A stretch of 64,000 bases of DNA from Spirochaetota bacterium. GTDB lineage: Bacteria; Spirochaetota; Spirochaetia; DTKZ01. The stretch covers positions 2,977 through 66,976 of the forward strand of contig JAOABU010000116.1 of the NCBI GenBank assembly GCA_026418195.1, written 5' to 3'. Position 1 is the first letter of the stretch; each line of letters opens with the position of its first letter. Shown in pieces: positions 1-64,000 of this stretch. The position numbers were made by a program, and so were the translations under genes. Below the pieces are notes generated by a model. That model had not been told where the DNA came from. It saw nothing but the letters and a program-made list of their open reading frames with translations, and did not search any database.

Positions 1-156
1 TTCGGTTCCCCGATAGGTGATGGATAAAAGGCGCTTTCCCCATCCGAGGGAGAATACTTCAACACCGATTCCCGTAACTTTTGCTGCAATGAAGTGTCCC
101 AACTCGTGAATGAATACTACGATTCCTAAACCAATAAGACCAAACAGGACCTTCAT
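1..156 (-). CDS. rseP: RseP-type site-2 protease (M50 zinc metalloprotease), N-terminal part; gene continues past the window start
   Basis: The reverse complement of 1..156 reads from ATG (154..156) as MKVLFGLIGLGIVVFIHELGHFIAAK..., with a TM helix followed by the HExxH zinc motif typical of RseP N-termini. Its position right after dxr matches the conserved cluster. Confidence 0.7.
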   Translation of the reverse strand, partial: MKVLFGLIGLGIVVFIHELGHFIAAKVTGIGVEVFSLGWGKRLLSITYRGTE

Positions 157-161
157 GGAAC

Positions 162-1301
162 CTACTCTTTCCTCTGCGAAAGGATTGCCTGGGCCACCGA
201 ACGAGCCCGAGCATCGGTATCAAGAACCATCTCAACCCCCTCGATGCTGATAGGCCAATCGCACCATTCAAGGGTTCGATCCACGAGTTGCGGAATCCCA
301 GTGAAGGGAAGATGCCCCTGTAAAAAGGCATCGACCGCTACTTCATTGGCTGCGTTGTAAACCAAGGGATAGGCACCTCCTCTCCGCAATGCATGATAGG
401 CCAGAGGAAGCATGGGGTACTTTTCCCTGTCAGGTTCAAAGAAACTCAACTGTACATTGTATAGGGATAGCTTTTCTATAGAGTTAGACAGGATAGAAGG
501 ATACGTAAGGGCGTTCAGGATGGGGATACGCATGTCAGGTTTCCCGATTTGTGCGTAGAAGTTACCATCCTTTGTTTCCACAAGGCTATGTACATAACTC
601 TGTGGATGAATCACTACATGGATCCGTTCGGGAGGCATTTCGAACAGGTGGTGAGCTTCAATTACTTCCAATCCCTTATTGGCTAAAGAAGCAGAGTCGA
701 TGGTGATTTTTGTCCCCATGTTCCAGGTAGGGTGATTCAATGCGAGGGCTGGAGTGACAGAGGAGAGTTGCTCCTTGGGTAGATCCCGAAATGCACCTCC
801 ACTGGCTGTTAATATAACCGCTTCAATAGAGGTTTTGTCGAACCGGGTAAACAATTGAAATATGGCTGAATGTTCCGAGTCCACAGGTAGAATGGATACC
901 CCTTGTTTCCTTGCTTCTGCGAGGACTAATTCTCCCGCCATCACGAGGGTTTCTTTGTTCGCTAGGGCTAGATGTTTTCCTGTTTGGATGGCCTTCATGG
1001 AAGGTAAAAATCCTGCTGCACCAGATATACCGTTCAACACAATATCCGCGTCCGAATCTTCGATCAAGTGAAGCAACCCCTCTAATCCGTTGTATTCAAT
1101 GCGGGGATCCTTCGAGATAGTTCCACTTAATGCCAAATGAGAAACCCCAAATCGAGTAGCTTGTTCCAAAAGGAGAGATTCGTTCCTATGAGAGGCTAAC
1201 CCTACCACCTGAAAGAACTCCCTTTTCTCTGCCACTACTTCCAAAGCATTGATTCCAATGGAACCCGTGCTGCCTAAAATGAGGATTTTTTTCTGCTTCA
1301 T
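162..1301 (-). CDS. dxr: 1-deoxy-D-xylulose 5-phosphate reductoisomerase
   Basis: 379 aa. N-terminal KKILILGSTGSIG NAD(P)-binding motif, Dxr-length ORF, and the expected position after cdsA/uppS. Confidence 0.9.
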   Translation of the reverse strand: MKQKKILILGSTGSIGINALEVVAEKREFFQVVGLASHRNESLLLEQATRFGVSHLALSGTISKDPRIEYNGLEGLLHLIEDSDADIVLNGISGAAGFLPSMKAIQTGKHLALANKETLVMAGELVLAEARKQGVSILPVDSEHSAIFQLFTRFDKTSIEAVILTASGGAFRDLPKEQLSSVTPALALNHPTWNMGTKITIDSASLANKGLEVIEAHHLFEMPPERIHVVIHPQSYVHSLVETKDGNFYAQIGKPDMRIPILNALTYPSILSNSIEKLSLYNVQLSFFEPDREKYPMLPLAYHALRRGGAYPLVYNAANEVAVDAFLQGHLPFTGIPQLVDRTLEWCDWPISIEGVEMVLDTDARARSVAQAILSQRKE

Positions 1302-1354
1302 TAGTTACAACCCGGATGCACTATGGCATAGGAAAGGAAAAAGTTCAACGGCAA

Positions 1355-2206
1355 CTAGAACTTACCTATAAACCATTGGTAAAGGTAGAAAAACACCGGT
1401 GCATTGAATAGGGGAGAATCGATGGAATCCAACAATCCCCCTCTACCAGGAATCAGAGAACCAGAATCTTTCACTGCAGCAGAACGCTTGATGACCGATT
1501 CGACCAAATCTCCAACGAGAGTGGAGATTCCAATGATACTCCCAAAGAGAAGCGATCTAGAGAGGGAGAAGGGAAAGATCCGTGGGAAAAGGATGGTACT
1601 TATCCCGATCACTAAAATGGAAGCAACGAAACCGAAAACGAATCCTACCAAACTCTTATTGGGACTGACTAGGAGTATATTTCGATTATTCTTTCCGAAG
1701 AGCATTCCAAAGACCCATGCAAAAGAGTCGTTCAGAAAGGTGGAAAGGAGGAAAACCAGCACAAGAATCCCACCCTCTTCGAACTGGGTAAGTCGAACGG
1801 CATAGGAACTGAAAATGCCAGGATAAAAAGAGACAAATGTGTAGGCTGCCATTCGGGGCAAAGAATAGGAAAACGCAGATTCTACTTTCTTTGGGATTTC
1901 GATGGCAAAGAGGATGGATAGGACAAGTACATATAAAGCCAATGAGAAGGAACTCCTCCATCCTCCCAAACCTTCCCCGTATGCTACAAGAGGTCCGAGG
2001 AATCCCAGAAAAAAGGTTACGGGTTTGGATACCTCTATGCCTCGATGCCGGAACATGGAGCCTAATTCTAACGCAGCTACACCCGAAGCGCCCATACAGA
2101 GAAGGGCAAAAGCTCCGTATTGAAAATGGGGGAGAAAAAGGATGATGGATACCAGAATCGGTAAACTTGTAAAGAAGAGGATCAATCGGATGCGCGCATT
2201 ACTCAC
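1355..2206 (-). CDS. cdsA: phosphatidate cytidylyltransferase (CDP-diglyceride synthase), polytopic membrane protein
   Basis: 283 aa, highly hydrophobic. C-terminal CdsA signature SVIKRSAAVKDSGSLIPGRGGLLDSIDS. Placed between uppS and dxr. Confidence 0.85.
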   Translation of the reverse strand: MSNARIRLILFFTSLPILVSIILFLPHFQYGAFALLCMGASGVAALELGSMFRHRGIEVSKPVTFFLGFLGPLVAYGEGLGGWRSSFSLALYVLVLSILFAIEIPKKVESAFSYSLPRMAAYTFVSFYPGIFSSYAVRLTQFEEGGILVLVFLLSTFLNDSFAWVFGMLFGKNNRNILLVSPNKSLVGFVFGFVASILVIGISTILFPRIFPFSLSRSLLFGSIIGISTLVGDLVESVIKRSAAVKDSGSLIPGRGGLLDSIDSPLFNAPVFFYLYQWFIGKF

Positions 2207-2931
2207 GTTACACCACCAAATTTTCTGTTTCGAGATTGGTAATTTAAAAGAGCTTCCAGGAAATCATCAGGAGTAAAATCGGGCCATAACTTAGGAGAAA
2301 AGTATAACTCCGCATAAGCCGATTCCCACAGGAGAAAGTTACTCAGTCGTAATTCTCCTGCAGTCCGTATAATCAGATCTAGATCAGGAATATCAGGGTT
2401 GTCGAGATACTGGGCAATCGAATCTTCGGTCACTTGCTCTGAGGTTAAGTTGGGATTTTTTTGGATCAGCGAACGAACCGCCCGAACGATCTCGTTCTTT
2501 CCTCCATAGTTGATCGCCAGGTTTACCGTAAGTCGTTTATGGGAAGCAGTGTCCTGTATTACGGTGCGAATGTCCTCTTGCACTTCTGGGGGAAGACCCG
2601 ATAGATCTCCGCTGTGACGGATCCGGATTCCATTTTCCCGATAGAAGTCATACTCTCTACGCAGGTGCTGGTGAACCAACCCCATCAAGAAAGAGACCTC
2701 TTCCTGGGCTCTTTTCCAATTTTCTGTGGAAAAGGTATACAACGAGAGGTATTTGATCCCAACATTGGCCGCTGTCTTAACAATGGCCTTTGTTGCCTTT
2801 AACCCTTCCCTGTGTCCAGCAGTTCGATTCAGATTCCGTTGACGGGCCCATCGACCGTTCCCGTCCATGATGATCCCAACATGGATGGGCAACCGTTCTG
2901 GAATTAGAGTTCTTGATGCAGAATCCGGCAT
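2203..2931 (-). CDS. uppS: undecaprenyl diphosphate synthase (cis-prenyltransferase)
   Basis: 242 aa. HVGIIMDGNGRWA and ...RTAGELRLSNFLLWESAYAELYF motifs of the UppS family. Overlaps the cdsA start by 4 nt. Confidence 0.9.
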   Translation of the reverse strand: MPDSASRTLIPERLPIHVGIIMDGNGRWARQRNLNRTAGHREGLKATKAIVKTAANVGIKYLSLYTFSTENWKRAQEEVSFLMGLVHQHLRREYDFYRENGIRIRHSGDLSGLPPEVQEDIRTVIQDTASHKRLTVNLAINYGGKNEIVRAVRSLIQKNPNLTSEQVTEDSIAQYLDNPDIPDLDLIIRTAGELRLSNFLLWESAYAELYFSPKLWPDFTPDDFLEALLNYQSRNRKFGGVT

Positions 2932-3486
2932 TCAGACTTCCATTATCTCTTTTTCTTTTGCCTCAAGCTCTTTGTTTATCTCCATCATGAACCGATCGGT
3001 AATTTTCTGAATTTCATCCTGCATCTTTTTTTCTTGATCTTCTGTGATTTCTCCGTTCTTTAGAGCCTTCTTTACCTCATCCATCGCATCCCGTCGAATA
3101 TTTCTGCAAGCTACCCGGCATTGTTCAGCCATGTTTTTAGCTAATTTTACTAGTTCTTTCCTTCGCGCTTCCGATAGAGGAGGGATATTGATACGAATCA
3201 CCTTGCCATCGTTAGAAGGATTGACGGATAGCTCAGACATCTGAATCGCTTTTTCGATTTCCCCCAGAAGAGCTTTATCCCAAGGTTGAATTACCACAAG
3301 TCGAGCTTCTGGAACGGAGATAGTAGCTACCTGATTCAAGGGTGTTTTTTGTCCATAGTAATCTACCCGAATTTTATCGAACAGAGCGGGTGAAGCCCGC
3401 CCTGTCCGTAACGTGTTGAACTCTTCCTGGAGGGAACGGAGAGATTTTTTCATCCGTTCTTCGGCTTGGGAAGTGATTTTCTCCAT
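2932..3486 (-). CDS. frr: ribosome recycling factor
   Basis: 184 aa, RRF length, charged helical composition. Sits in the tsf-frr-uppS context. Confidence 0.9.
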   Translation of the reverse strand: MEKITSQAEERMKKSLRSLQEEFNTLRTGRASPALFDKIRVDYYGQKTPLNQVATISVPEARLVVIQPWDKALLGEIEKAIQMSELSVNPSNDGKVIRINIPPLSEARRKELVKLAKNMAEQCRVACRNIRRDAMDEVKKALKNGEITEDQEKKMQDEIQKITDRFMMEINKELEAKEKEIMEV

Positions 3487-3498
3487 ACTGGTTACTCC

Positions 3499-4344
3499 CT
3501 ATTTAAGATCCTCTCCAACCCGATAGTACAGGAATTGGACGATGTTGATGGTGCCCCCTACCTCTTTTCCCACATCCTGGGCAACCTTTAAGACGGATCG
3601 CTTATCATCCCGAACAAAAGGTTGATCCAATAGGCACACTTCAGCGAAGTGCTTCTTCAACTTCCCCTTTACGATTCCCTGTAGCACGTTGGCAGGCTTC
3701 CCCAAGCTTTCCGCTTGCTTCATGAAGATTTCCTCCTGCTCTTTGAGGTATTCTGGAGGAATCGACTCCTCGGATAGAAATTGGGGACTGAAGGCTGCTA
3801 CATGGAGAGCGCAATCAAACACGAAAGCACGTACTTTTTCGTTTTTAAGGAGTTCTGGTTTGTCCACTTTCGCCTTTACAAGGACACCGATTCTTCCTTC
3901 CCCATGGACATACTCCACGATGAGTTCATCGGGCGCAGCGCTGATTACATCGGATCTCCGCAGAATCATGTTTTCCTTGATCGTACTGATGAGAGTGGTA
4001 ATCTTTTCGGTAATTTCATTCGATTGGGGCGATACTCCTTTGTCCACGATGAGAGAAAGGATCTCGTTTCCTAACCGAATGAACTCCTGATTCCTTGCTA
4101 CGAAATCGGTCTCACAGGTCAGTTCCAGGATCCCTGCTTTGGATCCGGAAATTTTTGTAAAAATCCTTCCTTCCTTGGTGATGCGACCTACTCGTTTAGC
4201 CGCACTAGCGGCTCCAATTTCCTTCAAGATTTTTTCTGCTTTCTTGAAGTCACCCCCTGCCTCTGTTAGGGCCTTCTTGCAGTCCATCATTCCGGCTCCT
4301 GTTTTTTCTCGGAGCGCTTTTACGTCTTCTGCTCTGATTTCCAC
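3499..4344 (-). CDS. tsf: translation elongation factor Ts
   Basis: 281 aa. N-terminal UBA-like VKALREKTGAGMMDCKKAL motif characteristic of EF-Ts. Confidence 0.9.
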   Translation of the reverse strand: MEIRAEDVKALREKTGAGMMDCKKALTEAGGDFKKAEKILKEIGAASAAKRVGRITKEGRIFTKISGSKAGILELTCETDFVARNQEFIRLGNEILSLIVDKGVSPQSNEITEKITTLISTIKENMILRRSDVISAAPDELIVEYVHGEGRIGVLVKAKVDKPELLKNEKVRAFVFDCALHVAAFSPQFLSEESIPPEYLKEQEEIFMKQAESLGKPANVLQGIVKGKLKKHFAEVCLLDQPFVRDDKRSVLKVAQDVGKEVGGTINIVQFLYYRVGEDLK

Positions 4345-4371
4345 GGTTCTTCTCCTATTTATGTGTATCCA

Positions 4372-5316
4372 TCATTCTTCGTACAGTTTGTCTTCGTCGA
4401 TTCCAGCTTTAGCCGCAACATCTTCTTCCTCGGGAGGAGCTTCTCGCTCTTCCGGTGTATAGTTTGAATAGTCTTCAGTTGTGAAACCCTCTTCCTCTTC
4501 TGCGGCTACCCCTGTACGTACGGCCAGAGGAATCCGTTCTTGCTCTTCGTCTTCGGAATAGCGAGCCCGAACAGCCTCTTCGTCGATGATGGGTTCTTCG
4601 TCTTCTTGATAAGATTCGATCACTTCTAGACCAATTTCATTATCCGCTTCGATTACCGCGTTAGATATGATCTGGGTGAATAAAGTGATGGAACGAATGG
4701 CATCATCATTCCCGGGAATGGGGTAGTCTATTCCTTCGGGGTTGCAGTTAGTGTCCACTACTGCTACGATTGGGATTTTCATTCGCTGAGCTTCTGCAAC
4801 GGCAATGGCTTCTTTCCGCGTGTCAATGATAAAAATGATCCCTGGAAGTTCCTTCATGTCCTTGATACCACCCAGGGTCTTCTCCAGTCTAGCCTTTTCT
4901 TTCATGAGAGCGGCTACTTCTTTCTTCGTCATCCCTTCGAAGCTGCCGTCTACTTCCATCTTCTCCAGCTTCTTTAATCGGAGTAAGGATTTCTTGATTG
5001 TGGCAAAGTTGGTAAGCATCCCTCCCAACCAGCGGTTATTCACGTAGAACATACCACAACGTTCCGCTTCCCTCTGGATGGCTCCCTGGGCTTGCTTTTT
5101 GGTACCTACAAATAGAACAGACTTTCCTTCTAGTACTGTCTTCCGCACCGCTTCGTAGGCTTCTTTGATTGCTGCGATGGTTTTTTGAAGATCGATGATG
5201 TGGATCCCATTCCGTTCAGCGAAGATAAACTTCTTCATACGGGGATCCCAGCGCTTGGTCTGATGCCCGAAATGCACTCCAGACTCAAGCAAATTTTTCA
5301 TGGTAACTACTGCCAA
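4372..5316 (-). CDS. rpsB: 30S ribosomal protein S2 with an acidic C-terminal extension of about 75 aa
   Basis: 314 aa. The S2 core ([13 protein letters not shown]..., [24 protein letters not shown]) is followed by a Glu/Asp-rich tail. An RBS complement (cctcct) lies at 5328..5333. Confidence 0.9.
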
Positions 5317-5390
5317 GTGTTCCTCCTCTACCCATACGTTTCGTATGGTCCTTCTCTAATTCTCGTTCGGATGATACCGACGGAAGATTT

Positions 5391-5987
5391 CTATCCATAG
5401 AACGGATAGTTGTTTCGCTTCAAGATGACATAAATCGAGCGAATTGGCAAGCCCATCACTGTGCTATAGTTGCCCCGGAGGGTTTCAACGAAACATGCAG
5501 CCCGTTGTTGGATCCGGTACCCTCCCGCAACACCTTGCCATTCCCCTGTATTGAGGTACCATCGAATCTCTTCCTCATCTAATGAGGAGAATCGAACCCA
5601 TGCAGTTTCCGAGGTGTAATCGTATCGATTCGTGTGTCGATCGAACAAAGCAACCCCTGTGATTACCCGATGGGACTTCCCCGATAGTAATCTTAAGAAC
5701 GTCTCGGCCTCTTCCCGATTTTTCGGTTTGCCAAGAATCCGTTTCCCACAGAGAACAAGGGTATCCGCACCGATGAACCACCGGGATCCTCTCACTAGGC
5801 GTTTCGTCAATATACTTTCGATCTTTCTTTTAGCTAGCGTACAGGCGAACTCATGGATATCTTCGGATCCATCCCAACTTTCATCGATCTCTTCCGCACA
5901 TACAATGAAGGGAATGCCCATTTGTTTGAGGAGTTCCTGACGTCTTGGGGAAGAGGAGGCAAGTACGACTGTATCCATGACGAGCAT
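5391..5987 (-). CDS. maf: Maf-like nucleoside triphosphate pyrophosphatase (septum formation protein Maf)
   Basis: Maf N-terminal motif VVLASSSPRRQELL. Start trimmed to the ATG at 5985..5987 (MLVMDTVVLASSSPRR); the ORF-track extension upstream is hydrophobic junk. An ATG at 5978 is an alternative start. Confidence 0.8.
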   Translation of the reverse strand: MLVMDTVVLASSSPRRQELLKQMGIPFIVCAEEIDESWDGSEDIHEFACTLAKRKIESILTKRLVRGSRWFIGADTLVLCGKRILGKPKNREEAETFLRLLSGKSHRVITGVALFDRHTNRYDYTSETAWVRFSSLDEEEIRWYLNTGEWQGVAGGYRIQQRAACFVETLRGNYSTVMGLPIRSIYVILKRNNYPFYG

Positions 5988-6042
5988 TGTACTGAAAGTG
6001 TAACAAATGGTACAGAAGGGAACTGTGCTTGTTCGGTAAAGT

Positions 6043-6843
6043 GTGGGTAATAAGAAGGAGAAGACGAATATGAAACGAATGATTGTAGAAATCGATGAAT
6101 CTCTTTGTAATGGATGCGGACTCTGCATCCCGAATTGCGCTGAGGGGGCCTTAAAGATTGTGGATGGAAAAGCAAGAATTGTCAGTGACCTATTCTGTGA
6201 CGGGCTAGGTGCCTGTATAGGACATTGTCCCCTAAATGCGATTCGAGTGGTAGAGAGGGAAGCGGAACCCTACGATGAATGGAGGGTAATGGAACGGGTA
6301 GTAAAGTCTGGGCCGTCTTTGATAAAAGAACATCTTAGGCACCTGTCAGAGCATGGACAACAAGAGTACCTCCGACAAGCTAAAGAGTTCCTTACGTTGT
6401 TCGGATATGAAGTTCCTCCTTTAGAGGAAACAAAGGAAACGCAGTCAAGAATTGAGCAGCCTCCTCTAAACCATCAGTGGCCTGTACAGCTTCATCTGGT
6501 GAATCCTGCCTCACCAACTTTTAAGAATGCTGACTTATTATTGGCGGCTGATTGCACGGCTTTCGTAGCAGAAGGTTTCCATAGAGACTTTCGAATAGGT
6601 AGAGTACTGGCGGTGGCTTGTCCTAAACTCGATTCTGGACAGGAGAGATACATAGAAAAAATTGTACAGTTCGTGGATCAAGCGATGATCCGTTCTATTA
6701 CTGTTCTCATCATGGAAGTGCCCTGCTGTGGTGGCCTCGTACGATTCGTTCAAGAGGCTTTAAGCAGAACTTCCAGGCAAATTCCCCTGAAAGTACAGGT
6801 GTTAAGTATCGATGGCAGCCTGATCCAGGAAGAAAATCTCTGA
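6043..6843 (+). CDS. 4Fe-4S dicluster ferredoxin-domain protein with a Cys-containing C-terminal domain
   Basis: 266 aa. Two CxxCxxCxxxCP-type cluster motifs (CNGCGLCIPNC, CDGLGACIGHCP), then a roughly 190-aa domain with ACPKLD...VPCCGG cysteines that may be FrhB/FdhB-C-like. Confidence 0.6.
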   Translation: MGNKKEKTNMKRMIVEIDESLCNGCGLCIPNCAEGALKIVDGKARIVSDLFCDGLGACIGHCPLNAIRVVEREAEPYDEWRVMERVVKSGPSLIKEHLRHLSEHGQQEYLRQAKEFLTLFGYEVPPLEETKETQSRIEQPPLNHQWPVQLHLVNPASPTFKNADLLLAADCTAFVAEGFHRDFRIGRVLAVACPKLDSGQERYIEKIVQFVDQAMIRSITVLIMEVPCCGGLVRFVQEALSRTSRQIPLKVQVLSIDGSLIQEENL

Positions 6844-6914
6844 AGTTTTATAGGGTAGATTGTTTTCCCCATGAGGAAAGGGTATACTTATACTGATAAA
6901 GGAGGTAAATTGAT

Positions 6915-7442
6915 ATGAAGAACTTTTTCAAATGGGGGGGGATCGTTCTCCTATTCTCTGGATTCTTTGTTTCCTGTGCTTCCGTTTCTTCCAAGCTTCC
7001 GGGTATTCCCCTTACCTCAGGGGTAAGTCTTCAACCTCAAGCAATTACAGGCGGGGTGGATTTTCGGGATGGGGAGGTCCTCTGTGCCACAGGTACGGAT
7101 CCGTATAAAGCCGATTTCTATCTAGCCCGAATCGTTACCCAAGCATCACCATCCACTAAGAATCAGGCCGAGGTGGTGTATGTTCGAGACGGTAAGAAGG
7201 AATGGGTCAATTTCGTATTTCCTAGTCGTAAAGCTACGAAACAGGATCTAGGGGTAGGGAAGGTTCTTTTTGTTCCGGTCTGGCATCGCGAACAGAAAGA
7301 GATAAGCGATGAAGATTACCGAAAGGGACAATGGGAACTGGGTAGGGTTACCTCAGTGGATGATCTATTTAAGGATATCGTCGAGGTCAATGGGTTAAAA
7401 TACTACTGGCAATATCTTCGAGTCCCTGAACAGGTACCTTAG
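6915..7442 (+). CDS. putative lipoprotein, unknown function
   Basis: 175 aa. Signal peptide ending in a lipobox-like FFVSC (Cys at about residue 21). RBS AAAGGAGG lies 7 nt upstream. Confidence 0.5.
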   Translation: MKNFFKWGGIVLLFSGFFVSCASVSSKLPGIPLTSGVSLQPQAITGGVDFRDGEVLCATGTDPYKADFYLARIVTQASPSTKNQAEVVYVRDGKKEWVNFVFPSRKATKQDLGVGKVLFVPVWHREQKEISDEDYRKGQWELGRVTSVDDLFKDIVEVNGLKYYWQYLRVPEQVP

Positions 7443-7491
7443 ATCTTTTAAACAGGACTATATAGATCCATGCCAGGGACTCATGGAATAG

Positions 7492-7507
7492 GGGGCAGCC
7501 GCCCCCT
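7492..7507. terminator. GC-rich hairpin between convergent genes, a possible bidirectional terminator
   Basis: GGGGGC-AGCC-GCCCCC perfect 6-bp GC stem in the 100-nt gap between the convergent lipoprotein (+) and E1 (-) genes. It is flanked by short T/A-rich runs. Confidence 0.35.
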
Positions 7508-7542
7508 AGGTGAATCTATTTACCTTGTGGAATCTCTATACA

Positions 7543-9999
7543 TTACACTCCGGCGCGATCCCTTCTGTGCAGTTCCTCCAGGGTTTGGTTAGTTGTTGGT
7601 CGATAATCCTTCAGAGGAAGGATTCGTTCATGAATAGCATCGAGGATCCATTCTTTTTGGGGAAAAAAGTACTGTTCCATCTCATAAGCCGGTGTAATCC
7701 AATTACGGGAGCCTACAATTACCGGAGGTGCATCGAGGGAATCGAAAACGGTCTCGGTGATGCGAGATGCCATGGTATGAAGGAAACTGCCTCGTTCACA
7801 GGCATCGGAAGTAAGAAGTACTTTTCCAGTTTTTTGCACTGATTCATAGATCTTTTCATAGTTAAGTGGGTTAAGGAAGCGGGTATCGATCACTTCTGCT
7901 TCGATACCGAACCGGTGAGAAAGCTCCTCTACCGCTTCCAGTGCCCGATAAAGGGTAGCCCCAATCGTTATGATTGTAAGATCTTTTCCCTTCTTTCGTA
8001 GGGCTGGTTCTCCTTCAGGGACCTCATAGTACCCTTCCGGAACACCGCCTGGTTCGAAGAGTTCACCTATGTCGTACAACCTCTGGCTTTCAAAGAACAC
8101 CACAGGATCGCTTCCGTTCAGGGCTAGATTCATCATCCCCTTTGCATCGTAGGGAGTAGCAGGAAACATCACTTTTAATCCCGGAATATGGGCAACGATG
8201 CTAGACCAATCCTGTGAATGCTGGGCTCCGTACTTGCTTCCTACCGAGACCCGGAGGACTAAAGGCATTCGGAGAATACCAGCAGACATGCTCTGCCATT
8301 TTGACATTTGATTGAAAATCTCATCCCCTGCTCGTCCCATGAAATCACAGTACATCAGTTCAATGAGAGCTCGTCCCCCTGAAAGGGCATACCCTACGCC
8401 GGCTCCTACAATGGCTCCTTCGGAAATAGGCGTGTTGAACAGCCTAGGATAGGGGAGACATTCGGTTAGTCCCTGGTACACTCCAAACGCACCTCCCCAG
8501 TCGCGGTTCTCTTCCCCGAACGCCACGAGGGTGGGATCCCGATAGAATGCGTCCAGGATCGCTTCGAAAAGAGCTTCCCGGAAGGATAGAACTTTCATTT
8601 TCGGAAGGGGTTTCCCCTGGGCGTCAATAGCAGATCTGGATTTGGACTGTATCTTTTTCAATCGGGGATTCTCTTCTTTGGCGAGGAGGACGTCAGGTTT
8701 CCTGGAATCCCAGGCTGGAATTTTTAGGTTGGAAAACATCACTTTGCCAATGAACTCTGCATTACACCGCGGGGATTTAGAGAGGGGTACCACCAGTTGT
8801 ACCGTTTTTCGGATCTTTTCAATCACCTTACTGCCCATGGATTCTATCTCTTGGGCTGAGACAACCCTGTGTTGCTTAAGGTATTCCTGATAAGCTCGAA
8901 TACAATCTTCTCCTTCCCAGAGCTGAATCTCTTCTCGGGTGCGGTAACTAGATGCATCCGAAGGACTATGGCCAGAGAGGCGATATGTGATGGTATCTAG
9001 CAGCACAGGACCTTTGCCTTCTTCCAAAATTTTTCTTTTCCGTAGGATTGCATCGGCCACTGCGAGGGGATTGTATCCATCTACCCGTTCAGCATGCATA
9101 TTCTCTGGATTTACCCCTGCTCCTACGCGGGCCAGAATTTTAAATCCCATGGTCTCTCCATAGGTCTGACCCCCCATTCCATAGAAATTGTTAAAGAAGT
9201 TGAATAGGACCGGTGGAGCGCCTCCTGTTTCTTTGGGCCATAGAGTCCGATACTGATCCATGGCAGCCACCATCATTCCCTCCCATACTGGACCGCATCC
9301 CATCGAGGCATCTCCAATGTTTGCGATAACGATTCCCGGTTTCTGATTGATTCGTTTGAACAGGGCGGCCCCTACTGCAATATCGGCCGATCCTCCTACG
9401 ATCGCATTATTGGGCATGCTTCCAAAGGGGATGAAGAAGGCATGCATCGATCCCCCTAATCCCTTATTCACCCCGGTTTCCCTAGCAAAGATCTCTGCTA
9501 GCACTGCGTATAGGATAAAGTTCTCTGCTAGGTCCTTTGTATTTGTATAAGGTTCTTGTTCTACGACCCGTAGAATGGCCCCATCGAAATAGGATTTCAT
9601 CGTTCCTTCCAATTGCTGGTCTGACAGTTTCTCGATGGCTGAAAAGCATTTCGCAAGGATTTCACCATGACTGCGATGGCTGCCAAAAATAAAATCCACG
9701 GGGGAAAGGTTTACACATTGCCCCACTGCAGCAGATTCCTGCCCAATGGATAGATGAGCAGGTCCCGGGTGGTTGTACTCTACTTCGTAGTATTTCCCCT
9801 TGGTCTTGAACTCATTCAGCATGGTCTCGAATTCCCGGATGACCAGCATGTGATAAAGGATCTTCTTCAATCCTTCATTCCCATAAAGGTTCTTCTCTGC
9901 TTGGATATCCGGAGTGTATTGATTTAGGGGAATGTGTTCGATGGCAAGAATCCCTTTTCTTCGAACTTCTTTTGGATCAATAAGTATAGACTTAGGCAT
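7543..9999 (-). CDS. 2-oxo-acid dehydrogenase E1 component, fused alpha (TPP-binding) and beta (transketolase-like) subunits
   Basis: 818 aa. The N-terminal half carries E1-alpha features (IREFE..., GGSMHAF.., [22 protein letters not shown]). A Lys/Pro-rich linker is followed by an E1-beta-like half ending with transketolase C-terminal-like sequence. Confidence 0.85.
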
Positions 10000-10035
10000 A
10001 GGGTACCTCTCTTTCCTGAAGTTCTAATAGGTGTC

Positions 10036-11331
10036 TTAAGATCCCGCGAAAAGGAGATCTATATTTGCAGTCGCTTCCACAAGAGCTTTTAAAAATCTTG
10101 AAGCGGGAGCTCCGTCCACCGCTTGATGGTCTACTGTTAAAGACAATCCTATGTGGGGATAGAACTTTACCTCTTCTCCCTCCATTACGGGCTGAGGTTG
10201 GATGGTGCCTACTCCTAAAATAGCCACTTGAGGAGCATTCAGGATGGGGGTGAAGTACTGTATTCCAAAGCTTCCTAAGTTGGTTACCGTAAAGGTCCCC
10301 CCGGATAAATCATCGGTAGAGATTTTTCCCTCCATACACGCTTGGGCTAACCGTTTCGCCTCCCTGCTGAGGGCTGCGAGGGAAAGGGTTTGGGCATTTC
10401 GGATTACAGGTACTAGCAAGCCTTTGGGAGTATCTACCGCCACCCCTAGATGTACGGTGGAGAATCGTTGGATCGTGTCCTTCAGCCAGTAAGCGTTCAG
10501 TTCTGGAAAACGGGGAAGGGTTTTGGCCACCACGAACAGGATCAAATCGTTGATAGTAATATCCTGGTACCCATAGGCTTCCGGTGCTTCTTTGAACCGT
10601 TTCCGCCATCGTAATAGAGCTCGAGCATCTGCAATGGCGTGGAGAGTATACTGCGCATGAGATTGTAAAGATTCCATCATTCGTTGAGAAATCACCTTCC
10701 GCGTCCCTGTAACGGGAACTGAGATACCGCCTTCCTTAGTTTCCCCCATCACGGGCGTTGTGGTTTGTGAAGGCTCCCAAGAGGTGGAGAGTCGAGCTGC
10801 TTCTTCAGAAATACTCCGTAGCGATTGTTGTTTCTCTTCGATAGCTCTACGCACGTCCCGTTCGATGATTCTGCCTTTGGGGCCAGTACCAACCAAGATT
10901 TCCGGTTGAATACCATTCTGGCGAGCGAGCCTCATGGCACGGGGAGAAATACGTAAGGGTTTCCGATCTGGTGCAGAACTTTGATATTGGAGACCTGGAT
11001 CCTGCGACGTGGTTGAAGCAGTCTGCATGGTTTGCTGTTCTTTCGAGGAGATTGGGGGAGGTGACTTGTCTGGAGTACCCGGGAGTTGTTCTCCCGCTTC
11101 TCCTATATATGCGATGGGGGTAAGAACCGGCACATCCGCACCTTCAGAGAATAACACTTTCAGTAAGATTCCATCTGTAGGTGCTTCGACGGAGAAAACA
11201 GCTTTGTCCGTTTCCACCTCACAAAGGATATCTCCTTTCTGAACCTTCTCTCCCTCTTTCTTCTTCCATTCCAGGATTACACAGCTTTCCACTGTCTGCC
11301 CTTGCCTGGGCATCAATACTTCTGTTGCCAT
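10036..11331 (-). CDS. dihydrolipoamide acyltransferase (E2) of a 2-oxo-acid dehydrogenase complex
   Basis: 431 aa. Lipoyl domain with CEVETDKAVFSVEAPTDG (lipoyl-Lys), a Pro/Ser/Gln-rich linker with a peripheral subunit-binding region, and a catalytic domain with the DHQAVDGAPASRFL motif (His-Asp). Confidence 0.85.
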   Translation of the reverse strand: MATEVLMPRQGQTVESCVILEWKKKEGEKVQKGDILCEVETDKAVFSVEAPTDGILLKVLFSEGADVPVLTPIAYIGEAGEQLPGTPDKSPPPISSKEQQTMQTASTTSQDPGLQYQSSAPDRKPLRISPRAMRLARQNGIQPEILVGTGPKGRIIERDVRRAIEEKQQSLRSISEEAARLSTSWEPSQTTTPVMGETKEGGISVPVTGTRKVISQRMMESLQSHAQYTLHAIADARALLRWRKRFKEAPEAYGYQDITINDLILFVVAKTLPRFPELNAYWLKDTIQRFSTVHLGVAVDTPKGLLVPVIRNAQTLSLAALSREAKRLAQACMEGKISTDDLSGGTFTVTNLGSFGIQYFTPILNAPQVAILGVGTIQPQPVMEGEEVKFYPHIGLSLTVDHQAVDGAPASRFLKALVEATANIDLLFAGS

Positions 11332-11377
11332 ACCTTCTCCTTACATATTTGTGCCTTTCTGGCAATTTCGTGTACTG

Positions 11378-12133
11378 CTATACGCGGTCTACTTTTAACC
11401 CTTCCGCAATTAATGCTTCCAATGCTTGTTCAGGAAGTTCTTTATCAGTAATGATTCGATGGATGCGATGGAGGGGTAGAACATGAACGAAGCCTACCTT
11501 CCCGAATTTGGTACTGTCTGCTACCAGAATCGTTTCCTCTGCTTGAGCAGCCATCCGTTTTACGATTTCAGCCCCTTCCACTAGGTAAGTGGTAAGACCT
11601 TTTTCCAGAGTGAACCCATCAGTACCTACAAAGGCTCGTCTTACATGGAACCGTTCTAGTTCCGATAGGGCGATGGGGCCTACGAAGGACTCGGTTTGAG
11701 GACGGAACTCACCCCCTACTAAGGTTAGCCGCAGGGATGGATTGGCTCGAGCATAGGGAAGAAGTAGGGAATTGTTACTTACGATAGTGATATCCCGTTT
11801 GCCCAAAAGGTATCGAGCAATGAGGGCCGTTGTTGAACCGGCCTCGATCATAATGGTATCCCCATCCTCCACAATAGAAGCGGCTGCTTTGGCGATCCGG
11901 TTCTTTTCGTCAGTCCGTTTCCGTATCTGTTCCATCATGGTAGGGTGAAAAGTAGGAAGTGCACCGCCCCAGGTCCTGAGAACATAACCCTTTTCGGACA
12001 AAGCATTTAGGATTGATCGTATAGTCACTGCCGAAACTTTGAGGGTTTTTCCCATTTCAGCGATACCCATTCCAGGATTCTCACGGAGGAGTTCCAACAG
12101 GTCCTTTTCCTTTTCAGTCAGATTGATTGGCAT
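11378..12133 (-). CDS. DeoR-family transcriptional regulator
   Basis: 251 aa. N-terminal HTH (LLELLRENPGMGIAEMGKTLKVSAVTIRSILNAL) followed by a DeoR-C sugar-phosphate-binding-like domain. It is divergent from kamA and 46 nt upstream of the E2 gene. Confidence 0.85.
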   Translation of the reverse strand: MPINLTEKEKDLLELLRENPGMGIAEMGKTLKVSAVTIRSILNALSEKGYVLRTWGGALPTFHPTMMEQIRKRTDEKNRIAKAAASIVEDGDTIMIEAGSTTALIARYLLGKRDITIVSNNSLLLPYARANPSLRLTLVGGEFRPQTESFVGPIALSELERFHVRRAFVGTDGFTLEKGLTTYLVEGAEIVKRMAAQAEETILVADSTKFGKVGFVHVLPLHRIHRIITDKELPEQALEALIAEGLKVDRV

Positions 12134-12283
12134 GTCAATATTGCTTTCGATTTGTTTTTATTTTATTGTTTATTATATTTCGATTTTAGACTTTTTGTCA
12201 ATCGAATACGAAAAGTACTACACAAGGATGTATATATTTTCATAATTTTTTTCATTGATTTAATCCGAGCCTCTATAGAGTAA

Positions 12284-12312
12284 TTGACAAAGGTACGAAG
12301 AGTGAGTATTAG
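12284..12312 (+). promoter_or_regulatory. candidate sigma70-type promoter for the kamA operon
   Basis: TTGACA (12284..12289), a 17-nt spacer, then TATTAG (12307..12312), in a markedly AT-rich divergent intergenic region (12134..12345). A strong RBS AAGGAG lies 8 nt before the ATG at 12346. Confidence 0.35.
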
Positions 12313-12345
12313 CAGTATCAACACTGTAATGAAGGAGCACTTCAG

Positions 12346-13677
12346 ATGATGCAGAAATCGATCCCCATAGAAGAGGATCCCCCCAGTCTTTCGGAGGACC
12401 CTCCGGAGCCTAGTGCGGCGTTGAGGGAGGGCCTCCAATCTTCCCATCTATCGTCTTCGGACCTTCCGAATAGTTCGGATGCATCTACTATCCCCATCAA
12501 ACGGCTACGTGTTCTAAAACCCCAACGGGAGCAAAGTGGAGATCTCAAAGGGTTCAGGCAGAGGTTCTATCCCCATGTCACTAAAGCCGAATGGAACGAT
12601 TGGCGTTGGCAATTAGCCCATCGAATTACCTCATACGAAGAATTGGGGAAAATCCTCTATCTGTCCGATCACGAAACGAGGATTTTCCAGGAAAGTGGCA
12701 ATGGGTTACCCCTGTCTATCACACCCTACTACGCGAGTCTATTGGATCCGAAGAACCCCCTTCAGGCCCTTAGACGTTCTGTAGTACCGGTCTTTTATGA
12801 GAAGGTGCTCAGTGCTGGAGAGAACGTTGATCCTTTGGGAGAAGACCATGATTCTCCTGTTCCCGGTCTGGTACATCGGTATCCTGATAGAGTCTTGTTT
12901 CTGGCTACCTATGCATGCTCCACCTACTGCCGGTACTGTACCCGATCGCGGGCTGTAGGACATCAGGAGACAGGAGATATTCGTAGTCGTTGGGAGCAGG
13001 CCATCCAGTATATTCAGGAACATTCCGAAGTTCGGGATGTACTCATTTCGGGGGGAGATCCTTTAACCCTTCCCGATGAGTCCATCGATTATATCCTGTC
13101 GAGGGTAAGCGCCATTCCCCATGTGGAGTTCGTTCGGATTGGCACAAAGGTGCCTGCAGTTTTACCCCAACGGATTACCCGATCCCTCCTAAAAGTCCTG
13201 AAAAAATACAGACCTCTGTGGATGAGTATCCACGCTACTCATCCTGATGAGCTGACTCCAGAAATGAGGGCTGCATGCAACCGCTTAGCCGATGCAGGGA
13301 TACCGTTGGGCAGTCAAACGGTTCTCCTTGCGGGGATCAACGACTCTGTGGAAACCTTACGGAAACTCTTCCATGGTCTCCTGACGGTACGGGTCCGGCC
13401 CTATTACCTCTATCAGTGTGATCCTATTCCTGGTTCGGGACATTTCCGAACCTCGGTGAAAAAGGCTTTGGAAATCATGCAAGGTCTTCGAGGGTTCACC
13501 ACGGGGTATGCAGTACCGACCTATGTGATCGACGCACCTGGAGGAGGGGGCAAGATTCCACTACTACCCGAGTATGTGGTAGGGTACGAGAACGGTGACC
13601 TTCTCTTACGAAATTTCGAAGGGAATACGTATCGGTACCCTGATCCCGGAGCAGCAGAGGGAAACTGTATCCGATGA
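12346..13677 (+). CDS. kamA: lysine 2,3-aminomutase (radical SAM, KamA family) with an N-terminal acidic Ser/Pro-rich extension of about 60 aa
   Basis: 443 aa. Radical-SAM CSTYCRYCTRS (CxxxCxxC), the KamA N-terminal motif AEWNDWRWQLAHRI, and the KamA C-terminal region. This is the first gene after the AT-rich promoter region. Confidence 0.85.
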   Translation: MMQKSIPIEEDPPSLSEDPPEPSAALREGLQSSHLSSSDLPNSSDASTIPIKRLRVLKPQREQSGDLKGFRQRFYPHVTKAEWNDWRWQLAHRITSYEELGKILYLSDHETRIFQESGNGLPLSITPYYASLLDPKNPLQALRRSVVPVFYEKVLSAGENVDPLGEDHDSPVPGLVHRYPDRVLFLATYACSTYCRYCTRSRAVGHQETGDIRSRWEQAIQYIQEHSEVRDVLISGGDPLTLPDESIDYILSRVSAIPHVEFVRIGTKVPAVLPQRITRSLLKVLKKYRPLWMSIHATHPDELTPEMRAACNRLADAGIPLGSQTVLLAGINDSVETLRKLFHGLLTVRVRPYYLYQCDPIPGSGHFRTSVKKALEIMQGLRGFTTGYAVPTYVIDAPGGGGKIPLLPEYVVGYENGDLLLRNFEGNTYRYPDPGAAEGNCIR

Positions 13678-14654
13678 GAACCATCGGTCTTACCTATGAT
13701 TTGAAGGATGACTATCTCGCCGCTGGCTTCTCGACGGAAGAGGCGGCGGAGTTTGATTCCCCGCAAACGATTCAAGCTCTAGAAGATACGATAAGATCTC
13801 TTGGGTTCCAGGTGGATCGGATTGGGAACCTACGGGTGTTGATGAGACGGTTGCTAGCCGGAGATCGGTGGGATCTGGTGTTCAATATTGCCGAAGGAGC
13901 TCGAGGTCCAGGCAGGGAGTCCGAGGTTCCCTGCCTGTTGGAAGCCTTTCGGATACCCTATACCTTTTCCGATCCTATGGTGCTTGCCCTCTGCCTGCAC
14001 AAAGGTATGACGAAACATGTAATCCGGGACAATGGTATTCCTACCTCGGATTTCATCGTCTTACAACAGGCGAAAGAAGTTGAGAAGGTAAGACTTCCAT
14101 TTCCCCTTTTTGTGAAACCGGTGGCAGAAGGAACTGGAAAGGGGGTATCCACCCACTCGAAGGTGGAGAGCGCCGAAACTCTTCGAAGGACAGTAACCCA
14201 ATTACTGGAGAAGTTCCAGCAACCCGTGTTGGTAGAACGGTTTCTCCCTGGGAAAGAGTACACGGTAGGAATTATAGGCACCGGTTCTGAGGCAGAGGTG
14301 ATCGGAGGGATGGAGATTCGGTATGGGAGTTCTGCCGAGGGAGAGATCTATTCCTATTCGAACAAAGCTCAGTACGAGGGCCGGATTTCTTACCACCCCA
14401 TCGAAGGGCCTGCGAAGGAAAAGGTTTACCAGATAGCATTGGATGCCTATCGGGTTCTTTGTTGTAGGGATGGGGGAAGGGTAGATATTCGGGAGGATGA
14501 GAGGGGAGAACCTCAATTCATGGAGATCAACCCTCTTCCCGGTCTTCATCCGGTGGATTCGGATCTACCGATCCTTGCCCGTCTCCACGGCATGCCTTAT
14601 ACTCGTCTGATCGAAAGAATCCTAACCTCCGCTTGTAAAAGGAACGGGCTCTAG
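13674..14654 (+). CDS. ATP-grasp ligase of the D-alanine--D-alanine ligase (Ddl) family, substrate unknown
   Basis: 326 aa. Ddl-like N-domain (FNIAEGARGPGRESEVPCLLEAFRIPYTFSDPMVLALCLHK), a central ATP-grasp fold (LFVKPVAEGTGKGVS...VLVERFLPGKEYTVGIIG) and a C-terminal MEINPLPGL metal/ATP loop. The start overlaps the kamA stop (ATGA), implying translational coupling. Confidence 0.75.
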   Translation: MRTIGLTYDLKDDYLAAGFSTEEAAEFDSPQTIQALEDTIRSLGFQVDRIGNLRVLMRRLLAGDRWDLVFNIAEGARGPGRESEVPCLLEAFRIPYTFSDPMVLALCLHKGMTKHVIRDNGIPTSDFIVLQQAKEVEKVRLPFPLFVKPVAEGTGKGVSTHSKVESAETLRRTVTQLLEKFQQPVLVERFLPGKEYTVGIIGTGSEAEVIGGMEIRYGSSAEGEIYSYSNKAQYEGRISYHPIEGPAKEKVYQIALDAYRVLCCRDGGRVDIREDERGEPQFMEINPLPGLHPVDSDLPILARLHGMPYTRLIERILTSACKRNGL

Positions 14655-14661
14655 AGGCGGA

Positions 14662-16890
14662 ATGAACCGTTCTGAACCTCAACTATTGACCTTTCAAATT
14701 ACCCAGGCAGAACGGCTTCGTGCTCGAAGGCTTTTCAACGTTTTTTCAGTTTTCAACACCTTTTCCTACCTATTGCTCAGTGGCAATATCCTTTCCCTCT
14801 ATCTTCTTCGACTGGGGGCCAGCAGTACCCTCATCGGGATCATTTCTTCTTTTGCCTACGTTTCTTTCTTTTTCATGCTTCCAGGCCGGGTCATTGTCCG
14901 AAAGGTGGGGGTTTCAAGATTGTTTGCTTACTGCTGGACCGCCCGGTACCTGGCGGCTATCCCCTTGGTCCTATCCCCTTTCTTCATCCTGAGGGGACAG
15001 GGTAGGGTTGGTTTTTCACTGGTAGTTCTAGGAGCTCTTGGATTCCAGGTGATGAGAGGGATAGGTTTGGTAAGCAACAGTCCCATCATGGGGGATCTTT
15101 CAGAGGGGAAGGATAGAGGAGATTACCTATCTCGAATTCAGATCATTACCCACACGGTTTCCATTGTAACGGGTCTTCTGATGGCTTTTTCCTTAGGTAC
15201 CGGACAAGCTTCTCTATTACGGTATTCCTTTTTGATCCTTCTGGGAATCCTATTGGGTCTAGTGGGGTGTATGTTCCTATTCAAACTTCCTCTGCACCTT
15301 GGGGGAGGATTCCCTATGGAAGAGGGGGTGTTCACTTCGATCAAACGTGCACTGAGAGAGGCTTCTTTTCTCCGCTTCATAAAGGTGTTTGCGCTAGTGA
15401 TGGTAGTAGCGGGGATTACTCGTCCCTTTCTGGTTCTCTACTCTGCCGATGTGTACCAAGTGAGTGACAGTACAAACATGTACCTAACCGTAGTGGGAAG
15501 CCTAGGGGCTCTTACCATGGGAATGGTTGCCCAACTTCTTCTTGATCGAGTGGGACCCAAACCCATGCTGATCTTCTTTACCTTCATTTTTTTTCTTAGC
15601 ATGTTTCCCATCGTTCTGGCGATTCCATTCCATGGATGGGGAGAGTACGTGTATCTAGGGATTCTGTTCTTTTTCTTTCATTTTGGAACACTGGGACAGG
15701 AGAACGCTTCTCAAACCTACTTTTACGGAGTAGTGCGGCCCCAGGATCAGATGGATCTTGGAATTCTTTACTATCTGATTTTTGGGTTGGGAGGTACCAT
15801 AGGTTCTGCTCTAGGCGGCGTGATACTGGATGGAATCCACTCCCTTGGATTAGGGGATGTAGCCTCGTACCGTATTTTTTTTGGGGGAGGTATGTTCCTC
15901 ACCTTCGTCGCTTTACTCTGGATGTCCCGTCTCTCACCCATAGGCTCGGTCGGCGTTCGGAATGCCTTAACCATCATGTTTTCTGCTCGAGACATAAGGG
16001 CCATCCTTCTCCTAAATAAACTGGATCGTACCACTTCCATAGAGGCTGAGAGACGGGTGATACGGGAAATGGGTGAAACCCCCTCCTCTGTATCATTGGA
16101 AGGTCTCCTGCAGCGACTGAGATCGCCTAGTTTTATCATCCGAAGAGAGGCCCTGCAGGCCTTAGAGACCCACGAACCGGATGATCGGGTAGTAGAAGCT
16201 CTATTACATGAATTGAAGACAGGAGAGTTCACCACTGCGTACTTAGCGGCAAGGATTTTGGGTAAGTATAGGATTCATAGGGGGATACCCCTTCTTCGGT
16301 TGTCCCTTCATTCTGAGGACTACCTTCTGGCAGCTGAAAGTATGGTAGCTCTGGCTCGGCTTCAGGATGCTCAGAGCAAAGGAAAGATCGAGGCTTTCCT
16401 AAAAGTGGCAAAGAACCCCTTTCTCATCATTCATGGTGCAGAAGCGGTGAAGATCTATCAGGATCCTTCTTCTATCAACCTGCTACTGGAACTGGCAGAA
16501 CGACCGGAGCTTAACGATTCGGTCCGTAACCATGTAATTTTAGGAATTGCTGGACTCTTAAGAATGGAGGATTGGTTCTATCCGATCTTTACTGTCTTTT
16601 TAGACGAACCCTTCAAAGGGATAGATTTTCTCCTAGATCCCTTGTTAGCTATTCCTAAAGAGAGGGGTCTTCCTTACAGTAGAGAGCAGCTGATGGATGC
16701 CTTCTACTCCATCCCTCGGGATCCCTTGCAGTTTGGAACCTTTGCCAGGGAAATAGGGGGGAGTTGGGAAACCCTTCAATCCTTGCCCATCCCCTTCTAT
16801 AAAGAATCTCTCTATAGGATCCCCGCGACAGCCTTCCTCTTAGGAGGAATTATCGTCTACTATACCCTCATAAGCAAGGATCAGGAATAG
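14662..16890 (+). CDS. MFS-type transporter (about 12 TM) fused to a C-terminal cytoplasmic HEAT/PBS-lyase-like repeat domain
   Basis: 742 aa. Residues 1 to about 430 are serial hydrophobic helices with an MFS-like layout. Residues from about 440 to 742 are soluble, with repeated helical motifs (RREALQALETHEPDDRVVEALLHEL / AYLAARILGKY / LLAAESMVALARL) resembling HEAT-like repeats. It lies 7 nt after the ATP-grasp gene. Confidence 0.65.
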   Translation: MNRSEPQLLTFQITQAERLRARRLFNVFSVFNTFSYLLLSGNILSLYLLRLGASSTLIGIISSFAYVSFFFMLPGRVIVRKVGVSRLFAYCWTARYLAAIPLVLSPFFILRGQGRVGFSLVVLGALGFQVMRGIGLVSNSPIMGDLSEGKDRGDYLSRIQIITHTVSIVTGLLMAFSLGTGQASLLRYSFLILLGILLGLVGCMFLFKLPLHLGGGFPMEEGVFTSIKRALREASFLRFIKVFALVMVVAGITRPFLVLYSADVYQVSDSTNMYLTVVGSLGALTMGMVAQLLLDRVGPKPMLIFFTFIFFLSMFPIVLAIPFHGWGEYVYLGILFFFFHFGTLGQENASQTYFYGVVRPQDQMDLGILYYLIFGLGGTIGSALGGVILDGIHSLGLGDVASYRIFFGGGMFLTFVALLWMSRLSPIGSVGVRNALTIMFSARDIRAILLLNKLDRTTSIEAERRVIREMGETPSSVSLEGLLQRLRSPSFIIRREALQALETHEPDDRVVEALLHELKTGEFTTAYLAARILGKYRIHRGIPLLRLSLHSEDYLLAAESMVALARLQDAQSKGKIEAFLKVAKNPFLIIHGAEAVKIYQDPSSINLLLELAERPELNDSVRNHVILGIAGLLRMEDWFYPIFTVFLDEPFKGIDFLLDPLLAIPKERGLPYSREQLMDAFYSIPRDPLQFGTFAREIGGSWETLQSLPIPFYKESLYRIPATAFLLGGIIVYYTLISKDQE

Positions 16891-18665
16891 TATGCTTCCA
16901 ACGAGTAGAGGAGACTCTCGAAAAGACGTATCGTTTCTCGCATGGGTTCTGGGGTACGTAAATCTACTCCTGCTCGTGCGAGGGAATCTAATGGAAAGAG
17001 GGAACCGCCTGTCTTTAGAAACGAAAGGTAACGGTTCCGCTCTTCTACCCCTCCCTCCAACACCTGTTTCGAGAGAGCGATGGCAGCGGCCAGTCCAGTG
17101 GCATACTTATAGACATAGAAAGACCGATAAAAATGAGGAATCCTCAATCCCTCTACTTCATCCTCCTCGTCAAGGGTAACCGCATCACCGAAGTATGTTT
17201 CGAGTAGATGGCGGTACAGTCTTCGGATGACCTCTACGGTAAGAGGTTTTCCCTGTTCTACCGATGCATGACACTGAAGTTCGAACTCCGCAAACATGGT
17301 TTGTCGGAAGAAGGTCCCAATGATATCATCGATGTGTTTCACTGTCAGATAACGCTTGAACTCTTCCGATGAGCTGGTCTTTACGAAATGATGCATGAGA
17401 AGTTGTTCATTGAAGGTAGAAGCAGTCTCGGCTTCAACAATAGAGTAGTTGTAATGGGGAAAGGGGTTGTTCCGGGCAGAATAGTAGGAATGCATCGAAT
17501 GTCCCGCCTCGTGGGCTAGAGTGAACACATCCCGTAAAAGATCTTCCTTGAAGTTCATCAGGATATAGGGATCCCCAGTATAGGTACCAGCAGAAAAGGC
17601 TCCTGACCGTTTTCCTTTGTTCTCGTACCTATCTACCCATCCTCCCAGAAGTCCTGTTTTCAGGATGGAACAGTACTCTTCTCCCAGGGGTTCCAGAGAT
17701 GCGACAACCCGTTCTACCGCCTCCTCATAGGTATGCCGCACGCGAATGTCTGGTACGAGGGGAACCTTGGTATCCCATAACCTCAAGGTGGGAAGTCCCA
17801 AGATCTTTTTTCTCAACCTATAGTACCGATGAAGCACAGGAAGCCCTTCATGTACTGTTTGTATAAGAGAGTGGTACACCTGGGTAGGCACATCATCGGG
17901 GAAAAGTTTAGCATGAAGGGCCGAGGGAAAGTTTCGAATCCGCGCAATATAGATGTCCAAATGAACACTACCCCCATAGAGACTAGCCAAAGTGTTCTTA
18001 TACTGAGTAAAAAGCCTCATGTACTGCTTGTAGGCTTTTTCCCGAAGAGCACGGTCGGGATTCATCAGGAATGACTGAAAGGTAGAATGGGTCAGCGGTT
18101 TTTCCCCCTCCGGAGTAGTCAGTGTCCCAAAATCAAAGTCTACGTCTGTAAGGGCTGCAAACGCTTTTTCTGCGGTTTGATTCGCTTCCTGTTGAAGAGC
18201 GAGAAGTCTTTCCTCTGAAGGGGAAAGAGTATGGGGTTTATAGCGGAGAATTTTCTGGATCATGATCCGGTAGTCCGGGAGTTCCTTGAGAATCTGTTCC
18301 ATCAGTTGGGGAGGAATAGCTTGGATTTCTGGCTTTAAATATCCTGCCAAAGCCTCCGCTTGCGTGGAAACTTGAAGGAACCTGCCCCAGCGATCCTGGT
18401 TCGTTGAATCGCCTCCATCTTCGCTTAACCTTAAATGGGCATAGTAGGCCAATCGCTCTTCTAGGATTCCTAGCTCTGTCATGAAATCGAGACAAGCTTT
18501 AACCGACCCTACCGAAGAGCTGAGAGTTCCTTGAAACTGAGGAATCTTTTGAACAAGTTCCCTGTATCGAAGGAGCCCTTCTTCCCACGCCTCTTCACTT
18601 ACGAATAGGGAAGAAAGATTCCAGCAATACGCGGGGTTTACCTCTTTTCGTTCAGGTACTTTCAT
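16881..18665 (-). CDS. pepF: oligoendopeptidase F (M3B family zinc peptidase)
   Basis: 594 aa. HEAGHSMH zinc-binding HExxH motif with a downstream Glu, at PepF length. Confidence 0.85.
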   Translation of the reverse strand: MKVPERKEVNPAYCWNLSSLFVSEEAWEEGLLRYRELVQKIPQFQGTLSSSVGSVKACLDFMTELGILEERLAYYAHLRLSEDGGDSTNQDRWGRFLQVSTQAEALAGYLKPEIQAIPPQLMEQILKELPDYRIMIQKILRYKPHTLSPSEERLLALQQEANQTAEKAFAALTDVDFDFGTLTTPEGEKPLTHSTFQSFLMNPDRALREKAYKQYMRLFTQYKNTLASLYGGSVHLDIYIARIRNFPSALHAKLFPDDVPTQVYHSLIQTVHEGLPVLHRYYRLRKKILGLPTLRLWDTKVPLVPDIRVRHTYEEAVERVVASLEPLGEEYCSILKTGLLGGWVDRYENKGKRSGAFSAGTYTGDPYILMNFKEDLLRDVFTLAHEAGHSMHSYYSARNNPFPHYNYSIVEAETASTFNEQLLMHHFVKTSSSEEFKRYLTVKHIDDIIGTFFRQTMFAEFELQCHASVEQGKPLTVEVIRRLYRHLLETYFGDAVTLDEEDEVEGLRIPHFYRSFYVYKYATGLAAAIALSKQVLEGGVEERNRYLSFLKTGGSLFPLDSLARAGVDLRTPEPMRETIRLFESLLYSLEAYYS

Positions 18666-19284
18666 AGGGATTCTTCTCCAGATGGTTTTCTAGGATGGAT
18701 CGGATGGCTCGGGCTGCTAACCCACGATGAGAAACTTGGTTCTTTTCTTCTAGGCTTAGTTCGGCTACTGTTCTCCCTTTCCAGGGAAGGTACAGAAGGG
18801 GATCGTATCCAAAACCTCCTGTTCCTCTGGGGTTAAAAGCAATTTCCCCTTCCAAGGTTTCCTGGGCTACAAACCACCGTTCGGGATGGATCAATAACAC
18901 CATGCAACAGATGAAATAGGCCTTTCTATCTGTAATCGAACGCATCCGTTCTAGTAAAAGATGATGTTGCTCCTCATAAGTGGGTTTCCGTCCCAACTCT
19001 TTCTCCCCAAATCGAGCAGAGTAGACTCCCGGTTCCCCTTTCAGTGCAGGAATGGATAGGCCTGAATCATCTGCAATGATGGGGTAGGTTGATCGTCCTG
19101 CATCTAGGAGCAGTTTATGTAGGGTTCTCGCTTTTCCCAGGGAATTCTCTAGGTAGGTAGATCCAATCTCTTCATGATGGTAGGAAACTCCTAGATCCTG
19201 TGGAATCAGAAGGGTATGCCCATGAAAAAGGGCAGAGAGCTCTTCCTGTTTATGAGGATTCATTGATGCTAAAACTATGGTCAT
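18652..19284 (-). CDS. rdgB: non-canonical purine NTP pyrophosphatase (RdgB/Ham1, dITP/XTP pyrophosphatase)
   Basis: 210 aa. MTIVLASMNPHKQEEL N-terminus and FGYDPLLYLP motif of the Ham1 family. Confidence 0.85.
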   Translation of the reverse strand: MTIVLASMNPHKQEELSALFHGHTLLIPQDLGVSYHHEEIGSTYLENSLGKARTLHKLLLDAGRSTYPIIADDSGLSIPALKGEPGVYSARFGEKELGRKPTYEEQHHLLLERMRSITDRKAYFICCMVLLIHPERWFVAQETLEGEIAFNPRGTGGFGYDPLLYLPWKGRTVAELSLEEKNQVSHRGLAARAIRSILENHLEKNPYEST

Positions 19285-19348
19285 GGCCGCACTGTAACAA
19301 GAAAATCCCTCTCTGGGGAAGAGGGCGATGGGTATACGGATCAGTCCC

Positions 19349-20245
19349 TCAGTACCCCTTTTTCAGATAGTAAAGCATGGAATCGATAGATCCTTTCGGT
19401 ATACCGAGGATCTCAGCAACCTTTCGATGGGTAGGACATAGGTAATGGTGGGATAGCTTCATCTGAAGTTTTTCAAAGTAATACTTTAAACGGGAAAGAC
19501 GTTGGATGATCATTTCTTTTGCCAGTCCATTGGTACATCGATCCATTTCTTCCTGAAGGGAACAGATGCGAAAGTAGAGTTTACTTCGTCTTTCCTGCAA
19601 CAAGCGAAACCGTTCTTCTTTTTTTAAGAGGGTTGTACGGGTAACCTCTATGAGATGAAACAGGACTTCCTGGTTCATCCCAATCGATTGGGCGATTGTT
19701 TCAATGGTTCTATCCTCCAAATCATACGCTGCTTTCAGGGAAAGAAGAAGAAGTTTCTTTGCCTGTTTTTCTGTTACCGTGGGATCCGAACCTACTTGCG
19801 TTTTAACAGCCTTTTTTCTTTTCCCTGACTCTTTCCCAGGCTTTCTCCCTTTGGGGACTTTCTGGAAGGGAGGAGAAGATTCGCAAATATCTAGACCTAT
19901 GGTTTCTTCTTCTACCCAAGAGGGGACCATAAGTTTCCATTCAGAAAAGGCAAATTGTTGGACTCGATCCGCTTTTAGCTTGGATTTTAAATAAGTTTTC
20001 ATATGCCACTTCAAGCAGGTACGGAGGTACGCTTCAATACCTTTCCCCTGTTCCTGGTAATGATCGATGATGTAGGGGATTCTGGTATGGAAGGAAAGGA
20101 AAAATTCTGCACAGTCTTCCTCTGAGCAGTACTTGAACTTCAGAGGAAACTGATACACATAGAGGCTTATGGATCGAACTAGGATCTCGTACCCTTCCCC
20201 TGATCGAACATAATCTTCCCAAGCGTTCTGTATCGTGCTGGTCAT
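19349..20245 (-). CDS. hypothetical protein with sigma-70 region-2-like N-terminus and region-4-like HTH C-terminus (divergent sigma-factor-like)
   Basis: 298 aa. The N-terminus WEDYVRSGEGYEILVRSISLYVYQF... resembles sigma region 2. The C-terminus HRKVAEILGIPKGSIDSMLYYLKKG resembles a region-4 HTH. A Lys-rich insert (KGRKPGKESGKRKKAVK) lies between them. Confidence 0.45.
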   Translation of the reverse strand: MTSTIQNAWEDYVRSGEGYEILVRSISLYVYQFPLKFKYCSEEDCAEFFLSFHTRIPYIIDHYQEQGKGIEAYLRTCLKWHMKTYLKSKLKADRVQQFAFSEWKLMVPSWVEEETIGLDICESSPPFQKVPKGRKPGKESGKRKKAVKTQVGSDPTVTEKQAKKLLLLSLKAAYDLEDRTIETIAQSIGMNQEVLFHLIEVTRTTLLKKEERFRLLQERRSKLYFRICSLQEEMDRCTNGLAKEMIIQRLSRLKYYFEKLQMKLSHHYLCPTHRKVAEILGIPKGSIDSMLYYLKKGY

Positions 20246-20306
20246 GGCAGGAGATTCTAATGCAATTGGGATGCCAATGGATGAATGAATATGAATCGAT
20301 TTAGTT

Positions 20307-20325
20307 CTCGGGTATCGTTACATTC
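20307..20325 (-). promoter_or_regulatory. direct repeat GTTACATT-N3-GTTACATT upstream of the sigma-like gene
   Basis: Two identical 8-mers at 20307..20314 and 20318..20325 with 11-bp centre-to-centre spacing, 60 to 80 nt upstream of the ATG at 20245 on the minus strand. Confidence 0.3.
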
Positions 20326-20425
20326 TGTTACATTGGTAGAAACCTATTACCCACCCTAGGAGCTGATAGAGTTCTACGGTACCCTCTTGGAACGGTGTAA
20401 GACATCTGTGAACGGTGTATCGGTT

Positions 20426-22243
20426 TCAGGAAAAAAGTACTTTCAACGCTGTGTCTACATTCCCGAATGGAGCACTCACCTGTACCCCCGCAACGAATGG
20501 ACGAATAGCTTGAATGATTTCCCGGGCAATGGCGATCCCCGTAGCTCGCGCTTCCTCCCTGGATCCTGCTTTTTCCATCCGTTCCATGATCGACTGGGGG
20601 ATTCGAACCCCGGGCACTTCATTGTTAAGAAACCGGGCATTCTGCAAGGAAGCCAAAGGCCATACTCCTGCAATCACCTTCAGTCCTAGATGACGGGTCC
20701 GTTCTAGGAAGGTGAGGAGGGCCTCCACATCGTACACTGGTTGGGTGATACAGAAATCTGCCCCTGCTGCTACCTTCTGTGCCAATCTGGAAAGTTCTCG
20801 TTCCTGATCAAGGTGGGTTGGATCGGCACCGACTCCGATGAGAAAGGTGGTTGGCGGATTCACCTCCTTGCCGCCGATGTCTACCCCCTGGTTCAGTCGA
20901 TAAGCGATACGGGTAAGACCAATGGAGTCCAGGTCGAATACAGCTGTAGCTTGGGGATAATCTCCTAGCTTTGGAGGATCACCGGTTATGATAAGTAGAT
21001 TCTTTATCCCTGCAGCGGCACACCCTAACAGGTCGGACTGTAGCCCAATGATGTTCTTGTCCCTGCAGGTTACATGGAGGACGGTTTCTATTCCAGCTTT
21101 CTCCTGAATCCGAAGGGCTGTAACCATGGGATTGATCCTTGAGCTTGCCCTTGGACCATCAGGAATATTGATGGCATCTACCCCCGCTGCTTTACAGAGT
21201 CTAGCCTTCGATAGGATCCCCGAGAGGTCGTACCCCAACGGTGGGGTTAACTCTACACTGGTAACCCATGAACCAGCTTCAAGTTTTGCCCCCAATTCGC
21301 TTCGGGATTCTCGGGGGGGTGGGGTACGGAGGGTAACTGTGGGAGTAGGGGTTGAGATCTCTACCCGATGCCGAAAGAACGCTTTTACTGAACGCGCTGT
21401 CTCTGCAATATGGGCCGGAGTGGTGCCGCAGCATCCTCCGACTGCCGAGGCTCCCATTTCAGCGAACCGTTTTGCGTAAGTCGCGAAGTATTCTGGAGTG
21501 GTCATGTAGATCATCCGGTCATGAACCAACTGAGGGTAGCCGGCGTTGGGCATGATGAGAACCGGAAGAGGGGCATGAGGAAGAAAATCTTCCAGGTATT
21601 CCAACATCTGTTTCGGACCAACGGAACAGTTGAAACTGATCATGAAGGGTGGATGGGAAAGTTCGAGGATAGGTGCAAAGAACTCCTCGATCCGCTCGCC
21701 CGCTCGGGAGATGTTTCGTTCTCCAAAAGCCAGGCTCCCTATATAGGGAATCCCGGCTTCGGAAGCAGCTTTCGCAGCGATCTTCAACTCGGCTGATCGT
21801 GAAAAGGTTTCGAAGATAATGAAATCCACCCCACCTTCCTGTAATCCTAGTATGGGTTCAAGGAAGGCTTCCAAAGCGTCCCGTTCCTCGATATCTTTAC
21901 CTACGATTTTCCCTAAGGGTCCTACAGAGCCTGCTACATACAGCTCATCCCCAGCTACATCCCGCGCTAGTTCAGCAGCACTCTTTGCGATGGAGCGAAC
22001 CCTATCTGCCAGAAGGTATTCAGCAAATTTGTATCGATTCGCTCCAAAACTGTTGGTAGTGATTACATCACAACCTGCGTTCTTATGTTCCTCGTGGATC
22101 GTGCGGACTACCGAAGGTTTGCTGACGCAGAGTTCTTCGAAGCACACGTTGATAAAATGGTTTCGATTGTACAGTTCTGTACCCATCGCTCCGTCGAAGA
22201 TGATAGGTGGTTTCTTTAAAAGTTCTTCGATTGATCTTCGCAT
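20426..22243 (-). CDS. bifunctional homocysteine S-methyltransferase / 5,10-methylenetetrahydrofolate reductase
   Basis: The N-terminal Hcy-binding domain (IIFDGAMGTELY..., ...GGCCGTTPAHI zinc-binding Cys) is followed by an MTHFR domain (HVTCRDKN..GLQSDLLGCAAAGIKNLLIITGDPPKLGDYP). Start trimmed to the ATG at 22243 (MRRSIEELLKK); the upstream ORF-track extension is not Hcy-methyltransferase-like. No cobalamin-binding domain is present. Confidence 0.8.
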   Translation of the reverse strand: MRRSIEELLKKPPIIFDGAMGTELYNRNHFINVCFEELCVSKPSVVRTIHEEHKNAGCDVITTNSFGANRYKFAEYLLADRVRSIAKSAAELARDVAGDELYVAGSVGPLGKIVGKDIEERDALEAFLEPILGLQEGGVDFIIFETFSRSAELKIAAKAASEAGIPYIGSLAFGERNISRAGERIEEFFAPILELSHPPFMISFNCSVGPKQMLEYLEDFLPHAPLPVLIMPNAGYPQLVHDRMIYMTTPEYFATYAKRFAEMGASAVGGCCGTTPAHIAETARSVKAFFRHRVEISTPTPTVTLRTPPPRESRSELGAKLEAGSWVTSVELTPPLGYDLSGILSKARLCKAAGVDAINIPDGPRASSRINPMVTALRIQEKAGIETVLHVTCRDKNIIGLQSDLLGCAAAGIKNLLIITGDPPKLGDYPQATAVFDLDSIGLTRIAYRLNQGVDIGGKEVNPPTTFLIGVGADPTHLDQERELSRLAQKVAAGADFCITQPVYDVEALLTFLERTRHLGLKVIAGVWPLASLQNARFLNNEVPGVRIPQSIMERMEKAGSREEARATGIAIAREIIQAIRPFVAGVQVSAPFGNVDTALKVLFS

Positions 22244-22339
22244 CAAAAGGAAGCATATCAAAAAACATCCTTTGATGGAAGAATCGAAGATTGATTCAAT
22301 AATTGGATCTGGGTATGATTCTTCACCAAGGAGAACAAT

Positions 22340-22858
22340 ATGATTCATAGGATCGGAAATCGGGTACCTTACACAAAGGATGCAGCTTTTATTGCTTGGA
22401 ATGCAGAAGTGTCTGGGTCTGTAACTCTGGGAAAGGATGTAAGTGTGTGGTTTGGTGCTGCCCTTCGGGGGGATATAGAACCGATTACAGTAGGTGATGG
22501 GACCAACATTCAGGATAATGCTACCTTGCACACCGATTTCGGTGCTCCTTGCACGGTTGGAAAAGGGGTAACTATTGGCCATAATGCGGTGATCCATGGG
22601 TGCACGGTAGAGGATGGGTGCCTCATTGGGATGGGGGCAGTAATCCTAAGCAGGGCTGTGATTGGAAAGGAATCGATTGTAGGAGCGGGAGCTTTGGTAA
22701 CTGAAGGGAAGGTATTCCCTCCCCGATCGTTGATCCTAGGAAGTCCTGCCAAGGTAGTCCGCACTCTGGACGATACCGCGGTGGAGGGGATCCGAAAGAA
22801 TAGTGACAACTATATTAAACTAGCGAAAGAGGCGGCAGAAAACTATCAAGAAGGTTAA
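22340..22858 (+). CDS. gamma-class carbonic anhydrase family protein (left-handed beta-helix, hexapeptide repeats)
   Basis: 172 aa. Hexapeptide-repeat composition with the conserved His ligands pattern (...HTDFGAPCTVGKGVTIGHNAVIHGC...), typical of the YrdA/CamH/PaaY family. Confidence 0.8.
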   Translation: MIHRIGNRVPYTKDAAFIAWNAEVSGSVTLGKDVSVWFGAALRGDIEPITVGDGTNIQDNATLHTDFGAPCTVGKGVTIGHNAVIHGCTVEDGCLIGMGAVILSRAVIGKESIVGAGALVTEGKVFPPRSLILGSPAKVVRTLDDTAVEGIRKNSDNYIKLAKEAAENYQEG

Positions 22859-23841
22859 TGCAGCCTCTGGATGATCTTTTCGACCGGTACTTCCCGATCG
22901 ATCAGGCCTAACCGTTTGAGGGTACTGATGGAATCCTTGTATACAGTAGGATCAATGCTTCCAAACGGTCCTGTGGTTTCAAAGAGGGTACAGGTTTCCT
23001 TGAGGACCGTTTGTAAAAACTTCCCCTTTACAGGATCTGGTTTACCGATATAGGGGTAAGAAACCTGATACGCTTCCTCTTGATGCTGTATAGTATAGCG
23101 AATGGCCTTCTCAGTAGCCCGAACAAAGGCTCCCAATACTCCCTGTTTTTTCGATAGGATAGAAGTACTGGTAATGAAGGAGGCTCCAACCATAGAAGAA
23201 AAATCCTTTACATCCCATTGCACGATCCTAATTCCCGATTCTTTTAACTGGATGGGTTCGTTGTTCGAGAAACATACAGCCCCATCCACTCGATCAGCTA
23301 GTAAAGTGGAAATCTGGGTGTAACCAATCCGCTCGATCTTTACTTTTTCCTTTAACTGGAACCGTTCCAGAAATAATTGTAATCCGATCCAACTGGTACC
23401 GTACAACTCTGGAGTCCCGATGGTCTTTCCCTTAAAGTCCTCAGGTGTTTTTATTCGGTCTGCTTTTGCCAGGATGGTCACGGGGTACTTCTGGTAGTAC
23501 TGGAAAATCGCTCGTAGATCCACCCCTTTTGACGCTGCGATGATCAGTTGGTCCGAATCGGAAAGCCCTAAATCGATCTTGCCAGCTGCTAAAAGGGAAA
23601 AGATATCCATGCCGAACCCATACTCGATTTCCAAACGCAACCCTTCTTCCCTATAGAACCCCTTTTCTATCCCAAGGTAGAGAGGGGCGAACTGGATGTG
23701 AGGAATGTATCCAATGGCTACCCGAATCGTTTGTTCCTGTGCCCTCACGGATTGGAGCCCGGGACAGGATAAAAGTCCCCAAGCGAGTACTATTCTGAGT
23801 ACCCAATTCGGGAGTTCCTTTTTAGAATGTATCCTATGCAT
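22855..23841 (-). CDS. ABC transporter substrate-binding protein, NMT1/THI5 (SsuA/TauA/ThiY-like) family
   Basis: 328 aa. Signal peptide, then a periplasmic-binding-protein type-2 fold of the NMT1-like family (VAIGYIPHIQFAPLYLGIEKGFY...). It lies adjacent to the ABC ATPase-permease gene. Confidence 0.75.
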   Translation of the reverse strand: MHRIHSKKELPNWVLRIVLAWGLLSCPGLQSVRAQEQTIRVAIGYIPHIQFAPLYLGIEKGFYREEGLRLEIEYGFGMDIFSLLAAGKIDLGLSDSDQLIIAASKGVDLRAIFQYYQKYPVTILAKADRIKTPEDFKGKTIGTPELYGTSWIGLQLFLERFQLKEKVKIERIGYTQISTLLADRVDGAVCFSNNEPIQLKESGIRIVQWDVKDFSSMVGASFITSTSILSKKQGVLGAFVRATEKAIRYTIQHQEEAYQVSYPYIGKPDPVKGKFLQTVLKETCTLFETTGPFGSIDPTVYKDSISTLKRLGLIDREVPVEKIIQRLH

Positions 23842-23847
23842 ACAAAA

Positions 23848-25488
23848 TCATCCTCCTTCGCTGGAGAGTTGCCGTAATCGGGGCGGGGGGGTCAAGAGAC
23901 GCTTCCGGATCCAGTAGTAGGATAGGGAGGCGATTCCATAGTAGAGAAGTCCCAGGGTAATGAGCCAGATCAAGGCTACGAACATCATCTCTATATCGAA
24001 GTTGGCTTTTGCCCGGTTCACTAGAGCTCCCAAACCTTCATGGCCGGAAACGAACTCTCCTACTACCGCTCCGATCACCGATAGAGTGATGGAAATCTTT
24101 ACTCCGCTGAAGATCCCCGGTAGCGCAGCGGGAAACTCCATCCCGAATAAACTCTGGAGTTTACCGGGTTTGTAGAAACGGATCAAACACTGAACCCGTT
24201 CCTCCGAATGTCGAAACGCGGCAATGATGTTGATCAGAAGAGGAAAGAAGATCACGATCACCGAAGTGACGATCCTAGGCAGGATCCCGAACCCGAACCA
24301 AAGCACCAGGAACGGTGCAAGGGCTACCGATGGGATCGTGTTGGCTCCGATAAAGTAGGGCATTAGCAAGCGGGAAAGGAACTTGAACTTGGCGATGCCA
24401 AACCCTACGATCATGCTCAATGCAAAGGCGATCCAAAAACCTAGTAGGGATTCGGTCACCGTGAGTTCCAGGTCGTGGAGGATGGTACCATTCAGAAGAG
24501 TCTCCACAAACTTTTTTAAAATCGACCTGGGGGCAGGGAAGATTAGATCTGGGATCGCTAGAGCATGCTTCAAGAAATCGATTAGGAAAAAGAGAAGCAA
24601 CACTTCAAAAGGAAGGAGAAGGGTGCTCCAGTGGGTTTTTATGTACCGGAGGATCTGTTTTCCCGTAAAAAGGAGGGTACTCCCCGAGATATTACCGGTA
24701 TGCGATGGTGTAGCTGGTTCGGAAGCAGGTCGTTCTATCTCTGTTTCCCAAAGGAATTGCACTTCTCGTCGAATGGAACTGTTCACTTCCTGTTGTGCCT
24801 CCGTAAGAACAAAGAGGCCATTAAGGGATTTCCCTTCACCTATCAGGTTTTTTTCGATCGTTTTGATATCAAGGATCCGTCCCGGCAGAGGGGAAAGGAC
24901 GTAGATCCGGTCGGATAGGAAACAGGCTTCTTCCACAGAGTGGGTAACGAGAATCACCGTGGTCTTTCGGGTGGAATGCAATCGTTTCACGAGAAGGTTC
25001 AATCGTTCCCTAGTGATAATATCGAGGGAAGAGAAGGGTTCATCCAGTATCAAAAGATCTGGTTCAGTGATGAGGGCCCGGGCAATCTCGACTCGTTTCT
25101 TCATACCGCCGGATAGTTGGTGAGGGAAATAGTACTCGTATCCTTTGAGGCCGACGGAATCAAGGACTTCTATTGCCCGGAAGGTGAGGGATTCAGAAAG
25201 GGGGACCTGCTTCAGTTGAAAGGGAAGAAGGACGTTATCCAGCACATTCTTCCATTCTAGGAGAGTATCGTGCTGGAACACGAGGGAGATCCGTTCCGCA
25301 TCGATGGACAGCTCTCCTTTCCAGCCTTTCTGAAGGCCTGAAAGGATATTCAATAGGGTAGTTTTTCCGCAGCCTGAAGGTCCAATGAAACTAACGAACT
25401 CCCCCCTTTCGATAGCGAAGGTCAATTGGGAAAGGATTTCCGTTTCACTAAAGGAAAAGGATAAGTTTCTGGCCAAGACTACGGGCAT
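23848..25488 (-). CDS. ABC transporter, fused ATP-binding (N-terminal) and permease (C-terminal) protein of the nitrate/sulfonate/taurine type
   Basis: Walker A GPSGCGKTT, ABC signature LSGGMKKRVEIARAL, Walker B LILDEP, then about 6 TM helices with a BPD-transp-1-like EAA region. Start trimmed to the ATG at 25488 (MPVVLARNLSF). Confidence 0.75.
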   Translation of the reverse strand: MPVVLARNLSFSFSETEILSQLTFAIERGEFVSFIGPSGCGKTTLLNILSGLQKGWKGELSIDAERISLVFQHDTLLEWKNVLDNVLLPFQLKQVPLSESLTFRAIEVLDSVGLKGYEYYFPHQLSGGMKKRVEIARALITEPDLLILDEPFSSLDIITRERLNLLVKRLHSTRKTTVILVTHSVEEACFLSDRIYVLSPLPGRILDIKTIEKNLIGEGKSLNGLFVLTEAQQEVNSSIRREVQFLWETEIERPASEPATPSHTGNISGSTLLFTGKQILRYIKTHWSTLLLPFEVLLLFFLIDFLKHALAIPDLIFPAPRSILKKFVETLLNGTILHDLELTVTESLLGFWIAFALSMIVGFGIAKFKFLSRLLMPYFIGANTIPSVALAPFLVLWFGFGILPRIVTSVIVIFFPLLINIIAAFRHSEERVQCLIRFYKPGKLQSLFGMEFPAALPGIFSGVKISITLSVIGAVVGEFVSGHEGLGALVNRAKANFDIEMMFVALIWLITLGLLYYGIASLSYYWIRKRLLTPPPRLRQLSSEGG

Positions 25489-25603
25489 CCCTCTGCAATA
25501 TAGTGCTAGAGCGGGCTCTGTCAAGGGTGATGCCCAGAGAAAGTAACGCTGGGGTTGTAAAAAGCGGTCAGAATACGGTACAAGTATCCCCATAGGGGGG
25601 ACT

Positions 25604-27796
25604 ATGCCAAAGAAGGAGCCATTGCCACTACAAGGGAACCTGTTTCGATTCGTGCCTACAGAGAAGGAGATTCAATCCCTTCCGAAAAAGAAGCGGGTTC
25701 GAATGCTCTTTGAATTGTTTGTGATTCGCGAGTTCGAGACCCGCTTGCTCGAATTGAAGGATGCGGGGTTGGTACATGGCCCTGTGCATTCCAGTATCGG
25801 GCAGGAAGGAGCAGCCGTAGGAGTGATGAGCGCGTTGGATCCCAGGGATGCAGTAGCTTCCACCCATCGGGGGCATCATCATTTTCTTGCTAAGGCCTTC
25901 GGGTACTACTTACGTGACTACGATCCTGAGACTCAAGTTCCCGTAGAATTACATCAACTTCTGGAACGAACCCTGGCAGAGATCATGGGGCTATCTCAGG
26001 GGTTCTGCCGGGGTAGAGGGGGTTCTATGCATCTAGGAGATAAGGGATGCTACTGTTATGGAACGAATGCCATTGTAGCAGGGGGAGTCCCCATGGCAAC
26101 GGGGCTTGGGTGGTCTTTTGCGTTGAATAATGAGCCTCAAGTGGCGGTTTCTTTTCTAGGGGATGGGGCAGTTCACCAGGGGGTGGTACACGAAGTGATG
26201 AATATGGCGAACCTATGGAAGATACCTGTCATCTATTTCATCGAGAATAATCTGTATGCGGTAGCTACCTCTGTGAAAGAAGCGTCTGCTGTTTCCCGGT
26301 TGGCTCAGATCGGAATGGGATATGGACTTACCTGCCTAGTGATCGACGGGATGGATCCTGATACGGTGAGGCTTGCGGTTCAATTCGCTCGAAAAGGGGC
26401 TGTTGAAGGAGCGGGACCTTTCTGGATTGAGGCTGAAACGTACCGGTATCGACACCATGCCCAAAGCCTTCCGGGGAGTGCCTTTGGGTACCGGGATAAA
26501 GAGGAAGAACAGAGGTGGCAAGAGCGAGATCCCTACCGTACCTACTCGGAAAAACTTATTCGAGAGAAGGTCTTGAGCGAAGATAGAGTTTCCCAGTTAA
26601 AAATACATGCAAGCCAGATAGTACAAAGGGTGGTAGACAAACTGGTACAAAAGCAAGGGGTATCCCTAGTGGTACCGGAAGATCTATACCCGAGGGCAGA
26701 GGAGCTAGAGATCGGTATCCGGAGTAATGGAAAGGAACTGGAAACCCTTCCCTATACGGAAGATCCATGGGTCGAGTTAGAGGGGTCTCATCCAGTATCC
26801 CTACCACCGGATGGGGAGAAAAAAACTTACGTGGATGTGATCTCTGAAGTGATTGGAAGACGGATGGAACAGGATTCCCGAGCATTCGTGATTGGGGAAG
26901 AGGTAGGACACCTTAAAGGGGGGGCCTACATGGCCACCAAAGGTCTCTCTAAGCGGTTTCCAGGAAGGGTGATCGATACCCCTATTTCGGAAGCAGGGTT
27001 TACGGGCATGTCCTTAGGGTTGGCTTTGTCGGGGAAGCGTCCGATCGTGGAGATCATGTTCCCTGATTTTGCACTGGTGGCGGCGGATCAACTGTTTAAC
27101 CAGATCGGGAAATGTAGGTTTATGTACGGAAACCAGCACGATGTTCCCTTGATCGTTCGAACCCGGGTGAGTATCGGTACAGGATATGGAGCCCAGCATT
27201 CGATGGAGCCAGCTTCTCTCTTTGCCTTGTTCGAAGGGTGGCGTATCGTAGCTCCTTCTACCCCCTTCGATTACATTGGGTTGTTCAATACTTCCTACCA
27301 TAGTCTGGATCCCGTTCTAATCATAGAACATCAAGCTCTTTACCCAATGGAAGGGTGGGTGCCAAAGGATCGGGACTACTGTATTCCCTTTGGGAAGGCC
27401 CTCATTCGAAGGAAAGGAAAGGACGTTACGGTAGTGAGTTATTCACGCATGGTACATCGTGTCCTGGAAGCCGCAGAACTCCTTAAAAATAGAGGAATAG
27501 AAGTGGAAGTGATCGATCTAAGAACCCTGGATCTATTGGGTGTAGATTACGAAACAATTGGTAAGTCCTTGAAAAAGACGGGGCGACTCTTGATTGTGGA
27601 GGAGGGTCACCTATATGGCGGAATCGGAGGACACATGGCCGATGAGGTGCAACGGAGATTTTTCGACGAACTGGATGGGGAGATCCTTCGTTTGGGGGGA
27701 AAGAACCTTCCCATGCCAGTGTCGAAACCATTAGAAGCGTTGTGCATTCCCGATGTGAAGGATATCGTGGTGCAGATCCAAAGTGCTTTGCAGTAG
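25604..27796 (+). CDS. second fused E1-alpha/beta 2-oxo-acid dehydrogenase-family TPP enzyme (paralog of 7543..9999)
   Basis: 730 aa. N-terminal E1-alpha-like half (IREFETRLLEL..., GDGAVHQGVVHEVMNMANLW TPP motif) and C-terminal E1-beta/transketolase-like half. No E2 gene is adjacent. Confidence 0.8.
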   Translation: MPKKEPLPLQGNLFRFVPTEKEIQSLPKKKRVRMLFELFVIREFETRLLELKDAGLVHGPVHSSIGQEGAAVGVMSALDPRDAVASTHRGHHHFLAKAFGYYLRDYDPETQVPVELHQLLERTLAEIMGLSQGFCRGRGGSMHLGDKGCYCYGTNAIVAGGVPMATGLGWSFALNNEPQVAVSFLGDGAVHQGVVHEVMNMANLWKIPVIYFIENNLYAVATSVKEASAVSRLAQIGMGYGLTCLVIDGMDPDTVRLAVQFARKGAVEGAGPFWIEAETYRYRHHAQSLPGSAFGYRDKEEEQRWQERDPYRTYSEKLIREKVLSEDRVSQLKIHASQIVQRVVDKLVQKQGVSLVVPEDLYPRAEELEIGIRSNGKELETLPYTEDPWVELEGSHPVSLPPDGEKKTYVDVISEVIGRRMEQDSRAFVIGEEVGHLKGGAYMATKGLSKRFPGRVIDTPISEAGFTGMSLGLALSGKRPIVEIMFPDFALVAADQLFNQIGKCRFMYGNQHDVPLIVRTRVSIGTGYGAQHSMEPASLFALFEGWRIVAPSTPFDYIGLFNTSYHSLDPVLIIEHQALYPMEGWVPKDRDYCIPFGKALIRRKGKDVTVVSYSRMVHRVLEAAELLKNRGIEVEVIDLRTLDLLGVDYETIGKSLKKTGRLLIVEEGHLYGGIGGHMADEVQRRFFDELDGEILRLGGKNLPMPVSKPLEALCIPDVKDIVVQIQSALQ

Positions 27797-27817
27797 TCAC
27801 AGTAGGAGGGAACAAAG

Positions 27818-29026
27818 ATGGAAACCTTACAGGAAGCCTTCCTAGAAAAGTATGGTAAGAAAGAGTATCGGATTGTGAGGTCCCCTCTACGAATCTGTCC
27901 TCTAGGGGCTCATGTGGATCATCAACACGGGTACGTAACCGGGATGGCCCTTGATGCATCCATCTATTTCATGTATTCCCCAGATCCGGAAGGGTATATC
28001 CGCGTGCAGAGTCTAGATTTCCCCGATGAGGAATACTTCCATTTAAACCATGTACCCGACATGATTCCTGGATACTGGGGAAACTACCTACGAGGAGCAG
28101 TCCTTTCCTTAGGTCGTCAGTACAAACTCCGGAAGGGTATACAGGGAGTAATCCGAGGTAAACATCCCATCGGTGGGTTATCCTCTTCGGCTGCCGTACT
28201 AACCGCTTACCTTATGGCTCTAGCTGAAGTGAACGATGTAGTCCCTACGAAGGAGGAACTGATTCGCTTAAGTCACTGGGTGGAAACGGATTTCATCGGT
28301 TTGAATAATGGGATCTTGGATCAGTCTGCCAATATCCTTAGTAAGGATGGTCACCTGATGGTGATGGATTGCCGTTCCGAACAGTACGAGCTGGTTCCCA
28401 AGCATCCCCATATGCCCCCGTATGAGATCATAGTGGTGTATTCAGGGATCAGCACCGCCTTGATGGGCACGGATTACAACAATCGGGTGGATGAATGTAA
28501 GGTAGCTGCCTGGATCTTGCAGGAACTAGATTCTGGGAAAGTTTCCTCGTTAAAACAGGTGAGATTACGGGATATTGACCCTGCGCTCTATGAGACGTTG
28601 AAAGATAAACTACCGGGACGATTCAGAAAAAGGGCAGAGCATTTCTTTACCGAGAACCAGCGGGTACTGGATGGAGTACGTTATTGGAGGCAGGGGGATC
28701 TATCGAAGTTTGGGAGCCTTATGTTCCAGTCAGGGGAAAGTTCTATTCGGAACTATGAATGTGGTTGCCCGGAGTTGATCACCATCTTTGAAATACTAGC
28801 CTCCTCCAATGGAGTGTATGGAGCTCGGTTCAGTGGAGCTGGATACCGGGGTTGCTGTATCGGGTTAGTAGATCCAGCGATGAAAGAAGCCGTCCGGGAG
28901 CGGATCCAATCTATCTATCCAGAACGACATCCGAGGTACAAGGATGTGTTCAAGGTTTACTTCAGTAAGACTGCGGATGGGGCTCGATTCCTCACCCCGG
29001 AAGAAGTTCGACAATTCTCTGAATAG
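27818..29026 (+). CDS. GHMP-family sugar-1-kinase (galactokinase-like, COG0153)
   Basis: 402 aa. Galactokinase-signature-like PLRICPLGAHVDHQHGYV and GHMP ATP-binding motif PIGGLSSSAA. RBS GGAGGG lies upstream. Confidence 0.75.
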   Translation: METLQEAFLEKYGKKEYRIVRSPLRICPLGAHVDHQHGYVTGMALDASIYFMYSPDPEGYIRVQSLDFPDEEYFHLNHVPDMIPGYWGNYLRGAVLSLGRQYKLRKGIQGVIRGKHPIGGLSSSAAVLTAYLMALAEVNDVVPTKEELIRLSHWVETDFIGLNNGILDQSANILSKDGHLMVMDCRSEQYELVPKHPHMPPYEIIVVYSGISTALMGTDYNNRVDECKVAAWILQELDSGKVSSLKQVRLRDIDPALYETLKDKLPGRFRKRAEHFFTENQRVLDGVRYWRQGDLSKFGSLMFQSGESSIRNYECGCPELITIFEILASSNGVYGARFSGAGYRGCCIGLVDPAMKEAVRERIQSIYPERHPRYKDVFKVYFSKTADGARFLTPEEVRQFSE

Positions 29027-29046
29027 ACTCCTGTAAAGGGCAATGT

Positions 29047-29787
29047 ATGAAATGTGTACTTCTTGTGGCGGGGTTTGCTACTCGCCTGTATCCTTTGACC
29101 CTCCATACTCCCAAACCTCTTCTGGAGGTAGGAGGCAAGACGATCCTGGACAGGTTGATAGAAAAATTAGAGGAAATTCCTTCACTCGACGAGGTAATCC
29201 TAGTAAGTAATGGGAAGTTCTTTTCTACTTTTATTCAATGGGCATCGAAGTGTACCTTCTCTAAAAAGCTCACAGTTCTGAACGATGGTGCCCTGGATAA
29301 TGAACATCGGTTGGGGGCGGTAGCGGATCTGGAGTTTGCGGTTCGAAAAAAGAACATGATAGAGGATACTTTGGTATTGGCAGGTGACAATCTGTTCGAT
29401 TTCTCCTTAAAGGCCTTTGTAGATTTTTTTTATACCAAGGGAGCAGATTGCATCACTGCCCACCGGGTAGAAGATCCAGAGCAACTTAGGCGAACGGGTG
29501 TAATCATCGTAAACTCTGAAAGCAGGGTGCTGGAGTTCGAGGAGAAACCGAAACATCCGAAAAGTAACTTAGCGGTTCCTCCCATCTATCTGTACCGCTC
29601 AGATACTCTGCCCCTGTTAAAAATCTACCTGGAAGAGGGAAACAACCCAGATGCACCAGGGAACTTCATACCTTGGCTTCTCCGACGGAAAGAAGTGTAC
29701 GCATACCTGTTCCCAGGCAAGCGGTACGACATTGGCACACCTGAGAGCCTCAAAGAGGTCCGTCGTGTGTATGAGCCCCACACGTAA
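29047..29787 (+). CDS. sugar-1-phosphate nucleotidyltransferase (short NTP-transferase family)
   Basis: 246 aa. N-terminal LLVAGFATRLYPLTLHTPKPLLEVGGKTILD matches the G-x-G-T-R-L nucleotidyltransferase motif. It lies 20 nt after the kinase. Confidence 0.75.
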   Translation: MKCVLLVAGFATRLYPLTLHTPKPLLEVGGKTILDRLIEKLEEIPSLDEVILVSNGKFFSTFIQWASKCTFSKKLTVLNDGALDNEHRLGAVADLEFAVRKKNMIEDTLVLAGDNLFDFSLKAFVDFFYTKGADCITAHRVEDPEQLRRTGVIIVNSESRVLEFEEKPKHPKSNLAVPPIYLYRSDTLPLLKIYLEEGNNPDAPGNFIPWLLRRKEVYAYLFPGKRYDIGTPESLKEVRRVYEPHT

Positions 29788-29831
29788 GGAATTGACAGGA
29801 GATAGGAAAATGGATAGTGTATGGGAAGTGT

Positions 29832-29905
29832 GGGCGACTAGCTCAGTTGGATAGAGTACAAGCCTCCGGAGCTTGGGGTCGTGGGTTCGAATCCCGCGTC
29901 GCCCA
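29832..29905 (+). tRNA. tRNA-Arg (anticodon CCG)
   Basis: Manual fold: acceptor GGGCGAC/GTCGCCC; D-arm GCTC-AGTTGGATA-GAGT; anticodon stem CAAGC/GCTTG with loop CTCCGGA (anticodon CCG); T-arm GTGGG-TTCGAAT-CCCGC; discriminator A. No encoded CCA. Confidence 0.85.
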
Positions 29906-29908
29906 TCC

Positions 29909-30265
29909 TTATTCCAAGGAAAGGTACCTTACAACCTTTTGAACCCTCCGCTCAATCAAATAGTACAGGGCTTGAGGGTATTCCTTCTTTTTGATCAGTT
30001 CCTTGAACTTAGCGAGCACCCCTGCTGAAAGCGCCTCGAGGGATTCATACTCTTCCGTGGAGAAGGTATCTAGGAACTTGAAAAGCGATCGGAGGGCTGC
30101 TATTTCAGCCTGGATGAGGCTAGAGTTTTCCTGTAACACATAGTTGGTTATTTCATGTTTCTGTTCATAACAGCGATAGATTTCGAGGAGCGTATTTAGG
30201 TCTTCCTGTATTTCTTCCAACTCCATCTTGAGGATCGAAAGAAACTTATGGGCTTTTGTTTTCAT
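29909..30265 (-). CDS. hypothetical small helical protein
   Basis: 118-aa ORF with amphipathic-helix / coiled-coil composition. No recognisable motif. Coding status uncertain. Confidence 0.35.
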   Translation of the reverse strand: MKTKAHKFLSILKMELEEIQEDLNTLLEIYRCYEQKHEITNYVLQENSSLIQAEIAALRSLFKFLDTFSTEEYESLEALSAGVLAKFKELIKKKEYPQALYYLIERRVQKVVRYLSLE

Positions 30266-30350
30266 GGGGACCTCCTTCTACACCCCTCATGGTGAATCCA
30301 TTTCTTTTTAATTGTACGCTCAGATAATCCGTTTTACAACGTTTTTCTGT

Positions 30351-30379
30351 TTGCATTTTTCAAATAAGTGAAGTATATT
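30351..30379 (+). promoter_or_regulatory. strong sigma70-like promoter driving the short leader/sRNA unit
   Basis: TTGCAT (30351..30356), a 17-nt spacer, then TATATT (30374..30379). Confidence 0.45.
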
Positions 30380-30385
30380 TTTAAA

Positions 30386-30575
30386 AGGGAAGGAGGTCTG
30401 AATGACTACTCCACCGAAGGGGAAAGGCCGGTGAGGAGCCGGCATTCGGAAGACATAGACTGGTATATTGCAGCGTGCCTTTTTAGGCACAGATTAGATG
30501 TGTGTGAGGTCACGAAGAGTAAGACACCTCTTCGGACTTCTAAAAGCCGGAAGTGAGTTCCGGCTTTTTCTTTTT
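30386..30575 (+). ncRNA. candidate ~190-nt leader RNA / sRNA containing a 10-codon ORF (MTTPPKGKGR) and ending in an intrinsic terminator
   Basis: RBS AGGAGG (30391..30396), ATG 30402, stop TGA 30432..30434 inside hairpin GCCGG-TGAGGAG-CCGGC. Further hairpins: GTGCC-TTTTTA-GGCAC (30475..30490), and GAGGT...ACCTC (30506..30530) competing with GAAGAG...CTCTTC (30514..30533). Terminator: AGCCGGAA-GTGAG-TTCCGGCT + TTTTTCTTTTT (30544..30575). Confidence 0.3.
30544..30575 (+). terminator. rho-independent terminator
   Basis: 8-bp GC-rich stem AGCCGGAA/TTCCGGCT, 5-nt loop, followed by an 11-nt T-tract. Confidence 0.6.
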
Positions 30576-30595
30576 AAGAACAACGGTTGCGAGTT

Positions 30596-30611
30596 GATAC
30601 AGTACTGTATC
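30596..30611. promoter_or_regulatory. perfect 16-bp palindrome GATACAGTACTGTATC upstream of parE
   Basis: Exact inverted repeat (GATACAGT|ACTGTATC) 77 nt upstream of the parE ATG, between the terminator and a TTGCAT hexamer at 30628. Confidence 0.35.
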
Positions 30612-30687
30612 CCTGGTGTTCGATCTTTGCATTCCGCAAAAAAAGTGGTAAGGTTGAGTATCGAAGCATACGTTTGGGAGGGGAACG

Positions 30688-32490
30688 ATGCCGATACAAG
30701 AAGCTCCTGTATACGATGAAAGTAAAATCATTACTCTTAGTTCCTTAGAACATATCCGTCTCCGCACGGGGATGTATATTGGCCGGTTAGGAGATGGAAG
30801 CAGCTTCGATGATGGAATCTATATCCTTCTGAAGGAAGTAATCGACAACAGTGTAGATGAGTTCATCATGGGGTACGGCACGAGGATTGAGGTGACTCAG
30901 GAGGGCACTCGGATTCGGGTTCGGGATTATGGACGAGGGATTCCTCTCGGAAAGTTGTTAGAGTGTGTGTCGGTTATCAATACCGGGGCTAAGTACAACG
31001 ATGATGTGTTTCAGTTCAGCGTGGGGTTGAACGGTGTAGGTACGAAGGCGGTCAACGCCCTTTCTGTGTTCTTCCGGGTGGTATCCTACCGGGATGGGCA
31101 ATGGGCTGAAGTTCGTTTTTCTAAAGGTAAACTCCTGCACCAGGAATCGGGAAAACGTTCAAAAGAGAAGAATGGGACCTTAGTTGAGTTCGAACCCGAT
31201 CCCGAGCTATTTGGCGAGTATGTATTCAACCAGGAATTTATAGAAAAGCGACTATGGACATATGCCTATCTGAACAAGGGCTTAACTCTCACGTACAATG
31301 GAAAGGAGTTCCATTCGGAGCGGGGGCTAGAGGATCTCCTAGCTTCTGAGATCGGGAATAATAGGCTGTACGATCCTATCTATGGTTCCGGGAGCTCGCT
31401 GGAGTTTGCCTTTACCCATACGGAGAACTATGGGGAAACGTACTTTTCCTTTGTCAATGGACAACACACTGTAGATGGGGGAACTCATCTTTCTGCTTTT
31501 CGGGAAGGTGTGTTGAAAGGGATTTGCGAATACTTTCAAAAGAGCTTCAATGGATCGGATGTACGAGAAGGGTTTGTAGGGGCTATTGCCATCAAGCTTA
31601 AGAATCCTATTTTCGAAAGCCAAACAAAGAACAAGTTGGGGAATACAGAGATTAGGCCCTGGATCGTAGGGGAGGTGAAGTCTGCTATCGTGGACGCCCT
31701 TCATAGGAACAAGAAGCTGGCAAAAGTGTTGGAGGGGAAGATTCTTCAGAATGAAGCCCTACGGAAAGAACTCACCCTCGTTCAAAAAGAGGCAAAGGAG
31801 GCGGCGAAAAAAATAGCTCTCAAGATCCCCAACCTGAAGGACTGTAAGTATCACAGGGGGGAGGACGGGGAGGAAGGTGAAAAATCCATGATCTTTCTCA
31901 CCGAGGGGCAATCTGCATCTGGTTCGATGGTTTCTGCTCGAGACGTGTACCATCAGGCGATCTTTTCCCTACGGGGCAAACCTCAGAACATGTACGGTCG
32001 CAGGCGGACGGCGATCTATCAGAATGAAGAACTCTATAACCTGATGACCGCATTAGGAATCGAACATTCAGTGGAAGATCTTCGGTATGGAAAGGTGATT
32101 CTAGCTACCGATGCAGACCACGATGGGTACCATATCCGAAACCTGCTCCTCACCTTTTTCTTGAACTATTTCGAGGAATTGGTTCTTGCAGGGAGGTTGT
32201 TCATCCTGGAGACACCGCTGTTTCGAGTACGGAACAAACAGGAAACCCGGTACTGTTATTCTATTCGGGAACGAGACCAGGCGATGAAGGAACTTTCAGG
32301 GTGCGAGGTGACCCGATTCAAAGGATTAGGAGAAATCTCTCCCAAGGAGTTTGGTCAATTCATTGGCCCCAACATGCGATTGGTGGAGGTGAACGTAAAA
32401 TCCGTGAAAACCATCCCTGATACACTGGAGTTCTACATGGGGAAGAACACCCCCGAACGAAGGGATTTCATCATGGAGAACCTGATCTAG
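30688..32490 (+). CDS. parE: DNA topoisomerase IV subunit B (type IIA topoisomerase ATPase subunit, short ParE-type)
   Basis: 600 aa. GHKL ATPase, transducer and TOPRIM domains (EGQSASGS, LATDADHDGYHI). The length and pairing with a short A subunit fit ParE rather than GyrB. Confidence 0.8.
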   Translation: MPIQEAPVYDESKIITLSSLEHIRLRTGMYIGRLGDGSSFDDGIYILLKEVIDNSVDEFIMGYGTRIEVTQEGTRIRVRDYGRGIPLGKLLECVSVINTGAKYNDDVFQFSVGLNGVGTKAVNALSVFFRVVSYRDGQWAEVRFSKGKLLHQESGKRSKEKNGTLVEFEPDPELFGEYVFNQEFIEKRLWTYAYLNKGLTLTYNGKEFHSERGLEDLLASEIGNNRLYDPIYGSGSSLEFAFTHTENYGETYFSFVNGQHTVDGGTHLSAFREGVLKGICEYFQKSFNGSDVREGFVGAIAIKLKNPIFESQTKNKLGNTEIRPWIVGEVKSAIVDALHRNKKLAKVLEGKILQNEALRKELTLVQKEAKEAAKKIALKIPNLKDCKYHRGEDGEEGEKSMIFLTEGQSASGSMVSARDVYHQAIFSLRGKPQNMYGRRRTAIYQNEELYNLMTALGIEHSVEDLRYGKVILATDADHDGYHIRNLLLTFFLNYFEELVLAGRLFILETPLFRVRNKQETRYCYSIRERDQAMKELSGCEVTRFKGLGEISPKEFGQFIGPNMRLVEVNVKSVKTIPDTLEFYMGKNTPERRDFIMENLI

Positions 32491-32491
32491 T

Positions 32492-34447
32492 ATGACCTAT
32501 ATCACCAACCTCTACCAAACGAACTTCCTCGAGTATGCATCCTATGTAATCAAGGATCGAGCCATCCCCCATCTAGATGATGGGTTAAAACCGGTTCAAC
32601 GTCGAATCCTTCATTCCTTATTTGAAATGGATGATGGAAAGTTCCACAAAGTGGCCAATGTAGTAGGCCACTGCATGAAATACCATCCCCATGGGGATGC
32701 ATCCATCTATGAAGCCTTGGTGAATCTGGCCAATAAGGAACTCTTCATCGAAAAGCAGGGGAACTTTGGGAATATCTTTACCGGAGATGCTCCTTCGGCT
32801 GCCCGGTATATCGAATGCCGGGTTTTGCCTTTAGCAAAAGAGATCCTCTACAACCCGGAACTGACCCAGTACGAAGATAGTTATGATGGTCGAAACAAGG
32901 AACCCGTTACCTTTCCTGCGAAGATACCCTTGGTCCTTTTACTAGGCGCAGAGGGGATTGCCGTGGGAATGTCCACCCGGATCCTCCCGCACAATCCCGT
33001 TGAGGTGATGGAAGCGATGAAAGCCCGCTTAAAGGGGAAGAAGGCAACGGTGTACCCCGATTTTCCCACCGGTGGGATCCTGGATGTCACGGATTACCAG
33101 GATGGAAATGGAAAAGTTCGAGTCCGGGCAAAACTTGATACCAGCGATCCTAAACGGATCGTAATTCGGGAACTTCCCTATGGCTGTACTACCGAGAGCA
33201 TGATAGCTTCCATCGAAGCAGCTGCTCGGAAAGGGGTATTGAAGATTGCAAGTATCAACGATTTTACCACCGAAGAGGTAGAGATCGAGATTAAACTTGC
33301 TCGAGGTACCTATTCCAAGGATGTTGTGGACTCTCTTTTTGCGTTTACTGACTGCGAGGTCTCCATTCCTGTGAATCTCTTGGTGATCAAGGATAAGACC
33401 CCTGTACAGATGACAGTAGGTGAGGTGATCGATTATCACACTAAACGTCTTACGGAAATCCTCAAACAGGAACTCCTCCTGGAACAGAACACCTTACTGG
33501 ATCGACTCCATATTCGTACCCTGGAACAGATCTTTGTGGAGGAACGGATTTATAAAAAAATCGAGGAGAAACGAACAGCGGAAACAGTGGTAAAAGCGGT
33601 AATCGATGGATTCAAACCTTTTTCTACCCAGCTTCTTCGTCCTGTTACCGAAGAAGACGTGGAAAAACTTCTAAAAATTCCCATTCGGAGGATCTCTCTT
33701 TACGATATTCAGAAGAATAAAAAAGAGATGGAGGAGATCAAGGGAAGGTTGAAGGAGATTAAGCATCACCTCGCTCATCTAGTGGATTATGCGGTGGCCT
33801 TCTTGGATGGAATCATTGAGAAATATGGGAAACGCTTCCCTCGTCGGACGATGATCAAGAGCTTCAAGAAGGTGGATGCCCGAGAAGTGGCCGTCAAGAA
33901 CCTGAAACTCCGTTACGATGAGGAATCAGGGTATCTAGGGTATGGAATTACCACTGGAACTGTTCTGTTTGAAGTTTCGCCCTTCGATCGGATCCTTATT
34001 GTGCGGGGTTCGGGGGTTTTCTCTGTACAGAATGTACCTGAAAAGCTATTCGTGGACAAACATCTCCTCTACTGTGGGGAAGCAGACAAGGAGCGATTGT
34101 CCCAAAAAGTATTTTCTGTTTTATATCGGATGAAGGATTCCGGTCAGGCATATCTCAAACGCTTTCGTATCGGAGGATATATTCTTGACAAAGCATACGA
34201 AGCAGTACCTCCGGAAGGGGAAGCCTTACATCTAACAACCAAGGAAGATGCCTATATCTACGTGAAGTATGAAAAAACAGCAAGATCCAAGGTTGAAGAA
34301 GAAACTTTCCCCCTAAAAAAGTTCCCTGTCAAGAACGTACGTTCTGCAGGGAGAAGACTTTCTTCTAGAGCCATTATCACAGCCCGGTTTGTAAAAGGGG
34401 TAGCGAAGGGAAAGGAGAAACTAAAAGAATTAGAGGAAAAAACATAA
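32492..34447 (+). CDS. parC: DNA topoisomerase IV subunit A (short ParC-type)
   Basis: 651 aa. Type IIA subunit-A N-terminus (IKDRAIPHLDDGLKPVQRRIL, active-site Tyr region AARYIECRV) with a truncated C-terminal domain. It starts 1 nt after parE. Confidence 0.8.
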   Translation: MTYITNLYQTNFLEYASYVIKDRAIPHLDDGLKPVQRRILHSLFEMDDGKFHKVANVVGHCMKYHPHGDASIYEALVNLANKELFIEKQGNFGNIFTGDAPSAARYIECRVLPLAKEILYNPELTQYEDSYDGRNKEPVTFPAKIPLVLLLGAEGIAVGMSTRILPHNPVEVMEAMKARLKGKKATVYPDFPTGGILDVTDYQDGNGKVRVRAKLDTSDPKRIVIRELPYGCTTESMIASIEAAARKGVLKIASINDFTTEEVEIEIKLARGTYSKDVVDSLFAFTDCEVSIPVNLLVIKDKTPVQMTVGEVIDYHTKRLTEILKQELLLEQNTLLDRLHIRTLEQIFVEERIYKKIEEKRTAETVVKAVIDGFKPFSTQLLRPVTEEDVEKLLKIPIRRISLYDIQKNKKEMEEIKGRLKEIKHHLAHLVDYAVAFLDGIIEKYGKRFPRRTMIKSFKKVDAREVAVKNLKLRYDEESGYLGYGITTGTVLFEVSPFDRILIVRGSGVFSVQNVPEKLFVDKHLLYCGEADKERLSQKVFSVLYRMKDSGQAYLKRFRIGGYILDKAYEAVPPEGEALHLTTKEDAYIYVKYEKTARSKVEEETFPLKKFPVKNVRSAGRRLSSRAIITARFVKGVAKGKEKLKELEEKT

Positions 34448-34479
34448 TCCTTGCTAGTACTTAAAGTTATAAGTTTTCC

Positions 34480-34507
34480 TTGACAAAGCGGATAATACCT
34501 ATATAAT
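34480..34507 (+). promoter_or_regulatory. near-consensus sigma70 promoter for rny
   Basis: TTGACA (34480..34485), a 16-nt spacer, then TATAAT (34502..34507). RBS GGGAGG lies before the ATG at 34538. Confidence 0.5.
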
Positions 34508-34537
34508 TCACAAAAAAGGTAAAGTGGGAGGAATCCA

Positions 34538-36067
34538 ATGCCATACTGGTTACTGGTTCTCCTTCCTCTTACTGGTTTTGTTTTAGGTTGGATTGTTAGA
34601 TGGTTGTATGCCAGATTTCAACTTTCATCTTTGGAGCAAAAAGCTGAAAGAATCAAGCAGGATGCGATTAAAGAAGCAGAAGCTAAGAAAAAAGAGCTTA
34701 TCCTTGAAACGAGGGATCAGCTTCTTCGTGAAAGAACACAGCAGGAACGGGAAATTCGAGAGCGGAGGAATGAACTTCAACGGTTCGAACGCAGACTGCT
34801 TCAGCGAGAGGAGACCTTAGAGCGAAAGTTGGCTCAGGTAGACAAACAAGCCCAAACCTTACTAGCCCGTGAGAGGACATTAGCGGAGAAGGAAGAGTAT
34901 TTAGTACAGCAGGAAGAGCGATGGATCAAAGAACTGGAACGGGTTTCCGGTTTGAGTTCAGAAGACGCGAAACGTCTTATTATTTCGACCTTAGAGAATG
35001 AAGCCCGGCACGATGCACAGGTCATCCTGAACAAGATCGAACAGGAGATGAACCTAGCTGCGGAGAAAAAAGCACGGGAGATCCTCATCGCTACCATGCA
35101 ACGAATCGCTACGGATGTGACTTCTGAGGTTACGGTCACTACGGTGAGCCTTCCCAACGATGAAATGAAGGGACGAATCATCGGACGGGAGGGGAGAAAC
35201 ATTCGAACCTTAGAAACCCTCACGGGGGTAGACATCATCATCGATGATACCCCCGAAGCGGTAGTCATATCCTGTTTCGATCCAATTCGAAAAGAAATTG
35301 CTCGTCGAACATTGGAGAAACTCATTTCCGACGGACGGATCCACCCTGCGCGGATCGAAGAGATGGTTCAAAAAACGACCAAGGAAATAAACCAGATCAT
35401 TTACGAGGAAGGGGAGAAAGTGCTCTTTGAATTAGGGATCCATAACTTCCCTCCCGAAGGAATCCGTGCTCTGGGAAGGTTACATTTCCGAACCAGTTAC
35501 GGACAGAATGTACTGGCCCACTCTAAAGAAGTAGCCATTCTGGCTGGGATGCTGGCAGGCGAGTTGGGTGCGGATCGGGAGATTGCCAAACGAGGGGCTC
35601 TATTACACGATATTGGCAAAGGGGTGGAGAGTGAGGGGGATTCTACCCATGTGGAGTTGGGAATTGAACTAGCGAAGAAACTAGGAGAAGATCCTCGGGT
35701 GATCAACGCCATTGCTGCCCACCATGGAGATTCTGAGTTTAACTGCCTGGAAGCTGTAATTGTACAAATTGCCGATTCCATTTCTGCGGCTAGACCCGGC
35801 GCACGGCGGGAAACCCTCGATACCTATATCAAGCGATTAGAGAATTTGGAAAAGATTGCCAATGATTTCGAGGGAGTGGAGAAAGCGTACGCGATTCAAG
35901 CGGGCCGAGAGTTGAGAATCCTGGTAAATACGGACCGCGTTTCGGAAGAACAGACAAAGGAAACGGCCAAACAGATTGCCAAAAAGATCGAAGCCGATTT
36001 GCGGTATCCCGGCAGGATTAAAGTAACGGTGATACGGGAAACCCGAGTGGTGGAGTATGCCCGATAA
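34538..36067 (+). CDS. rny: ribonuclease Y
   Basis: 509 aa. N-terminal TM helix, coiled-coil, KH domain ([22 protein letters not shown]) and HD domain ([17 protein letters not shown]...LLHDIGK). Confidence 0.9.
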
Positions 36068-36854
36068 GACCTTACGGGCATTGATCTTGGGGGATGTGGT
36101 AGGACAAGCCGGTTGTAGGGCTCTGCTCCTTCTTCTACCAGGATTAGTGAAGGAATACAGTGCAGATCTCGTGGTGGTAAACGGCGAGAACGCTGCTTCG
36201 GGGTTTGGCATCCTTCCCGATATGGTGGAAAAGTTTCTTTCCGCAGGGGTTCATGTAATTACCTCGGGTAACCATATTTGGCAACAGAAGGAGGTAGTGC
36301 CTCTCTTGGATCAGGAAGACCGCCTCCTGCGACCTCTGAATTATCCCAAAGGAGTGCCTGGGCACGGGTCCTGCATCGTGGAAATCCGAGGAACAAAAGT
36401 GGCGGTGGTGAATTTACAGGGAAGGGTGAGGATGAACAATATCCTATGTCCTTTCCTTGTAGGGAAGGAAGCTGCCCGAAAGATGGAAAAGGAAACGAAA
36501 TTGATCCTTGTGGATTTCCATGCGGAGGATCCAGAGGAGAAAGAAGCTTTGGCTATGTATCTGGATGGGGAGGTAAGCGTCATCTTTGGGACTCACACCC
36601 ATGTACAAACCGCTGATGAAAGGATCCTGCACAAGGGAACGGCGTATATTACGGACATTGGAATGATTGGTACCGACGACAGCGTGATCGGTTTTAAAAC
36701 CTCCATTGCCTTGGAACGCTCCCTCACCCAACTTCCCATCAAAATGGAAGCAGAGGAAGGGCCTGCAGCGATCCATGGGATCGTAGTTAGTCTGGACGTA
36801 ACCTCGGGAAAAGCTCTCTCTATCCAACGGATCCGTACAGTCTCTCCTATCTAA
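36057..36854 (+). CDS. ymdB: YmdB-family metallophosphoesterase (2',3'-cyclic-nucleotide phosphodiesterase-like)
   Basis: 265 aa. N-terminal [15 protein letters not shown] and [17 protein letters not shown] motifs of TIGR00282. It is in the conserved rny-ymdB pair. Confidence 0.85.
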
Positions 36855-36857
36855 GTC

Positions 36858-37637
36858 ATGAAGAGGAAAGGCCGTAGAATTCTCGATCTATTGCTGGATA
36901 GGTACCCCCAATGGAATCGGGAACAGTGTCTCGCCCTCATCCTGTGTGGAGAGGTAGTTGTCCAGGGGGAAACGGTAAGGGATCCTGCGAAGATCGTTTT
37001 CCCAGATGCAAAGGTGGAGGTCCATCCGTTTCGTTATGTATCGCGAGGAGGGATCAAATTAGAACATGCTTTGAAAGTCTGGAATATCCCGGTAACTGGA
37101 AAGGTGGTATTAGATGCAGGAGCATCTACAGGCGGGTTCACCGATTGCCTGCTTCAGTTTGGGGCTGCCCATGTCTATGCCATTGATGTGGGATACAATC
37201 AGATACATCCAAAATTCAGGAAAGACCCCCGGGTTACCGTAATGGAGGGAACTAATATCCTGGATATCCAAGTTCTTGCCCCTCCTCCGCATGGTTCGGT
37301 ATGCGATCTTTCTTTCCGATCCCTCCGGGGTGTTGCTTCTCATATTCTTTCCCTTACCCTGGAGAACTGGCTAGTGGCACTGGTAAAACCCCAATTCGAA
37401 GGTGGAGTAGCCCTTCCAGGCTTTAGAGGTGTGGTTCGTTCAGAAGAGGCACTTACGCGAATCCTCGAATCGCTTCAAGAAGATTTGCAGCAAGAGGGTA
37501 TTCAGACGAGGGAGATCCTTGAATCTCCCATTCGAGGAAGGGGAGGGAACCGAGAGTTTTTCTTTTATCTTGTCCGTGAATTGAAAGATTCACGGGACAA
37601 CGGTTTCCCGATGTACACACCTTCGGGACTCAAGTAA
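36858..37637 (+). CDS. tlyA: TlyA-family rRNA 2'-O-methyltransferase (hemolysin A-like; S4 + FtsJ domains)
   Basis: 259 aa. S4 RNA-binding N-terminus and FtsJ-type SAM motif LDAGASTGGFTDCLL. Confidence 0.85.
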   Translation: MKRKGRRILDLLLDRYPQWNREQCLALILCGEVVVQGETVRDPAKIVFPDAKVEVHPFRYVSRGGIKLEHALKVWNIPVTGKVVLDAGASTGGFTDCLLQFGAAHVYAIDVGYNQIHPKFRKDPRVTVMEGTNILDIQVLAPPPHGSVCDLSFRSLRGVASHILSLTLENWLVALVKPQFEGGVALPGFRGVVRSEEALTRILESLQEDLQQEGIQTREILESPIRGRGGNREFFFYLVRELKDSRDNGFPMYTPSGLK

Positions 37638-38362
37638 TCTAGCTTCTTACCTTCAACCAAGAACTGAACCCCTTGAATGCCAGGGAACTCAGTTACGGTG
37701 AATACAATCTGACGCACCTGCGTGTGGTACCCTTCTGAGCCGAACGGGTTGAACCGAAAGGATTCGCTGAGATCAATGTAGGCAATTCCATCTCTGATAT
37801 TGACAGATTTGATTTCAGTTCCTGAAGGGATGAGACTGGAAATCCCTCCTTCCTTCTCTGTAGGTAATGGGCCTTTCAGAAGTTCTTTCAATGTTTCGGA
37901 AAGAGGTGCACTGCGATACGAAATTTTACGTTCTACCGGAAAAAGCTCTGGTTTCCCGCTTTCAGAAATCCGAACGAAGTATAGTTTTGAATTACGGGTG
38001 TGGGTGGGTGGTGTGGCGGATTTTACAGCCCCTCCCCCTAGGGATTCTACGGTTGTGGTGGATGGGATGGAGGAAGTTGGAGTGGTTTTTTGAGGCAACA
38101 CAGTGCCTTCCTCCTTTACAATGGCTGGGGATTCTTCAGAGACTTCAGTAGCAGTATCTCCCGAAGAGGATTTCGGGCCTTTGACTGTGGTTTCTGGAAG
38201 AGGGCTCGGGCTAAGTGAACTTCCCTTTCGATAGTCCCCTCCTAAATGGTCTGCGATCCATTTGGGAACCTGTACTCTAGAACCAATGTACAGGATGGCA
38301 ATGAAACAAAGTAATGCAATCCAAAACACTATACCGAAGGAGGATTTTTTCTCTTTCCCCAT
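37565..38362 (-). CDS. membrane-anchored GerMN-domain protein with a Pro/Ser/Thr-rich linker
   Basis: Start trimmed to the ATG at 38362 (MGKEKKSSFGIVFWIALLCFIAIL, a TM helix). A PST-rich low-complexity linker is followed by a C-terminal GerMN-like domain (YFVRISESGKPELFPVER...LKELLKGP). The 3' end overlaps tlyA convergently by 73 nt. Confidence 0.6.
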   Translation of the reverse strand: MGKEKKSSFGIVFWIALLCFIAILYIGSRVQVPKWIADHLGGDYRKGSSLSPSPLPETTVKGPKSSSGDTATEVSEESPAIVKEEGTVLPQKTTPTSSIPSTTTVESLGGGAVKSATPPTHTRNSKLYFVRISESGKPELFPVERKISYRSAPLSETLKELLKGPLPTEKEGGISSLIPSGTEIKSVNIRDGIAYIDLSESFRFNPFGSEGYHTQVRQIVFTVTEFPGIQGVQFLVEGKKLDYLSPEGVYIGKPLSRESFNSRTR

Positions 38363-38432
38363 ACTAAGGTGAATTTCGGCGGAAAAAGAATCGGATTTGA
38401 CAGTGAAAAGAAAAGCACGTATAGTTTCCCCT

Positions 38433-40175
38433 ATGATGGAGTTGAAAGGGATTCCTGCCTCTCCTGGTATTGTAACCGGAAAGGCGTTTCTATATCTGGA
38501 CGACAATCCCCCTATTCCCAAGTACGATATATCTCCTTCTATCATCCCGTTGGAACTAGAACGATTTGAGGAGGCTCAACGCAAGGCTATACGGGAGCTT
38601 GAGATATTAAAACAGCGAACCAATAGCGAAATGTCGGAAGAGACTGTTGGAGTTCTAGACTCCCACCTCATGCTACTCCAAGATCCAGAGGTGAGGGAAA
38701 GGATCGTAGAAGAACTTTACGCACAAAAGAAGAACATCGAATGGGTTATCCACATGACGATCCAATCCTATCTAGAGAAGCTGAACCATACATCAGACCC
38801 CTACCTTCGTGAACGAACCGCAGATATTAACGATGTAACTCGTCGTGTACTGAATCATCTCCTTCATCGGGAGCGGATCTCTCTCTCGGATATTGGGGAA
38901 GAGGTGATCTTAGTAGGGAAGGACCTCTTGCCTTCTGAAGCGATTGCCATGAACAAGCGGATGATCTTAGGAATTGCCTTAGATGAGGGAGGTAAAACTT
39001 CCCATACGGCCATCCTTGCTCGAGCCTTCGAGATTCCCGCTGTGCTAGGGTTGAGGGAGATCACCAAGCATGTTCATACCGGGGACGAAATCCTAATTGA
39101 TGGCAATCGTGGAATAGTAATTCTGAAACCCGATGAGGCCACGAAAACATACTATATGAAAACCCTCGAGGCTAGAACAAAAAAGGAAGTTGAACTCCTT
39201 AGCCTCAATGAACTTCCTGCAGAGACCAAGGACGGAAAACTCATTTGCCTTATGGGAAATATCGAAGTACCTGAAGAAGTAGAGGCTTTGAAGGGACATG
39301 GCGCTGAGGGAGTAGGGTTGTACCGTTCTGAGTTCCTATTCCTAAATCCTGGGAGGCTCCCCAGTGAGCAAATGCAGTACGAAGCTTACCGTAGGGTATT
39401 GGAAGCGATGGAGGGAAAAACCGTCACTATCCGTACCCTTGACCTAGGGGGGGACAAGATCATTCCAGATCTGGTAGATGCAAACGAAAAAAACCCTCTT
39501 CTGGGTTGGCGCGCTATTCGGTTCTGTCTATCCAGGGTGAACATTTTTCGGACTCAGTTGCGAGCTTTATTCCGAGCTTCCGTCCATGGAAAACTTCAGA
39601 TCATGTTTCCCATGATCTCGGGAATCGAGGAATTGAACCAAACCCTAGAACTAGTAGAGCAAGTGAAGCAAGACCTGCGTTCAGAGGGAGTCCCGTTCAA
39701 TGAAAAAGTAGCTATCGGGTGTATGATCGAGATTCCCTCTGCAGCGTTGACCTCAGACGTCTTGGCTCGGAAGGTAGAGTTCTTCTCCATAGGAACAAAC
39801 GACCTCATTCAGTACACTATCGCGGTAGACCGTGGGAATCAACGGACTGCATACCTATATGAACCCTTCCACCCTGCCGTGCTCCGACTGATTCGTATGA
39901 CGGTGGAAAATGCCCATGCCGTTGGGATTCCAGTGGCTATGTGTGGAGAGATGGCTGGCGATCCATTAGCTACCGTGATCCTTCTGGGGTTAGGGCTCGA
40001 TGAGCTGAGTATGAACGCTTTTTCCATTCCAGCGGTCAAAAAGATCATTCGGTCGGTTTCCATGGCAGAGGCAGAGGAGTTGGTAGGGACGGTGATGGAG
40101 ATGCGTTCAGGAAAGGAGATCGATACGTATGTCCGACAGCTCATGGAGAAGCGATTTGACCTCAATACCTATTGA
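38433..40175 (+). CDS. ptsI: phosphoenolpyruvate-protein phosphotransferase (PTS Enzyme I)
   Basis: MMELKGIPASPGIVTGKA N-terminus, phospho-His region GGKTSHTAILARAFEIPAV, and a PEP-utilising C-terminal domain. Start trimmed to 38433. Confidence 0.85.
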   Translation: MMELKGIPASPGIVTGKAFLYLDDNPPIPKYDISPSIIPLELERFEEAQRKAIRELEILKQRTNSEMSEETVGVLDSHLMLLQDPEVRERIVEELYAQKKNIEWVIHMTIQSYLEKLNHTSDPYLRERTADINDVTRRVLNHLLHRERISLSDIGEEVILVGKDLLPSEAIAMNKRMILGIALDEGGKTSHTAILARAFEIPAVLGLREITKHVHTGDEILIDGNRGIVILKPDEATKTYYMKTLEARTKKEVELLSLNELPAETKDGKLICLMGNIEVPEEVEALKGHGAEGVGLYRSEFLFLNPGRLPSEQMQYEAYRRVLEAMEGKTVTIRTLDLGGDKIIPDLVDANEKNPLLGWRAIRFCLSRVNIFRTQLRALFRASVHGKLQIMFPMISGIEELNQTLELVEQVKQDLRSEGVPFNEKVAIGCMIEIPSAALTSDVLARKVEFFSIGTNDLIQYTIAVDRGNQRTAYLYEPFHPAVLRLIRMTVENAHAVGIPVAMCGEMAGDPLATVILLGLGLDELSMNAFSIPAVKKIIRSVSMAEAEELVGTVMEMRSGKEIDTYVRQLMEKRFDLNTY

Positions 40176-41532
40176 ACCGAAACCATCGCAGAAAGTTCCG
40201 TTAGTCGCTATCGTAGGAAGACCGAACGTAGGGAAATCTACCCTCTTCAACCGATTGATCGGGAAACGGAAGGCTATCACCCATTCGATGGCTGGAGTTA
40301 CCCGAGATCCTGTCAAGACTCGTTGGCAATATCGGGACCGAGAAGTCTTTCTGGTAGACACGGGAGGGATCCGGACTGAAGAGGTGTTACCCCTCGATCA
40401 GTTGGTGATTCGCAAGAGTTTTCAGGTGATCAGAGAGGCTGACTGTATCATCCTTCTCGTTTCCATTGAAGGAATCACTGGCGAAGATGAGGAACTGCTG
40501 GAAGACTTACGGCCATTTTCCCATAAGGTGCTATTGGTAGTAAACAAAGTTGATACGGAGGAACGGGAAACACAGTTAGGAGAGTTCTTCGGACTTGGCT
40601 TCGGAGATCCAATCCCTATCTCTGCAGCCCATGGAAGAAACTGTGAGGAACTATCGGAGCGGGTGTTTTCCTTTCTTGATAGGGAAGGGACCTTTCAGGA
40701 GCAGAAGGAAGTCAGGGAAACAGAGGGAGTAGAGGTTCTAACCCTGGCAGTATTAGGGAAACCCAATACAGGGAAGTCTACTCTGGTGAATCGACTGTTA
40801 GGAAAGGAAGTATCGATTGTTTCGGATATACCGGGTACCACACGGGACATAGTGGAGGAGTGTTTCCTATTCGAAGGGAAAAAGATTCGCATCTTTGATA
40901 CAGCGGGGATCCGAAGAAAAACAAAGGTTAGGGAAGATGTGGAGTACTACTCGGTCCATCGAGCACTGGAGGGCATCCGGGATGCAGACGTGATCCTTCT
41001 TCTGATCGATGCAGCAGAGGGGTTAACCGAGCAGGACAAGAAAATCGCAGCTCAAGTGGTCAAGAAGGGAAGGGGAATTATTCTGGCAGTGAATAAATGG
41101 GACATCATCAAGGGGGGGAAACGCGCAGTTCGAGAAGTGGAGGATAGGATTCGGTTCCAATTCCCGGTATTAGATTTCGCTCCCATCCTACCTATTTCCG
41201 CAAAAACAGGTTTCAATTTGGAAACCCTAATGAAAACTGCCTTCTCCCTAAAAAAACAACTCCAAACGAGGATTAAGACTTCTACATTGAACCGTGCGCT
41301 GGAACGATGGGTGGAAAGGAACCCTCCTCCTCAGGTGGGAAAGAAGAGGTATAAGGTTCGGTTCATCACCCAGGTTCGAGCTTCACCTGTGCGGTTTGTC
41401 CTGTTTGTGAACCGGATTGAAGGGTTCCCTAGTTTCTATGTGGGGTATATTCGAAATAGATTGAGGGAGGAGTTCCAACTTTCTCTGATCCCCATTGACA
41501 TTGAATTGAAATCTCGAGGTTCAACCTCATGA
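40129..41532 (+). CDS. der: ribosome-associated GTPase Der (EngA), tandem GTPase domains + KH-like domain
   Basis: 467 aa. Two G-domains (GRPNVGKSTLFNRL...DTGG; GKPNTGKSTLVNRL...DTAG..NKWD). RBS AAGGAG lies 9 nt upstream. The start overlaps the ptsI 3' end by 47 nt. Confidence 0.9.
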   Translation: MSDSSWRSDLTSIPIEPKPSQKVPLVAIVGRPNVGKSTLFNRLIGKRKAITHSMAGVTRDPVKTRWQYRDREVFLVDTGGIRTEEVLPLDQLVIRKSFQVIREADCIILLVSIEGITGEDEELLEDLRPFSHKVLLVVNKVDTEERETQLGEFFGLGFGDPIPISAAHGRNCEELSERVFSFLDREGTFQEQKEVRETEGVEVLTLAVLGKPNTGKSTLVNRLLGKEVSIVSDIPGTTRDIVEECFLFEGKKIRIFDTAGIRRKTKVREDVEYYSVHRALEGIRDADVILLLIDAAEGLTEQDKKIAAQVVKKGRGIILAVNKWDIIKGGKRAVREVEDRIRFQFPVLDFAPILPISAKTGFNLETLMKTAFSLKKQLQTRIKTSTLNRALERWVERNPPPQVGKKRYKVRFITQVRASPVRFVLFVNRIEGFPSFYVGYIRNRLREEFQLSLIPIDIELKSRGSTS

Positions 41533-42812
41533 AACGAAAAAGTCTAGGGGAAGTGTGTCGACTCCTGGATCTTAGACCCCATGTAATTCGGTATTGGGAG
41601 CAGATGATTCCTCTGTTCGAACCCGAGAAGAATTTGTCTGGTCGTCGCACCTATGGTGAACGAGAAATCCACCTCCTCTATCGATTGAAGTATCTCGTTC
41701 AAGAGCGAAAGTTCACCTTGGAAGGGGCACTACAAGCTCTAGTGGAAGAGAGTGAAGATCAATTTGCCAATACCAAGGCGAATATACAATCTCTTCGACG
41801 GGTTCTGTTAGAAATCCGGGAGTCTCTGGAAACTGTTGAAACTCTTTGGGAAAAATCAAGAACCAGGATCGAACTTCCTGGGCAGGAGCATGTTGAAAGA
41901 ATCCTCCTTCGGGTATCCCCCCAAAAGCAGAGGCTAATTTTCCAAGGGCTACGGGACATCTCCAAAGAGTCTATCACCTTGGCCCAAGCCTTATTGGACC
42001 GAGTAAGACCCGTACAACCGTTAAAGGCTACGATTCTGAGTCTAACGGAACCTACCAGGGAAGAGGAGGAAATCCCCGAACCCTTCGAGATATTATTCAC
42101 CCAGGGAGCAATAGGAGTTCTCACCTTTCTTCCCAATTCGGAGAAGCCTTTATCGTTCCGTTGGTTTCAACCCCTAGCTGAACGGATCCGTAATGTGGCA
42201 TACCTGTATGGTCGAATGGTTCCTTGGTGGATTTTCGGTGAATCTCAAAGAATTGACTGGGTAAAAAAAATCTTCCAACAGGAAGGTTTCTTTGGAATGG
42301 ATCCAAGGGCGATCCTATTCGTAAAAGAACCTGTGTTCCCTTACTTGAGAGAGGGGAAATTGGTAATTTTAGGTGAAGGAGAAATTGGACGATACTCTTC
42401 TGGAGTGGGCGGCAGCCTATTGATGTTAAAATCCCGTTCCTTTCAGCGCTTCATACAGCAAACGGGTATTCGTTGGTTCTATGTGCTCCCTTTAAACAGA
42501 TTCGCCTTGAGATTTCCCAATGCAGATTTATTGAAAACCGCAGTTGGTATGAAACTCCCTATACTAGGAACCGTTCTATCAAACGAAGGAGGGTTCCTTA
42601 CCTCAGGAATCTACCTGATAGAAGAAACGTTCCTCCGAAATTGCGATGTACCGTTTTCTGTGGAGGAAGTTCGAATGAGGATCATCAATCCTAAAGGAAC
42701 ATCGGTCGATGATCTAGAGGAAGGGGTGGTACGCCGGCTTTCTTCAGGTTTGTATCGGTTATTCGAGCAGATTCCCAACCCCGTACTGGTCCAGGAGAAG
42801 GTACATTGGTAA
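41529..42812 (+). CDS. MerR-type HTH fused to a roughly 350-aa C-terminal domain of unknown function
   Basis: 427 aa. The N-terminal LGEVCRLLDLRPHVIRYWEQ...GRRTYGEREIHLLYRLKYL matches the MerR HTH pattern. The start overlaps the der stop (ATGA). Confidence 0.55.
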   Translation: MKRKSLGEVCRLLDLRPHVIRYWEQMIPLFEPEKNLSGRRTYGEREIHLLYRLKYLVQERKFTLEGALQALVEESEDQFANTKANIQSLRRVLLEIRESLETVETLWEKSRTRIELPGQEHVERILLRVSPQKQRLIFQGLRDISKESITLAQALLDRVRPVQPLKATILSLTEPTREEEEIPEPFEILFTQGAIGVLTFLPNSEKPLSFRWFQPLAERIRNVAYLYGRMVPWWIFGESQRIDWVKKIFQQEGFFGMDPRAILFVKEPVFPYLREGKLVILGEGEIGRYSSGVGGSLLMLKSRSFQRFIQQTGIRWFYVLPLNRFALRFPNADLLKTAVGMKLPILGTVLSNEGGFLTSGIYLIEETFLRNCDVPFSVEEVRMRIINPKGTSVDDLEEGVVRRLSSGLYRLFEQIPNPVLVQEKVHW

Positions 42813-44113
42813 GCGAGTGTATGCGATTCTTCGTTTTACTGTCATGGTTCTTAGGGGTATTACGAGTCCCTATTTTTCCACAACCCTGGGGAGGGGTTGG
42901 AACCTTTCAATCAGAGATTATCGAAGTATGGGAAAAGGAGAATGTGGAAGCGAGACTCGCTTTTCGTCAGCTATTCACTGCGACGTTAGAAGAACTGGAT
43001 CGCTTTCGAGAACGGGTTGTCCTTCAACGAACTGGGGGGAGTAGAGTGAAAGTCAGTACGGAACGATCCAACGGGGCAGTCTACATCCTATTTCGAAACG
43101 AAAGTGCAGGGGATTTCCCTGTCTACTCTGCGGGATCTTGGATTTTGAAAAGGGATGGAAAAACAGGCGCTCTGATACAGGTGAAGATCTTCTATCGGAC
43201 CGAACCACGCTGCTACCTTCGCCTGTTTCCCTCTGGGGGGAAAACCCTCATGGACGTGTATTTGTTCGATTCCTTATTATATAAGTCGGTTCCCATAGGA
43301 ACAAATCTTTCCCTCCTTTTAACGGAACCTTTCCAACAGATCCTGGATCGGACCAGGAGCACAGTAGACTGGTCCATTCTGCTGCGCACCATGGACTCAA
43401 GCTTCTATTCTTCTGTATTGACTATGGTTCAAAAAATCCGGAAAGAACTTCCCAAACTTCCCGATGCAGAGGATGGGGCAATGGATAGGAGCGGGAAGCT
43501 GGTGTTCATTGCAAACCTCCGAGCACAGGAACGTTTACCGGGTTTCAATTGTTCAGGCTTCGCCAAATGGGTGGCAGATGGTCTGTATAGACCCCGAACG
43601 GGACAGTATCTTGATATCCAACTACTGAAGGAAAAACACTTTTTCCGTAGAGGATCTAGAATTACGAACCGGTTCGAAGAAGAGCGGGATCCTTTCTTCG
43701 GATTAGATTGGACCCGGAATATTGCTCGAGCTCTCGCAGGAGGGGGAGATCCAGAGAAGCAGGATGTTAGGTATGTTCCATTCTGGAAATATCGGGAAGA
43801 TGTGGGGTATCCGATACAGGATATCGAGGGTATCCTATTTTCCTTAGCAATCTTAGAACCTGGCAATTTCTATCTTGGTTCCATCAACCGGGAGTATGGT
43901 ACGAATCCAGTTTTGCGACAACACGTGCATGTGGTAGTCTTGTTCCCGTATTTTACCTCCAACGGAGAGTTCCATGTGGCCGTGTTCGAACGGAATGTGG
44001 AAACAGACCTTTCTTTCCTTAGGAGGAAGTTCGATGGAACCTTCATTCACTTGGTACGGATCAAGGCAGATTCTTCGTTCGAACCTCCTAGGATTGAATA
44101 CATGATTGAATAA
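42806..44113 (+). CDS. secreted protein with an NlpC/P60-like cysteine peptidase motif
   Basis: 435 aa. N-terminal hydrophobic signal. GFNCSGFAKWVADGLY resembles the NlpC/P60 catalytic Cys motif. A downstream His-containing segment (EFHVAVFE) sits in a plausible position. The ATG at 42821 is an alternative start. Confidence 0.45.
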   Translation: MVSECMRFFVLLSWFLGVLRVPIFPQPWGGVGTFQSEIIEVWEKENVEARLAFRQLFTATLEELDRFRERVVLQRTGGSRVKVSTERSNGAVYILFRNESAGDFPVYSAGSWILKRDGKTGALIQVKIFYRTEPRCYLRLFPSGGKTLMDVYLFDSLLYKSVPIGTNLSLLLTEPFQQILDRTRSTVDWSILLRTMDSSFYSSVLTMVQKIRKELPKLPDAEDGAMDRSGKLVFIANLRAQERLPGFNCSGFAKWVADGLYRPRTGQYLDIQLLKEKHFFRRGSRITNRFEEERDPFFGLDWTRNIARALAGGGDPEKQDVRYVPFWKYREDVGYPIQDIEGILFSLAILEPGNFYLGSINREYGTNPVLRQHVHVVVLFPYFTSNGEFHVAVFERNVETDLSFLRRKFDGTFIHLVRIKADSSFEPPRIEYMIE

Positions 44114-44142
44114 ATGAAACTACTGGGTTATTTTTATTCCGT

Positions 44143-47004
44143 ATGGGGAAGAAAGTAGCCCTTTCGATTTTCCTTCTGTTTTTTTCGGTACTTTCAGTCT
44201 TCACCCAAAGCTCCTATGAACGGGGAGAACGTCTATATATGGAGGGCAACTACCCTCTCGCATTGGATGCTTTCGATGCCTTCTTACGTTCTTCCCCTGA
44301 CTCACCGTTTGTCGCGGATGCTCAGTTTCGCCGAGCACAGATACTGTTTCATCTAAAAAGGTACAAGGAAGCGGACGAATTGTTTCAACGGATTGAAGTT
44401 CGATACTCCTCTACCCAGTACTATGCGCATCTACCCTTTTGGTCTGGGATGGCTGCGTATGGATTGAAAGATTATGGAAGAGCCGAGCAGCTTCTCTCGA
44501 AATACCTCCGTGGAAATCCTTCGAGTGAAGCTAGGAAACGAGCCCTTCTATACCGTTCTTTGGCTCAGAAGGAACTAGGTCGGTTATCCGAAGCGAAGGA
44601 AGGGTTACAACAGCTATTTACTCCAGAATACTTACAAACTCCAGATCCGGAAGCTCTGGTGCTGTATGGGGCCATTGCTCTATCGTTGGGCGATCTGGAG
44701 GGTCTTGTATCCTTCTACCGCCAAGTTTCGATCGAAAAGCTTCCTGAACCCGCGCGAAGTAGGTTTTTGCTTTTTGTAGGGGAAGCCTGTTACCAACGTT
44801 CCCTTTATAGGGAAGCGGTGGAGGTGTTTGCCTCTGTATCACCCACGCTGGAAAAGGAGAAGGTCTACGCCTTGAAGAGAGCCATTCAGTGTTTCGCATC
44901 TCTTCGGGAACCGCAGTACATTCTTACGGTGCTGGAGGAAGGACGACGATCGTTGAAAAACAGTCCTGCTTCCCTTGCCGAAGTTTGGGAGTTTGGGGGA
45001 AGGCACCTTTTTCGAGCCCGGGAGTATGAGAATACCATCCGTTATCTGGAGATTCTCAAGGAAAGCGGAATAGGGTTAAGTTCCTATGGGTTGGGAATCC
45101 TGGCGGACAGCTACCGTCGTACAGGGAACCTTTCTAAAGCATATTCGGTTTTACTAGGTGTTCCTTCCGCTGAGGATCTTCTTCTCCTCCAAGGGCAGAT
45201 CGAAGCCCAGATGGGTAACTGGGCGGAAGCGGAAAAGACTCTTAGAAGTTGGTTTCTTTCGTATCCCAATAGTTCGTTACAGTTTCCTGCTCTGTTTCTT
45301 TTAGTTTGGGTAGTGGAAAAACAGGGGAGAATCGAGGATGCATTGAACATTACCTATAACTTTTCCCAAACCAGTATACTTCCAGAAGAAGCGTTAGTAC
45401 TTCTTCGTTATCGAGCAGTTCTTTTAGGAAAGTTAGGTCGAGACGCAGAAGCCTTGAGCGTCTGGGAAACCTACCTGAAACATCGAGAAGAAGATGTAGA
45501 AGGGAGAATAGAACGCCTGAGACTCCTTCTCTCAGCTAGTAGAAAAGCCTCTGTAATCCTAAAAGAAGTAGAGACCCTTATACAGAAAGGCCTTCCTCCG
45601 CACCTATTAGAGGCAGTCCGATTATTGAAGGGGGTTGCCCTTCTGGAAGAACGAAGCTTTACAGAAGCTAAGTTAATTCTAGAACAGGTAGCATTCTCGA
45701 AAGGGCAGAGTTCTTCCAGAAACGATCTCCGTCTCTACGCTACCTTTTATCTGGGTTGGGCTTACTATCAATTGGGTAACTATACAGCTTCCCTGGATGT
45801 GTATAGATCCCTCTTAAAAGAATTGGACTTGAACTCCGAACTGCGAGAGAGATCTGTGTACTACGGAGCATGGAGTGCATATACCTTGAAACAATTCGAC
45901 CTTGCCTATTCATTGCTGAACTCGTTTCTCATCAGGAAGGAAAGTCCTTTATGGGCGCGAGCTTGGTTCTTACGGGCAAAAACTCTCTATATGCTGGGGA
46001 AAAAACGAGATGCTCAGGAAGCTTTTCAAACTGTGTTTACAGAAAAACCTGTAGACCCGTTAGCGGATGATGCTCTATATGAGTATGCCAAGATTTTCGA
46101 GGAGTTCGATCAACCAGATCAGGCCTCCGAGGCGTACCTTACTCTTTTTCAACGGTACCCTTCTAGCCCGTTTAAGGATCAATCCTTGTACAGACGAGGA
46201 GAAACGTTCTATGCATCAAAACGGTACAGAGAGGCAAAGGTAGCCTTTTCTCAGTATCGGTCGATGCTACCTAGGGGAGTCTCGATGGACCGCACTCTCT
46301 ATTGGGAAGGAATGGCGTCTTATAGAGTAGGGGAACCGTATGCTGCTGTTCTTCTGTGGGAACGACTCATTTGGGAATATCCCAGAAGTACCCTTCGTTC
46401 GGAGGCTCTCATCCAGGTATCTACTGTCTTGTCTGAATTAGGAGAATATTCTGGATCCCTTCGGTACCTCAAACAGTTGGCGCAAGAATATCCAGAAGAG
46501 GGTAGATCGGATACAATCCAACGACGGATCCGAGAACTGGAGCTTTTACAAACAGGAGCAACAGATCGGGAAGCATCCCTCAAAGTTCAATTGGAGGAAT
46601 CCAACGGAGTAACCACGGAGAGGGGTAGAAGAATAGCCATAGAGTTAGTGAAGTTGTACTTATACGAGATGGGTGGAAAGAGGGCAGAAGAGGAAGCGGA
46701 ACGATGGTTGAAAGAGATCCTTGCACAAGGAGAACAGAAAGAATTGTCTGAGGTTAAATTCTTGATGGGAGACCTCTCTCGATTACGGGGAAATCTACTA
46801 GAAGCTGCTACCTACTATGGGGAAGCAGCCTCTTCCCCAACTGCCGATACAGATCTTGTCACGAGGGCCCTCTACCAAGCAGTGAAGGTATTGGCATTAG
46901 CGGGGAGACAGGAGGAGGCACGAAAGTACTTCGAGGTACTGCAAAAAAGATTTCCAGAATCGCCCTGGACTCTTGAGGGCGGAAAGGTACTAGGGCTTCC
47001 ATGA
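44143..47004 (+). CDS. large TPR-repeat protein with signal peptide
   Basis: 953 aa. N-terminal signal peptide and many 34-residue TPR-like repeats (A/Y/L/W periodicity, e.g. ...YYQLGNYTASLDVYRSLL...). Confidence 0.75.
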   Translation: MGKKVALSIFLLFFSVLSVFTQSSYERGERLYMEGNYPLALDAFDAFLRSSPDSPFVADAQFRRAQILFHLKRYKEADELFQRIEVRYSSTQYYAHLPFWSGMAAYGLKDYGRAEQLLSKYLRGNPSSEARKRALLYRSLAQKELGRLSEAKEGLQQLFTPEYLQTPDPEALVLYGAIALSLGDLEGLVSFYRQVSIEKLPEPARSRFLLFVGEACYQRSLYREAVEVFASVSPTLEKEKVYALKRAIQCFASLREPQYILTVLEEGRRSLKNSPASLAEVWEFGGRHLFRAREYENTIRYLEILKESGIGLSSYGLGILADSYRRTGNLSKAYSVLLGVPSAEDLLLLQGQIEAQMGNWAEAEKTLRSWFLSYPNSSLQFPALFLLVWVVEKQGRIEDALNITYNFSQTSILPEEALVLLRYRAVLLGKLGRDAEALSVWETYLKHREEDVEGRIERLRLLLSASRKASVILKEVETLIQKGLPPHLLEAVRLLKGVALLEERSFTEAKLILEQVAFSKGQSSSRNDLRLYATFYLGWAYYQLGNYTASLDVYRSLLKELDLNSELRERSVYYGAWSAYTLKQFDLAYSLLNSFLIRKESPLWARAWFLRAKTLYMLGKKRDAQEAFQTVFTEKPVDPLADDALYEYAKIFEEFDQPDQASEAYLTLFQRYPSSPFKDQSLYRRGETFYASKRYREAKVAFSQYRSMLPRGVSMDRTLYWEGMASYRVGEPYAAVLLWERLIWEYPRSTLRSEALIQVSTVLSELGEYSGSLRYLKQLAQEYPEEGRSDTIQRRIRELELLQTGATDREASLKVQLEESNGVTTERGRRIAIELVKLYLYEMGGKRAEEEAERWLKEILAQGEQKELSEVKFLMGDLSRLRGNLLEAATYYGEAASSPTADTDLVTRALYQAVKVLALAGRQEEARKYFEVLQKRFPESPWTLEGGKVLGLP

Positions 47005-48608
47005 AAACTCTCACCTCGATTTTAAGAATTGTTGCCCTTCTTTTCCTTTTCGGAAATCCTTCGGCCCTAGTCGCTCAAATGGAACAACCTCCTGAGACGC
47101 CAGAATCTCCCGAAGTTCTTCTGCCCACGATGGTGTTGGAAGCGGAAGCTCGTGAGGACCTGTTCTTTGTTCCACTTCCTCTTTTTGCGGAGCCACGAAT
47201 GGAACTGCCTTCGCCTTTAAAAGAGATCGAGGCACCCCTTGTCTTTCCTCCAGATTTCCTTTCCGTTTCGATTTCACCTACCGAACCTATCTCGACATCC
47301 AAAGAGAAGACATCCCTATACACGGAAGGAACTTTAGGGGTAGGCACGATGGCTAGTTTAGAGGGAGCGCTTTCCCTCTTCCAACGTGGAGAAGATAGTA
47401 AACTGAATCTTAAATTCTCCCATCGATCCAGGGACGGATATCAGTTCCACAAACCCGGTAATGGGTATTTTGATCGACAGGCACAAATCATGGGAGAAGG
47501 AGGGTGGAGCCTTTCCAGAGCGACAGAGATGGGGATGGTCGGAAGCATCGAAGAGAGGGAAATAGGATTACAGGGGGTTTCGGTCTCGTACTCGAATCTA
47601 TACCGTTTCGTGCATGGGAAGGGCTCCCTTACACATCGTTTTACCGATACCGTTCACCTTTCTACAGAGCTAGGGATAGATTACGCCAACCGTCTATTGA
47701 CAGGAACGGTTCCCAAGGATCGATCGGAAACCTTAACCAAGACTATCCTTCGCTTGGTTTATGGGAAAGAAAAAGGGGCCCTTACATTGGAGGGTTCTGT
47801 CAGGGGAGGTACGTATTCGGAGCTTTCTGAACGAGGGTTTTGGGGAGGAGGAACAACCCTGAACGGAGAGTGGACTCCTATACCCCAAGTATCCATTGCG
47901 GGAGGGATAGGAATCTTCTGGCTGGATCAGTTGGAAGTTCCTTTTCATGTAGACTTACGGGTGAAACCTCAGGAAGAACTCCTGTTTACGGTTCAAAGTA
48001 CATACATGGTGGATACAGTATCCTATGGAATCCTATGGAAAGAAGTCGGTCCTGTTGCTCAGTTCCATTCTCTCATCCATCCCAAAACATTTACCTTAGG
48101 ATTCCGAGGAGAAATGAAAGGGTTAAGAGATCGAACGTTGATAGCTATGCAAGGAGAATGGCAAAGGCGGTTCAATGGTTTGCAACTCCTTCCGTATGAT
48201 ACAGGAAATGAGCATTTCCCGTTAAATACAGGTTCTCTTTCCACATATAAGGTACAGGTAGAAGGATCCTATAACCTTTCCCCCGGGATTCTGGGATCTA
48301 TCAAATGGATCTGGCTCCTAAGAGACCGAGCGCTTCTAGAGAAAGAACATACCCTAGAGGGGAGTCTCCGGATCGCTCCGGAAAAACGACCTTTTGGGGG
48401 ATCTATTTCTGGGGTATGGGTCACAAGCGAGGGAACCGCTCTTCCTAATTTAACCATCGGAGGGTATTATAGACCGAGGGAGAATGTGGAAATTTCCCTG
48501 AAGCTTGAGGATGTTCTATACCCCTTTAGTTCGAATAGTCGATTCTTTATCGATCCCTTCATTACCCCTGGATTTAGGATTCTGTTAAACACAACGATTA
48601 CGTTCTAA
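47001..48608 (+). CDS. putative outer-membrane beta-barrel protein
   Basis: 535 aa. Signal peptide, alternating hydrophobic/polar beta-strand pattern rich in G/S/T/Y, and a C-terminal ...NTTITF aromatic terminus typical of outer-membrane barrels. The start overlaps the TPR gene stop (ATGA). Confidence 0.5.
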   Translation: MKTLTSILRIVALLFLFGNPSALVAQMEQPPETPESPEVLLPTMVLEAEAREDLFFVPLPLFAEPRMELPSPLKEIEAPLVFPPDFLSVSISPTEPISTSKEKTSLYTEGTLGVGTMASLEGALSLFQRGEDSKLNLKFSHRSRDGYQFHKPGNGYFDRQAQIMGEGGWSLSRATEMGMVGSIEEREIGLQGVSVSYSNLYRFVHGKGSLTHRFTDTVHLSTELGIDYANRLLTGTVPKDRSETLTKTILRLVYGKEKGALTLEGSVRGGTYSELSERGFWGGGTTLNGEWTPIPQVSIAGGIGIFWLDQLEVPFHVDLRVKPQEELLFTVQSTYMVDTVSYGILWKEVGPVAQFHSLIHPKTFTLGFRGEMKGLRDRTLIAMQGEWQRRFNGLQLLPYDTGNEHFPLNTGSLSTYKVQVEGSYNLSPGILGSIKWIWLLRDRALLEKEHTLEGSLRIAPEKRPFGGSISGVWVTSEGTALPNLTIGGYYRPRENVEISLKLEDVLYPFSSNSRFFIDPFITPGFRILLNTTITF

Positions 48609-48614
48609 GGAGAA

Positions 48615-49244
48615 GTGCGCATGGTAGAATTGATTCAGAAAGGTGGAATAATTCTGGTACTGATTATAGGGCTTGCCTTTATAGCTACTGTGATCATCAT
48701 TGAACGCCTTATATACTTTCGCAGGATACGGATAGACGAGGAGAAAATACTGTTTCGTCTAAAAGCGACCTTAGAAAAAGGACACTATGATGAGGCGATC
48801 AGTATTTGTGAAGGGAATCCTTCCCCTATAACCAATCTGATGAAGGTGGGATTGGAGTACAAGGATCATTCGGAAGAACGAATAAAGGATGCCATCGTCA
48901 GTGCAGCCAATATGGAGATCCCACGGTTAGAGAGATACCTTTCTGCCCTAGGAACCATCGCCAACATTGCTACCTTGTTGGGACCGCTTGGAACAGTAAC
49001 AGGGAATATTCATTCGTTTGGGGTTCTAGGTACCATGGGGGCTGTAGGCGACCCTAGCCTGCTAGCTAAAGGGATAGCAGAAGCCCTTCTTACAACTGCA
49101 GCTGGGTTGATCGTTTCCATCCCTACCATCGTATTCTATAATTATCTGGTAAACAGGGTGAATCACATGATCATTCGATTGGAAAACCGGGTCACTGAAC
49201 TGGTATTGATTTTGGTAAAGACCAAAGGGAAGGACCCTTCCTAG
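48615..49244 (+). CDS. MotA/TolQ/ExbB-family proton channel
   Basis: 209 aa. Three TM helices with the conserved ...LGTIANIATLLGPLGTVTG... segment of the ExbB/TolQ family. Confidence 0.8.
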   Translation: MRMVELIQKGGIILVLIIGLAFIATVIIIERLIYFRRIRIDEEKILFRLKATLEKGHYDEAISICEGNPSPITNLMKVGLEYKDHSEERIKDAIVSAANMEIPRLERYLSALGTIANIATLLGPLGTVTGNIHSFGVLGTMGAVGDPSLLAKGIAEALLTTAAGLIVSIPTIVFYNYLVNRVNHMIIRLENRVTELVLILVKTKGKDPS

Positions 49245-49253
49245 GAGGTACCG

Positions 49254-49685
49254 ATGGAGTTTGGGAGACGCCTTAAACCCGCCGTTCATCTAGATCTAAT
49301 CCCCATGATCGATGTAGTGTTTCAGTTAGTCCTATTCTTTCTGGTTAGTACCACCTTTATCATCACCCCGGGGATCAATCTGAACCTCCCCCGATCGCAA
49401 ACATCCGAACCTGTACTGGTATCGAAAATGGTGATTACTGTCCTGTCCGAAGAGGAAATCTACCTTAACAAGGTGAGATACACACTGCGGACCTTGGAGC
49501 CTCCATTAGCAGCCATGACGAGGGAACAGAAAGAGCAGGTATCCTCAGTGTTGATCGAGGGGGACGAACGGGTTTCATACCGGACCCTCATTGGGGTCCT
49601 GGATATATTACGGAAGCAGGGATTCCGGGGAATCGGATTGAAAACAATGGATCTACGGTTGTTGGATAAGAAGGGTTCCCCATGA
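49254..49685 (+). CDS. ExbD/TolR-family protein
   Basis: 143 aa. Single N-terminal TM (LIPMIDVVFQLVLFFLV with the conserved Asp) plus a periplasmic domain. Confidence 0.75.
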   Translation: MEFGRRLKPAVHLDLIPMIDVVFQLVLFFLVSTTFIITPGINLNLPRSQTSEPVLVSKMVITVLSEEEIYLNKVRYTLRTLEPPLAAMTREQKEQVSSVLIEGDERVSYRTLIGVLDILRKQGFRGIGLKTMDLRLLDKKGSP

Positions 49686-50725
49686 CTCTACTTGATCGAG
49701 ATAAGGAAAGACTTTTCTTTAGTGTGTTCCTATCCTGCCTCCTCTTCATTCTCTTGTATTTCTTTCTTGACCTCTTCATCAAACTGCCCTTGACTCCATT
49801 TCCTGAAACAACCACCCTCCTTTTGTTAGACCTTCAAACCGATCAATTTTTAGGTGAGACTGAAAGGAAAGAAACAGTTACTCCTCTCTCTCCCCCTATC
49901 AAAGAGGTGCTTCCTCCTACCCCTGAACCCCAAACCACACCCCAAAGAGCTCCTTCTGTCCCCTCCTCTCCCATGTCAAAAAATCAGCCTCCTCAACCTG
50001 TTCCCCGGGGATCAACGGGGGATCAAACGGTCGAGCCACGGGTCGAACGGTCTCCGTATCCATTACGCTCAGAACCTATTCCCCCAACTCCTCCTAGAAT
50101 TCAACCCTATACCCCATCAGAGACACGGGATCCTGCGATAGCTGAGAGAGAGTTCCTCCAAGCAGAGATGGCCCGATTAGAGACATGGTTACGAGAACAT
50201 GCTCCCCAACCGTCTCCTTCCTCTGTCCTGCCTGTGCCGAAGGTAGAACAAACTCCTTCCACCCCCGTTGACTCTTCGGTGCAGAAAGTTACCGAGCAAT
50301 TGGAAGTCATCAAACGTCGTCTAGAACAACTTCAGGCTGCTTCGAGTACTCCTCAGAAAACCCAACAAGAAGGGAAAGAACCTTTTTCTCAGGAACCCCT
50401 TAAACCGATCTACGATCGGGAAGGGAGAGAAATTGGGAGGGGAGAACTGAAAGGGAGGGTACCGATGTTTCCTCTAAATATGGGAAGGATCCTACCCGAG
50501 GATTTCGAAGGCTTTCCCATACAGAACCTGGAACTTAGAGCTGAGTTTCTTATTGGGGAATCGGGGCTCTTAGAACCGGGAAGCTTGAAAATTTTTGGAG
50601 ATAGCAGATATACTAGGATCGTCGAGAAGGTCCGGTCGGCTCTAGAGAAATGGAGGTTCGATTCAAGGCCGGGTATGAGGACTCCAGCGGTCATTCATTT
50701 CTTGATCAAGGTTAGAGGGATGTGA
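49682..50725 (+). CDS. TonB/TolA-like energy transducer (N-terminal TM, Pro-rich spacer, C-terminal domain)
   Basis: 347 aa. TM anchor, long Pro/Thr/Glu-rich region, and a C-terminal roughly 90-aa domain of TonB-C-like size and character. The start overlaps the exbD stop (ATGA). Confidence 0.5.
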   Translation: MTLLDRDKERLFFSVFLSCLLFILLYFFLDLFIKLPLTPFPETTTLLLLDLQTDQFLGETERKETVTPLSPPIKEVLPPTPEPQTTPQRAPSVPSSPMSKNQPPQPVPRGSTGDQTVEPRVERSPYPLRSEPIPPTPPRIQPYTPSETRDPAIAEREFLQAEMARLETWLREHAPQPSPSSVLPVPKVEQTPSTPVDSSVQKVTEQLEVIKRRLEQLQAASSTPQKTQQEGKEPFSQEPLKPIYDREGREIGRGELKGRVPMFPLNMGRILPEDFEGFPIQNLELRAEFLIGESGLLEPGSLKIFGDSRYTRIVEKVRSALEKWRFDSRPGMRTPAVIHFLIKVRGM

Positions 50726-50740
50726 GGGGAAAGGGGGGAA

Positions 50741-51406
50741 ATGAAACTAAAACTTGTAGCCTTCGATGTAGATGGTACCCTTTACCCCAATGGGATCATG
50801 TACCTGCGATCCTTACCGTTCGGAATCGCCCATTTCAGAAAACTCCTTGCCTTTGCTCGGGTTCGAAAAAGAATACGTACCATCAAACCGGTTCATGATT
50901 TCTATCGGTTGCAGGCGGAGTTGTTTGCCAGTTATATGGATCTCTCTGTCTCTGAAGCTAAGGAACAGATTCAACGGGTGTTTTACTCTCAATGGGAAGA
51001 AGTGGTCCTAGATATCAAACCGTACCCTTATCTTCTGGATGTACTCCTTCATCTAAAATCAAAAGGGTACAAATTGGCAATCCTATCCGATTTTCCCATC
51101 GGGAACAAACTCAAATATCTAGGTTTGGATTCGATTTGGGATGCTGCGTATTCTTGTGAAGAAATCGGATATTTAAAGCCCAATCCAGAACCCTTCAAGC
51201 TGTTAGCTGCTCATTTTGAAGTTCAACCTCATGAAGTGCTTTATGTGGGAAACAATTATCGGTACGATATTGAAGGAGCAAAGCGGGTAGGATTCCATAC
51301 TGCATATCTTCATCGCTTGCCAACATGGTGTCCTGCGGCCGATTTTAGGTTTTCTGATTATAGACAACTTTTGAAATGGGTGGAATCAATACAGGAAAAG
51401 GAATAG
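50741..51406 (+). CDS. HAD-superfamily hydrolase
   Basis: 221 aa. Motif I VAFDVDGTLY at the N-terminus, and a later SDFP / GNNYRYDIEGA (motif III/IV-like) segment. Confidence 0.7.
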   Translation: MKLKLVAFDVDGTLYPNGIMYLRSLPFGIAHFRKLLAFARVRKRIRTIKPVHDFYRLQAELFASYMDLSVSEAKEQIQRVFYSQWEEVVLDIKPYPYLLDVLLHLKSKGYKLAILSDFPIGNKLKYLGLDSIWDAAYSCEEIGYLKPNPEPFKLLAAHFEVQPHEVLYVGNNYRYDIEGAKRVGFHTAYLHRLPTWCPAADFRFSDYRQLLKWVESIQEKE

Positions 51407-51422
51407 GTAAACTGGGAGGGGA

Positions 51423-54400
51423 ATGGGTATGGTATTCACGGTAGGAAACCTGCTTGTAATTGGCATTGTTCTTGTCATTCTCGCCATATTTCGTCAGCTC
51501 GATCGGAACAGTAAGACTCTCGATAAAGTAAGACGGTACGCAGAAAAAGCCAAGGAAGAGTTGGATAAAGTGGTCCTGGAACGAGTCCAGAACCTGAAAG
51601 ATTTGGCCATTGAATTGGATATTCACCAGAAAGCGGGGAAAGAGATCCTGAAGCGAATCCAAACGATAGAAGAGGGAATCCAGGAAAAATTTGCTGCCGT
51701 CGACACGATCGGGACTCGGATCAAGGATTACGACAAGGTACTTTCTGATCTGATCGAGATGACAAAGAGAGCGGAGGAGAATATACAGCGATTGAAGGAG
51801 GAATCCATCTTTGTGGACGACACGGCTAAGAAGATCAAAGTTCTTCAATCGAAAATGGATACTCAGGAAGCCAGGATCCCGGAGATGGTTCGTCAGTTCG
51901 AAGCTCTCAATGGAAAGAGCCTGGAATCGGTAAAAGAACAGGTTCTTTCTGCGACGGATAAATCGGTGTCTTATCTGGAATCCCGGGTCGCAGAGGCCAT
52001 GGCAAAAACGGATGAACTTGTACTGTTCTTGCAGAACTCTGAGCGAACGCTTCGAGAGGAGGCAGGTTCCTTCGAAGGGAACTTACGAAAAACGGCGGAA
52101 GATCTGGTAGCAGAAGTAGCGAATCGATTGGCCGACCTAGAACGATCTTATTATGAGCGACTTGAGGAAGTAGCTCGGAAAGGGGAACTGCTGGAGACGA
52201 AAGCGCTCCAGAAGCTGAAGGAGCATGTGGAAGAGAAGATGAAGTCTGCATACCGGGATCTTTCTACTCAGATAGAAGCGGAAAAAGCTACCTTGAAATC
52301 CCAGATGGATGAACTGGAAACAAAAATCTATCAAATGGAACAGGAGATCGAATCTTCTTTTACGGCTGTACGGAACAAGAGTTCAGCTGTTGCAGCATCT
52401 TTGGAAGAGGAGTTACGAGCAAATTTCGAGAAACACACCGGTGAAATGAAGGAAGCCTTCATTTCAGCTCAAATCAACCTCGAGAATACACTCTCCCAAT
52501 TCACCGAAGAGACTTCTAAGAAAACTTCCCTTATAGATGATAAAATTCATTCTCTCGATACGTATGTCCAAGCCTATCTACAGGAAGTTGGAGACAAGAT
52601 CCTTCAGGGAAGACAAAACGTAGAGCTCTTTTCTCAAGAGGTTAGAAAGCGAATGGATACTCTTTCTGAAGAGCTAACGAAGAAACAAGCTGAAATGGAA
52701 GCCTCTTTCAAGGCAGAGTTTGCTTCCCTGCAGGAAGTCCGGGAAGAGTTGACGAAGAACATGGAGCATCTGCGATCTACCTTACTCAACGAGGCTAAAA
52801 CCTTCGAAGCTCTCTTGAAACGTACCTACCAAGAAGGAGAAGAAAAGATTTTAAGACAAGGAGAAGAACTGGAAACCCGAGTTCTTCAGAAATTGGAATC
52901 CAAACTACAAGAACAAGAGAGGGAGTTCTCCTATCGGTTTGCCAAGATAGAAGAGGTATCTGGTGAGATCGATAACTTAGAGAATAACCTCCGTACCTTT
53001 ATGGAGAGAACCAAGGTAAGGCTTCAGGAAGATTTCACCAACTTTGGTAAACAGTTGCATGCTCAAAGGTTGAAGGATCAGGAAGAAGTCACCAAAGCTA
53101 TGTCAGAGTTACGAAATGCCATGGCAGAACTGGAAAAAGGATTGGCAGATTTAAAAGCCAGAGCCTACGAGAACGTATCAGAAAAATTGAAGGTATTCGA
53201 GGATGAGTTCTTCCAGGATCTCAAGAACCGTGACCAACTGATGCAATCTAAGTTCATGGAATGGCAGAACAAGGTAGATGGAGCATTGGACTCTTTGATG
53301 GCAGAAGAGGTAAAAGAACGGAGAAAAATCGAGGAGAGGTACACGACAGAACTTTCCTCCGTATTGCAGGATTTTCAACAACGGTTCCTTCTTCAAGTTG
53401 AAACTTTAAATACTGAGGTGGAAGGTTTCCGAAAGCAGACGGAGTTCCGTATTCGAGAGTTTGAGAAGAATCTGCAACAGTATCGAGAGGAAATGGTTCG
53501 GGGAATCGAAGAAAGCAAATCAGCTTCATTGGGAACCTTCTCCGAAGAGTTTGCCCGGCATCAGAAGGTTCTAAAAGAAGAAATGGAACGCTTCTACAAA
53601 GAGTACGAGAACCGTCTCAAGACGATCCTGGATACTTTCGAGGCACAGAAACGAGAATTGGAAGGAGTGTTGGAGAATGTACGGTCCGATGTCACTCTGT
53701 GGCAAGCGAAGGTGGGGCAAGATCTGAAAGCTAGTGAAGCAGAAATAAACAATCAGTTTTCTGGATTTAAGGTCCAGATCTCCAATACAATAGGATCTCT
53801 AAGAGATGAGTTTATTAAGCAAAAGAATGATCTGATCGTGGCTACAGAAGAGGAACGAAAACGGTTGAAAGAAGAGTTGATGTCTTTGGCAGAAGGAATC
53901 GATACATTGGAAGAGTCCTTACACAAGAAGACAGAAGAGGCCCTATCCGCTTTCCGGGAAGGCTATGAAAGTTTCCAAGAAGAGTTTCAACGAAAGGTCA
54001 AGGAACTCCAAACAGAAGCAGAAGGCAAAGTACGGGATGTGCGGGCATACATGAAGGATACCCAAGAGAGGTTCGAGGCCTTACATCAGAAACTATTTGG
54101 GAAATTAGAGGAAAGTACAAAGTTGCTCACGTTGAATCTTTCAGAAATCGAGAAGAGGCAAAAAGCGTTTGTGGAACAAACCAAGATATTCGATCGCGCG
54201 GATGCTCTGAAACAGACTCTCTTGGAACAGATCGAAGAAATGAAACGGGATCTCCAACGGATCGAAGAGGATCGAAAAGAATTGAAGGAAACAGAAGCCC
54301 AGTTCTTACGGGTGAAAAAGCTAGGGGAGGAAGCTACGGAAAAATTGGCTCGATTTACTGCGGAGAAGAGACGAATCGATTCCATCGAAGAAGACTTTAA

Positions 54401-55061
54401 ACGATTGATGGCCATGTCAGAAGGAATCGAACTGAAATTGAGACAGGTTGCCACTTCAGAGGATGGAATCCAGTCTATCCAAGCGAATCTTCGGAGTTTG
54501 CAGAGTCTACAGCAGGATGTGGAAACCCGGTTCGAACGGCTGGAAAAGAAACGAAAGTTCTTGGATCTCACCCTCGAGGGAATCGATAAGAACTTTCAGA
54601 CCCTTCAGGAAATGGAACGTCGTATGAGTTCCATTGAACAAGAATTGAAGGAATTACCCGATGCCGTACAGAGTTTGGGAAGACAACTACAGATCCTTTC
54701 GGAGGGAAAAGGGCGGGCAGAGGAAACGATCCAAAGAATTTCTCAAATCGATGGATTGATGAAAGACCTAGAGACTAGGGCAGCGAACCTGTTGAAAGCT
54801 AGAGAGTGGTTAGCCAAAACGGAAACTAGGCTGCAAGAACTCAGTCGAGAAGCTCAAGACCAGGTGAAACTCCTCGGGTCTCTGTTAAAGGAAGGAGCCA
54901 AAAGCCCTGGTAAAAGCGAACGAGGTGCTCCATCCCTCAGTGCTAGGGAAACGGTCACAAAGTTAGCCCATCAGGGATGGACGGTGGAACAGATCGCGAC
55001 CGCTACAAAACTAAGTAGAGGAGAGGTAGAGTTGATATTGGAGCTTTCAGGAAAATCTTGA
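51423..55061 (+). CDS. giant membrane-anchored coiled-coil protein with C-terminal LuxR/sigma-r4-like HTH
   Basis: 1212 aa. N-terminal TM helix (VFTVGNLLVIGIVLVILAIF), about 1100 aa of E/K/L/Q-rich heptad-like sequence with no Walker motifs, and a C-terminal ...LSARETVTKLAHQGWTVEQIATATKLSRGEVELILEL resembling an HTH. Confidence 0.7.
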   Translation: MGMVFTVGNLLVIGIVLVILAIFRQLDRNSKTLDKVRRYAEKAKEELDKVVLERVQNLKDLAIELDIHQKAGKEILKRIQTIEEGIQEKFAAVDTIGTRIKDYDKVLSDLIEMTKRAEENIQRLKEESIFVDDTAKKIKVLQSKMDTQEARIPEMVRQFEALNGKSLESVKEQVLSATDKSVSYLESRVAEAMAKTDELVLFLQNSERTLREEAGSFEGNLRKTAEDLVAEVANRLADLERSYYERLEEVARKGELLETKALQKLKEHVEEKMKSAYRDLSTQIEAEKATLKSQMDELETKIYQMEQEIESSFTAVRNKSSAVAASLEEELRANFEKHTGEMKEAFISAQINLENTLSQFTEETSKKTSLIDDKIHSLDTYVQAYLQEVGDKILQGRQNVELFSQEVRKRMDTLSEELTKKQAEMEASFKAEFASLQEVREELTKNMEHLRSTLLNEAKTFEALLKRTYQEGEEKILRQGEELETRVLQKLESKLQEQEREFSYRFAKIEEVSGEIDNLENNLRTFMERTKVRLQEDFTNFGKQLHAQRLKDQEEVTKAMSELRNAMAELEKGLADLKARAYENVSEKLKVFEDEFFQDLKNRDQLMQSKFMEWQNKVDGALDSLMAEEVKERRKIEERYTTELSSVLQDFQQRFLLQVETLNTEVEGFRKQTEFRIREFEKNLQQYREEMVRGIEESKSASLGTFSEEFARHQKVLKEEMERFYKEYENRLKTILDTFEAQKRELEGVLENVRSDVTLWQAKVGQDLKASEAEINNQFSGFKVQISNTIGSLRDEFIKQKNDLIVATEEERKRLKEELMSLAEGIDTLEESLHKKTEEALSAFREGYESFQEEFQRKVKELQTEAEGKVRDVRAYMKDTQERFEALHQKLFGKLEESTKLLTLNLSEIEKRQKAFVEQTKIFDRADALKQTLLEQIEEMKRDLQRIEEDRKELKETEAQFLRVKKLGEEATEKLARFTAEKRRIDSIEEDFKRLMAMSEGIELKLRQVATSEDGIQSIQANLRSLQSLQQDVETRFERLEKKRKFLDLTLEGIDKNFQTLQEMERRMSSIEQELKELPDAVQSLGRQLQILSEGKGRAEETIQRISQIDGLMKDLETRAANLLKAREWLAKTETRLQELSREAQDQVKLLGSLLKEGAKSPGKSERGAPSLSARETVTKLAHQGWTVEQIATATKLSRGEVELILELSGKS

Positions 55062-55121
55062 CGACTCTTTCCATGGTTAGTATTTTTTAGTTGAAACCAA
55101 ATCGCCATCCGAGGAAAAATC

Positions 55122-55793
55122 ATGTCGGACAATCGAGAAGAATGGAAAGAACAACAGCAAGAGGAGGAAAAAACTATTCTGAATCAAGAACCAAGGAACG
55201 ATAACGGTTCTTCCCCTGTTGTTGAGGAATGTAAACCCCAAACGCAGGAGGAAGAAACCCTGGAACAGAAGTTACAAGCTAAAGATAAGCGCATTAAAGA
55301 ATTAGAAGAAGAGAATCTTTTATTGAAGGACCAGTATCTTCGAAAAGCAGCGGAGTTTGAAAATTTCCGCAAACGAATGTTGAAGGAGAAGCAAGAAGCC
55401 ATTCAATTTGCCAATCGACAACTTCTCCTGGATCTGGTCCATATTCTGGATGATTTTGAAAGGGCCATTAAATCGGCAGAAAACTCGAAAGATTTCAATT
55501 CCTTCCATGAAGGAATTTTGATGATCGAGAAGCGACTGTATGAATTGTTGGAGAGAAAATGGGGGTTGAAACGGTTGGAATCTGTAGGTCAACCCTTCGA
55601 TCCGACCAAACATGAAGCAATCACTAGCGAAGAACGGCCGGATCATGACGTATCGATCGTCCTAGAGGATTACCAGAAAGGGTATAGCCTCCACGATAAG
55701 GTCATTCGAACAGCAAAAGTGAAAGTGTCCTTGCCTAAAGCAAAGGACACTTCCACTGTCAATAATGAACAGAACACTATGGCGGGGACTTAA
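55122..55793 (+). CDS. grpE: nucleotide exchange factor GrpE
   Basis: 223 aa. Acidic N-terminus, coiled-coil, and the GrpE core (...DQYLRKAAEFENFRKR...). Confidence 0.85.
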   Translation: MSDNREEWKEQQQEEEKTILNQEPRNDNGSSPVVEECKPQTQEEETLEQKLQAKDKRIKELEEENLLLKDQYLRKAAEFENFRKRMLKEKQEAIQFANRQLLLDLVHILDDFERAIKSAENSKDFNSFHEGILMIEKRLYELLERKWGLKRLESVGQPFDPTKHEAITSEERPDHDVSIVLEDYQKGYSLHDKVIRTAKVKVSLPKAKDTSTVNNEQNTMAGT

Positions 55794-55825
55794 CCGTCGT
55801 TTTCTAAAAGAGAGGAGCACGTACT

Positions 55826-57748
55826 ATGGGAAGAATTATTGGAATTGATCTAGGAACAACCAATTCCTGCGTAGCAGTGATGGAGAATGGAGAACCAGTC
55901 GTAATACCTAACTCTGAAGGGCAACGAACTACCCCCTCTATCGTAGCCTTTACTGCTAAGGGCGAACGGCTGGTAGGGCAGCCCGCAAAGAACCAAATGA
56001 TTACGAACCCTGAAAACACCGTATATTCCATTAAACGGTTCATGGGTCGGCGGTACCACGAGGTAACCGAGGAAATTCGTATGGTTCCCTACAAGGTAGT
56101 AGAGGATTCAGCGGGGATGGCACGGGTAGAGATTATGGGTAAACAGTACTCTCCGCCCGAGATCTCCGCAGCAATTTTACAAAAAATGAAAGAGACAGCA
56201 GAAGATTACCTCGGTGAAAAGGTAACGGAAGCAGTTATTACTGTTCCAGCCTACTTTAATGACTCCCAACGTCAAGCTACGAAGGATGCGGGGCGGATAG
56301 CAGGTCTGGAAGTGAAGCGAATCGTGAATGAACCAACTGCTGCGGCTCTAGCGTATGGGTTCGAAAAGAGCAAGAAAGAAGAAAAGATCGCTGTATACGA
56401 CCTGGGAGGAGGAACCTTCGACATCTCCATTCTTGAACTTGGAGATGGAGTATTCGAGGTAAAATCCACTAACGGGGATACTCACCTGGGCGGAGATAAC
56501 TTCGACCAGAGGATCATGGATTGGTTGATTGAAAACTTCAAACGCGACTATGGAATCGATCTATCCAAGGATCGAATGGCCTTGCAGCGATTGAAGGATG
56601 CCGCAGAAAAGGCGAAAAAAGAGCTTTCTACCACTCACAGTACGGAGATCAATTTGCCCTTCATCACGGCAGATGCTTCGGGACCCAAACATCTACTCTA
56701 CACCCTTACACGGGCAAAACTAGAGCAGTTGATCGGAGACTTGATCGAGCGCACAAGAGGACCGGTTGAGCAGGCGTTAAAGGATGCTGGGTTAACACCC
56801 AAAGATATCGACGAGGTCATTTTGGTGGGAGGATCTACTCGGATCCCCGCTGTACAAGCCCTTGTCCGGGAGATTTTCGGGAAGGAACCCCACAAAGGGG
56901 TAAACCCGGACGAGGTGGTAGCTGTAGGTGCGGCAATCCAAGGAGGTATTCTTGGTGGGGAGGTGAAAGATGTGCTTCTACTGGACGTTACACCCCTCTC
57001 GTTGGGAATTGAAACATTGGGAGGTGTGTTTACCAAGTTGATCGAGCGAAACACTACCATACCTACGAAGAAGACCCAAATTTTCTCTACAGCTGCAGAT
57101 AACCAGACCGCTGTTTCGATTCACGTGCTACAGGGGGAACGGGAAATGGCCAGTATGAACCGAACCCTGGCACGGTTTGATCTAGTAGGGATTCCTCCGG
57201 CACCGCGCGGAGTGCCTCAGATTGAGGTAACCTTTGATATCGATGCCAACGGCATCCTCCATGTTTCGGCAAAAGATCTAGGAACAGGTAAAGAGCAAAA
57301 AATTCGAATCGAATCTTCTTCCGGACTGAAAGAGGAAGAGATTCAACGAATGATAAGGGAAGCGGAAGAACATGCAGAGGAAGACCGAAGGATGAAGGAG
57401 GCTGCGGAAGCGAGAAACGAAGCGGATAGCCTAATTTACAATACAGAAAAAACACTGCGGGAATTCGGAGACAAGGTTTCTTCCGAGGATCGCAAGCGAA
57501 TAGAGGTAGCCATTTCGGAACTCCGTTCTGTCATGGATAGTCGGGATGCAGCGAAAATCCGGGAAAAAACAGAAGTTCTAAAACAGGCAGCCTTCCGGAT
57601 TTCGGAGGAAGTATACAAACAGGCTCAACAACGCAGTGGTGGAGGCTCGAGTAGTAGCTCATCCACTGGAAGTGGGAGTTCAAAAACCTCTTCAAAATCC
57701 AACGTAGAGGACGTGGACTACGAAGTAGTTGACGACGATAAAAAATAA
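55826..57748 (+). CDS. dnaK: molecular chaperone DnaK (Hsp70)
   Basis: 640 aa. [32 protein letters not shown] signatures and a C-terminal EEVD-like acidic tail. Confidence 0.95.
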
Positions 57749-57772
57749 TCTAACGAAATAAGGTGTGGCAGC

Positions 57773-58921
57773 TTGGCTAAACGTGATTATTACGAGGTCC
57801 TCGGGGTCCCCCGAGGTGCCTCGTTAGATGAAATTAAAAAAGCGTATCGAAAACTCGCAGTACAGTACCATCCGGATAAGAATCCTGGGAACAAGGAAGC
57901 AGAAGAAAAGTTCAAAGAGGCAACAGAAGCTTATGAGGTCCTCTCTGACCCCAAAAAACGGGAAACGTATGATCAGTTTGGATTCGCGGGCGTAGAGGGG
58001 ATGGGAGGAGCAGGTGGGGGATCTCCCCATGATTTCTCTTCTGTATTCCGGGATTTCGAGGACATATTCGGAGATTTCTCGGGTATTTTCGACTCTTTCT
58101 TTGGTACGGGTACGAGGCGGCGGACAGGTACGGGCCGTACCTCCACCCTTCAGAGGGGAGCAGATCTCCGATACGATCTAGAGATAGATTTCAAAGATGC
58201 GGTAAACGGCACAAAGGTAGAAATATCCTACAATAGGAATGCACCTTGCGGAATCTGTGGTGGAACTGGCGTAGAACTCGGGGGAGGAAGAAAAACCTGT
58301 CCTACTTGCGGAGGTACAGGCCAGATACGAAGAAGTTCTGGATTTTTTTCCATCGCCTCTAGTTGTCCCCACTGTAATGGCGAAGGCTACATAATCGATC
58401 ATCCTTGTAAACATTGTGGGGGAACAGGGCTATTAAAAAAACTTCAAAAGATCAAAGTTACCATTCCACCAGGAGTCGAAGATGGAAAACGGATCACCAT
58501 ACCCGGCCAAGGGGATGCGGGTCCGAATGGTGGTCCTAGTGGGGATCTGTACGTAATCATTCACGTACGCCCCCATGAATACTTCGAGAGGGATGGTAAC
58601 GATGTATACTGCGCGATTCCTATTAGCATCACTCAAGCTGCATTAGGAGCGGAACTAACCATTCGGAATTTGGAAGACAAGAAAATCCGTCTAGTCATTC
58701 CGCCGGGTACTCAAAACGGGAAAATCCTTCGCCTGAAAGGAGAGGGGTTTCCATATCCAAATCAACCGAACAAGAAAGGAGACATGTACATCAAGGTATT
58801 TGTGCAGATTCCCACTCGCCTTTCCAGTCGGGCGAAAGCTCTATTACGAGAATTGGCCGAAATAGAAGGGGAAAACACCGAGCCTCATCCAATTCCGTTG
58901 TCCGAACTTCGGAATACATGA
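57773..58921 (+). CDS. dnaJ: molecular chaperone DnaJ (type I: J domain, G/F region, four CxxCxGxG zinc fingers)
   Basis: 382 aa. DYYEVLGV...HPDKN J-domain, Gly/Phe-rich region, and CGICGGTG / CPTCGGTG / CPHCNGEG / CKHCGGTG motifs. Confidence 0.9.
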
Positions 58922-58974
58922 ACCCGCCTCAATGTTCTCTCCTTTCTTTCCGATTCTGTAACGGGATACCATCT

Positions 58975-59397
58975 ATGAAGAAACCTGTATTCGTTTTTCT
59001 GTGTATGATGGTTTTTCTTTCTCCCCTTTTTTCTGCTTCTGCTGAGGTGGATGTGGAACGGATACGCCAGGAAACCTTCTCTTCCTTCTCTTCGATTAAA
59101 ACCTCCAGATTAGAGTTTGATCGAAACAAAGACGGAAAGATCGATCACGTAATGATCCTAGACGAAAAAGGAAGGAAACTCTACGAAGAATTGGATTATA
59201 ACTTCGATGGCCGATTCGACGACCTATGTTTCTATACCAATGGAGTTCTTCAGAGTGAATGGATTGACACAAATTTTGATGGAAAGATCGACCTTTGGGT
59301 TTACATAAAGAATGGAGTGTATGTAGATCGATACGAGCGGGACACAAACTACGATGGAGTGGTAGATAAAGTAAAGCAATTTGGGCAAAAGAAATAG
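58975..59397 (+). CDS. secreted protein with four EF-hand-like DxDGKID calcium-binding-type repeats
   Basis: Signal peptide MKKPVFVFLCMMVFLSPLFSASA, then four repeats: DRNKDGKIDHV, NFDGRFDDL, NFDGKIDLW, NYDGVVDKV. Start trimmed to 58975. Confidence 0.45.
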   Translation: MKKPVFVFLCMMVFLSPLFSASAEVDVERIRQETFSSFSSIKTSRLEFDRNKDGKIDHVMILDEKGRKLYEELDYNFDGRFDDLCFYTNGVLQSEWIDTNFDGKIDLWVYIKNGVYVDRYERDTNYDGVVDKVKQFGQKK

Positions 59398-59399
59398 TA

Positions 59400-60146
59400 A
59401 TGTATCGGTATGTAATTTCCCTTCATTCCATAGAAGCCTATTTGGATCATCCGACTCGGGGCATGATGCTATACTTGAATCGGAAAACTCCCAGGATACA
59501 GGCCTTGGAAGCAAAGGCTCGCAATCAAGGGGTTCCCATTCAATGGTTAGAAGCAGAGGTTCCGTTCCAGTTCCCGGGAGTGGAACATTCAAAGGGAGCC
59601 ATCCTTAAAATACCCGTGGAAGAAGGAAAGACTCCTACTTTACAGGAATTAGTTGCTAACGCTAGTGAGTATTCTTGCCTCATCATGTTGGATGGAATTA
59701 CGGATGTGCAGAATCTAGGAGCCATCCTTCGATCGGCTGATTTGTTTGGAGTGAATGGAGTCTTGATTCCTAAACGACGATCGGCTCATGAGTCTATTGG
59801 GGTAGACCGAACATCTGCGGGCGCTAGTGCGTATGTTCCCCTTTTAGAGGTTCCTAACCTCGTCCGGACTTTATCATACTTGAAAGAGGCGGGGTACTGG
59901 ATATACGGAGCAGACATGCAAGGGAAACCCGCTATAGATGTAGATTTTAATCGGAAAACCGTTCTTGTGATGGGAAGCGAGGATAAAGGATTGAGCAGAT
60001 TGGTGAGAGAAGCTTGTGATTTTCTGGTAAAGATCCCAATGGGCGGGCATGTAGGATCCTTTAATGTGTCGGTAGCTACGGGAATCCTTCTGTACGAGAT
60101 TCGAAGGCAGCAGGGATTCTCAGGGTTAGATGGGATGGGGGAGTAG
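59400..60146 (+). CDS. rlmB: SpoU/TrmH-family RNA 2'-O-methyltransferase (RlmB-like)
   Basis: 248 aa. N-terminal substrate-binding-like region, then SpoU methylase motifs (LIMLDGITDVQNLGAILRSADLFGVNGV; VLVMGSEDKGLS; IPMGGHVGSFNVSVA). Confidence 0.75.
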   Translation: MYRYVISLHSIEAYLDHPTRGMMLYLNRKTPRIQALEAKARNQGVPIQWLEAEVPFQFPGVEHSKGAILKIPVEEGKTPTLQELVANASEYSCLIMLDGITDVQNLGAILRSADLFGVNGVLIPKRRSAHESIGVDRTSAGASAYVPLLEVPNLVRTLSYLKEAGYWIYGADMQGKPAIDVDFNRKTVLVMGSEDKGLSRLVREACDFLVKIPMGGHVGSFNVSVATGILLYEIRRQQGFSGLDGMGE

Positions 60147-61382
60147 TTTACCGATATCTTTTCGGTACCATGCACCGTCGAACCGAACCCTAGGCACTAC
60201 ATCGTACGCTCTTACTGAAGCCTCGAAAATGTCTTTCCCAATCCCTACCACAGTAAAACATCTCCCCCCATTGGTCTGTAGGTTCCCCTTCGGGTCTCTC
60301 TGGGTAGCTGCATGAAAGATGAGGGTACCATCACTCCCTTTAGGAATATCGAGTTCCACGGGTAATCCCTTAGGGTAGGTGCCTGGGTAGCCGGGAGCAG
60401 CAATCACTACCCCTACAGCGGTTTTTTCCGCTGAATTGAAGGGTAATTGATGTAAAGAACCTGTCACAATTGCCTCTGCTAGGTTTCCCATATCGATGGA
60501 AAGCAAGGGAAGGAGTACCTGTGTCTCAGGATCCCCAAAGCGTACGTTATACTCCAGTACTTTAGGTCCTTCATTGGTGATCATGAGACCCAAGTAGAGG
60601 ACACCCTTATAGGTAAGTCCTTCTTTATCCAACCCTTCTATTGTAGGCTTTATCACTTCGGTTTGAATCCGGTTCATGAGTGAGGTGGTTACTGAGGGCA
60701 CAGGGCAGATGCTGCCCATACCTCCGGTGTTGGGTCCCTGATTTCCATCATAGGCCTTCTTGTAATCCATGCAGGGTGGGAGGATTTGATAAGAGGATCC
60801 ATCACAGAGCACGAAGATGGAAGTTTCGAAGCCATCGAGAAATTCCTCCACTACTAGTTGATCTTCCTGAAGCGTTCGGCGGGCAAATTGTAGAAGTTCC
60901 TTCTGATCTGCGGATTCCAGCACACCTTTTCCGGCTGCTAGACCGCTTTTTTTTAACACGACTCTCTTGGGAGTAGAGAGGAGGAAGCGTTCCAACTCTG
61001 GGTAGGAGGTGAAGGTCCTATGTTCGGCTGTTGGAATACGATTCCGTACCATGAAGGATTTTGCAAAAGCCTTCGAAGCCTCCAATTGGGCCGATTTTGC
61101 AGGTGGACCGATTACAGGAATCTTTTCTTTTTGTAAGGCATCGACGATCCCTGAAGCGAGGGGATCCTCTGGCCCGATAAAGACCAGATCCACTCGGTAG
61201 GTACGGCAAGCCTGGATTACTTCTTCCGCTGACGTTGGACGAACATCCGGAAGATTCGTCGCTATTTCCCCTGTACCAGCGTTTCCAGGTGCCACGAACA
61301 AGGCCGAAATTCGTTTGCTTTTTGAGAACTTCCATGTCAATGCATGCTCTCTAGCTCCGTTTCCAAGAATCAAAACTCGCAC
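60126..61382 (-). CDS. purD: phosphoribosylamine--glycine ligase
   Basis: 418 aa. MRVLILGNGAREHAL N-terminus and ATP-grasp core of PurD. Confidence 0.9.
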   Translation of the reverse strand: MRVLILGNGAREHALTWKFSKSKRISALFVAPGNAGTGEIATNLPDVRPTSAEEVIQACRTYRVDLVFIGPEDPLASGIVDALQKEKIPVIGPPAKSAQLEASKAFAKSFMVRNRIPTAEHRTFTSYPELERFLLSTPKRVVLKKSGLAAGKGVLESADQKELLQFARRTLQEDQLVVEEFLDGFETSIFVLCDGSSYQILPPCMDYKKAYDGNQGPNTGGMGSICPVPSVTTSLMNRIQTEVIKPTIEGLDKEGLTYKGVLYLGLMITNEGPKVLEYNVRFGDPETQVLLPLLSIDMGNLAEAIVTGSLHQLPFNSAEKTAVGVVIAAPGYPGTYPKGLPVELDIPKGSDGTLIFHAATQRDPKGNLQTNGGRCFTVVGIGKDIFEASVRAYDVVPRVRFDGAWYRKDIGKLLPHPI

Positions 61383-61395
61383 AAAGGATCTCCTC

Positions 61396-61971
61396 TTATG
61401 TGTGTCGTTCTAATGCATCCAAAAGTTCTATCAGTACTTTTGGGTAAACCTCGTGTTCCAAGGTATGGATTTTTTCCTCGATCTCTTCCAGTGTTTCGGT
61501 CCCTTCCCTTCGGAAGGACCGTTGGGTAATGATAGGCCCCGTATCCAATCCGTAATCTACGTAGTGAATGGTAATACCTAACTCTTTATCACCTGAGAGA
61601 TAACTATCTCGGATTCCCTGTGTCCCTGGGTATTTGGGAAGTAGGGAAGGGTGAAGGTTCACGATTCGGTTGGGATACGCATCGATCAGAAGGGGTGACA
61701 GAAGTTTCATGAATCCCGCTAGGGCAATGAAATCAGTACCGTAAGATCGTAGGAGATTCAAAATGTTTACCTCTGATTCTCTCCGTTCAGTCGGTGAACG
61801 GAAAGGAAACACATGGTAAGGAATCTGAAGTCGCTTTGCCCGCTCCAACGCATACGCTTTCTCATTATCCGAAATGAGGCATACCACCTGGTGTGGAGTT
61901 CCCTGTAAAGCCTTCACAATAGCTTCGAAGTTAGAACCATTTCCAGAAGCGAACACGCTTACCTTAGCCAC
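61396..61971 (-). CDS. purN: phosphoribosylglycinamide formyltransferase
   Basis: PurN motifs (VFASGNGSNFEAI; NLHPSLLPKYPG; folate-binding region). Start tentatively set at the GTG at 61969..61971, near the purM stop; the ORF-track start at 62025 would overlap purM by 62 nt. Confidence 0.75.
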   Translation of the reverse strand: MAKVSVFASGNGSNFEAIVKALQGTPHQVVCLISDNEKAYALERAKRLQIPYHVFPFRSPTERRESEVNILNLLRSYGTDFIALAGFMKLLSPLLIDAYPNRIVNLHPSLLPKYPGTQGIRDSYLSGDKELGITIHYVDYGLDTGPIITQRSFRREGTETLEEIEEKIHTLEHEVYPKVLIELLDALERHT

Positions 61972-62917
61972 GAACCAATTCTCCGATCTTGAAGGATTGA
62001 ATCCGATTAGTCTGGGCAAGTTCAAGGAATCGAGGTTCCTCTCTCTTGGGAACGATCATGGCAATTCCAATTCCCATATTGAACACTCGACGCATCTCCT
62101 CGACCGGAATGTTTCCCTCCTGTTGAAGGGTATGAAAGATGGAAGGCACTGGCCAATCCCAAGAGAATTGGGGACGTAAGGGTTTCGGAACCACTCGGAT
62201 CACATTACCTTCCAACCCTCCTCCTGTGATATGGGCCGCTCCAAGCAGAACACCCGCTTTTGCAAAGAGCATGAGTTCGGAAACATAGATCCGGGTTGGA
62301 ATTAGCAGTTCTTCCCAAACGCGATCCGAAGCATTCGCTAATACTTTTCGGGCAAGGGAAAGACCGTTGGAATGAATTCCCGAAGAGGGGAGGGCATAAA
62401 TAGGATCCCCTTCCTGCATACCAGACAGTTTAGGGAGGGCCTCATCTTTTTCCACCAGTCCTACGCAGAATCCCGCTAAATCGATATCGTTCTCTTGGTA
62501 CAGGTCAGGCATTTCGGCAGTTTCTCCCCCTACCAACATACACCCTGCCTGTTCACAGCCAGTAACAATTCCCCGGATTACATCCTGTAAAATCCCTTCG
62601 TTCAGGTGACCGCAAGCAATGTAATCCAGAAAGGTCAAAGGTTGGGCTCCACACACCGCTAGATCGTTCACGTTCATTGCTACTAGATCGATCCCTATGG
62701 TGTCATACTTTTGGAGTCGTTTAGCCACGAGGAGCTTCGTGCCTACTCCATCGGTGGTGGAAAGCAGAAGGGGAGTTTTGTATCCGCTCATGTTAAGAGG
62801 GATGCCTCCAGCAAAACCTCCAATGGAGGAGCTAACAGCAGGGGATCGTAGAGAAGCGATGAATCTAGCAAAGCGATCTCCCTTTTCGATATCAACACCT
62901 GCAGTTCGGTAATCCAT
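61964..62917 (-). CDS. purM: phosphoribosylformylglycinamidine cyclo-ligase (AIR synthetase)
   Basis: PurM N-terminus MDYRTAGVDIEKGD... Start trimmed to the ATG at 62917, which has a GAGAGG RBS. Confidence 0.85.
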   Translation of the reverse strand: MDYRTAGVDIEKGDRFARFIASLRSPAVSSSIGGFAGGIPLNMSGYKTPLLLSTTDGVGTKLLVAKRLQKYDTIGIDLVAMNVNDLAVCGAQPLTFLDYIACGHLNEGILQDVIRGIVTGCEQAGCMLVGGETAEMPDLYQENDIDLAGFCVGLVEKDEALPKLSGMQEGDPIYALPSSGIHSNGLSLARKVLANASDRVWEELLIPTRIYVSELMLFAKAGVLLGAAHITGGGLEGNVIRVVPKPLRPQFSWDWPVPSIFHTLQQEGNIPVEEMRRVFNMGIGIAMIVPKREEPRFLELAQTNRIQSFKIGELVRG

Positions 62918-64000
62918 CCTGTAACCTCTCTTTCTCGATGGGATAAGGATACTCTCCATTAAAGCATGCATAGCAGTATGACAAAGGATCTTCCACACAA
63001 CTCTTCAGATTGGAAATCTCAAGGAAACGAACCGAATCAGCCCCTATGAGGGATGCGATCTCTGTGGGTGTGTAATGATTACTGATCAGTTCCTTACGGG
63101 TAGGAATGTCAATTCCAAAGAAACAGGGCCATCGGAGTTCTGGCGATGAAAGGCGCAGATGTACTTCCTTAGCCCCTGCCTCACGAATCATGCGTACTAG
63201 GATGGTGCTGGTTGTCCCCCGAACGAGGGAATCGTCTACTAGGACGACACGTTTCCCTTTAAGCGCCTCCCGAATGGGGTGAAGTTTCATCCGTACTACC
63301 AGTTCTCGTTCATTGGTGGTAGGCATGATGAAGGACCTTCCTGTGTAGTGGTTTCTAGCCAATCCCAACTCAAAGGGCATGTTTGATTCCTCTGCATACC
63401 CTAGCGCAGCACTAGTACCGGAATCGGGAACGGGCACCACGATGTCGGCGGAAAAATTGGGAGACTCCCTATCCTGTTTAGCCAGAGCAGCTCCCATCAA
63501 TTTTCGAGCTTGATGGACGGACACATCGAAAACGAAGGAATCGGGACGTGAGAAATAAATCAATTCAAAGATGCATTGTCTCCTTTGGGTTGGGCTGGCA
63601 AACTGAATACTCTCTGTTCCTCCATCCTGGATTAGGATCAATTCGCCAGGTTTTACGGAGCGATACTCTTCTACCCGTAAAATGTCTAGGGCACAAGTCT
63701 CGGAGGCTAGTACATACAAGGGGCCTTTCCTTCCTATGTATAAGGGGCGGAATCCCATCGGGTCCCGAATCCCTATGAGAGAATCATTCCAGATCATAAC
63801 AATGGAGTAGGCTCCTTGCAGGCGGTGAAGAGTAGTAGTTAAGGCTGTGAGAAAATGCTTCTCGGGAGTGCGGGAAAGGAGATGGAGGATCAGTTCTGTA
63901 TCCGAGGTAGTTTGGAAGATCGATCCCTCTTGGAACAGTTCCTCTTTCAATTTAGCCGAGTTCAGAATGTTCCCATTATGGGCTAAGGCGATAGCACCCT
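62892..64000 (-). CDS. purF: amidophosphoribosyltransferase, C-terminal part; gene continues beyond the window end
   Basis: PRTase domain (VVLVDDSLVRGTTS) and glutamine amidotransferase region. The reading frame is open to the window edge (...NSAKLKEELFQ...), so the true N-terminus lies outside the window. Confidence 0.85.
   Translation of the reverse strand, partial: GAIALAHNGNILNSAKLKEELFQEGSIFQTTSDTELILHLLSRTPEKHFLTALTTTLHRLQGAYSIVMIWNDSLIGIRDPMGFRPLYIGRKGPLYVLASETCALDILRVEEYRSVKPGELILIQDGGTESIQFASPTQRRQCIFELIYFSRPDSFVFDVSVHQARKLMGAALAKQDRESPNFSADIVVPVPDSGTSAALGYAEESNMPFELGLARNHYTGRSFIMPTTNERELVVRMKLHPIREALKGKRVVLVDDSLVRGTTSTILVRMIREAGAKEVHLRLSSPELRWPCFFGIDIPTRKELISNHYTPTEIASLIGADSVRFLEISNLKSCVEDPLSYCYACFNGEYPYPIEKERLQDGLPNCRC

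Follow-up and report, generated by a model that had tools for sequence, protein, structure and literature searches.

What does a lysine 2,3-aminomutase (LAM) make when its gene is joined to that of a ligase with the fold of D-Ala-D-Ala ligases (Ddl) and to that of an unusual permease? The window, a 64-kb (64,000-nucleotide) stretch of spirochaetal DNA, carries three such genes in a row on the plus strand: a KamA-family lysine 2,3-aminomutase of 443 aa (12346..13677), an ATP-grasp ligase of 326 aa, hereafter g1 (13674..14654), and a 742-aa fusion of an MFS permease with a HEAT-repeat domain (MFS-HEAT, 14662..16890). A DeoR-family regulator lies upstream on the minus strand (11378..12133; DeoRC 170.8 bits plus HTH_DeoR in Pfam/NCBIfam). 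These four open reading frames match exactly the coordinates given in a preliminary description, which had proposed a system for synthesis and export of a beta-lysine peptide. The junctions it reported can also be read directly from the sequence: kamA and g1 share an ATGA start/stop overlap (13674-13677), and the 7-nt gap between g1 and the permease gene (14655-14661) contains a GAGG-like ribosome-binding site. The stop of the permease gene overlaps the end of a convergent pepF by 10 nt. On balance we lean towards an operon that makes and moves a small beta-lysine amide, a reading that retains the lysine-type aminomutase, the non-Ddl ligase and the conserved KamA-g1 pair of the preliminary description and abandons its general three-gene system and its DeoR partnership.

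The aminomutase carries the claimed radical-SAM motif CSTYCRYC and has Radical_SAM and LAM_C domains (Pfam). In NCBIfam it passes the KamA subfamily model TIGR00238 (355 bits, cutoff 199) and stays below the cutoffs of the AblA (472.6 against 525.4), glutamate, arginine and EpmB (254.6 against 369.3) equivalogs. It matches the LAM structure 2A5H with E 5e-127, conserving the Fe-S cysteines C125/C129/C132, R134, D293, D330 and the PLP lysine K337. All of these are invariant in the 65 orthologues compared, and none of the 65 retains Cys268 or the CxCxxC tail. Judged from these patterns, KamA is a distinct LAM subfamily with the radical-SAM/PLP core and an N-terminal extension, lacking the Zn site and the C-terminal tail. 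The extension bears an acidic-proline motif, EEDPPSLSEDPPEP in the window (aa 9-22, 12370..12411, plus strand), whose pattern [E/D]-x-E-P-P-[G/S] is matched strictly by 55/65 orthologues and by close variants in the rest, and which was not found in the C. subterminale LAM. Every lysine-specific residue is kept, which predicts a lysine-type LAM, as the preliminary description had it. A glutamate aminomutase is ruled out by failure of that equivalog. The family membership of the enzyme, and the fact that beta-lysine is a substrate in both pathways (PMC2821294, and partly general background), might instead suggest an enzyme of the EpmB type that serves EF-P modification, or one that opens lysine fermentation. 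We find this very improbable: besides the low EpmB score, the LAM_C region missing from YjeK is present, efp and epmA are absent from the 64-kb window and do not recur across the loci compared below, kamDE, kdd, kce and kal genes lie near none of these loci, and Syntrophus carries a separate efp-linked yjeK. The possibility, raised at the outset, that kamA is an EpmB orthologue can thus be set aside.

The ligase g1 resembles Ddl enzymes without scoring as one, and its structure model shows a confident Ddl fold. Ddls are its top hits in both sequence and structure, and no second ddl was found in the 64-kb window, which could be taken to mean a housekeeping D-Ala-D-Ala ligase that sits beside kamA by chance. 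This is hard to credit, since Pfam detects Dala_Dala_lig_C (104 bits) and not the Ddl N-terminal domain, the score of 164 bits misses even the lowest Ddl cutoff, 243 bits in the most permissive model, and falls far below all others, and identity to Ddls is about 27%. The equivalents of K97, K144, E180, E187, K215, R255, D257, E270 and N272 are invariant in the g1 family, and with this full catalytic set g1 should be active. The substrate positions, in contrast, depart from Ddl: S-D stands where Ddl has S281-L282, and Y216 is missing from the omega loop, changes that are invariant across the family. Thus g1, which the preliminary description had set apart from the housekeeping enzyme, has the Ddl fold but is not a D-Ala-D-Ala ligase; it differs from DdlA, DdlB and the Van ligases in sequence, in its second-substrate site and in its partners, which are KamA rather than mur genes.

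Other genomes also speak for a joint function. In a set of 80 loci that spans more than 10 phyla, 75 have KamA immediately before g1 (median gap 65 nt), as a co-directional and often closely spaced pair, an adjacency far beyond chance; g1 proteins are about 55-60% identical across phyla, and the family numbers at least 558 species-level genome matches and, at E<=1e-30, 795 clusters of 50% identity. The pair occurs in Spirochaetes, deltaproteobacteria, Planctomycetes, Bacteroidota, Clostridia, Acidobacteriota, Lentisphaerae, Sumerlaeota, Bdellovibrionota and alpha- and gammaproteobacteria. The usual cluster, whose further members the preliminary description had missed, adds to KamA and g1 a further ATP-grasp paralogue, g2 (73/80), and a small GNAT (50/80) of about 165 aa, which does not match the AblB model and is best matched by a RimI-like one (39.5 bits); an HDAC-like deacetylase is present in 12/80. 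This recurrent tie to KamA and to a paralogue (73-75 of the 80 loci), with no mur context, further opposes a housekeeping Ddl. Several of the partners are fused: g1 to g2 (L036 and many representatives of 640-730 aa, e.g. P0148 with 3 members from 4 sources), g2 to GNAT (L052, L055, L064) and HDAC to GNAT (L037, L048). KamA is fused to g1 in one protein, P0159; this is a singleton record, its linker resembles translated spacer, and the fusion may be an artefact. The roles that the preliminary description offered for the product, compatible solute or signalling molecule, are candidate ones; the loci come from digesters, lake sediment and groundwater, habitats that lend no particular support to an osmolyte role.

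Taken together, a lysine-type LAM, a non-Ddl ligase and a conserved pair are best read as a route in which ATP drives formation of an amide on or with beta-lysine. We found no characterised member of the KamA-g1 family in the literature; this pair, present in hundreds of bacterial species, probably makes a beta-lysine-containing amide. KamA would convert L-lysine to beta-lysine by radical-SAM/PLP chemistry, a well-supported step; g1, translationally coupled to it, would then use ATP to build, through an acyl-phosphate, an amide bond between beta-lysine, either as acyl donor or as amine, and a partner that is an amine or carboxylate common in cells or else another molecule of (beta-)lysine. While gene linkage supports the participation of g1, its chemistry is deduced. 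In most lineages g2 and the GNAT, with or without the HDAC-like deacetylase, would extend, N-acetylate or deacetylate the product.

Such a combination has partial parallels. Small N-acetyl peptides serve as solutes or signals, made by Ngg (the bacterial NAGGN synthase) and by the mammalian NAAG synthetases. These routes, like the usual cluster, combine an ATP-grasp ligase with a GNAT, sometimes fused, as g2 and GNAT are in three loci, but their ligases are RimK-type, use Glu, Gln or Asp and work without an aminomutase. AblA/AblB (KamA/YodP), which make N-epsilon-acetyl-beta-lysine, share with the usual cluster a LAM, a GNAT and a small beta-lysine derivative; they differ in that the window lacks a GNAT, the cluster GNAT is not AblB-like, two ATP-grasp ligases intervene and the window KamA lies below the AblA cutoff. 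The preliminary description held that ATP-grasp ligases play no part in beta-lysine-type routes, which overlooks three precedents. In the first, the product of the radical-SAM lysine mutase PylB is joined to the N-epsilon of lysine by the ATP-grasp enzyme PylC in an ATP-dependent reaction (PMC11467909); here too a radical-SAM rearrangement of lysine is followed by a carboxylate-amine bond from an adjacently encoded ligase, and our proposal for g1 is made by analogy with it. The second is the Pbo island of Pseudomonas syringae pv. phaseolicola, with pboE (MFS), pboF (LAM-like), pboG (ATP-grasp) and pboI (MFS), where an MFS transporter, a LAM-like radical-SAM enzyme and an ATP-grasp ligase share an operon predicted to make a secondary metabolite or signal (PMC8473136), as the same three kinds of protein do in the window; however, PboG models on the L-amino-acid ligase BL00235 rather than on Ddl, and the island is horizontally acquired and includes NRPS/PKS parts and a 2OG dioxygenase, whereas ours is a chromosomal cassette of two to five genes.

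In the third precedent, a lichen-associated Nostoc has an operon of LAM, a SET protein and 'D-Ala-D-Ala ligase 3' (Ddl3) with a MATE pump nearby (Gagunashvili & Andresson 2018, PMC5987646, text S3, Figs S14-S15). As in the window, a LAM precedes a Ddl-like ATP-grasp enzyme with no recognisable Ddl N-terminal Pfam domain and an efflux pump lies beside, although the pump is of the MATE type rather than MFS-HEAT, a SET methyltransferase is part of the operon, and Ddl3 is likened to g1 by description. From these genes its authors predicted transfer of a beta-lysine moiety to an unnamed acceptor followed by excretion (PMC5987646), so that the exported conjugate of the preliminary description is essentially an idea already proposed in 2018. 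As an alternative they suggested a peptidoglycan precursor or stem peptide as target of Ddl3 (PMC5987646). By extension, g1 (and g2) could load beta-lysine onto a macromolecule, whether such a precursor or a carboxylate on a protein; KamA might even offer its own conserved acidic N-terminal tail in the manner of the LysW carrier. We regard this as decidedly unlikely: ATP-grasp enzymes in general share this similarity of fold, no mur, fem, efp or small carrier-protein gene is a recurrent neighbour across the 80 loci, and the GNAT, the HDAC-like partners and the transporter suit small-molecule chemistry better.

How does the permease fit a pathway that makes a small amide? Neither g2 nor a GNAT occurs in the 64-kb window, the part of the genome covered; its cluster is thus a reduced variant (KamA + g1), and g2 and the GNAT may lie elsewhere in the genome. 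In a neighbour-joining tree without support values, g2 is secondarily lost in the clusters that lack it, through three independent reductions, each with a membrane protein directly after: the window lineage, L038 (MarC/LysE-like) and L022 (bestrophin-like). The fusion protein (MFS_1 40.9 bits, HEAT_2 38.9 bits) has hydrophobic segments at aa 43-424 and 719-739, and its HEAT domain is a candidate cytoplasmic one. Its family of 27 clusters is spirochaetal without exception. KamA-g1 is linked to it in L001-L004, L086 and L087, down to about 49-50% transporter identity (L086, L087), with short or overlapping junctions (overlapping in L086) and differing flanks; the homologues at 35-43% stand alone, and KamA-g1 is missing beside it in L081-L085, L088 and L089. 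The triad therefore does recur, but in one spirochaete subclade, not generally as the preliminary description had supposed. In a Treponema MAG (L081) the transporter lies near pepF and the pathway is absent, so KamA-g1 may be an insertion beside a resident gene. This feeds a possible, if rather doubtful, alternative: the beta-lysine amide made by KamA-g1 stays inside the cell, for instance as a compatible solute or polycation, and MFS-HEAT is a functionally unrelated resident, or an importer of lysine or a precursor, co-transcribed through an accident of insertion. None of the 73 g2-containing clusters has MFS-HEAT, as this would predict, and an internal promoter-like site precedes the MFS gene (14575-14603), though at chance level. 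Against it stand the tight junctions in the window and in L086, the persistence of the triad in L087 amid wholly different flanks and the membrane protein that follows all three reductions. We thus prefer a pathway in which the window lineage, having lost g2 and the GNAT, coupled KamA-g1 to the permease, a candidate exporter (or importer) that would export, or possibly import, the unacetylated product, a role suggested by operon structure and by adjacency within this subclade.

Control of the operon would start in the spacer between the DeoR gene and kamA (12134..12345), which is AT-rich as described (GC 0.34 over 12050-12349 versus about 0.48-0.52 in the flanks) and has no Rfam match. It holds a candidate plus-strand promoter for kamA, TTGACA (12284-12289) and TATTAG (12307-12312) spaced by 17 nt, an AAGGAG Shine-Dalgarno (12331-12336, plus strand) 9 nt before the kamA ATG, and, for the DeoR gene, a perfect minus-strand TTGACA-18-TATAAT (12201->12172); a 9-nt inverted repeat (12194-12202 / 12283-12291) spans both -35 boxes. 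The regulator itself does not consistently accompany the operon, contrary to what had been assumed: it is present only in L001-L004, where in L004 an additional MFS gene stands between it and kamA, and is absent upstream of the triad in L086 and L087. Its gene is co-directional with the downstream genes, which it may head, for E2 (46-nt gap) and a fused E1 (36-nt gap) of a 2-oxoacid dehydrogenase, and DeoR is most likely the regulator of this adjoining E2/E1 operon, outside the kamA system.

The four genes at the centre of the region were found at the positions assigned to them in the preliminary description and with the same domain content: a DeoR-family regulator (11378..12133, - strand, 251 aa) and, on the + strand, a KamA-family enzyme (12346..13677, 443 aa), an ATP-grasp protein that we call g1 (13674..14654, 326 aa) and an MFS-HEAT protein (14662..16890, 742 aa). 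The tight junctions described there can also be read in the sequence: the kamA stop and the g1 start overlap as ATGA at 13674-13677, and the 7-nt spacer between g1 and the MFS-HEAT ATG (14655-14661) holds a GAGG-like ribosome-binding site. The MFS-HEAT gene and pepF converge, with a 10-nt overlap at the MFS-HEAT stop. Upstream of kamA, the 212-nt spacer is AT-rich as claimed (GC 0.34 versus ~0.5 in the flanks); it carries a perfect sigma-70 consensus oriented to the DeoR gene and a candidate promoter facing kamA (TTGACA-17-TATTAG), plus an AAGGAG Shine-Dalgarno sequence. A search of 11000-17500 for a riboswitch or other RNA element near kamA gave no Rfam match at E<=1. The window flanks consist of chromosomal housekeeping genes (rpsB-tsf-frr-uppS-cdsA-dxr), and PADLOC gave no meaningful matches to anti-phage defence. 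The DNA comes from a spirochaete MAG (P0001, 100% identity), and an exact look-up of the g1 sequence returned no record.

Judged by its residues, the window KamA is a lysine-type (basic-substrate) 2,3-aminomutase, because the cluster motif and the substrate- and cofactor-binding positions are all kept, and are invariant in the 65 orthologues drawn from the related loci. It matches the Clostridium subterminale lysine 2,3-aminomutase (LAM; structure 2A5H) at E 5e-127; its CSTYCRYC aligns with C125/C129/C132 of the CxxxCxxC radical-SAM motif (65/65), and the PLP lysine K337, the carboxylate-binding R134 and the epsilon-ammonium-binding D293 and D330 are likewise present (65/65). The KamA/LAM family model TIGR00238 is passed (355.1 bits, cutoff 199.2) and the AblA-type equivalog TIGR03820 is not reached (472.6 bits, cutoff 525.4). 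A glutamate 2,3-aminomutase was considered and rejected, the score against TIGR04368 being 413.4 bits for a cutoff of 650 and both D293 and D330 being retained; work by Ruzicka and Frey in 2007 reportedly found Lys/Asn in place of D293/D330 in that enzyme. EpmB/YjeK, the orthology that the preliminary description had named as fatal to its own reading, was rejected as well: the protein scores 254.6 bits, short of the 369.3 cutoff, LAM_C is present and the window holds no efp, the absence of the LAM C-terminal region and linkage to efp/epmA being the marks of EpmB/YjeK that we used (PMC2821294).

The enzyme nevertheless belongs to a subfamily of its own, distinct from AblA, which has an N-terminal extension and no C-terminal tail. 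The extension covers ~70 aa (12346-12560 in the window, aa 1-~70), with a variable linker before the LAM core, and bears a conserved acidic-proline motif, [E/D]-x-E-P-P-[G/S], at 12370-12411 (window version EEDPPSLSEDPPEP), which is absent from clostridial LAM. At the other end, the protein stops ~8 aa past LAM residue 368. The structural Zn site of the clostridial enzyme, which we take to consist of Cys268 and the C-terminal CxCxxC in 2A5H, is absent: S, D, N or E occupies position 268 and the CxCxxC tail is missing, each in 65/65 orthologues. The lack of these residues and the early end of the protein would imply a different oligomer interface in this subfamily.

The partner of KamA is an ATP-grasp enzyme with a Ddl-like fold that is not a Ddl, as had been proposed. 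While g1 shows the ATP-grasp fold with its ATP- and Mg2+-binding residues, it falls below the cutoffs of all 25 listed Ddl/Van models (top score 164.4, cutoff 243), shares ~27% identity with solved Ddls and matches only Dala_Dala_lig_C in Pfam, no Ddl N-terminal domain being detected. Since the ATP/Mg2+ and acyl-phosphate residues are all invariant, g1 should be an active ligase. The D-Ala-binding positions are altered: relative to DdlB, S150 has become Thr, Y216 is without a counterpart in an omega loop shorter than in Ddl, and L282 has become Asp, each invariantly in 25/25, so that the S281-L282 pair of the second-D-Ala site reads as an invariant S296-D297. The loss of E15 was dropped as a distinguishing mark, because although E15 aligns to A25, an invariant E26 adjoins it. 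Net charge and the composition of invariant residues were uninformative on the substrate of g1. The 64-kb window contains no second ddl, and no mur genes adjoin the cluster.

KamA and g1 form a conserved, co-transcribed-looking pair in which the catalytic residues of both enzymes are kept. Scanning genomes for the family gave at least 558 species-level matches; we analysed the best 80 of them, taking neighbourhood counts from tblastn-based tables. These loci span Spirochaetes, many deltaproteobacterial lineages, Planctomycetes, Bacteroidota, Clostridia, Acidobacteriota, Lentisphaerae, Sumerlaeota, Bdellovibrionota and alpha- and gammaproteobacteria. The KamA-ligase-transporter triad, whose conservation across genomes the preliminary description had made a touchstone, holds in part: a KamA orthologue (54-96% identity) lies on the same strand immediately 5' of g1 in 75/80 of the best loci, at a median gap of 65 nt, while the MFS-HEAT partner is lineage-restricted, occurring like DeoR, PepF and E2 in 4/80, the closest spirochaete loci only. 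The usual cluster is larger than was recognised there. Immediately 3' of g1, 73 of these 80 loci carry g2, a second, divergent ATP-grasp paralogue; a GNAT of ~165 aa is present in 50 and a GNAT-HDAC-like deacetylase in 12. Fusions bind the cluster components together: g1-g2 in L036 and in many HMMER representatives of 640-730 aa (P0148-P0158, with P0148 itself found in four source databases), g2-GNAT in L052, L055 and L064, and HDAC-GNAT in L037 and L048. A single KamA-g1 fusion (P0159, 746 aa) may be an artefact; it comes from one contig and its linker resembles spacer. By exhaustive HMMER search at E<=1e-30 the g1 family comprises 795 clusters at 50% identity; no plasmid-borne homologue with curated annotation was found at E<=1e-40. 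In L053 (13282-15229) and ~10 other deltaproteobacterial clusters, a sigma-54-dependent response regulator (~470 aa) is encoded just 5' of kamA. The same upstream position in these loci also holds a conserved 85-aa protein with an acidic C-terminus (...YEVLEE), which has no Pfam or NCBIfam match.

Among the cluster enzymes the window retains KamA and g1 only, and neither g2, a cluster-type GNAT nor efp/EF-P occurs within the 64 kb. In a neighbour-joining tree rooted on g2 and carrying no support values, the spirochaete loci without g2 form one monophyletic subclade lying among lineages that have it, and two further g2-less tips, L022 (Planctomycetales) and L038 (UASB270), lie apart from it; this topology therefore suggests that g2 was lost independently at least three times. 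All three g2-less groups have a membrane-protein gene immediately 3' of g1. In L038 it encodes a MarC family protein with LysE-like similarity (9098-9742), plus a CDF transporter; in L022 a bestrophin-like protein (9132-9908); and in the spirochaetes the MFS-HEAT protein, a member of the MFS by its MFS_1 score (40.9 bits, cutoff 33.4), with hydrophobic segments across aa 43-424. The MFS-HEAT family counts 27 clusters, every one spirochaetal. Down to ~49-50% transporter identity the triad is kept, with overlapping or short junctions, even when the flanks are unrelated (L086, L087); transporters at 35-43% identity were found without KamA-g1. Two triad loci, L086 (4833-5087) and L087 (8232-8498), carry a short ORF (84-88 aa, without a Pfam match) that overlaps or abuts the MFS-HEAT 3' end. 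The window, in which pepF runs over the MFS-HEAT stop, shows no evident counterpart. Both the window (16881-19284, - strand) and L086 (5548-7943) have pepF (oligoendopeptidase F), followed by a Ham1/RdgB-like NTP pyrophosphatase gene, in synteny with MFS-HEAT. Because pepF also lies near an MFS-HEAT transporter in a Treponema MAG without KamA-g1 (L081, 1395-3200), the arrangement suggests that KamA-g1 was inserted into an older MFS-HEAT/pepF neighbourhood.

The regulatory part of the initial proposal found little support in the comparison. Although the regulator has DeoR-family domains, its pairing with kamA is confined to the closest loci (L001-L004), is interrupted in L004 by an extra MFS_1_like permease gene (5251-6501), and is missing in L086 and L087 where the triad persists. 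On the other side of DeoR, immediately 3' and co-directional with it (7543-11331, - strand), lie genes for a lipoyl-E2 (431 aa) and a fused E1 alpha/beta 2-oxoacid dehydrogenase (818 aa), spaced by 46 nt before E2 and 36 nt before E1; an E3 gene was not seen beside them in the window. Being absent from L086/L087 and co-directional with E2 and the fused E1, DeoR is more likely the regulator of the E2/E1 operon.

What, then, might the pair make? The product of LAM is (3S)-beta-lysine; amide formation by ATP-grasp enzymes proceeds via acyl-phosphates. Beta-lysine is known to be acetylated, fermented, attached to EF-P or built into antibiotics by NRPS. The core of the preliminary interpretation, beta-lysine handed to a non-Ddl ATP-grasp ligase, stands, with DeoR probably not a partner and the transporter link restricted to one lineage. 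We infer that g1 would form an amide between beta-lysine, acting as either the acyl donor or the amine, and a common metabolite or another (beta-)lysine. A cationic partner would be compatible with the additional invariant Asp of the second-substrate site. Where g2 is present, as in most lineages, it could then add another unit and the GNAT/HDAC pair acetylate and deacetylate the product, whereas in the window lineage the MFS-HEAT permease would handle the unacetylated g1 product, exporting or importing it; the product may serve as a solute, a signal, a metallophore or an antimicrobial. Extended to the whole family, a tentative and rather doubtful proposal is that KamA-g1(-g2-GNAT) produces a so far unknown family of beta-lysine amides or oligopeptides, N-acetylated in the majority of lineages and widespread in anaerobes of >10 phyla, the stripped-down spirochaete form making a free dipeptide-like product secreted through its dedicated MFS-HEAT to act in signalling, as a metallophore or as an antimicrobial. 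More boldly, the conserved acidic EPP[G/S] tail of the KamA subfamily might be a LysW-like tether built into the enzyme, or a place where the ATP-grasp ligases dock.

This is not unprecedented: a beta-lysine conjugate has already been floated for an operon of lichen-associated Nostoc, LAM-SET-'Ddl3' with a MATE pump, which is the closest prior description (PMC5987646). The window resembles that operon in combining LAM, a Ddl-like ligase without the N-terminal Pfam domain, and a pump, but has no SET gene, and Ddl3 and g1 are likened by description only. In the Pbo island of P. syringae, too, genes for an MFS transporter, a LAM-like enzyme and an ATP-grasp ligase share an operon, part of a predicted secondary-metabolite or signal pathway (PMC8473136). 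Literature searches on aminomutase/KamA with ATP-grasp, and on beta-lysine with ligase, returned no characterised member, the only relevant items being PMC8473136 and the supplement of PMC5987646. Mechanistically, the nearest precedent for KamA and g1 is PylB/PylC, a radical-SAM lysine mutase and an ATP-grasp ligase acting at N-epsilon of lysine (PMC11467909). PylC was rejected as a relative of g1 and is kept as an analogy only; the combination of a PylC-family ligase, a PylB methylornithine synthase and PylD was not found here.

The window cluster is a reduced variant of a widespread, putative biosynthetic cassette, worth experiment though it introduces no new principle; what is new is how widely the family occurs, how its clusters are usually built, and a clean test system. 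That a conserved aminomutase-ligase pair occurs in several hundred species or more, most of them uncultured anaerobes, suggests that a further beta-lysine metabolite or modification exists which has yet to be described; if so, Ddl-fold ligases would gain a new substrate class. With two genes sufficing, the two-enzyme spirochaete form is the simplest system for product discovery, and finding the product would explain the role of hundreds of genes wrongly annotated as 'D-alanine--D-alanine ligase'. The family extends to odd architectures among the HMMER representatives: a leucine-rich-repeat N-terminus joined to a g1-like ATP-grasp domain (P0251, 980 aa), and a CxxCxxCC zinc/iron-chelating domain joined to g1 (P0165, 503 aa).

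Follow-up and report, generated by a model that had tools for sequence, protein, structure and literature searches.

A galacturonokinase-like kinase and a compact nucleotidyltransferase, encoded side by side in many bacteria and predicted to salvage free galacturonic acid, with an E1-type enzyme as an apparently lineage-specific neighbour in Spirochaetales

Do the three closely spaced genes at positions 25604-29787 of a 64,000-nucleotide stretch from the MAG of an uncultured spirochaete (Spirochaetota; GCA_026418195.1; the whole stretch is referred to here as the window) encode a single sugar-nucleotide pathway, or do they merely share an operon? An initial annotation had described a fused E1α/β TPP-dependent enzyme, followed after gaps of 21 nt and 20 nt by a GHMP kinase and a sugar-1-phosphate nucleotidyltransferase, and had left both readings open. 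ORF calls and Pfam searches bore out this arrangement of three same-strand ORFs (Table 1) and, given the length of the ORFs and the strength of their domain matches, the block is not a chance pattern. Neither gap contained a terminator-like site, the base composition was in no way unusual, and we infer that the E1 gene is probably co-transcribed with the kinase and transferase genes in this lineage. Within the clade of the window, E1 keeps the divergent ABC uptake system as its neighbour: the genes are collinear in loci L001, L007, L009 and L010, and likewise in L011 apart from an insertion. At 25524..25497 the minus strand carries a promoter-like site, which suggests that the annotated start of the ATPase-permease ORF is over-called.

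Table 1. Features of the three-gene block and its immediate surroundings in the window
Feature	Position	Strand	Basis
Fused E1α/β TPP-dependent 2-oxoacid-dehydrogenase-type enzyme, 730 aa	25604..27796	+	E1_dh + Transket_pyr + Transketolase_C
AGGAGG Shine-Dalgarno/ribosome-binding site before the kinase ATG, within the 21-nt E1–kinase gap	27803..27808	+	Sequence
GalAK-like GHMP sugar-1-kinase, predicted D-galacturonate 1-kinase, 402 aa	27818..29026	+	Pfam, GalAK profile, residues
Short RmlA/GalU-fold sugar-1-phosphate nucleotidylyltransferase, predicted GalA-1-P nucleotidylyltransferase, 246 aa	29047..29787	+	PF00483
tRNA-Arg(CCG), directly 3' of the transferase gene	29831..29908	+	Rfam tRNA match 63.8 bits; ARAGORN
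Divergent ABC uptake system, neighbour of E1	22855..25593	-	Pfam + NCBIfam matches
NMT1/SsuA-like binding protein of the ABC system	22855-23841	-	Pfam + NCBIfam matches
Fused ATPase-permease of the ABC system	23848-~25489	-	Pfam + NCBIfam matches

The kinase scored above cut-off for GalKase_gal_bdg (PF10509), GHMP_kinases_N (PF00288) and GHMP_kinases_C (PF08544), and the motifs GAHVDHQHGY and PIGGLSSSAA reported earlier were both found in its translation. Its best PDB matches are galactokinases (GalKs), and it shares its fold and the catalytic Arg/Asp pair with Leloir GalK (TIGR00131; PDB 1PIE, 1WUU), the closest solved structures. However, the kinase scored 212.4 against a cut-off of 226.65 for the NCBIfam galactokinase model TIGR00131 and 126-210 against cut-offs of 385-509 for other GalK models, and it has the signature G-A-H-V-D-H instead of the galactose-binding G-E-H-T-D-Y of GalK. 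The Arabidopsis galacturonokinase (GalAK) cluster representative matched it at 37% identity (254 bits), as compared with 29% (160 bits) for E. coli GalK. With a plant-GalAK HMM the kinase scored 319.5 bits versus 106 bits for GalK, an approximately three-fold difference, and in the reverse direction an HMM of the bacterial kinases gave 344-362 bits for plant GalAK and 179 bits for GalK. Searches of 86 loci and of the window itself detected neither galT nor galM of the E. coli type, although a divergent Firmicute-type GalT may have escaped them, and a true galE lay beside the kinase–transferase pair in only two of these loci. A plain Leloir galactokinase with gal neighbours was thus rejected, in agreement with the earlier reading; the partner of this kinase is a nucleotidyltransferase.

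When 120 sequences from bacteria and 29 plant GalAK sequences were compared with three GalKs, 30 positions proved common to the bacterial kinases and GalAK but different in the GalKs, amongst them A31, H35, Q36 and R344. Six of seven sugar-site residues of GalK were kept in the kinase (R25, H32, D34, G165, D168, Y220), whereas the seventh, the sugar-binding Glu (Glu43 in GalK), is replaced by A31, which is invariant in the family. Relative to GalK, the substitutions of Glu by A31 and of Gly by R344 respectively remove a negative charge and add a positive one. Residues A31, Y220 and A341, the last of these within the SGAG motif, align with A41, Y250 and A368 of the Arabidopsis enzyme, positions whose roles in GalAK were reportedly described by Yang and colleagues in 2009. 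Retention of Y220, which we take to be the Tyr that reads the axial C4 hydroxyl, favours a galacto rather than a gluco configuration. Several homologues of the kinase are already named “galacturonokinase” by JGI/KEGG and NCBI, and a search of the literature yielded no published assay of bacterial members of either the kinase or the transferase family. Profiles as well as residues pointed to GalAK over GalK, with galacturonate, a sugar that the initial annotation had not identified, as the likely substrate; the enzyme is predicted to be an ATP-dependent, GalAK-type D-galacturonate 1-kinase.

The nearest described system is that of plants. Both plant GalAK (Arabidopsis At3g10700 type; EC 2.7.1.44) and the kinase are GHMP kinases with a GalK-type N-terminal signature, have the motifs RICPLGAHxDHQ, NGILDQS, AEHxFxEN and GVYGARFSGAGxRGCC, and agree in the Ala that replaces the GalK Glu, in the C4-reading Tyr and at the 30 discriminating positions. 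The two-step logic, from sugar to sugar-1-phosphate to NDP-sugar, is likewise that of plant GalAK plus UDP-sugar pyrophosphorylase (USP or “Sloppy”). The two nevertheless differ: the kinase is no more than 37% identical to GalAK, it comes from bacteria and its function there is a prediction from sequence. In plants, moreover, the second enzyme is a large UDPGP-family USP encoded away from GalAK, whereas here it is a 246-aa transferase of the RmlA/GalU fold (PF00483) whose gene adjoins that of the kinase. In zebrafish DrGKUP (PMC3938481), too, a uronic-acid 1-kinase serves UDP-uronate salvage together with a short nucleotidyltransferase of bacterial type, but that kinase falls in the GlcAK branch of the GHMP kinases and the two activities are fused, as opposed to being encoded by separate genes.

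The transferase was assigned to NTP_transferase (PF00483; 2e-31, 109.9 bits), with a best PDB match at E = 2e-16. It fell far below every NCBIfam equivalog cut-off (best 76.8 versus 292), and by these cut-offs it is not placed in RmlA, GalU, GlmU, GlgC, MurU, ManC or HddC. The domain assignment in the initial annotation was correct, but the motif it had called GxGTRL-like actually reads AGFATRL. Across the family the N-terminal motif is L-x-A-G-x-A-T-R-L-Y-P-L-T, and the loop AGxATRLYPLT..K is a variant of (G)GxGTRLxPxT...K in which the Arg and Lys are retained. Two natural fusions involve this family, one to a GAE-like epimerase that is 54% identical to the epimerase found beside the pair (P0366), and one to a canonical GEHTDY galactokinase (P0495). 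Given the latter, the transferase family is not confined to uronates.

Kinase and transferase form the conserved unit. In 73 of 77 loci the transferase gene lay no more than 150 nt downstream of the kinase gene, and a further three had it within 2.7 kb; these loci span Spirochaetota, Bacillota and Acholeplasmataceae as well as MAGs of Polyangiaceae, Bacteroidota and Lentisphaerae. The two search patterns hit at least 366 species-level genomes, including many Spirochaetota and Bacillota from alkaline, gut or digester habitats. The view that a kinase plus a pyrophosphorylase forms an NDP-sugar salvage pair was thus upheld, and the pair is predicted to recycle free galacturonic acid. In approximately 21 of the 77 loci the pair had a UDP-glucose 6-dehydrogenase (UGDH; NF011631, 672 bits), a GAE-like 4-epimerase or both beside it. 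Because this epimerase matches the B. cereus UDP-GlcA 4-epimerase and the UDP-HexNAc 4-epimerase WbgU with about equal scores, its substrate is suggested by the pairing with UGDH. GT2 and sugar-transferase genes also recur close to the pair, and in Lactococcus garvieae the module lies inside a plasmid EPS locus; in the clade of the window, none of the UGDH, epimerase or glycosyltransferase genes was found near it. The bacterial de novo operon for UDP-GlcA and UDP-GalA, e.g., in Bacillus cereus (PMC3240692, PMC7984243), comprises a UDP-glucose dehydrogenase and a UDP-glucuronate 4-epimerase. The presence of these two enzyme families beside the pair in about a quarter of loci suggests a shared product pool, although the de novo route starts at UDP-glucose while the pair would start at free GalA, and the window has neither de novo gene.

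The E1 enzyme has the three domains and the TPP motif of the heterotetramer-type E1 enzymes (E1α plus E1β of PDH, BCKDH and acetoin DH), but here α and β are fused in one chain. The E1_dh match was strong (3e-57), and the residues of the GDG...NN motif (G186, D187, G188, N215, N216) are invariant or nearly so in the family. It fell below all equivalog cut-offs, including that of PDH E1, its best matches being PDH E1β and E1α. The claim that it lacks an E2 partner held at the locus, where no E2 or E3 adjoins it, but not for the window, in which a sole E2 (10036-11331, minus strand) lies 14 kb upstream beside another fused E1 (7543-9999, minus strand; 818 aa, 32% identical to the E1 of the block). 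An E2 gene was directly downstream in about a third of E1-family loci, a feature of the more distant relatives, whereas outside Spirochaetales the closest relatives are encoded in GntR-LarA-SDR-Aldedh clusters that lack E2. In other phyla the family is found amongst sugar-acid-type genes (enolase-superfamily dehydratase, LarA-like epimerase, SDR, aldehyde dehydrogenase, DAK).

Could all three genes nonetheless serve one pathway, in which E1 uses TPP to move or remove a two-carbon unit on the sugar, its 1-phosphate or the NDP-sugar, giving a branched, ketose or decarboxylated NDP-sugar? In certain antibiotic clusters, E1α/β-like proteins have been linked to the formation of branched sugars. Besides the tight spacing, E1 and kinase are adjacent in eight of 75 kinase loci, all from close Spirochaetales, with a junction of 10-50 nt kept from 96% down to 64% kinase identity and down to 61% E1 identity, and in one of these (L022) the adjacency persists even though the upstream ABC genes are gone. 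Because this junction has been kept over such a range, some functional coupling of E1 and pair in this lineage may exist. Synteny, however, argues against a common pathway. The proposed three-gene block was conserved only in its kinase–transferase part: the pair occurred without E1 in 67 of 75 loci, and 82 of 84 E1-family loci were without the pair, the kinase being present in just two, and had E2, SDR, Aldedh, LarA, DAK and GntR genes instead. In L009, one of the eight loci, E1 and kinase are split by 3.3 kb with three opposite-strand two-component-system genes, and in the sister lineages L016 and L020 a glycyl-radical enzyme takes the place of E1. The adjacency also travels as part of a broader collinear housekeeping block (metH, ABC, parE), and the window contains no NDP-hexose 4,6-dehydratase or other enzyme forming a 4-keto or other NDP-keto-sugar. 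The two-carbon transfer once envisaged is therefore not supported by these data, which favour its stated alternative of unrelated operon sharing, and we consider a single three-gene pathway very unlikely. Slimmer still is the chance that the fused E1 was recruited into a uronate route in this Spirochaetales lineage, the operon making or consuming an undescribed sugar derivative; E1 might, for example, act on a keto-uronate or NDP-4-keto-uronate derived from the product of the pair, or tie GalA breakdown to an acyl-TPP intermediate. What keeps such recruitment conceivable is the tight junction across a moderately deep clade, together with the sugar-acid-type surroundings of the E1 family elsewhere.

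The substrate of the pair itself also invites alternatives. It might activate galactose, as a pyrophosphorylase-type bypass of GalT, or glucuronate, an amino-uronate or a pentose, perhaps with a nucleotide other than UTP. The kinase comes close to the TIGR00131 cut-off (212 versus 227 bits) with GalKs as its best structural matches, the transferase family is joined to a canonical GalK in P0495, dTDP-, GDP- and UDP-forming enzymes match the transferase about equally, and with an adjoining 4-epimerase either GlcA or GalA would supply one pool. Against this stand the invariant Glu-to-Ala change, common only to GalAK, in the sugar-binding signature, the three-fold preference for the GalAK profile, the retained Y220 and the near-complete lack of gal neighbours, and we judge another sugar to be unlikely. 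Alternatively, the pair could be catabolic, taking pectin-derived GalA via GalA-1-P to UDP-GalA, which would be epimerised to UDP-GlcA and processed further, in a Leloir-like entry rather than a supply for glycans. It is carried, for example, by Natranaerovirga pectinivora, which degrades pectin, and by spirochaetes of termite guts and digesters, and four loci encode a TRAP DctP binding protein close to the pair. The commonest neighbours are nonetheless biosynthetic (UGDH, GT2, priming sugar transferase, EPS loci), these loci have no known enzyme that returns UDP-GlcA to central metabolism, and a non-exhaustive search saw no uxa/kdg-type genes beside the pair, making a catabolic role distinctly improbable.

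Taken together, the data are best explained, with somewhat better than even confidence, by a bacterial GalA salvage module that is co-transcribed here with an unrelated E1. The kinase–transferase pair would be the bacterial counterpart of the plant route: the kinase would phosphorylate free D-galacturonate at C1 with ATP as donor, and the short RmlA-fold transferase would form NDP-GalA from GalA-1-P and an NTP, of which UTP is the likeliest. This product would enter the UDP-GlcA/UDP-GalA pool, from which glycosyltransferases may build acidic envelope polysaccharides or exopolysaccharides. The fused E1α/β, an intact TPP enzyme, belongs to a separate, widespread family that would act in the catabolism of small carbonyls or 2-oxoacids, outside sugar-nucleotide chemistry, and would lie directly upstream of the pair by happenstance in this Spirochaetales lineage.

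If this explanation is correct, many bacteria possess a dedicated two-gene route from free galacturonic acid to NDP-GalA, a salvage route characterised until now only in plants, with a different and compact pyrophosphorylase. Such a route would account for the way in which pectin breakdown or wall turnover can feed GalA-rich acidic wall polymers or exopolysaccharides. One enzymology group stated that it was unable to produce GalA-1-P or UDP-GalA by enzymatic means, owing to the instability and low activity of plant GalAK (PMC7984243); a robust kinase/transferase pair from bacteria could supply this missing synthesis. For annotation, the findings set this kinase family apart from true galactokinases and warn against counting the upstream E1 into the sugar pathway.

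Three same-strand genes encoding a fused E1α/β enzyme (E1), a GHMP kinase and a short NTP-transferase, separated by gaps of 21 and 20 nt as the initial annotation had described, were confirmed by ORF and Pfam analysis (see table). The E1-kinase gap contains an AGGAGG ribosome-binding site, and a scan of both gaps revealed no terminator-like site. A promoter scan gave no plus-strand site that could convincingly serve E1 or the kinase. In an Rfam search of the whole window the tRNA was the sole match; the stretch separating E1 from the divergent ABC transporter gave no riboswitch hit, whether for TPP or another ligand. At the protein level, E1 matches an NCBI entry of a "Spirochaetes bacterium" MAG with 100% identity; an exact-sequence database look-up for the kinase gave no match, and the nearest genome locus is L007, from an uncultured Spirochaeta MAG (96% kinase identity).

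The window is of ordinary base composition and its remaining genes are housekeeping genes (rpsB-tsf-frr-uppS-cdsA-dxr, parE/parC, RNase Y, der, grpE-dnaK-dnaJ, pur); Leloir, pectin and glycosyltransferase genes were not found within it. Several features were noted in passing. A 118-aa ORF lacking a family match, which occupies the same position in four relatives (L001, L008, L010 and L011; 44-89% identity), is probably a real gene given this positional conservation. The start of the homocysteine S-methyltransferase/MTHFR ORF, which overlaps a hexapeptide gene, appears over-called, since the family match begins at residue 123. Likewise, a near-consensus promoter-like site in the promoter scan suggests that the ABC transporter ORF truly starts at ~25489. 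Finally, a KamA/lysine-2,3-aminomutase-like radical-SAM gene, which scores 473 bits to AblA (under cut-off), precedes an ATP-grasp gene of the D-Ala-D-Ala-ligase type and an MFS transporter with fused HEAT repeats; this small cluster could make and export a compound containing a β-amino acid.

Features of the studied block and its surroundings (window positions)
Feature	Position	Strand	Remarks
Other fused E1α/β	7543-9999	-	818 aa; behind E2 and DeoR regulator (7543-12133)
E2	10036-11331	-	Complete: lipoyl, E3-binding and catalytic domains
KamA-like/ATP-grasp/MFS-HEAT cluster	12346-16890	+	
Homocysteine S-methyltransferase/MTHFR bifunctional ORF	20426-22597	-	
γ-Carbonic-anhydrase/PaaY-like hexapeptide gene	22340-22858	+	
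ABC importer	22855-25593	-	Fused ATPase-permease and NMT1/SsuA-like binding protein; divergent from E1
Promoter-like site	25524..25497		Upstream of ABC gene
E1, fused E1α/β	25604-27796	+	730 aa; E1_dh, Transket_pyr, Transketolase_C
GHMP kinase	27818-29026	+	402 aa; GalKase_gal_bdg, GHMP_kinases_N, GHMP_kinases_C
Transferase	29047-29787	+	246 aa; NTP_transferase
tRNA-Arg(CCG)	29831-29908		Downstream of transferase gene
118-aa ORF	29909-30265	-	

The kinase sequence clearly indicates a fold like that of galactokinase (GalK). Its score against the NCBIfam galactokinase model TIGR00131 (212.4) fell below the cut-off of 226.65, with those against other GalK models lying far under theirs. The kinase was aligned to human and L. 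lactis GalK, in which we take the galactose-site residues to be Arg37, Glu43, His44, Asp46, Gly183, Asp186 and Tyr236. Six of these seven are kept (R25, H32, D34, G165, D168 and Y220), with the Glu being replaced by an Ala31 that is invariant across the kinase family. By direct comparison, the kinase is 37% identical to an Arabidopsis galacturonokinase (GalAK) cluster representative (254 bits) versus 29% to E. coli GalK (160 bits). Against a profile of 114 plant GalAK sequences the kinase reached 319.5 bits and E. coli GalK 106 bits; the reciprocal profile of the bacterial kinase family gave 344-362 bits for plant GalAK and 179 bits for GalK. Furthermore, 30 positions are common to the bacterial (n = 120) and plant (n = 29) sequences and different in three GalKs, among them E→A31, Y→H35, N→Q36 and G→R344; the loss of a carboxylate and gain of an arginine near the sugar site would fit binding of a C6 carboxylate. 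A31, Y220 and A341 align exactly to Arabidopsis GalAK A41, Y250 and A368, reportedly the residues mutated by Yang and colleagues in 2009. Database homologues (60-68% identical, from several phyla) include several named "galacturonokinase" by JGI/KEGG and NCBI; the kinase half was already hinted at by automatic annotation. Judged on these residues and scores, the kinase is GalAK-like rather than a galactokinase.

A scan with one genome per species retrieved at least 366 relatives, from which 80 loci, plus six obtained via exact look-up, were examined. The kinase and transferase form the conserved unit of the block: amongst the 77 loci with sufficient downstream sequence, the transferase lies within 150 nt of the kinase in 73 and within 2.7 kb in three more, being missing in one, and the two genes frequently overlap or almost overlap. 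The pair is carried by many Spirochaetota (Spirochaeta, Alkalispirochaeta, Marispirochaeta, Treponemataceae), by Bacillota (Gracilibacillus, Evansella, Paenibacillus, Amphibacillus, Alkalibacterium, Proteiniclasticum, Natranaerovirga), by Acholeplasmataceae and by single MAGs of Polyangiaceae, Bacteroidota and Lentisphaerae. The transferase family has a conserved loop of its own, L-x-A-G-x-A-T-R-L-Y-P-L-T, and scores under the cut-off of every characterised equivalog.

The initial annotation had also raised a TPP-dependent modification of the sugar by E1, with unrelated operon sharing as the alternative. Conservation of all three genes proved confined to close Spirochaetales, which account for all eight of the 75 kinase loci with E1 upstream; in L011 the E1-kinase gap is 238 nt, and in L009 the two are 3.3 kb apart, separated by opposite-strand genes for a response regulator, a histidine kinase and a binding protein. 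Conversely, only two of 84 E1-family loci carry the kinase, namely the closest two (88% and 73% E1 identity). In the kinase tree the E1-linked loci comprise one clade and part of a second, and sisters of the latter group have other genes upstream of the kinase, e.g., a glycyl-radical enzyme and its activase. Within the main clade, the adjacency moves with a longer collinear block (metH-LbH-SBP-ABC-E1-KIN-NTP-orf118-parE) and therefore resembles inherited gene order. No source of an NDP-4-keto-sugar for TPP-dependent branching was found among the window genes. TPP-dependent sugar modification is thus unsupported by these counts, and operon sharing is the better description: E1 is a neighbour of the kinase-transferase pair and not its partner, with a small residual chance of coupling in this lineage specifically.

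What E1 does instead is suggested by its relatives. Those sharing 48-59% identity, from Phycisphaerae, Anaerolineae and other groups, belong to GntR-LarA-SDR-aldehyde dehydrogenase-E1 clusters that lack E2 and in some cases also contain AFOR, Zn-ADH, PTA-AckA or a member of the enolase superfamily. Those at 42-47% usually have E2 directly downstream, and often a glyoxalase-fold or dihydroxyacetone-kinase-like protein too. One family member, P0231 (1027 aa), is an E2-E1 fusion in which the E1α/β part is joined in a single chain to E3-binding and E2 catalytic domains; no lipoyl domain is listed for it. Given these contexts and the TPP-motif residues that are invariant across the family, E1 is an intact TPP enzyme belonging to a catabolic 2-oxoacid/carbonyl family. 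Its real partner may be the divergent NitT/TauT-type ABC transporter, since such genes recur in ~10 of the 84 E1 loci, or the E2 whose gene lies 14 kb upstream. This E2 adjoins another fused E1α/β that is only 32% identical to E1, so the two are no recent duplicates; no E3 gene was found in the window. The E2-less fused E1α/β genes of the GntR/FCD-LarA-SDR-aldehyde dehydrogenase clusters (L087-L090, L094-L097) suggest an E2-independent role for that subfamily in a hydroxy-acid or sugar-acid pathway.

When the genes neighbouring the pair were clustered, the commonest were UDP-glucose 6-dehydrogenase (UGDH; NF011631, 672 bits) and an SDR 4-epimerase, one or both being present in ~21 of 77 loci in the order UGDH-epimerase-kinase-transferase or epimerase-kinase-transferase-UGDH. 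Characterised structural relatives of this epimerase, which plasmid annotations label only "NAD-dependent epimerase", are B. cereus UDP-glucuronate 4-epimerase and UDP-HexNAc 4-epimerases; its best PDB match is 5U4Q, for which a literature search gave no function. The same UGDH-epimerase pairing occurs in the known B. cereus UDP-GlcA/UDP-GalA operon (PMC3240692). Exhaustive HMMER searching, with the transferase as query, retrieved P0366, a natural fusion of the transferase family (48% identity) to a neighbour-type epimerase (54%), as well as P0495, in which a canonical GEHTDY galactokinase is fused to the same family; the transferase scaffold by itself is therefore not uronate-specific. Another protein, P0500, fuses the family to a HAD hydrolase, and an apparent kinase-transferase fusion, P0361, was discounted as probably an artefact in which readthrough seems to have joined a truncated GalAK-like kinase to the transferase. 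Other genes that recur around the pair encode GT2 glycosyltransferases and a sugar-transferase N-domain protein. A decaying plasmid copy of the module is found in Lactococcus garvieae (L172; CP066001.1, record 26060-30348), where an epimerase (annotated "GDP-mannose 4,6-dehydratase"), a frameshifted GalAK-like kinase (entered as two "hypothetical proteins"), the remnant of a transferase gene that carries no annotation, and UGDH lie in this order inside a classical EPS locus with a priming transferase, tyrosine kinase and phosphatase, and several glycosyltransferases.

In the route that we propose, free D-galacturonate (GalA), which could be released when pectin is broken down or when the cell turns over acidic polymers of its own, would be phosphorylated at C1 by the GHMP kinase, with D168 as base and R25 assisting as in GalK. 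The adjacent transferase would then convert GalA-1-P and NTP to NDP-GalA, the nucleotide probably being UTP, given that the neighbouring enzymes are UDP-specific and that the transferase family also occurs fused to the epimerase. These two reactions are inferences drawn from homology, from the residues that discriminate GalAK from GalK and from gene context; a search for bacterial biochemistry of them yielded only work on plant GalAK and on plant and zebrafish glucuronokinase. UDP-GalA would equilibrate with UDP-GlcA where the epimerase is present, and the product would be consumed by glycosyltransferases. In four Spirochaetaceae loci (L011, L017, L032 and L046) a TRAP-type solute-binding protein, DctP, is encoded near the pair, in L011 directly upstream of E1, and is possibly a uronate uptake component.

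The proposal that the kinase and pyrophosphorylase form a salvage pair is supported and can be narrowed to galacturonate, the pair being a new, uncharacterised bacterial member of this class. Taken together, the UGDH and epimerase neighbours, the P0366 fusion, the glycosyltransferases and the L. garvieae EPS locus point to a UDP-GalA/UDP-GlcA product pool destined for glycan synthesis.

Follow-up and report, generated by a model that had tools for sequence, protein, structure and literature searches.

A predicted structured, terminated small RNA with a ten-codon reading frame, conserved upstream of parE–parC in a single narrow Spirochaetia clade

Upstream of the topoisomerase IV genes parE and parC of an uncultured spirochaete, we find a conserved RNA element that is best read, with a probability that we put at about one half, as a stand-alone gene. 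According to this reading, which is drawn from sequence, the gene would yield a terminated RNA of ~190 nt, transcribed from a sigma-70-type promoter of its own, starting near position 30386 and ending at an intrinsic terminator around 30575, ahead of a separate promoter for parE–parC. Its extremely conserved 60-nt 5′ module, comprising a Shine–Dalgarno sequence, an AUG, 10 codons and a UGA, would fold into two hairpins, P1 and P2, and would be translated, with P1 throttling initiation by pairing the Shine–Dalgarno sequence with codons 1–4. Two further hairpins that covary freely, P3 and P4, would together with the terminator (T) most likely form a stabilising scaffold. The element would then be a tiny mRNA or a dual-function small RNA that acts in trans instead of attenuating topoisomerase IV in cis. 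We infer the start and end of transcription, the translation and the action in trans; RNAduplex comparison of the small RNA with the 75 translation-initiation regions of the window (the whole 64-kb stretch of DNA analysed, to which all positions refer) returned long-loop duplexes that are artefacts.

The promoter of the small RNA (30351–30379, + strand) combines a −35 hexamer TTGCAT (30351–30356), a 17-nt spacer and a −10 hexamer TATATT (30374–30379). The first-pass annotation of this DNA had located it correctly but had overrated it as near-consensus: the promoter scan, which registers it as TTTGCA-18-TATATT, finds 9/12 matches, and we therefore regard it as decent. All homologues keep the TTGC core of the −35 and a −10 of the form TATA(A/T/C)T, and the spacer sequence varies. 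The predicted transcript (30386–30575, + strand) nearly coincides with the match of a covariance model built from the homologues (30386–30577, 221 bits). At its 3′ end lies the intrinsic terminator (30542–30575, + strand) that had been proposed from the sequence and that our scan supports. An 11-bp stem that includes A–U pairs, AAAAGCCGGAA / UUCCGGCUUUU, encloses the loop GUGAG (stem and loop, 30542–30568) and is followed by the U-rich tail TTTTTCTTTTT, ending at 30575. With a stability of −15.4 kcal/mol, this is the best-ranked terminator-like site, and the only strong canonical one, between 22 and 42 kb of the window, and the sequence of its stem is invariant in 14/14 homologues. Promoter and terminator would thus delimit a short transcript without a long ORF, as in an independent gene. 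A longer protein-coding gene was considered and rejected, as the 62-aa ORF running across the RNA has disappeared from two homologous loci (L087 and L093) and is shortened in a third (L100).

The element lies within a well-defined gene neighbourhood. On its upstream side are a tRNA-Arg(CCG) gene (29831–29908) and an orphan gene of 118 codons (29909–30265, − strand), which is divergent from the small RNA and has a promoter-like site at 30339–30311 (− strand). The ribosome-binding site of this 118-aa gene (GAAGGAGGTCCCCATG, minus strand 30263–30278) has the same sequence and spacing as that of the micro-ORF in the RNA. Downstream, and outside the RNA itself, follows the operon of parE (30688–32490, + strand; GyrB/ParE domain set, with homologues named topoisomerase IV subunit B in the sources) and parC (32492–34447, + strand; NCBIfam equivalog NF007209, 962 bits against a cut-off of 644), and downstream of parC lies rny (34538–36067). 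The types of ParE and ParC, along with the closest named proteins, assign the window to uncultured Spirochaetia. The order NTP-transferase, 118-aa gene (−), RNA (+), parE–parC–rny is the same in every locus that is long enough, and the 118-aa gene accompanies the RNA in every homologous locus that reaches far enough upstream. The protein it encodes is 100% identical to N2442_11185 (from a MAG labelled 'Spirochaetes bacterium') and has relatives in only eight protein clusters, all from one clade. Neither Pfam nor NCBIfam has a family for it, and the four-helix bundle predicted for it gave no informative fold match, so that we discarded it as a functional clue.

Fourteen distinct homologues of the RNA, scoring 184–228 bits and falling into about four lineages, were recovered from metagenomes and MAGs of a single narrow Spirochaetia clade, always between the clade-specific 118-aa gene and parE–parC; an 88%-identical relative (L084) is among the carriers. 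A metagenome scan with a wobble-tolerant pattern of ribosome-binding site and ORF gave 10 true matches and two obvious chance matches. The contigs encoding homologues of the 118-aa protein, a route to the loci that is independent of this pattern, supplied 10 further loci, all with the RNA (184–223 bits, model R1), and 5 of the 14 distinct homologues (L100, L102 and the L105–L108 group) were recovered through the neighbouring protein and not through the ORF pattern. One locus seemingly devoid of the RNA (L001) proved to be a long-spacer variant, as in L105–L107, whose contig ends inside the spacer. Conservation of the micro-ORF and the hairpins upstream of parE in relatives, which had been named as a check on the annotation, is thus found in 14 homologues. 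Outside the clade, blastn, nhmmer and covariance model R1 detected no homologue in the 80 best GTDB parE loci (ParE ≤72% identical), nor in four closer outgroup loci (L002/L003, L085, L098 and L099; ParE 75–80% identical). We therefore rejected a general parE leader, there being nothing of the kind upstream of parE in these 84 other loci. When 81 loci were scanned for terminators ahead of parE, only 6 had such a site, and the two that were examined are terminators of the upstream gap gene. Because the carriers form a single narrow clade with full synteny, a functional link to parE and simple inheritance at this place are inseparable by position. Our literature search brought up no account of a leader or a small RNA at the parE locus of a spirochaete.

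Comparison with the neighbouring coding sequence reveals how strongly the RNA has been retained. Relative to the window, the ParE proteins of the carriers are 89–97% identical, and the four-fold degenerate sites of parE are only 32–53% identical, that is, near saturation. Over the same divergence, the first 60 nt of the RNA are 82–98% identical, its middle part 53–91% and its terminator 90–97%; the promoter region, 53–78% identical, still has TTGC at the core of its −35 and TATA..T at its −10. These identities indicate that the small RNA is under strong purifying selection at the nucleotide level. The 192-nt RNA is predicted to fold at −75.3 kcal/mol as compared with −54.1 ± 4.0 kcal/mol for shuffled sequences (z = −5.3; none of 200 shuffles as good). 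In its fold relative to shuffles, and in its conservation and covariation across the 14 distinct homologues, the RNA element exceeds chance expectation.

RNAalifold predicts five hairpins, P1 to P4 and the terminator. In P1 (30393–30412, + strand), GGAGGUC pairs with GAC and, beyond a UA bulge, with CUCC. The predicted helix, which closes on the AUG at its G, sequesters the Shine–Dalgarno sequence; all of its seven pairs are invariant, and its stability falls from about −6 kcal/mol at 37 °C to −2.6 kcal/mol at 55 °C. P2 (30427–30443, + strand; GCCGGU-GAGGA-GCCGGC) carries the UGA stop at the top of its 5′ arm, with the U forming the last pair of that arm and the GA lying in the loop, in agreement with the earlier proposal that the stop codon sits inside a GC hairpin. 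P2 has six pairs, one of which changes from U–G to U–A, and a stability of −10.1 kcal/mol. The two further hairpins that had been noted in the sequence correspond to P3 (30475–30490, + strand; GUGCCU-UUUU-AGGCAC), in which 4/6 pairs show compensatory double changes, and P4 (30506–30540, + strand), which has an outer helix GAGGUC / GACUUC, an inner helix CGAAGAG / CUCUUCG and a variable loop, with compensatory double changes in 5/13 pairs and 97.8% of cells paired. Over the whole 14-sequence alignment, 99.2% of cells are paired. The nine compensatory pairs, four in P3 and five in P4, are matched by none of 500 shuffles, and alignments with slid partners give 0–4. Thus, the structure of the small RNA is conserved, with covariation to back it in P3 and P4; P1, P2 and T show no compensatory covariation in the 14 sequences. 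An alternative pairing between GAGGT and ACCTC, which had also been suggested, does exist in the window but is not conserved, since several homologues have AAACTC or GAACCA instead, and we rejected it; GAGGUC instead forms the outer helix of P4 together with GACUUC, and this pairing has compensatory support (U–A to C–G).

In some lineages, and only in these, 9 bp can form between the ORF linker, CCGAAGGGG, and the 3′ strand of P4. A CsrA-type sponge was tried as a candidate, with GGA motifs being frequent in the window; it was discarded as weak, as the GGA of the P2 loop and the next GGA are lost in L087 and L093 (alignment by eye).

The micro-ORF (30402–30434, + strand) reads ATG ACT ACT CCA CCG AAG GGG AAA GGC CGG TGA and would encode the basic peptide MTTPPKGKGR. 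Both it and the strong ribosome-binding site in front of it had been recognized at first reading, and both hold up in the comparison. The Shine–Dalgarno sequence AAGGAGG (30390–30396, + strand), with its GGAGG 5 nt before the ATG, is invariant in 14/14 homologues, as is the 5-nt spacing, and the sequence of the spacer is variable. The ORF is intact in all 14, with AUG, frame, length (10 codons) and UGA unchanged. Third positions vary synonymously at codon 4 (A/G), codon 6 (G/A) and codon 7 (G/A/C), and amino-acid changes occur in two lineages only, namely K8F (AAA to UUC) and G9R (first base of codon 9). The other variable positions of the 5′ module are its two 5′-terminal bases, the Shine–Dalgarno–AUG spacer, which forms the loop of P1, and the P2 loop after the stop. 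We count about five or six synonymous events against two non-synonymous ones, a ratio that comes from a single clade and is statistically weak. Between the window and L093, one of six comparable four-fold sites of the micro-ORF differs, as compared with about four expected from parE, and this near-invariance is, in part, explained by RNA pairing, which makes constraint at the RNA level evident from the alignment. However, variation in the unpaired linker of the ORF falls mainly on third codon positions, with a three-base periodicity. Because of this periodicity, and because the stems P1 and P2 are invariant instead of covarying, we favour a translated ORF overlaid on the structure. Ribosome-binding site, start, frame and stop are conserved and the changes have a synonymous bias, as in a small coding gene, albeit with the low power of a single clade, and the micro-ORF is probably translated. 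Among the points against a stand-alone translated gene, P1 sequesters the Shine–Dalgarno sequence, which disfavours efficient translation, and the 10-residue peptide has neither an export signal nor an obvious function.

The first-pass annotation had named an Rfam match to a known housekeeping RNA as a ground for refuting it, and on this point the proposal survived. A search of the 64-kb window with the 4227 covariance models of Rfam 15, which include 6S, SRP, tmRNA, riboswitches, the gyrA motif and the TD-1/TD-2 spirochaete motifs, found only the tRNA-Arg at gathering thresholds. At E-values up to 10, the best match was AaHKsRNA41, with 22.5 bits against a threshold of 97; this match, on the opposite strand, owes its score solely to the terminator hairpin. 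With nothing found at either level, a known RNA family was rejected. The gyrA RNA motif is a structured RNA candidate upstream of gyrA in Pseudomonas, and to this extent it resembles the spirochaete RNA, a structured candidate upstream of a type II topoisomerase gene; nevertheless, it gave no match to it even at E-values up to 10. As judged by these comparisons, the element is real and conserved, Rfam does not contain it, and it appears to be a new, lineage-specific small RNA or micro-ORF gene.

Taken as a stand-alone gene, the element finds its closest parallels in dual-function small RNAs such as SgrS/SgrT, RNAIII/hld, SR1/SR1P and AzuCR, which likewise are independent RNAs of 100–500 nt with an intrinsic terminator, a conserved structure and an internal short ORF led by a Shine–Dalgarno sequence. 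Unlike them, it would encode as few as 10 codons (putatively), as compared with 26–43 or more, and it has no sequence or Rfam relationship to any of them. The rnTrpL RNA of Sinorhizobium meliloti is reportedly a genuine trp attenuator with regulatory Trp codons; the spirochaete RNA differs from it in that no attenuator logic came to light, and is not homologous to it. This attenuator-derived small RNA encodes a 14-aa leader peptide, peTrpL, that also acts in trans, and both RNA and peptide can function away from the downstream operon (PMC7298713). The likeness to the spirochaete element would lie in a short, terminated, leader-type RNA encoding a very small peptide.

The two options left by the first-pass annotation were an independent small RNA or micro-peptide gene and an attenuator of the downstream operon, and the former has gained from the RNA's own promoter, the invariant terminator, the covarying P3 and P4, the ORF intact in 14/14 homologues and the putative separate parE promoter. 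Within this option, however, the RNA may not be translated at all. Such a base-pairing or protein-binding regulatory RNA, in which the Shine–Dalgarno and AUG look-alike and the 'ORF' would be incidental to a structured 5′ domain, is a possibility to which we give a minor but appreciable share. The 5′ domain would serve as a seed or as a protein-binding site, for example through the twin GCCGG...UGAG...CCGGC hairpins P2 and T. Classical trans-acting small RNAs place variable hairpins between a conserved 5′ region and a U-tailed terminator, and the spirochaete RNA shares this layout. Moreover, its 5′ 60 nt are conserved beyond coding need, with the third positions of ACU ACU, CCG and CGG fixed at a divergence that has saturated the four-fold sites of parE, and the sequestration of the Shine–Dalgarno sequence by P1, together with a terminator that is sequence-invariant and resembles P2, would also suit an untranslated RNA. 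What speaks for translation instead is that variation in the unpaired linker is concentrated at third codon positions and not even, and that start codon, reading frame and stop codon, as well as the 5-nt spacing, are unchanged in 14/14 homologues. Furthermore, P3 and P4 covary freely and P1 and P2 do not covary, which fits stems that are also read as ribosome-binding site and codons.

A cis-acting leader of parE–parC, either a ribosome-mediated attenuator or an arrest-peptide sensor, we consider unlikely. In such a leader, translation of, or stalling on, Pro-Pro or Arg-UGA (in response to EF-P, RF2, proline or a drug) would decide whether the terminator forms, and read-through would add to topoisomerase IV expression; if read-through were regulated in this manner, translation status would be linked to topoisomerase IV. 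The parts do stand in the classical order of promoter, Shine–Dalgarno sequence, short ORF, hairpins, terminator and operon, directly upstream of parE in every carrier genome, with the leader ORF, its ribosome-binding site and the terminator on the operon strand in 14/14 homologues, and the peptide sequence is conserved, as it is in arrest peptides. A conserved, ribosome-dependent antiterminator helix, however, is missing. In folds of the nascent transcript, the terminator 5′ arm has different partners from one lineage to another and none in L087 and L093. Pairing of CUGGU(UUU) with (AAA)AGCCGG over 5–9 bp would offer an antiterminator in some lineages, but it, too, is absent in L087 and L093 and reaches only 4–5 bp in the window and in L088. 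The only invariant alternative is the exchange of the P2 3′ arm (CCGGC) with the terminator 5′ arm (GCCGG) over five G–C pairs, which these arms always permit, and invariance, such as P2 and the terminator show, is what one would expect of segments shared by two helices; yet, forcing this exchange costs 2–9 kcal/mol, and the terminator is predicted in every minimum-energy structure. Even when a ribosome is modelled as masking the RNA to 15 nt beyond the Pro4 P-site, P2 is still predicted to form, and so is the 11-bp terminator in every homologue. As none of the alternatives in nascent, ribosome-masked or forced folds is conserved or competitive, a conserved antiterminator was rejected, and the attenuator that had been suggested for parE–parC is not supported.

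The arrangement of the locus also weighs against attenuation. The stop codon of the micro-ORF lies ~107 nt upstream of the terminator, with two stable, autonomous hairpins in between. Beyond the terminator follows a hypervariable spacer (30576–30626, + strand), which ranges from roughly 25 to >150 nt among the homologues and differs in sequence as well as through large insertions and deletions, and then a promoter-like element of parE (30627–30654, + strand) made up of TTGCAT, a 16-nt spacer and an extended −10, TGgTAAGGT. Although this TTGCAT-16-TGnTAAGGT block scores below the hexamer threshold of the promoter scan, every lineage has conserved it, about 35 nt ahead of the parE ATG. Among the closest lineages, the only variable base within TGnTAAGGT is its N (G, C or T), and the two most divergent ones have retained TGnTA..GT or TGnTAC..T. 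Such conservation argues for an independent, if putative, parE promoter. Relatives whose ParE is 75–80% identical, and 80 other loci, have parE without a comparable unit upstream. Leader-peptide attenuators (trpL, hisL and pheL; bmrB–bmrCD; the mef/mel leader) share with the spirochaete element the order of parts upstream of a same-strand operon. They differ from it in having a conserved antiterminator that overlaps the terminator; the spirochaete RNA has a long distance between stop and terminator with autonomous hairpins between them, its ORF lacks a run of regulatory codons tied to the function of the operon, and parE–parC has a conserved, putative promoter of its own after a hypervariable spacer.

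More speculative, and in our judgement improbable, is the idea that MTTPPKGKGR-UGA is an arrest or sensor peptide within a free-standing RNA that sets read-through into parE–parC, or else a new trans-acting micro-protein. A ribosome stalled at Pro-Pro or Arg-UGA would change the folding of the twin GCCGG hairpins P2 and T, and translation status, through EF-P, RF2 or a small molecule, would set the read-through; if true, this would be a new coupling of translation capacity to chromosome decatenation, and a trans-acting micro-protein of this size would be among the shortest chromosomal bacterial genes. Arrest-peptide sensors such as TnaC, SecM, ErmCL/ErmBL, SpeFL and MgtL likewise have a short ORF conserved at the amino-acid level, and the spirochaete ORF contains a Pro-Pro and has its UGA stop held in a hairpin, where stalling would be putative. 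In the known sensors, however, the stalled ribosome exposes a downstream ribosome-binding site or blocks Rho beside the regulated gene, whereas the spirochaete ORF lies ~250 nt from the nearest gene start, past a strong terminator and a putative second promoter.

A functionless relic or passenger, be it the remnant of a gene start or mobile or islet sequence that arrived with the 118-aa orphan beside the tRNA-Arg gene, is highly improbable and largely refuted by the conservation data: the restriction of RNA and orphan to one clade, their position adjoining a tRNA gene and the broken synteny upstream of parE in the nearest outgroups would suit it, but the 5′ 60 nt and the terminator are under strong purifying selection where neutral sites are saturated, compensatory changes maintain the pairing of P3 and P4, and the element is single in each locus, is not repeated in the window, has the same genomic context in all metagenome matches and has no match of its 5′ motif in viral contigs. 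The lack of a repeat and of a viral match also led us to reject a mobile or phage origin.

Thermophilic and environmental spirochaete lineages are known mainly from MAGs, in which genes of this kind go unannotated, and, to our knowledge, small RNAs and micro-ORFs have been characterized experimentally in few spirochaetes besides Borrelia. The element is a clean candidate with comparative support, in that its 60-nt module is almost invariant where neutral sites are saturated and nine of its pairs are compensatory. It could seed a new RNA family and serve as a test case for the translation of a 10-codon ORF, which, if translated, would rank with the shortest coding sequences conserved in bacteria. 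Its practical impact is modest, restricted as it is to one narrow uncultured clade.

One aspect of the terminator is left unexplained by the stand-alone gene model, namely that its sequence is invariant while P3 and P4 covary. The terminator mirrors P2, both having the form GCCGG...UGAG...CCGGC, and the end of the ORF, AAA GGC CGG UGA, parallels AAA AGC CGG AAG UGA in the terminator.

The intrinsic terminator hairpin of the small RNA (30542–30568) is unchanged in sequence in all 14 homologues, even though neutral sites are saturated and the adjacent hairpins covary. P2 (30427–30443), the hairpin that holds the stop codon of the 10-codon micro-ORF, is similar to it, both featuring GCCGG...UGAG...CCGGC; likewise, AAA AGC CGG AAG UGA in the terminator mirrors AAA GGC CGG UGA at the end of the micro-ORF. 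This likeness could reflect a duplication, twin protein-binding sites or an exchange pairing.

The linker of the micro-ORF, CCGAAGGGG (30414–30422), displays a 9-bp complementarity to the 3′ strand of the fourth hairpin, P4, CCUCUUCGG (30526–30534), and this alternative pairing is present in the minimum-energy fold of the nascent RNA in four homologous loci (L094 and L105–L107). Nevertheless, because it is down to only 4–5 bp in three others (L087, L093 and L100), the pairing is not conserved.

Divergently from the RNA, an orphan gene for a 118-aa protein occupies the minus strand (29909–30265) and always neighbours the RNA. The protein is represented by only eight clusters, every one of them from the same narrow Spirochaetia clade, and belongs to no family in Pfam or NCBIfam. 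AlphaFold confidently predicts that it forms a four-helix bundle (pLDDT 89), for which a comparison with the PDB returned no informative match. The ribosome-binding site of this gene, GAAGGAGGTC-N4-ATG, is identical to that of the micro-ORF. Its stop codon is adjoined by a tRNA-Arg(CCG) gene on the opposite, plus strand (29831–29908). Since in the nearest outgroups the synteny upstream of parE is lost at this very tRNA gene, the RNA and its orphan neighbour may together constitute a small islet beside it.

On the other side of the RNA, its terminator is separated from the parE promoter by a hypervariable spacer (30576–30626). It carries a GC-rich insert of ~70 nt in L105–L107 and in L001 (1–70), where the contig terminates within the insert, whereas L087 has a different insert, ~100 nt long and AT-rich. 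The spacer is followed by the conserved promoter-like block of parE, with an extended −10 element (TTGCAT-16-TGgTAAGGT, 30627–30654), which shares its −35 region, TTTGCAT, with the small-RNA promoter.

The downstream parE–parC operon (30688–34447) encodes a ParE of 600 aa, which scores below all NCBIfam GyrB/ParE cut-offs (407 bits at best versus 740), and a ParC of 651 aa, which belongs to the short PRK09631 type. Loci labelled Fibrobacterota, Latescibacterota and Gemmatimonadota share this pair of short topoisomerase IV subunits, with 66–72% identity. Between parC and rny, the gene for RNase Y, lies a perfect 12/12 consensus promoter (TTGACA-16-TATAAT, 34480–34507), so rny is probably transcribed separately from parE–parC. 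Across the window (1–64000), the GC skew is approximately zero or negative until ~12 kb, whereas between ~24 kb and 60 kb its values are distinctly positive.

Follow-up and report, generated by a model that had tools for sequence, protein, structure and literature searches.

The window, a 64,000-nt stretch of Spirochaetota DNA, contains five tightly packed genes on the + strand between positions 44143 and 50725. All five ORFs described in the first-pass annotation were recovered. ATGA stop/start overlaps join them at 47001 and 49682, and the two other junctions have gaps of 6 and 9 nt. Shine-Dalgarno-like sequences lie upstream of both the ExbB and the ExbD starts. The genes and the features within them are as follows.

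44143–47004, + strand: TPR protein gene; 953 aa, exported, with CpoB/YbgF-type (TPR_6) three-repeat units; proposed periplasmic scaffold.
47001–48608, + strand: outer-membrane protein gene; 535 aa, with a signal peptide, an acidic Pro-rich tail and a predicted 22-stranded, plug-less barrel of TBDT fold.
47079–47312, + strand: N-terminal tail of the barrel protein (residues 27–104); periplasmic, Pro-rich, acidic, of low pLDDT and strongly conserved.
47100–47180, + strand: candidate docking 'box' (tail residues 34–60), proposed from column conservation; putative partner, the TonB-like domain and/or the TPR protein.
48615–49244, + strand: ExbB/TolQ-like proton-channel subunit gene; 209 aa, GTG start, PF01618.
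49254–49685, + strand: ExbD/TolR-like subunit gene; 143 aa, TM aspartate (IPMIDVV), PF02472.
49682–50725, + strand: TonB-family transducer gene; 347 aa, with a TM anchor, a Pro-rich linker containing two short helical segments and a divergent TonB_C-like end.
50387–50722, + strand: TonB_C-like C-terminal domain of the transducer (residues ~236–347), assigned from hhalign and orthologs.

The domain calls made at first reading for the TPR protein and the two channel subunits were borne out by Pfam. TPR families cover residues 25–944 of the TPR protein, and the ExbB/TolQ-like and ExbD/TolR-like proteins matched PF01618 (MotA_ExbB; 107.5 bits) and PF02472 (85 bits), respectively, above the gathering scores. 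The TM2 motif LLG[LP]LGTVxG occurs in all 85 ExbB/TolQ-like orthologs, and the TM aspartate motif that is kept in the window copy (IPMIDVV) in 82 of 83 ExbD/TolR-like orthologs. According to the NCBIfam models, the ExbB/TolQ-like protein scored best as TolQ (91, cutoff 221) and lower as ExbB (53–54, cutoffs 135–206), while the ExbD/TolR-like protein scored 65.7 as TolR (cutoff 127) and 48.9 as ExbD (cutoff 216). Judged by these equivalog scores, all of which fall below cutoff, the motor pair is a member of the superfamily and of neither named subfamily.

The transducer has an N-terminal TM anchor and a Pro-rich spacer, and the window copy had no match in Pfam. When its C-terminal-domain profile was compared by hhalign with the E. 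coli TonB CTD, the two aligned over a ββαβ core with a probability of 75% and an E value of 2.5e-5. Relatives of the window copy matched TonB_C/TonB_2 below threshold. Seven of the eight tested positional orthologs encoded after ExbD passed the TonB_C (PF03544) gathering score (25–44 bits against 24.6); membership in the TonB family, as first proposed for the Pro-rich protein, therefore holds for the orthologous group, of which the window copy is a divergent member. Every locus encodes a TM-anchored protein of 250–400 aa at this position. A TM histidine is present in about 58 of 68 orthologs, at a spacing unlike the SxxxH (SHLS-type) motif of TonB, and the window lineage has Phe22 in its place.

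The TPR protein matched the NCBIfam model tol_pal_ybgF (TIGR02795) at 187.9 bits in four stretches, the best at residues 680–795; the cutoff is 90.1, and this short TPR-domain model can be passed by multi-TPR proteins. The full-length CpoB model NF008068 yielded 58.7 against a cutoff of 383, and the BamD and PorW/SprE models in NCBIfam gave sub-threshold hits as well. The only PDB sequence matches at E≤0.001 were CpoB (6g5s, 8e-6) and YbgF (2xev, 3e-5). The architecture differs from that of CpoB, in which about 260 aa comprise an N-terminal coiled coil and a single TPR domain: CpoB-like internal units lie at about residues 60–159, 607–681 and 680–795, and a CpoB-type N-terminal coiled-coil domain was not identified in the protein. 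Consistent with the earlier view that the protein is secreted rather than cytoplasmic, 63 of 64 TPR proteins (the window copy and its orthologs) had a signal-peptide-like hydrophobic N-terminus according to a crude hydrophobicity criterion. No lipobox cysteine was conserved across the orthologs.

The 535-aa protein was predicted to be a 22-stranded outer-membrane β-barrel of TBDT fold, in agreement with the initial barrel assignment, and its translation ends in ITF, as had been noted. It is too small to hold a plug. The ∼78 residues ahead of the barrel are non-globular and of low pLDDT, the tail ranging from 41 to 51. At E≤0.01, Plug (PF07715) matched neither the window protein nor any of 86 family members, and the TBDT barrel model PF00593 matched none of the 86. 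The barrel, whose aligned family members are 516–581 aa long, has no matching model in Pfam or NCBIfam; the closest sequence trace to a TonB-linked receptor was a marginal profile match to 8bmx_C in the PDB (E 0.0011).

Across the family, the tail has a median length of 79 aa, a net charge of −16 and a proline content of 15%. Despite its low pLDDT, its conservation equals that of the most conserved barrel glycines: in the 86-member alignment, columns P34 (3.7 bits), L41 (3.2), P42 (4.1), L46 (3.3), L59 (3.3), P60 (4.05) and P72 (3.6) stand out. A TonB-box pattern of the PROSITE PS00430 type matched one of the 86 family members. Where a TonB box would be expected, the tail carries a conserved, family-specific amphipathic motif that differs from this pattern. 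A docking 'box' that binds the TonB-like domain and/or the TPR protein may lie at residues 34–60.

Across ∼80 species-level Spirochaetales genomes, a Treponema MAG and one 3.4-Mb contig, the genes keep the order TPR-barrel-ExbB-ExbD-TonB. Because this order occurs in two or more genomic contexts, the conserved unit is the set of five genes. Conservation of the cluster, like the barrel prediction and the export of the TPR protein, had been named beforehand as a point on which the first-pass annotation could fail, and it held on all three. Every named relative belongs to Spirochaetota, in line with the suggested lineage specificity; free-living spirochetes and some Treponema share the block. The sole exception to the order among loci with enough contig is L080, in which an ExbB-ExbD-TonB-like trio lacks the TPR and barrel genes upstream. 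In ∼18 loci with unrelated flanks, only the five genes are in common. As the order recurs everywhere but L080, these contexts included, the adjacency is far beyond chance. It persists though the barrel, TPR and TonB-like proteins diverge to about 28–30% identity; across 42 loci, median identity is 68% for ExbB and 28% for the barrel.

The module is surrounded by core housekeeping genes (der, ptsI, grpE-dnaK-dnaJ, a topoisomerase gene and that of RNase Y), and its position among them is fixed in the loci sampled. HAD and coiled-coil genes are frequent neighbours, yet lie outside the conserved unit; the usual downstream neighbour, which encodes a giant spirochete-specific coiled-coil protein (SpiroCoCo), is missing from the alternative-context loci. 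TolB and Pal were absent among the window ORFs scanned against Pfam (the genes from 41.5 to 55 kb and 30 larger ORFs elsewhere), and neither is a consistent neighbour in the ∼80 loci. No peptidoglycan-binding domain was found in the window's five-gene module. In one sub-lineage (L032, L080 and L017; 3 of ∼80 loci), the gene right after the TonB-like one encodes a secreted protein of 1,700 aa whose C-terminus is an OmpA peptidoglycan-binding domain.

In diderm bacteria, Ton and Tol are the two textbook routes by which inner-membrane energy reaches the outer membrane. What defines each of them is the partner in the outer membrane: plugged TBDTs in Ton and TolB-Pal in Tol. Spirochete envelopes are unusual in that they have periplasmic flagella and a loosely attached outer membrane. 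As observed at first reading, the gene order in the window is neither tolQRA-tolB-pal-cpoB nor exbBD-tonB beside a canonical receptor. We found no description of this Ton/Tol module variant in the literature, and the main text of a 2025 survey of how TolA/TonB evolved makes no mention of spirochetes.

Taken with the structure prediction, the sequence data suggest that the five genes may encode one envelope-spanning, PMF-driven machine of Ton/Tol type, specific to spirochetes and with a housekeeping role like that of Tol-Pal, a reading whose chances we put slightly short of even. That the products form one machine is supported by the overlapping stop/start codons that link the genes and by the order kept across contexts. 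The conserved motor motifs, the TonB_C matches of the positional orthologs and the strong conservation of the barrel tail speak for the same reading. A housekeeping Tol-like role is the most likely function and is favoured over gated transport; the function, which we infer, is the least certain step.

In the proposed mechanism, proton flow through the ExbB/TolQ-ExbD/TolR-like stator would energise the TonB-like arm. The C-terminal domain of the arm would capture a β-strand-forming motif in the barrel tail by strand augmentation. Such augmentation occurs between TonB and the TonB box and between TolA and the N-terminus of TolB. The TPR solenoid would bind the remaining extended tail and/or the arm, scaffolding the link across the periplasm. 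By linking the outer membrane with the inner membrane and cell wall, the machine would serve envelope integrity or division and not the uptake of a specific nutrient. A precedent exists in the Glt model, in which the tails of the GltA/B barrels bind the TPR protein GltC in a TolQR-like machine (PMC11761067). The failure of the tail to fit the canonical TonB-box pattern counts against this reading.

Several observations favour the Tol-like role. The TPR protein passed the tol_pal_ybgF cutoff, and CpoB and YbgF are its only PDB matches. The TolQ and TolR models outscore those of ExbB and ExbD, a relative preference only, as all scores are well below cutoff. Moreover, the barrel has neither plug nor TonB box, the module lies among core housekeeping genes as Tol-Pal does, the motor is very strongly conserved relative to the barrel, and an OmpA-domain protein follows the TonB-like gene in the three loci named above. 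The mixed Pro-rich/helical linker of the transducer is compatible with non-gammaproteobacterial TolA (PMC12204202). By contrast, the transducer head resembles TonB_C/TonB_2 rather than TolA_C, and the window module has no TolB, Pal or peptidoglycan-binding domain, which argues against the role. The module also differs from Tol-Pal in that its outer-membrane partner is an integral 22-strand barrel and that its TPR protein, about 3.6 times the length of E. coli CpoB (263 aa), comes first in the gene order instead of last.

The Ton system (ExbB-ExbD-TonB with TBDTs such as BtuB, FhuA and FyuA) shares with the module a MotA/ExbB channel, the TM aspartate of ExbD, a Pro-rich, TM-anchored transducer of TonB_C type and a 22-stranded outer-membrane partner of TBDT fold, whose gene here adjoins the motor genes. 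The module could be read as a TonB-dependent importer whose gate is unconventional: the barrel would be closed by its own tail, by a conserved loop that folds inward or by the TPR protein, and the arm would open it for a large or scarce substrate. We consider this unlikely. In contrast to Ton receptors, the barrel has no PF07715 plug or PF00593 match, 85 of the 86 family members lack the PROSITE TonB box, and in their place stands a conserved tail of about 79 residues that is acidic and Pro-rich. The obligatory CpoB-type TPR partner of ∼950 aa has no counterpart in classical Ton uptake, and the window lineage has lost the TM histidine that TonB carries. The fixed housekeeping location in every sampled locus is unlike the variable, substrate-regulated loci of TBDTs. 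There is also no hint of a substrate: no binding protein or ABC importer was consistently adjacent in the loci compared.

The 22-stranded barrel is far bigger than an anchor requires, which favours a channel function over the Tol-like role. It could be a new kind of energised outer-membrane channel, a plug-less pore of TBDT fold that its own tail and the TPR protein would gate in trans and that the TonB-like arm would open. Such a channel would serve a core envelope task for which no machine is known in the phylum, for example the passage of lipoproteins or other macromolecules through the outer membrane, or constriction of that membrane in place of TolB-Pal. We regard this as improbable.

An equally low probability attaches to a PMF-assisted conduit for export or surface assembly, in which the TPR protein would pass cargo from the periplasm, be it polysaccharide, protein or lipoprotein, to the wide barrel. 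The model for such a conduit is found in the synthase-dependent exopolysaccharide systems that combine TPR protein and barrel (AlgK/AlgE, PgaA, BcsC and PelB) or in Slam, which are among the systems closest to the module. Its energy source may be likened to that of PopC secretion, which depends on the TBDT Oar, or of the PorLM-driven type IX system. Across the loci compared, no genes for glycosyltransferases, synthases, cargo or secretion signals were consistently linked to the module, and the fold match of the barrel to exporter barrels was much weaker than to TBDTs. To our knowledge, TPR-barrel exporters do not use ExbBD-TonB, which also counts against export.

Comparison of parts lists from literature descriptions revealed a striking parallel with the Agl-Glt/Nfs core complex of Myxococcus and relatives (AglRQS, GltC/D/E and GltG, with the barrels GltA/B/H): both have a TolQR-like motor, a TonB-like protein, an exported TPR protein and plug-less barrels, and in the Glt model extended periplasmic segments of the barrels dock on the TPR protein (PMC11761067). 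The Glt core is also present in non-gliding bacteria, where its function is unknown (PMC3169522). The module might accordingly be a spirochete counterpart that moves or positions, for example, cell-surface or periplasmic-flagellum-related structures, and SpiroCoCo as the usual downstream neighbour would fit this. Nevertheless, the idea is very unlikely to hold. In the Glt core there are three TPR proteins and two TolR-like subunits, and GltG carries an FHA domain, as against one TPR protein, one ExbD-like subunit and no FHA domain here; the Glt barrels are small and lie outside the conserved core; and the reported hosts are Proteobacteria and Fibrobacteres, spirochetes not among them (PMC3169522). 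The coiled-coil neighbour, moreover, is missing in alternative-context loci. Finally, that the genes are mere neighbours, the ExbB-ExbD-TonB trio serving receptors elsewhere as its occurrence without the other two genes in L080 might suggest, is barely credible given the overlapping start/stop codons and an order that survives ∼80 genomes, several unrelated contexts and the divergence noted above.

Whichever function applies, the module joins the kind of motor and arm used by Ton and Tol to a third kind of partner, a plug-less barrel of TBDT fold with a giant CpoB-like TPR scaffold. If the module is the Tol equivalent that we favour, it would show how outer-membrane coupling is solved without TolB-Pal and would be relevant to the suggestion that barrel-type outer-membrane proteins gave rise to Tol components (PMC12204202). 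Should the barrel instead act as a channel, it would be the first natural TBDT-type pore without a plug and a candidate for unexplained transport steps. Either way, the locus defines a protein family for which no model exists, with at least 322 clusters at 50% identity, as well as a concrete complex that can be tested.

The five open reading frames that the first-pass annotation had grouped as an envelope module were found at the coordinates proposed for them, all on the forward strand.

Genes of the module (window coordinates)
44143-47004, + strand: TPR protein, 953 aa
47001-48608, + strand: barrel protein, 535 aa
48615-49244, + strand: ExbB-like protein, 209 aa, GTG start
49254-49685, + strand: ExbD-like protein, 143 aa
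49682-50725, + strand: TonB-like protein, 347 aa

The annotated ATGA stop/start overlaps at 47001 and 49682 were present in the sequence, and the remaining spacings, described as no more than 10 nt, measured 6 nt and 9 nt. Shine-Dalgarno-like sequences preceded the ExbB and ExbD starts. Promoter and terminator consensus scans of the window from 38 to 56 kb gave matches at chance level, with nothing convincing within the module; it is from gene packing that we infer a single operon.

The predicted proton-channel pair was recognized. According to Pfam, the 209-aa protein contains PF01618 (MotA_ExbB; 107.5 bits) and the 143-aa protein contains PF02472 (ExbD; 85 bits). In NCBIfam, the TolQ (91 bits) and TolR (65.7 bits) models scored above those for ExbB and ExbD, with the motor proteins far below the equivalog cutoffs of all four. 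The TM2 motif LLG[LP]LGTVxG was retained by the ExbB-like protein in 85/85 orthologs, and the transmembrane aspartate motif IPMIDVV by the ExbD-like protein in 82/83.

TPR families covered the full length of the 953-aa protein in Pfam. In NCBIfam, this protein passed the tol_pal_ybgF TPR-domain model over four stretches (187.9 bits vs a threshold of 90.1) and matched the BamD and PorW/SprE models below threshold. Against all PDB sequences (E ≤ 0.001), it matched only CpoB (6g5s, 8e-6) and YbgF (2xev, 3e-5), both within residues 657–797. A profile of this unit detected additional CpoB-type copies at residues ~60–159 and 607–681, plus weaker ones. Together, the PDB matches and the internal copies indicate that the TPR protein is, as judged from its sequence, a long solenoid of CpoB-type three-TPR units. 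Its annotation as secreted held up: signal-peptide-like N-termini occurred in 63 of 64 TPR-protein orthologs, as well as in 71 of 72 barrel orthologs, and neither set contained a conserved lipobox cysteine.

The 535-aa protein had no Pfam match, and a word-indexed search returned only nine close relatives, the named one being from a spirochete MAG. When 1.84 billion cluster representatives were searched exhaustively with a profile, 322 family members were identified (E ≤ 0.001); among the 150 matches listed, most were 516–588 aa long and matched over their full length. The family has no model in Pfam (2025) or NCBIfam (2026). In 86 diverse members, neither Plug (PF07715) nor the TonB-dependent transporter (TBDT) barrel model (PF00593) matched, and NCBIfam yielded no family beyond stray single matches. 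An AlphaFold2 model computed from a shallow alignment of 8 close homologs (pLDDT 45.6) was discarded and the 86-member alignment was used instead, yielding a model with a pLDDT of 87.2 and a pTM of 0.77 in which residues 100–535 mostly exceeded 90. In this model, a signal peptide and low-confidence residues ~21–100 are followed by 22 long antiparallel strands, in agreement with the annotation of an outer-membrane β-barrel. Because only ~78 non-globular residues precede the first strand, the protein is predicted to be a TBDT-fold barrel without room for a plug. To our knowledge, the only 22-stranded barrels in the PDB are TBDTs; the fold match thus secures size and shape better than descent. 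Of the 86 members, 59 end in Leu and 24 in Phe, 83 in all.

Despite its low AlphaFold2 confidence, the tail that links the signal peptide to the barrel was strongly conserved across the family. A conserved A-Q closes the signal peptide, and residues 34–60 read P-E-E-P-E-[IL]-V-L-P-x-[MV]-[LV]-L-E-[IV]-E-D-L ... L-P. Several columns in this segment match the best barrel glycines in information (P42, 4.07 bits; P60, 4.05; P34, 3.73; vs 4.10 for G113), and additional hydrophobic-x-hydrophobic-Pro motifs extend up to residue 92. In the 86-member set, median tail length is 79 residues; the tail carries a net charge of −16, and 15% of its residues are proline. A PROSITE-style TonB-box pattern matched the tail of only one member of the 86. 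With its conservation, this makes the tail look like a candidate docking peptide that is not a canonical TonB box. The acidic tail showed no charge complementarity to either the TPR or the TonB-like protein; many lineages are acidic throughout.

In the 347-aa protein, annotated as a Pro-rich TonB/TolA-like transducer, an N-terminal TM helix is followed by a Pro-rich stretch and two short helical segments; the C-terminal domain, of ~110 residues, is highly conserved. The window copy had no Pfam match; seven of the eight positional orthologs tested passed the TonB_C gathering score (25–44 bits). Distant members gave repeated sub-threshold matches to TonB_C and TonB_2 in the C-terminal region (best 22.3 bits vs 24.6), and a profile of the C-terminal domain aligned to that of E. 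coli TonB with an hhalign probability of 75% (E 2.5e-5). In every related locus, the gene 3′ of exbD encoded a TM-anchored protein of 250–400 aa. Gene position is decisive in classifying the 347-aa protein as probably TonB-type. The C-terminal profile, used as the query of a homolog search, recovered just 7 fragments, all short, from spirochetes and lacking Pfam annotation. Against the PDB, the full-length profile gave noise only, and the C-terminal-domain profile recovered TonB chains (E 0.15–1.2) among PLP-enzyme false positives, so that this result is not evidence on its own.

Most TonB-like orthologs have a His in the TM helix, which is Phe in the window lineage. More specifically, the window's sub-lineage (loci L001-L003, L007, L009, L010 and L014; TM helix at window 49682-49800) has Phe or Leu in place of His, and its C-terminal domain is the most divergent (PEDFEGFP and GDSRYTR motifs). 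The two changes suggest that coupling of the TonB-like protein to the motor may be altered in this sub-lineage.

Contigs with barrel homologs at 65%, 44% and ~25% identity had the same gene order. A locus scan of one genome per species, with an ExbB alignment as the query, found 119 relatives. The best 80 of the 119 were all from Spirochaetales or Spirochaetaceae and included Ca. Marispirochaeta associata, an Alkalispirochaeta MAG and a complete MAG chromosome. As read by ORF calling and searches with component profiles, all loci of sufficient length except one (L080) contained TPR-barrel-ExbB-ExbD. Identical module order occurred in a Treponema sp. MAG and on a 3.4-Mb contig. The window's flanks were kept in about two thirds of the loci: ptsI-der-merR-like-hyp435 upstream and, as annotated, a HAD hydrolase and a giant coiled-coil gene downstream. 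In ~18 loci with other contexts, gene clustering showed that only the five module genes were common; the block is conserved even where its flanks are unlike the window's. Relative to the window copy, the 42 loci in which none of the five genes was incomplete had median identities of 68% for ExbB, 53% for ExbD, 30% for TPR, and 28% for both the barrel and TonB-like proteins. From these medians, a tightly constrained motor appears to be paired with fast-evolving periplasmic and outer-membrane partners. Overall, the parts list, the export signals and co-inheritance as a block are strongly supported.

In L080, ExbB-ExbD-TonB-like is preceded by a FapA-family gene in place of the TPR and barrel genes. 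Directly after the TonB-like gene comes that of a 1,752-aa secreted protein in which seven stretches matched as FlgD-Ig-like and the C-terminus is an OmpA peptidoglycan-binding domain (PF00691, 48.7 bits). In L032, where the module is complete, a homolog (48% identity over 1,730 residues) is encoded directly 3′ of its five genes; L017 has another after the TonB-like gene.

Genes for the OmpA-domain giant secreted protein (~1,700-1,750 aa)
L080, 3153-8411
L032, 10858-15990
L017, 1923-4796

By the position of this gene in the three loci, a Pal-like wall-binding element is genetically linked to the motor in one sub-lineage. The giant protein also has a distinct ~330-aa N-terminal domain and CHU_C-like segments.

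Genes flanking the module (window coordinates)
41529-42812, + strand: MerR-type HTH protein, ~350-aa C-terminal extension without a family
42806-44113, + strand: 435-aa protein (hyp435), hydrophobic N-terminus, without a Pfam or NCBIfam family
50741-51406, + strand: cytoplasmic HAD-IA-type hydrolase, 221 aa
51423-55061, + strand: SpiroCoCo coiled-coil protein, 1,212 aa, N-terminal TM segment

The 435-aa protein has many invariant residues, such as W255, D258, H375 and H415, and its gene is conserved directly upstream of that for the TPR protein in about two thirds of the loci, including Treponema. It is missing from the alternative-context loci and so is not part of the core module. Its NCSGF motif had raised the possibility of an NlpC/P60 cell-wall hydrolase, which was rejected: no HMM matched at E ≤ 10 and the Treponema ortholog does not conserve the Cys. 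The MerR-type gene overlaps the 435-aa gene start with its stop and the der stop with its start; its extension is very variable among relatives (113–566 aa in total). The ptsI (Enzyme I; 38397-40175, +) and der (EngA GTPase; 40129-41532, +) ORFs overlap by 47 nt. The same overlap was called in relatives (L002: 1422-3164 and 3118-4521), so it seems to be a conserved feature and not an artefact of start-codon choice.

Downstream, the HAD hydrolase gene occurs 3′ of the module in most loci and is absent from the alternative contexts. The E. coli tol-pal operon begins with the gene for YbgC, an unexplained cytoplasmic thioesterase, of which this cytoplasmic neighbour may be reminiscent. The coiled-coil protein matched NCBIfam SpiroCoCo_N (206.7 bits) and SpiroCoCo_C (328.7 bits). 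Its gene is the usual downstream neighbour (1,050–1,800 aa in relatives, including Treponema), likewise absent from the alternative-context loci; we found no paper using the family name.

The remaining window is housekeeping: dxr, cdsA, uppS, tsf, rpsB, maf, 2-oxoacid dehydrogenase genes, topoisomerase subunits, RNase Y, ymdB, ftsJ, ptsI and der, with the HAD hydrolase, SpiroCoCo, grpE-dnaK-dnaJ, spoU, purD and purM 3′ of the module. TolB, Pal/OmpA, Plug and TBDT models matched no window ORF scanned. Rfam identified one tRNA-Arg (CCG; 29831-29908) and nothing else. From ~25.6 to 60.1 kb (25600-60150), every sizeable gene is on the + strand and cumulative GC skew climbs steadily, a pattern that fits a long block of housekeeping genes on the leading strand. 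The window also encodes fusion proteins: two single-chain 2-oxoacid dehydrogenase E1 proteins with alpha and beta joined (7543-9999, −, 818 aa; 25604-27796, +, 730 aa), an MFS transporter with HEAT repeats (14662-16890, +, 742 aa) and an ABC ATPase with a permease domain (23848-25593, −, 581 aa).

If Ton and Tol are taken as models, the ExbB/ExbD-like stator would draw on the proton gradient to drive the TonB-like arm, whose head would bind a strand-forming motif in the conserved barrel tail; the TPR solenoid may bind the extended tail and/or the arm. The module would work as Ton and Tol do, with a motor of the same superfamily. Its barrel differs from TBDTs in lacking a plug, a TonB box and a PF00593 match, and the module differs from Tol-Pal in lacking TolB and Pal. 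We tentatively favour a housekeeping, Tol-like role in envelope coupling because of the CpoB-type partner, the relative preference of motor scores for TolQ/TolR, the barrel without plug or TonB box, the module's constant place among housekeeping genes, a motor that is extremely conserved, and, in one sub-lineage, a neighbour with an OmpA domain. The chief alternative, an unconventionally gated importer, is helped by a 22-stranded barrel that exceeds what an anchor needs and is hindered by the same missing plug and TonB box; we consider it rather unlikely. A TPR-plus-barrel conduit for export or assembly is improbable. A Glt-like dynamic machine is very unlikely. Judged from published descriptions, the Agl-Glt core has the closest parts list to the module, and GltC has been modelled as clamping the periplasmic tails of plug-less GltA/B barrels in a TolQR-type machine (PMC11761067), an exact parallel to the proposed contact of TPR protein and barrel tail; the core has been reported only from Proteobacteria and Fibrobacteres, with its function outside gliders unknown (PMC3169522). 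That five genes kept together in unlike contexts are merely co-located is scarcely credible.

Spirochetes are absent from the main text of a 2025 survey of TolA/TonB evolution (PMC12204202), a paper on the T. pallidum OMP repertoire makes no mention of TonB, and we found no description of the module in the literature on spirochete Tol/Ton modules, plug-less TBDTs and SpiroCoCo. The module is real and conserved and, as far as the literature shows, undescribed. What would be new in it is an outer-membrane partner for force transduction of the Ton/Tol type, the structure of the barrel being predicted. A plug-less barrel of the TBDT fold, and its spirochete setting, would surprise specialists.
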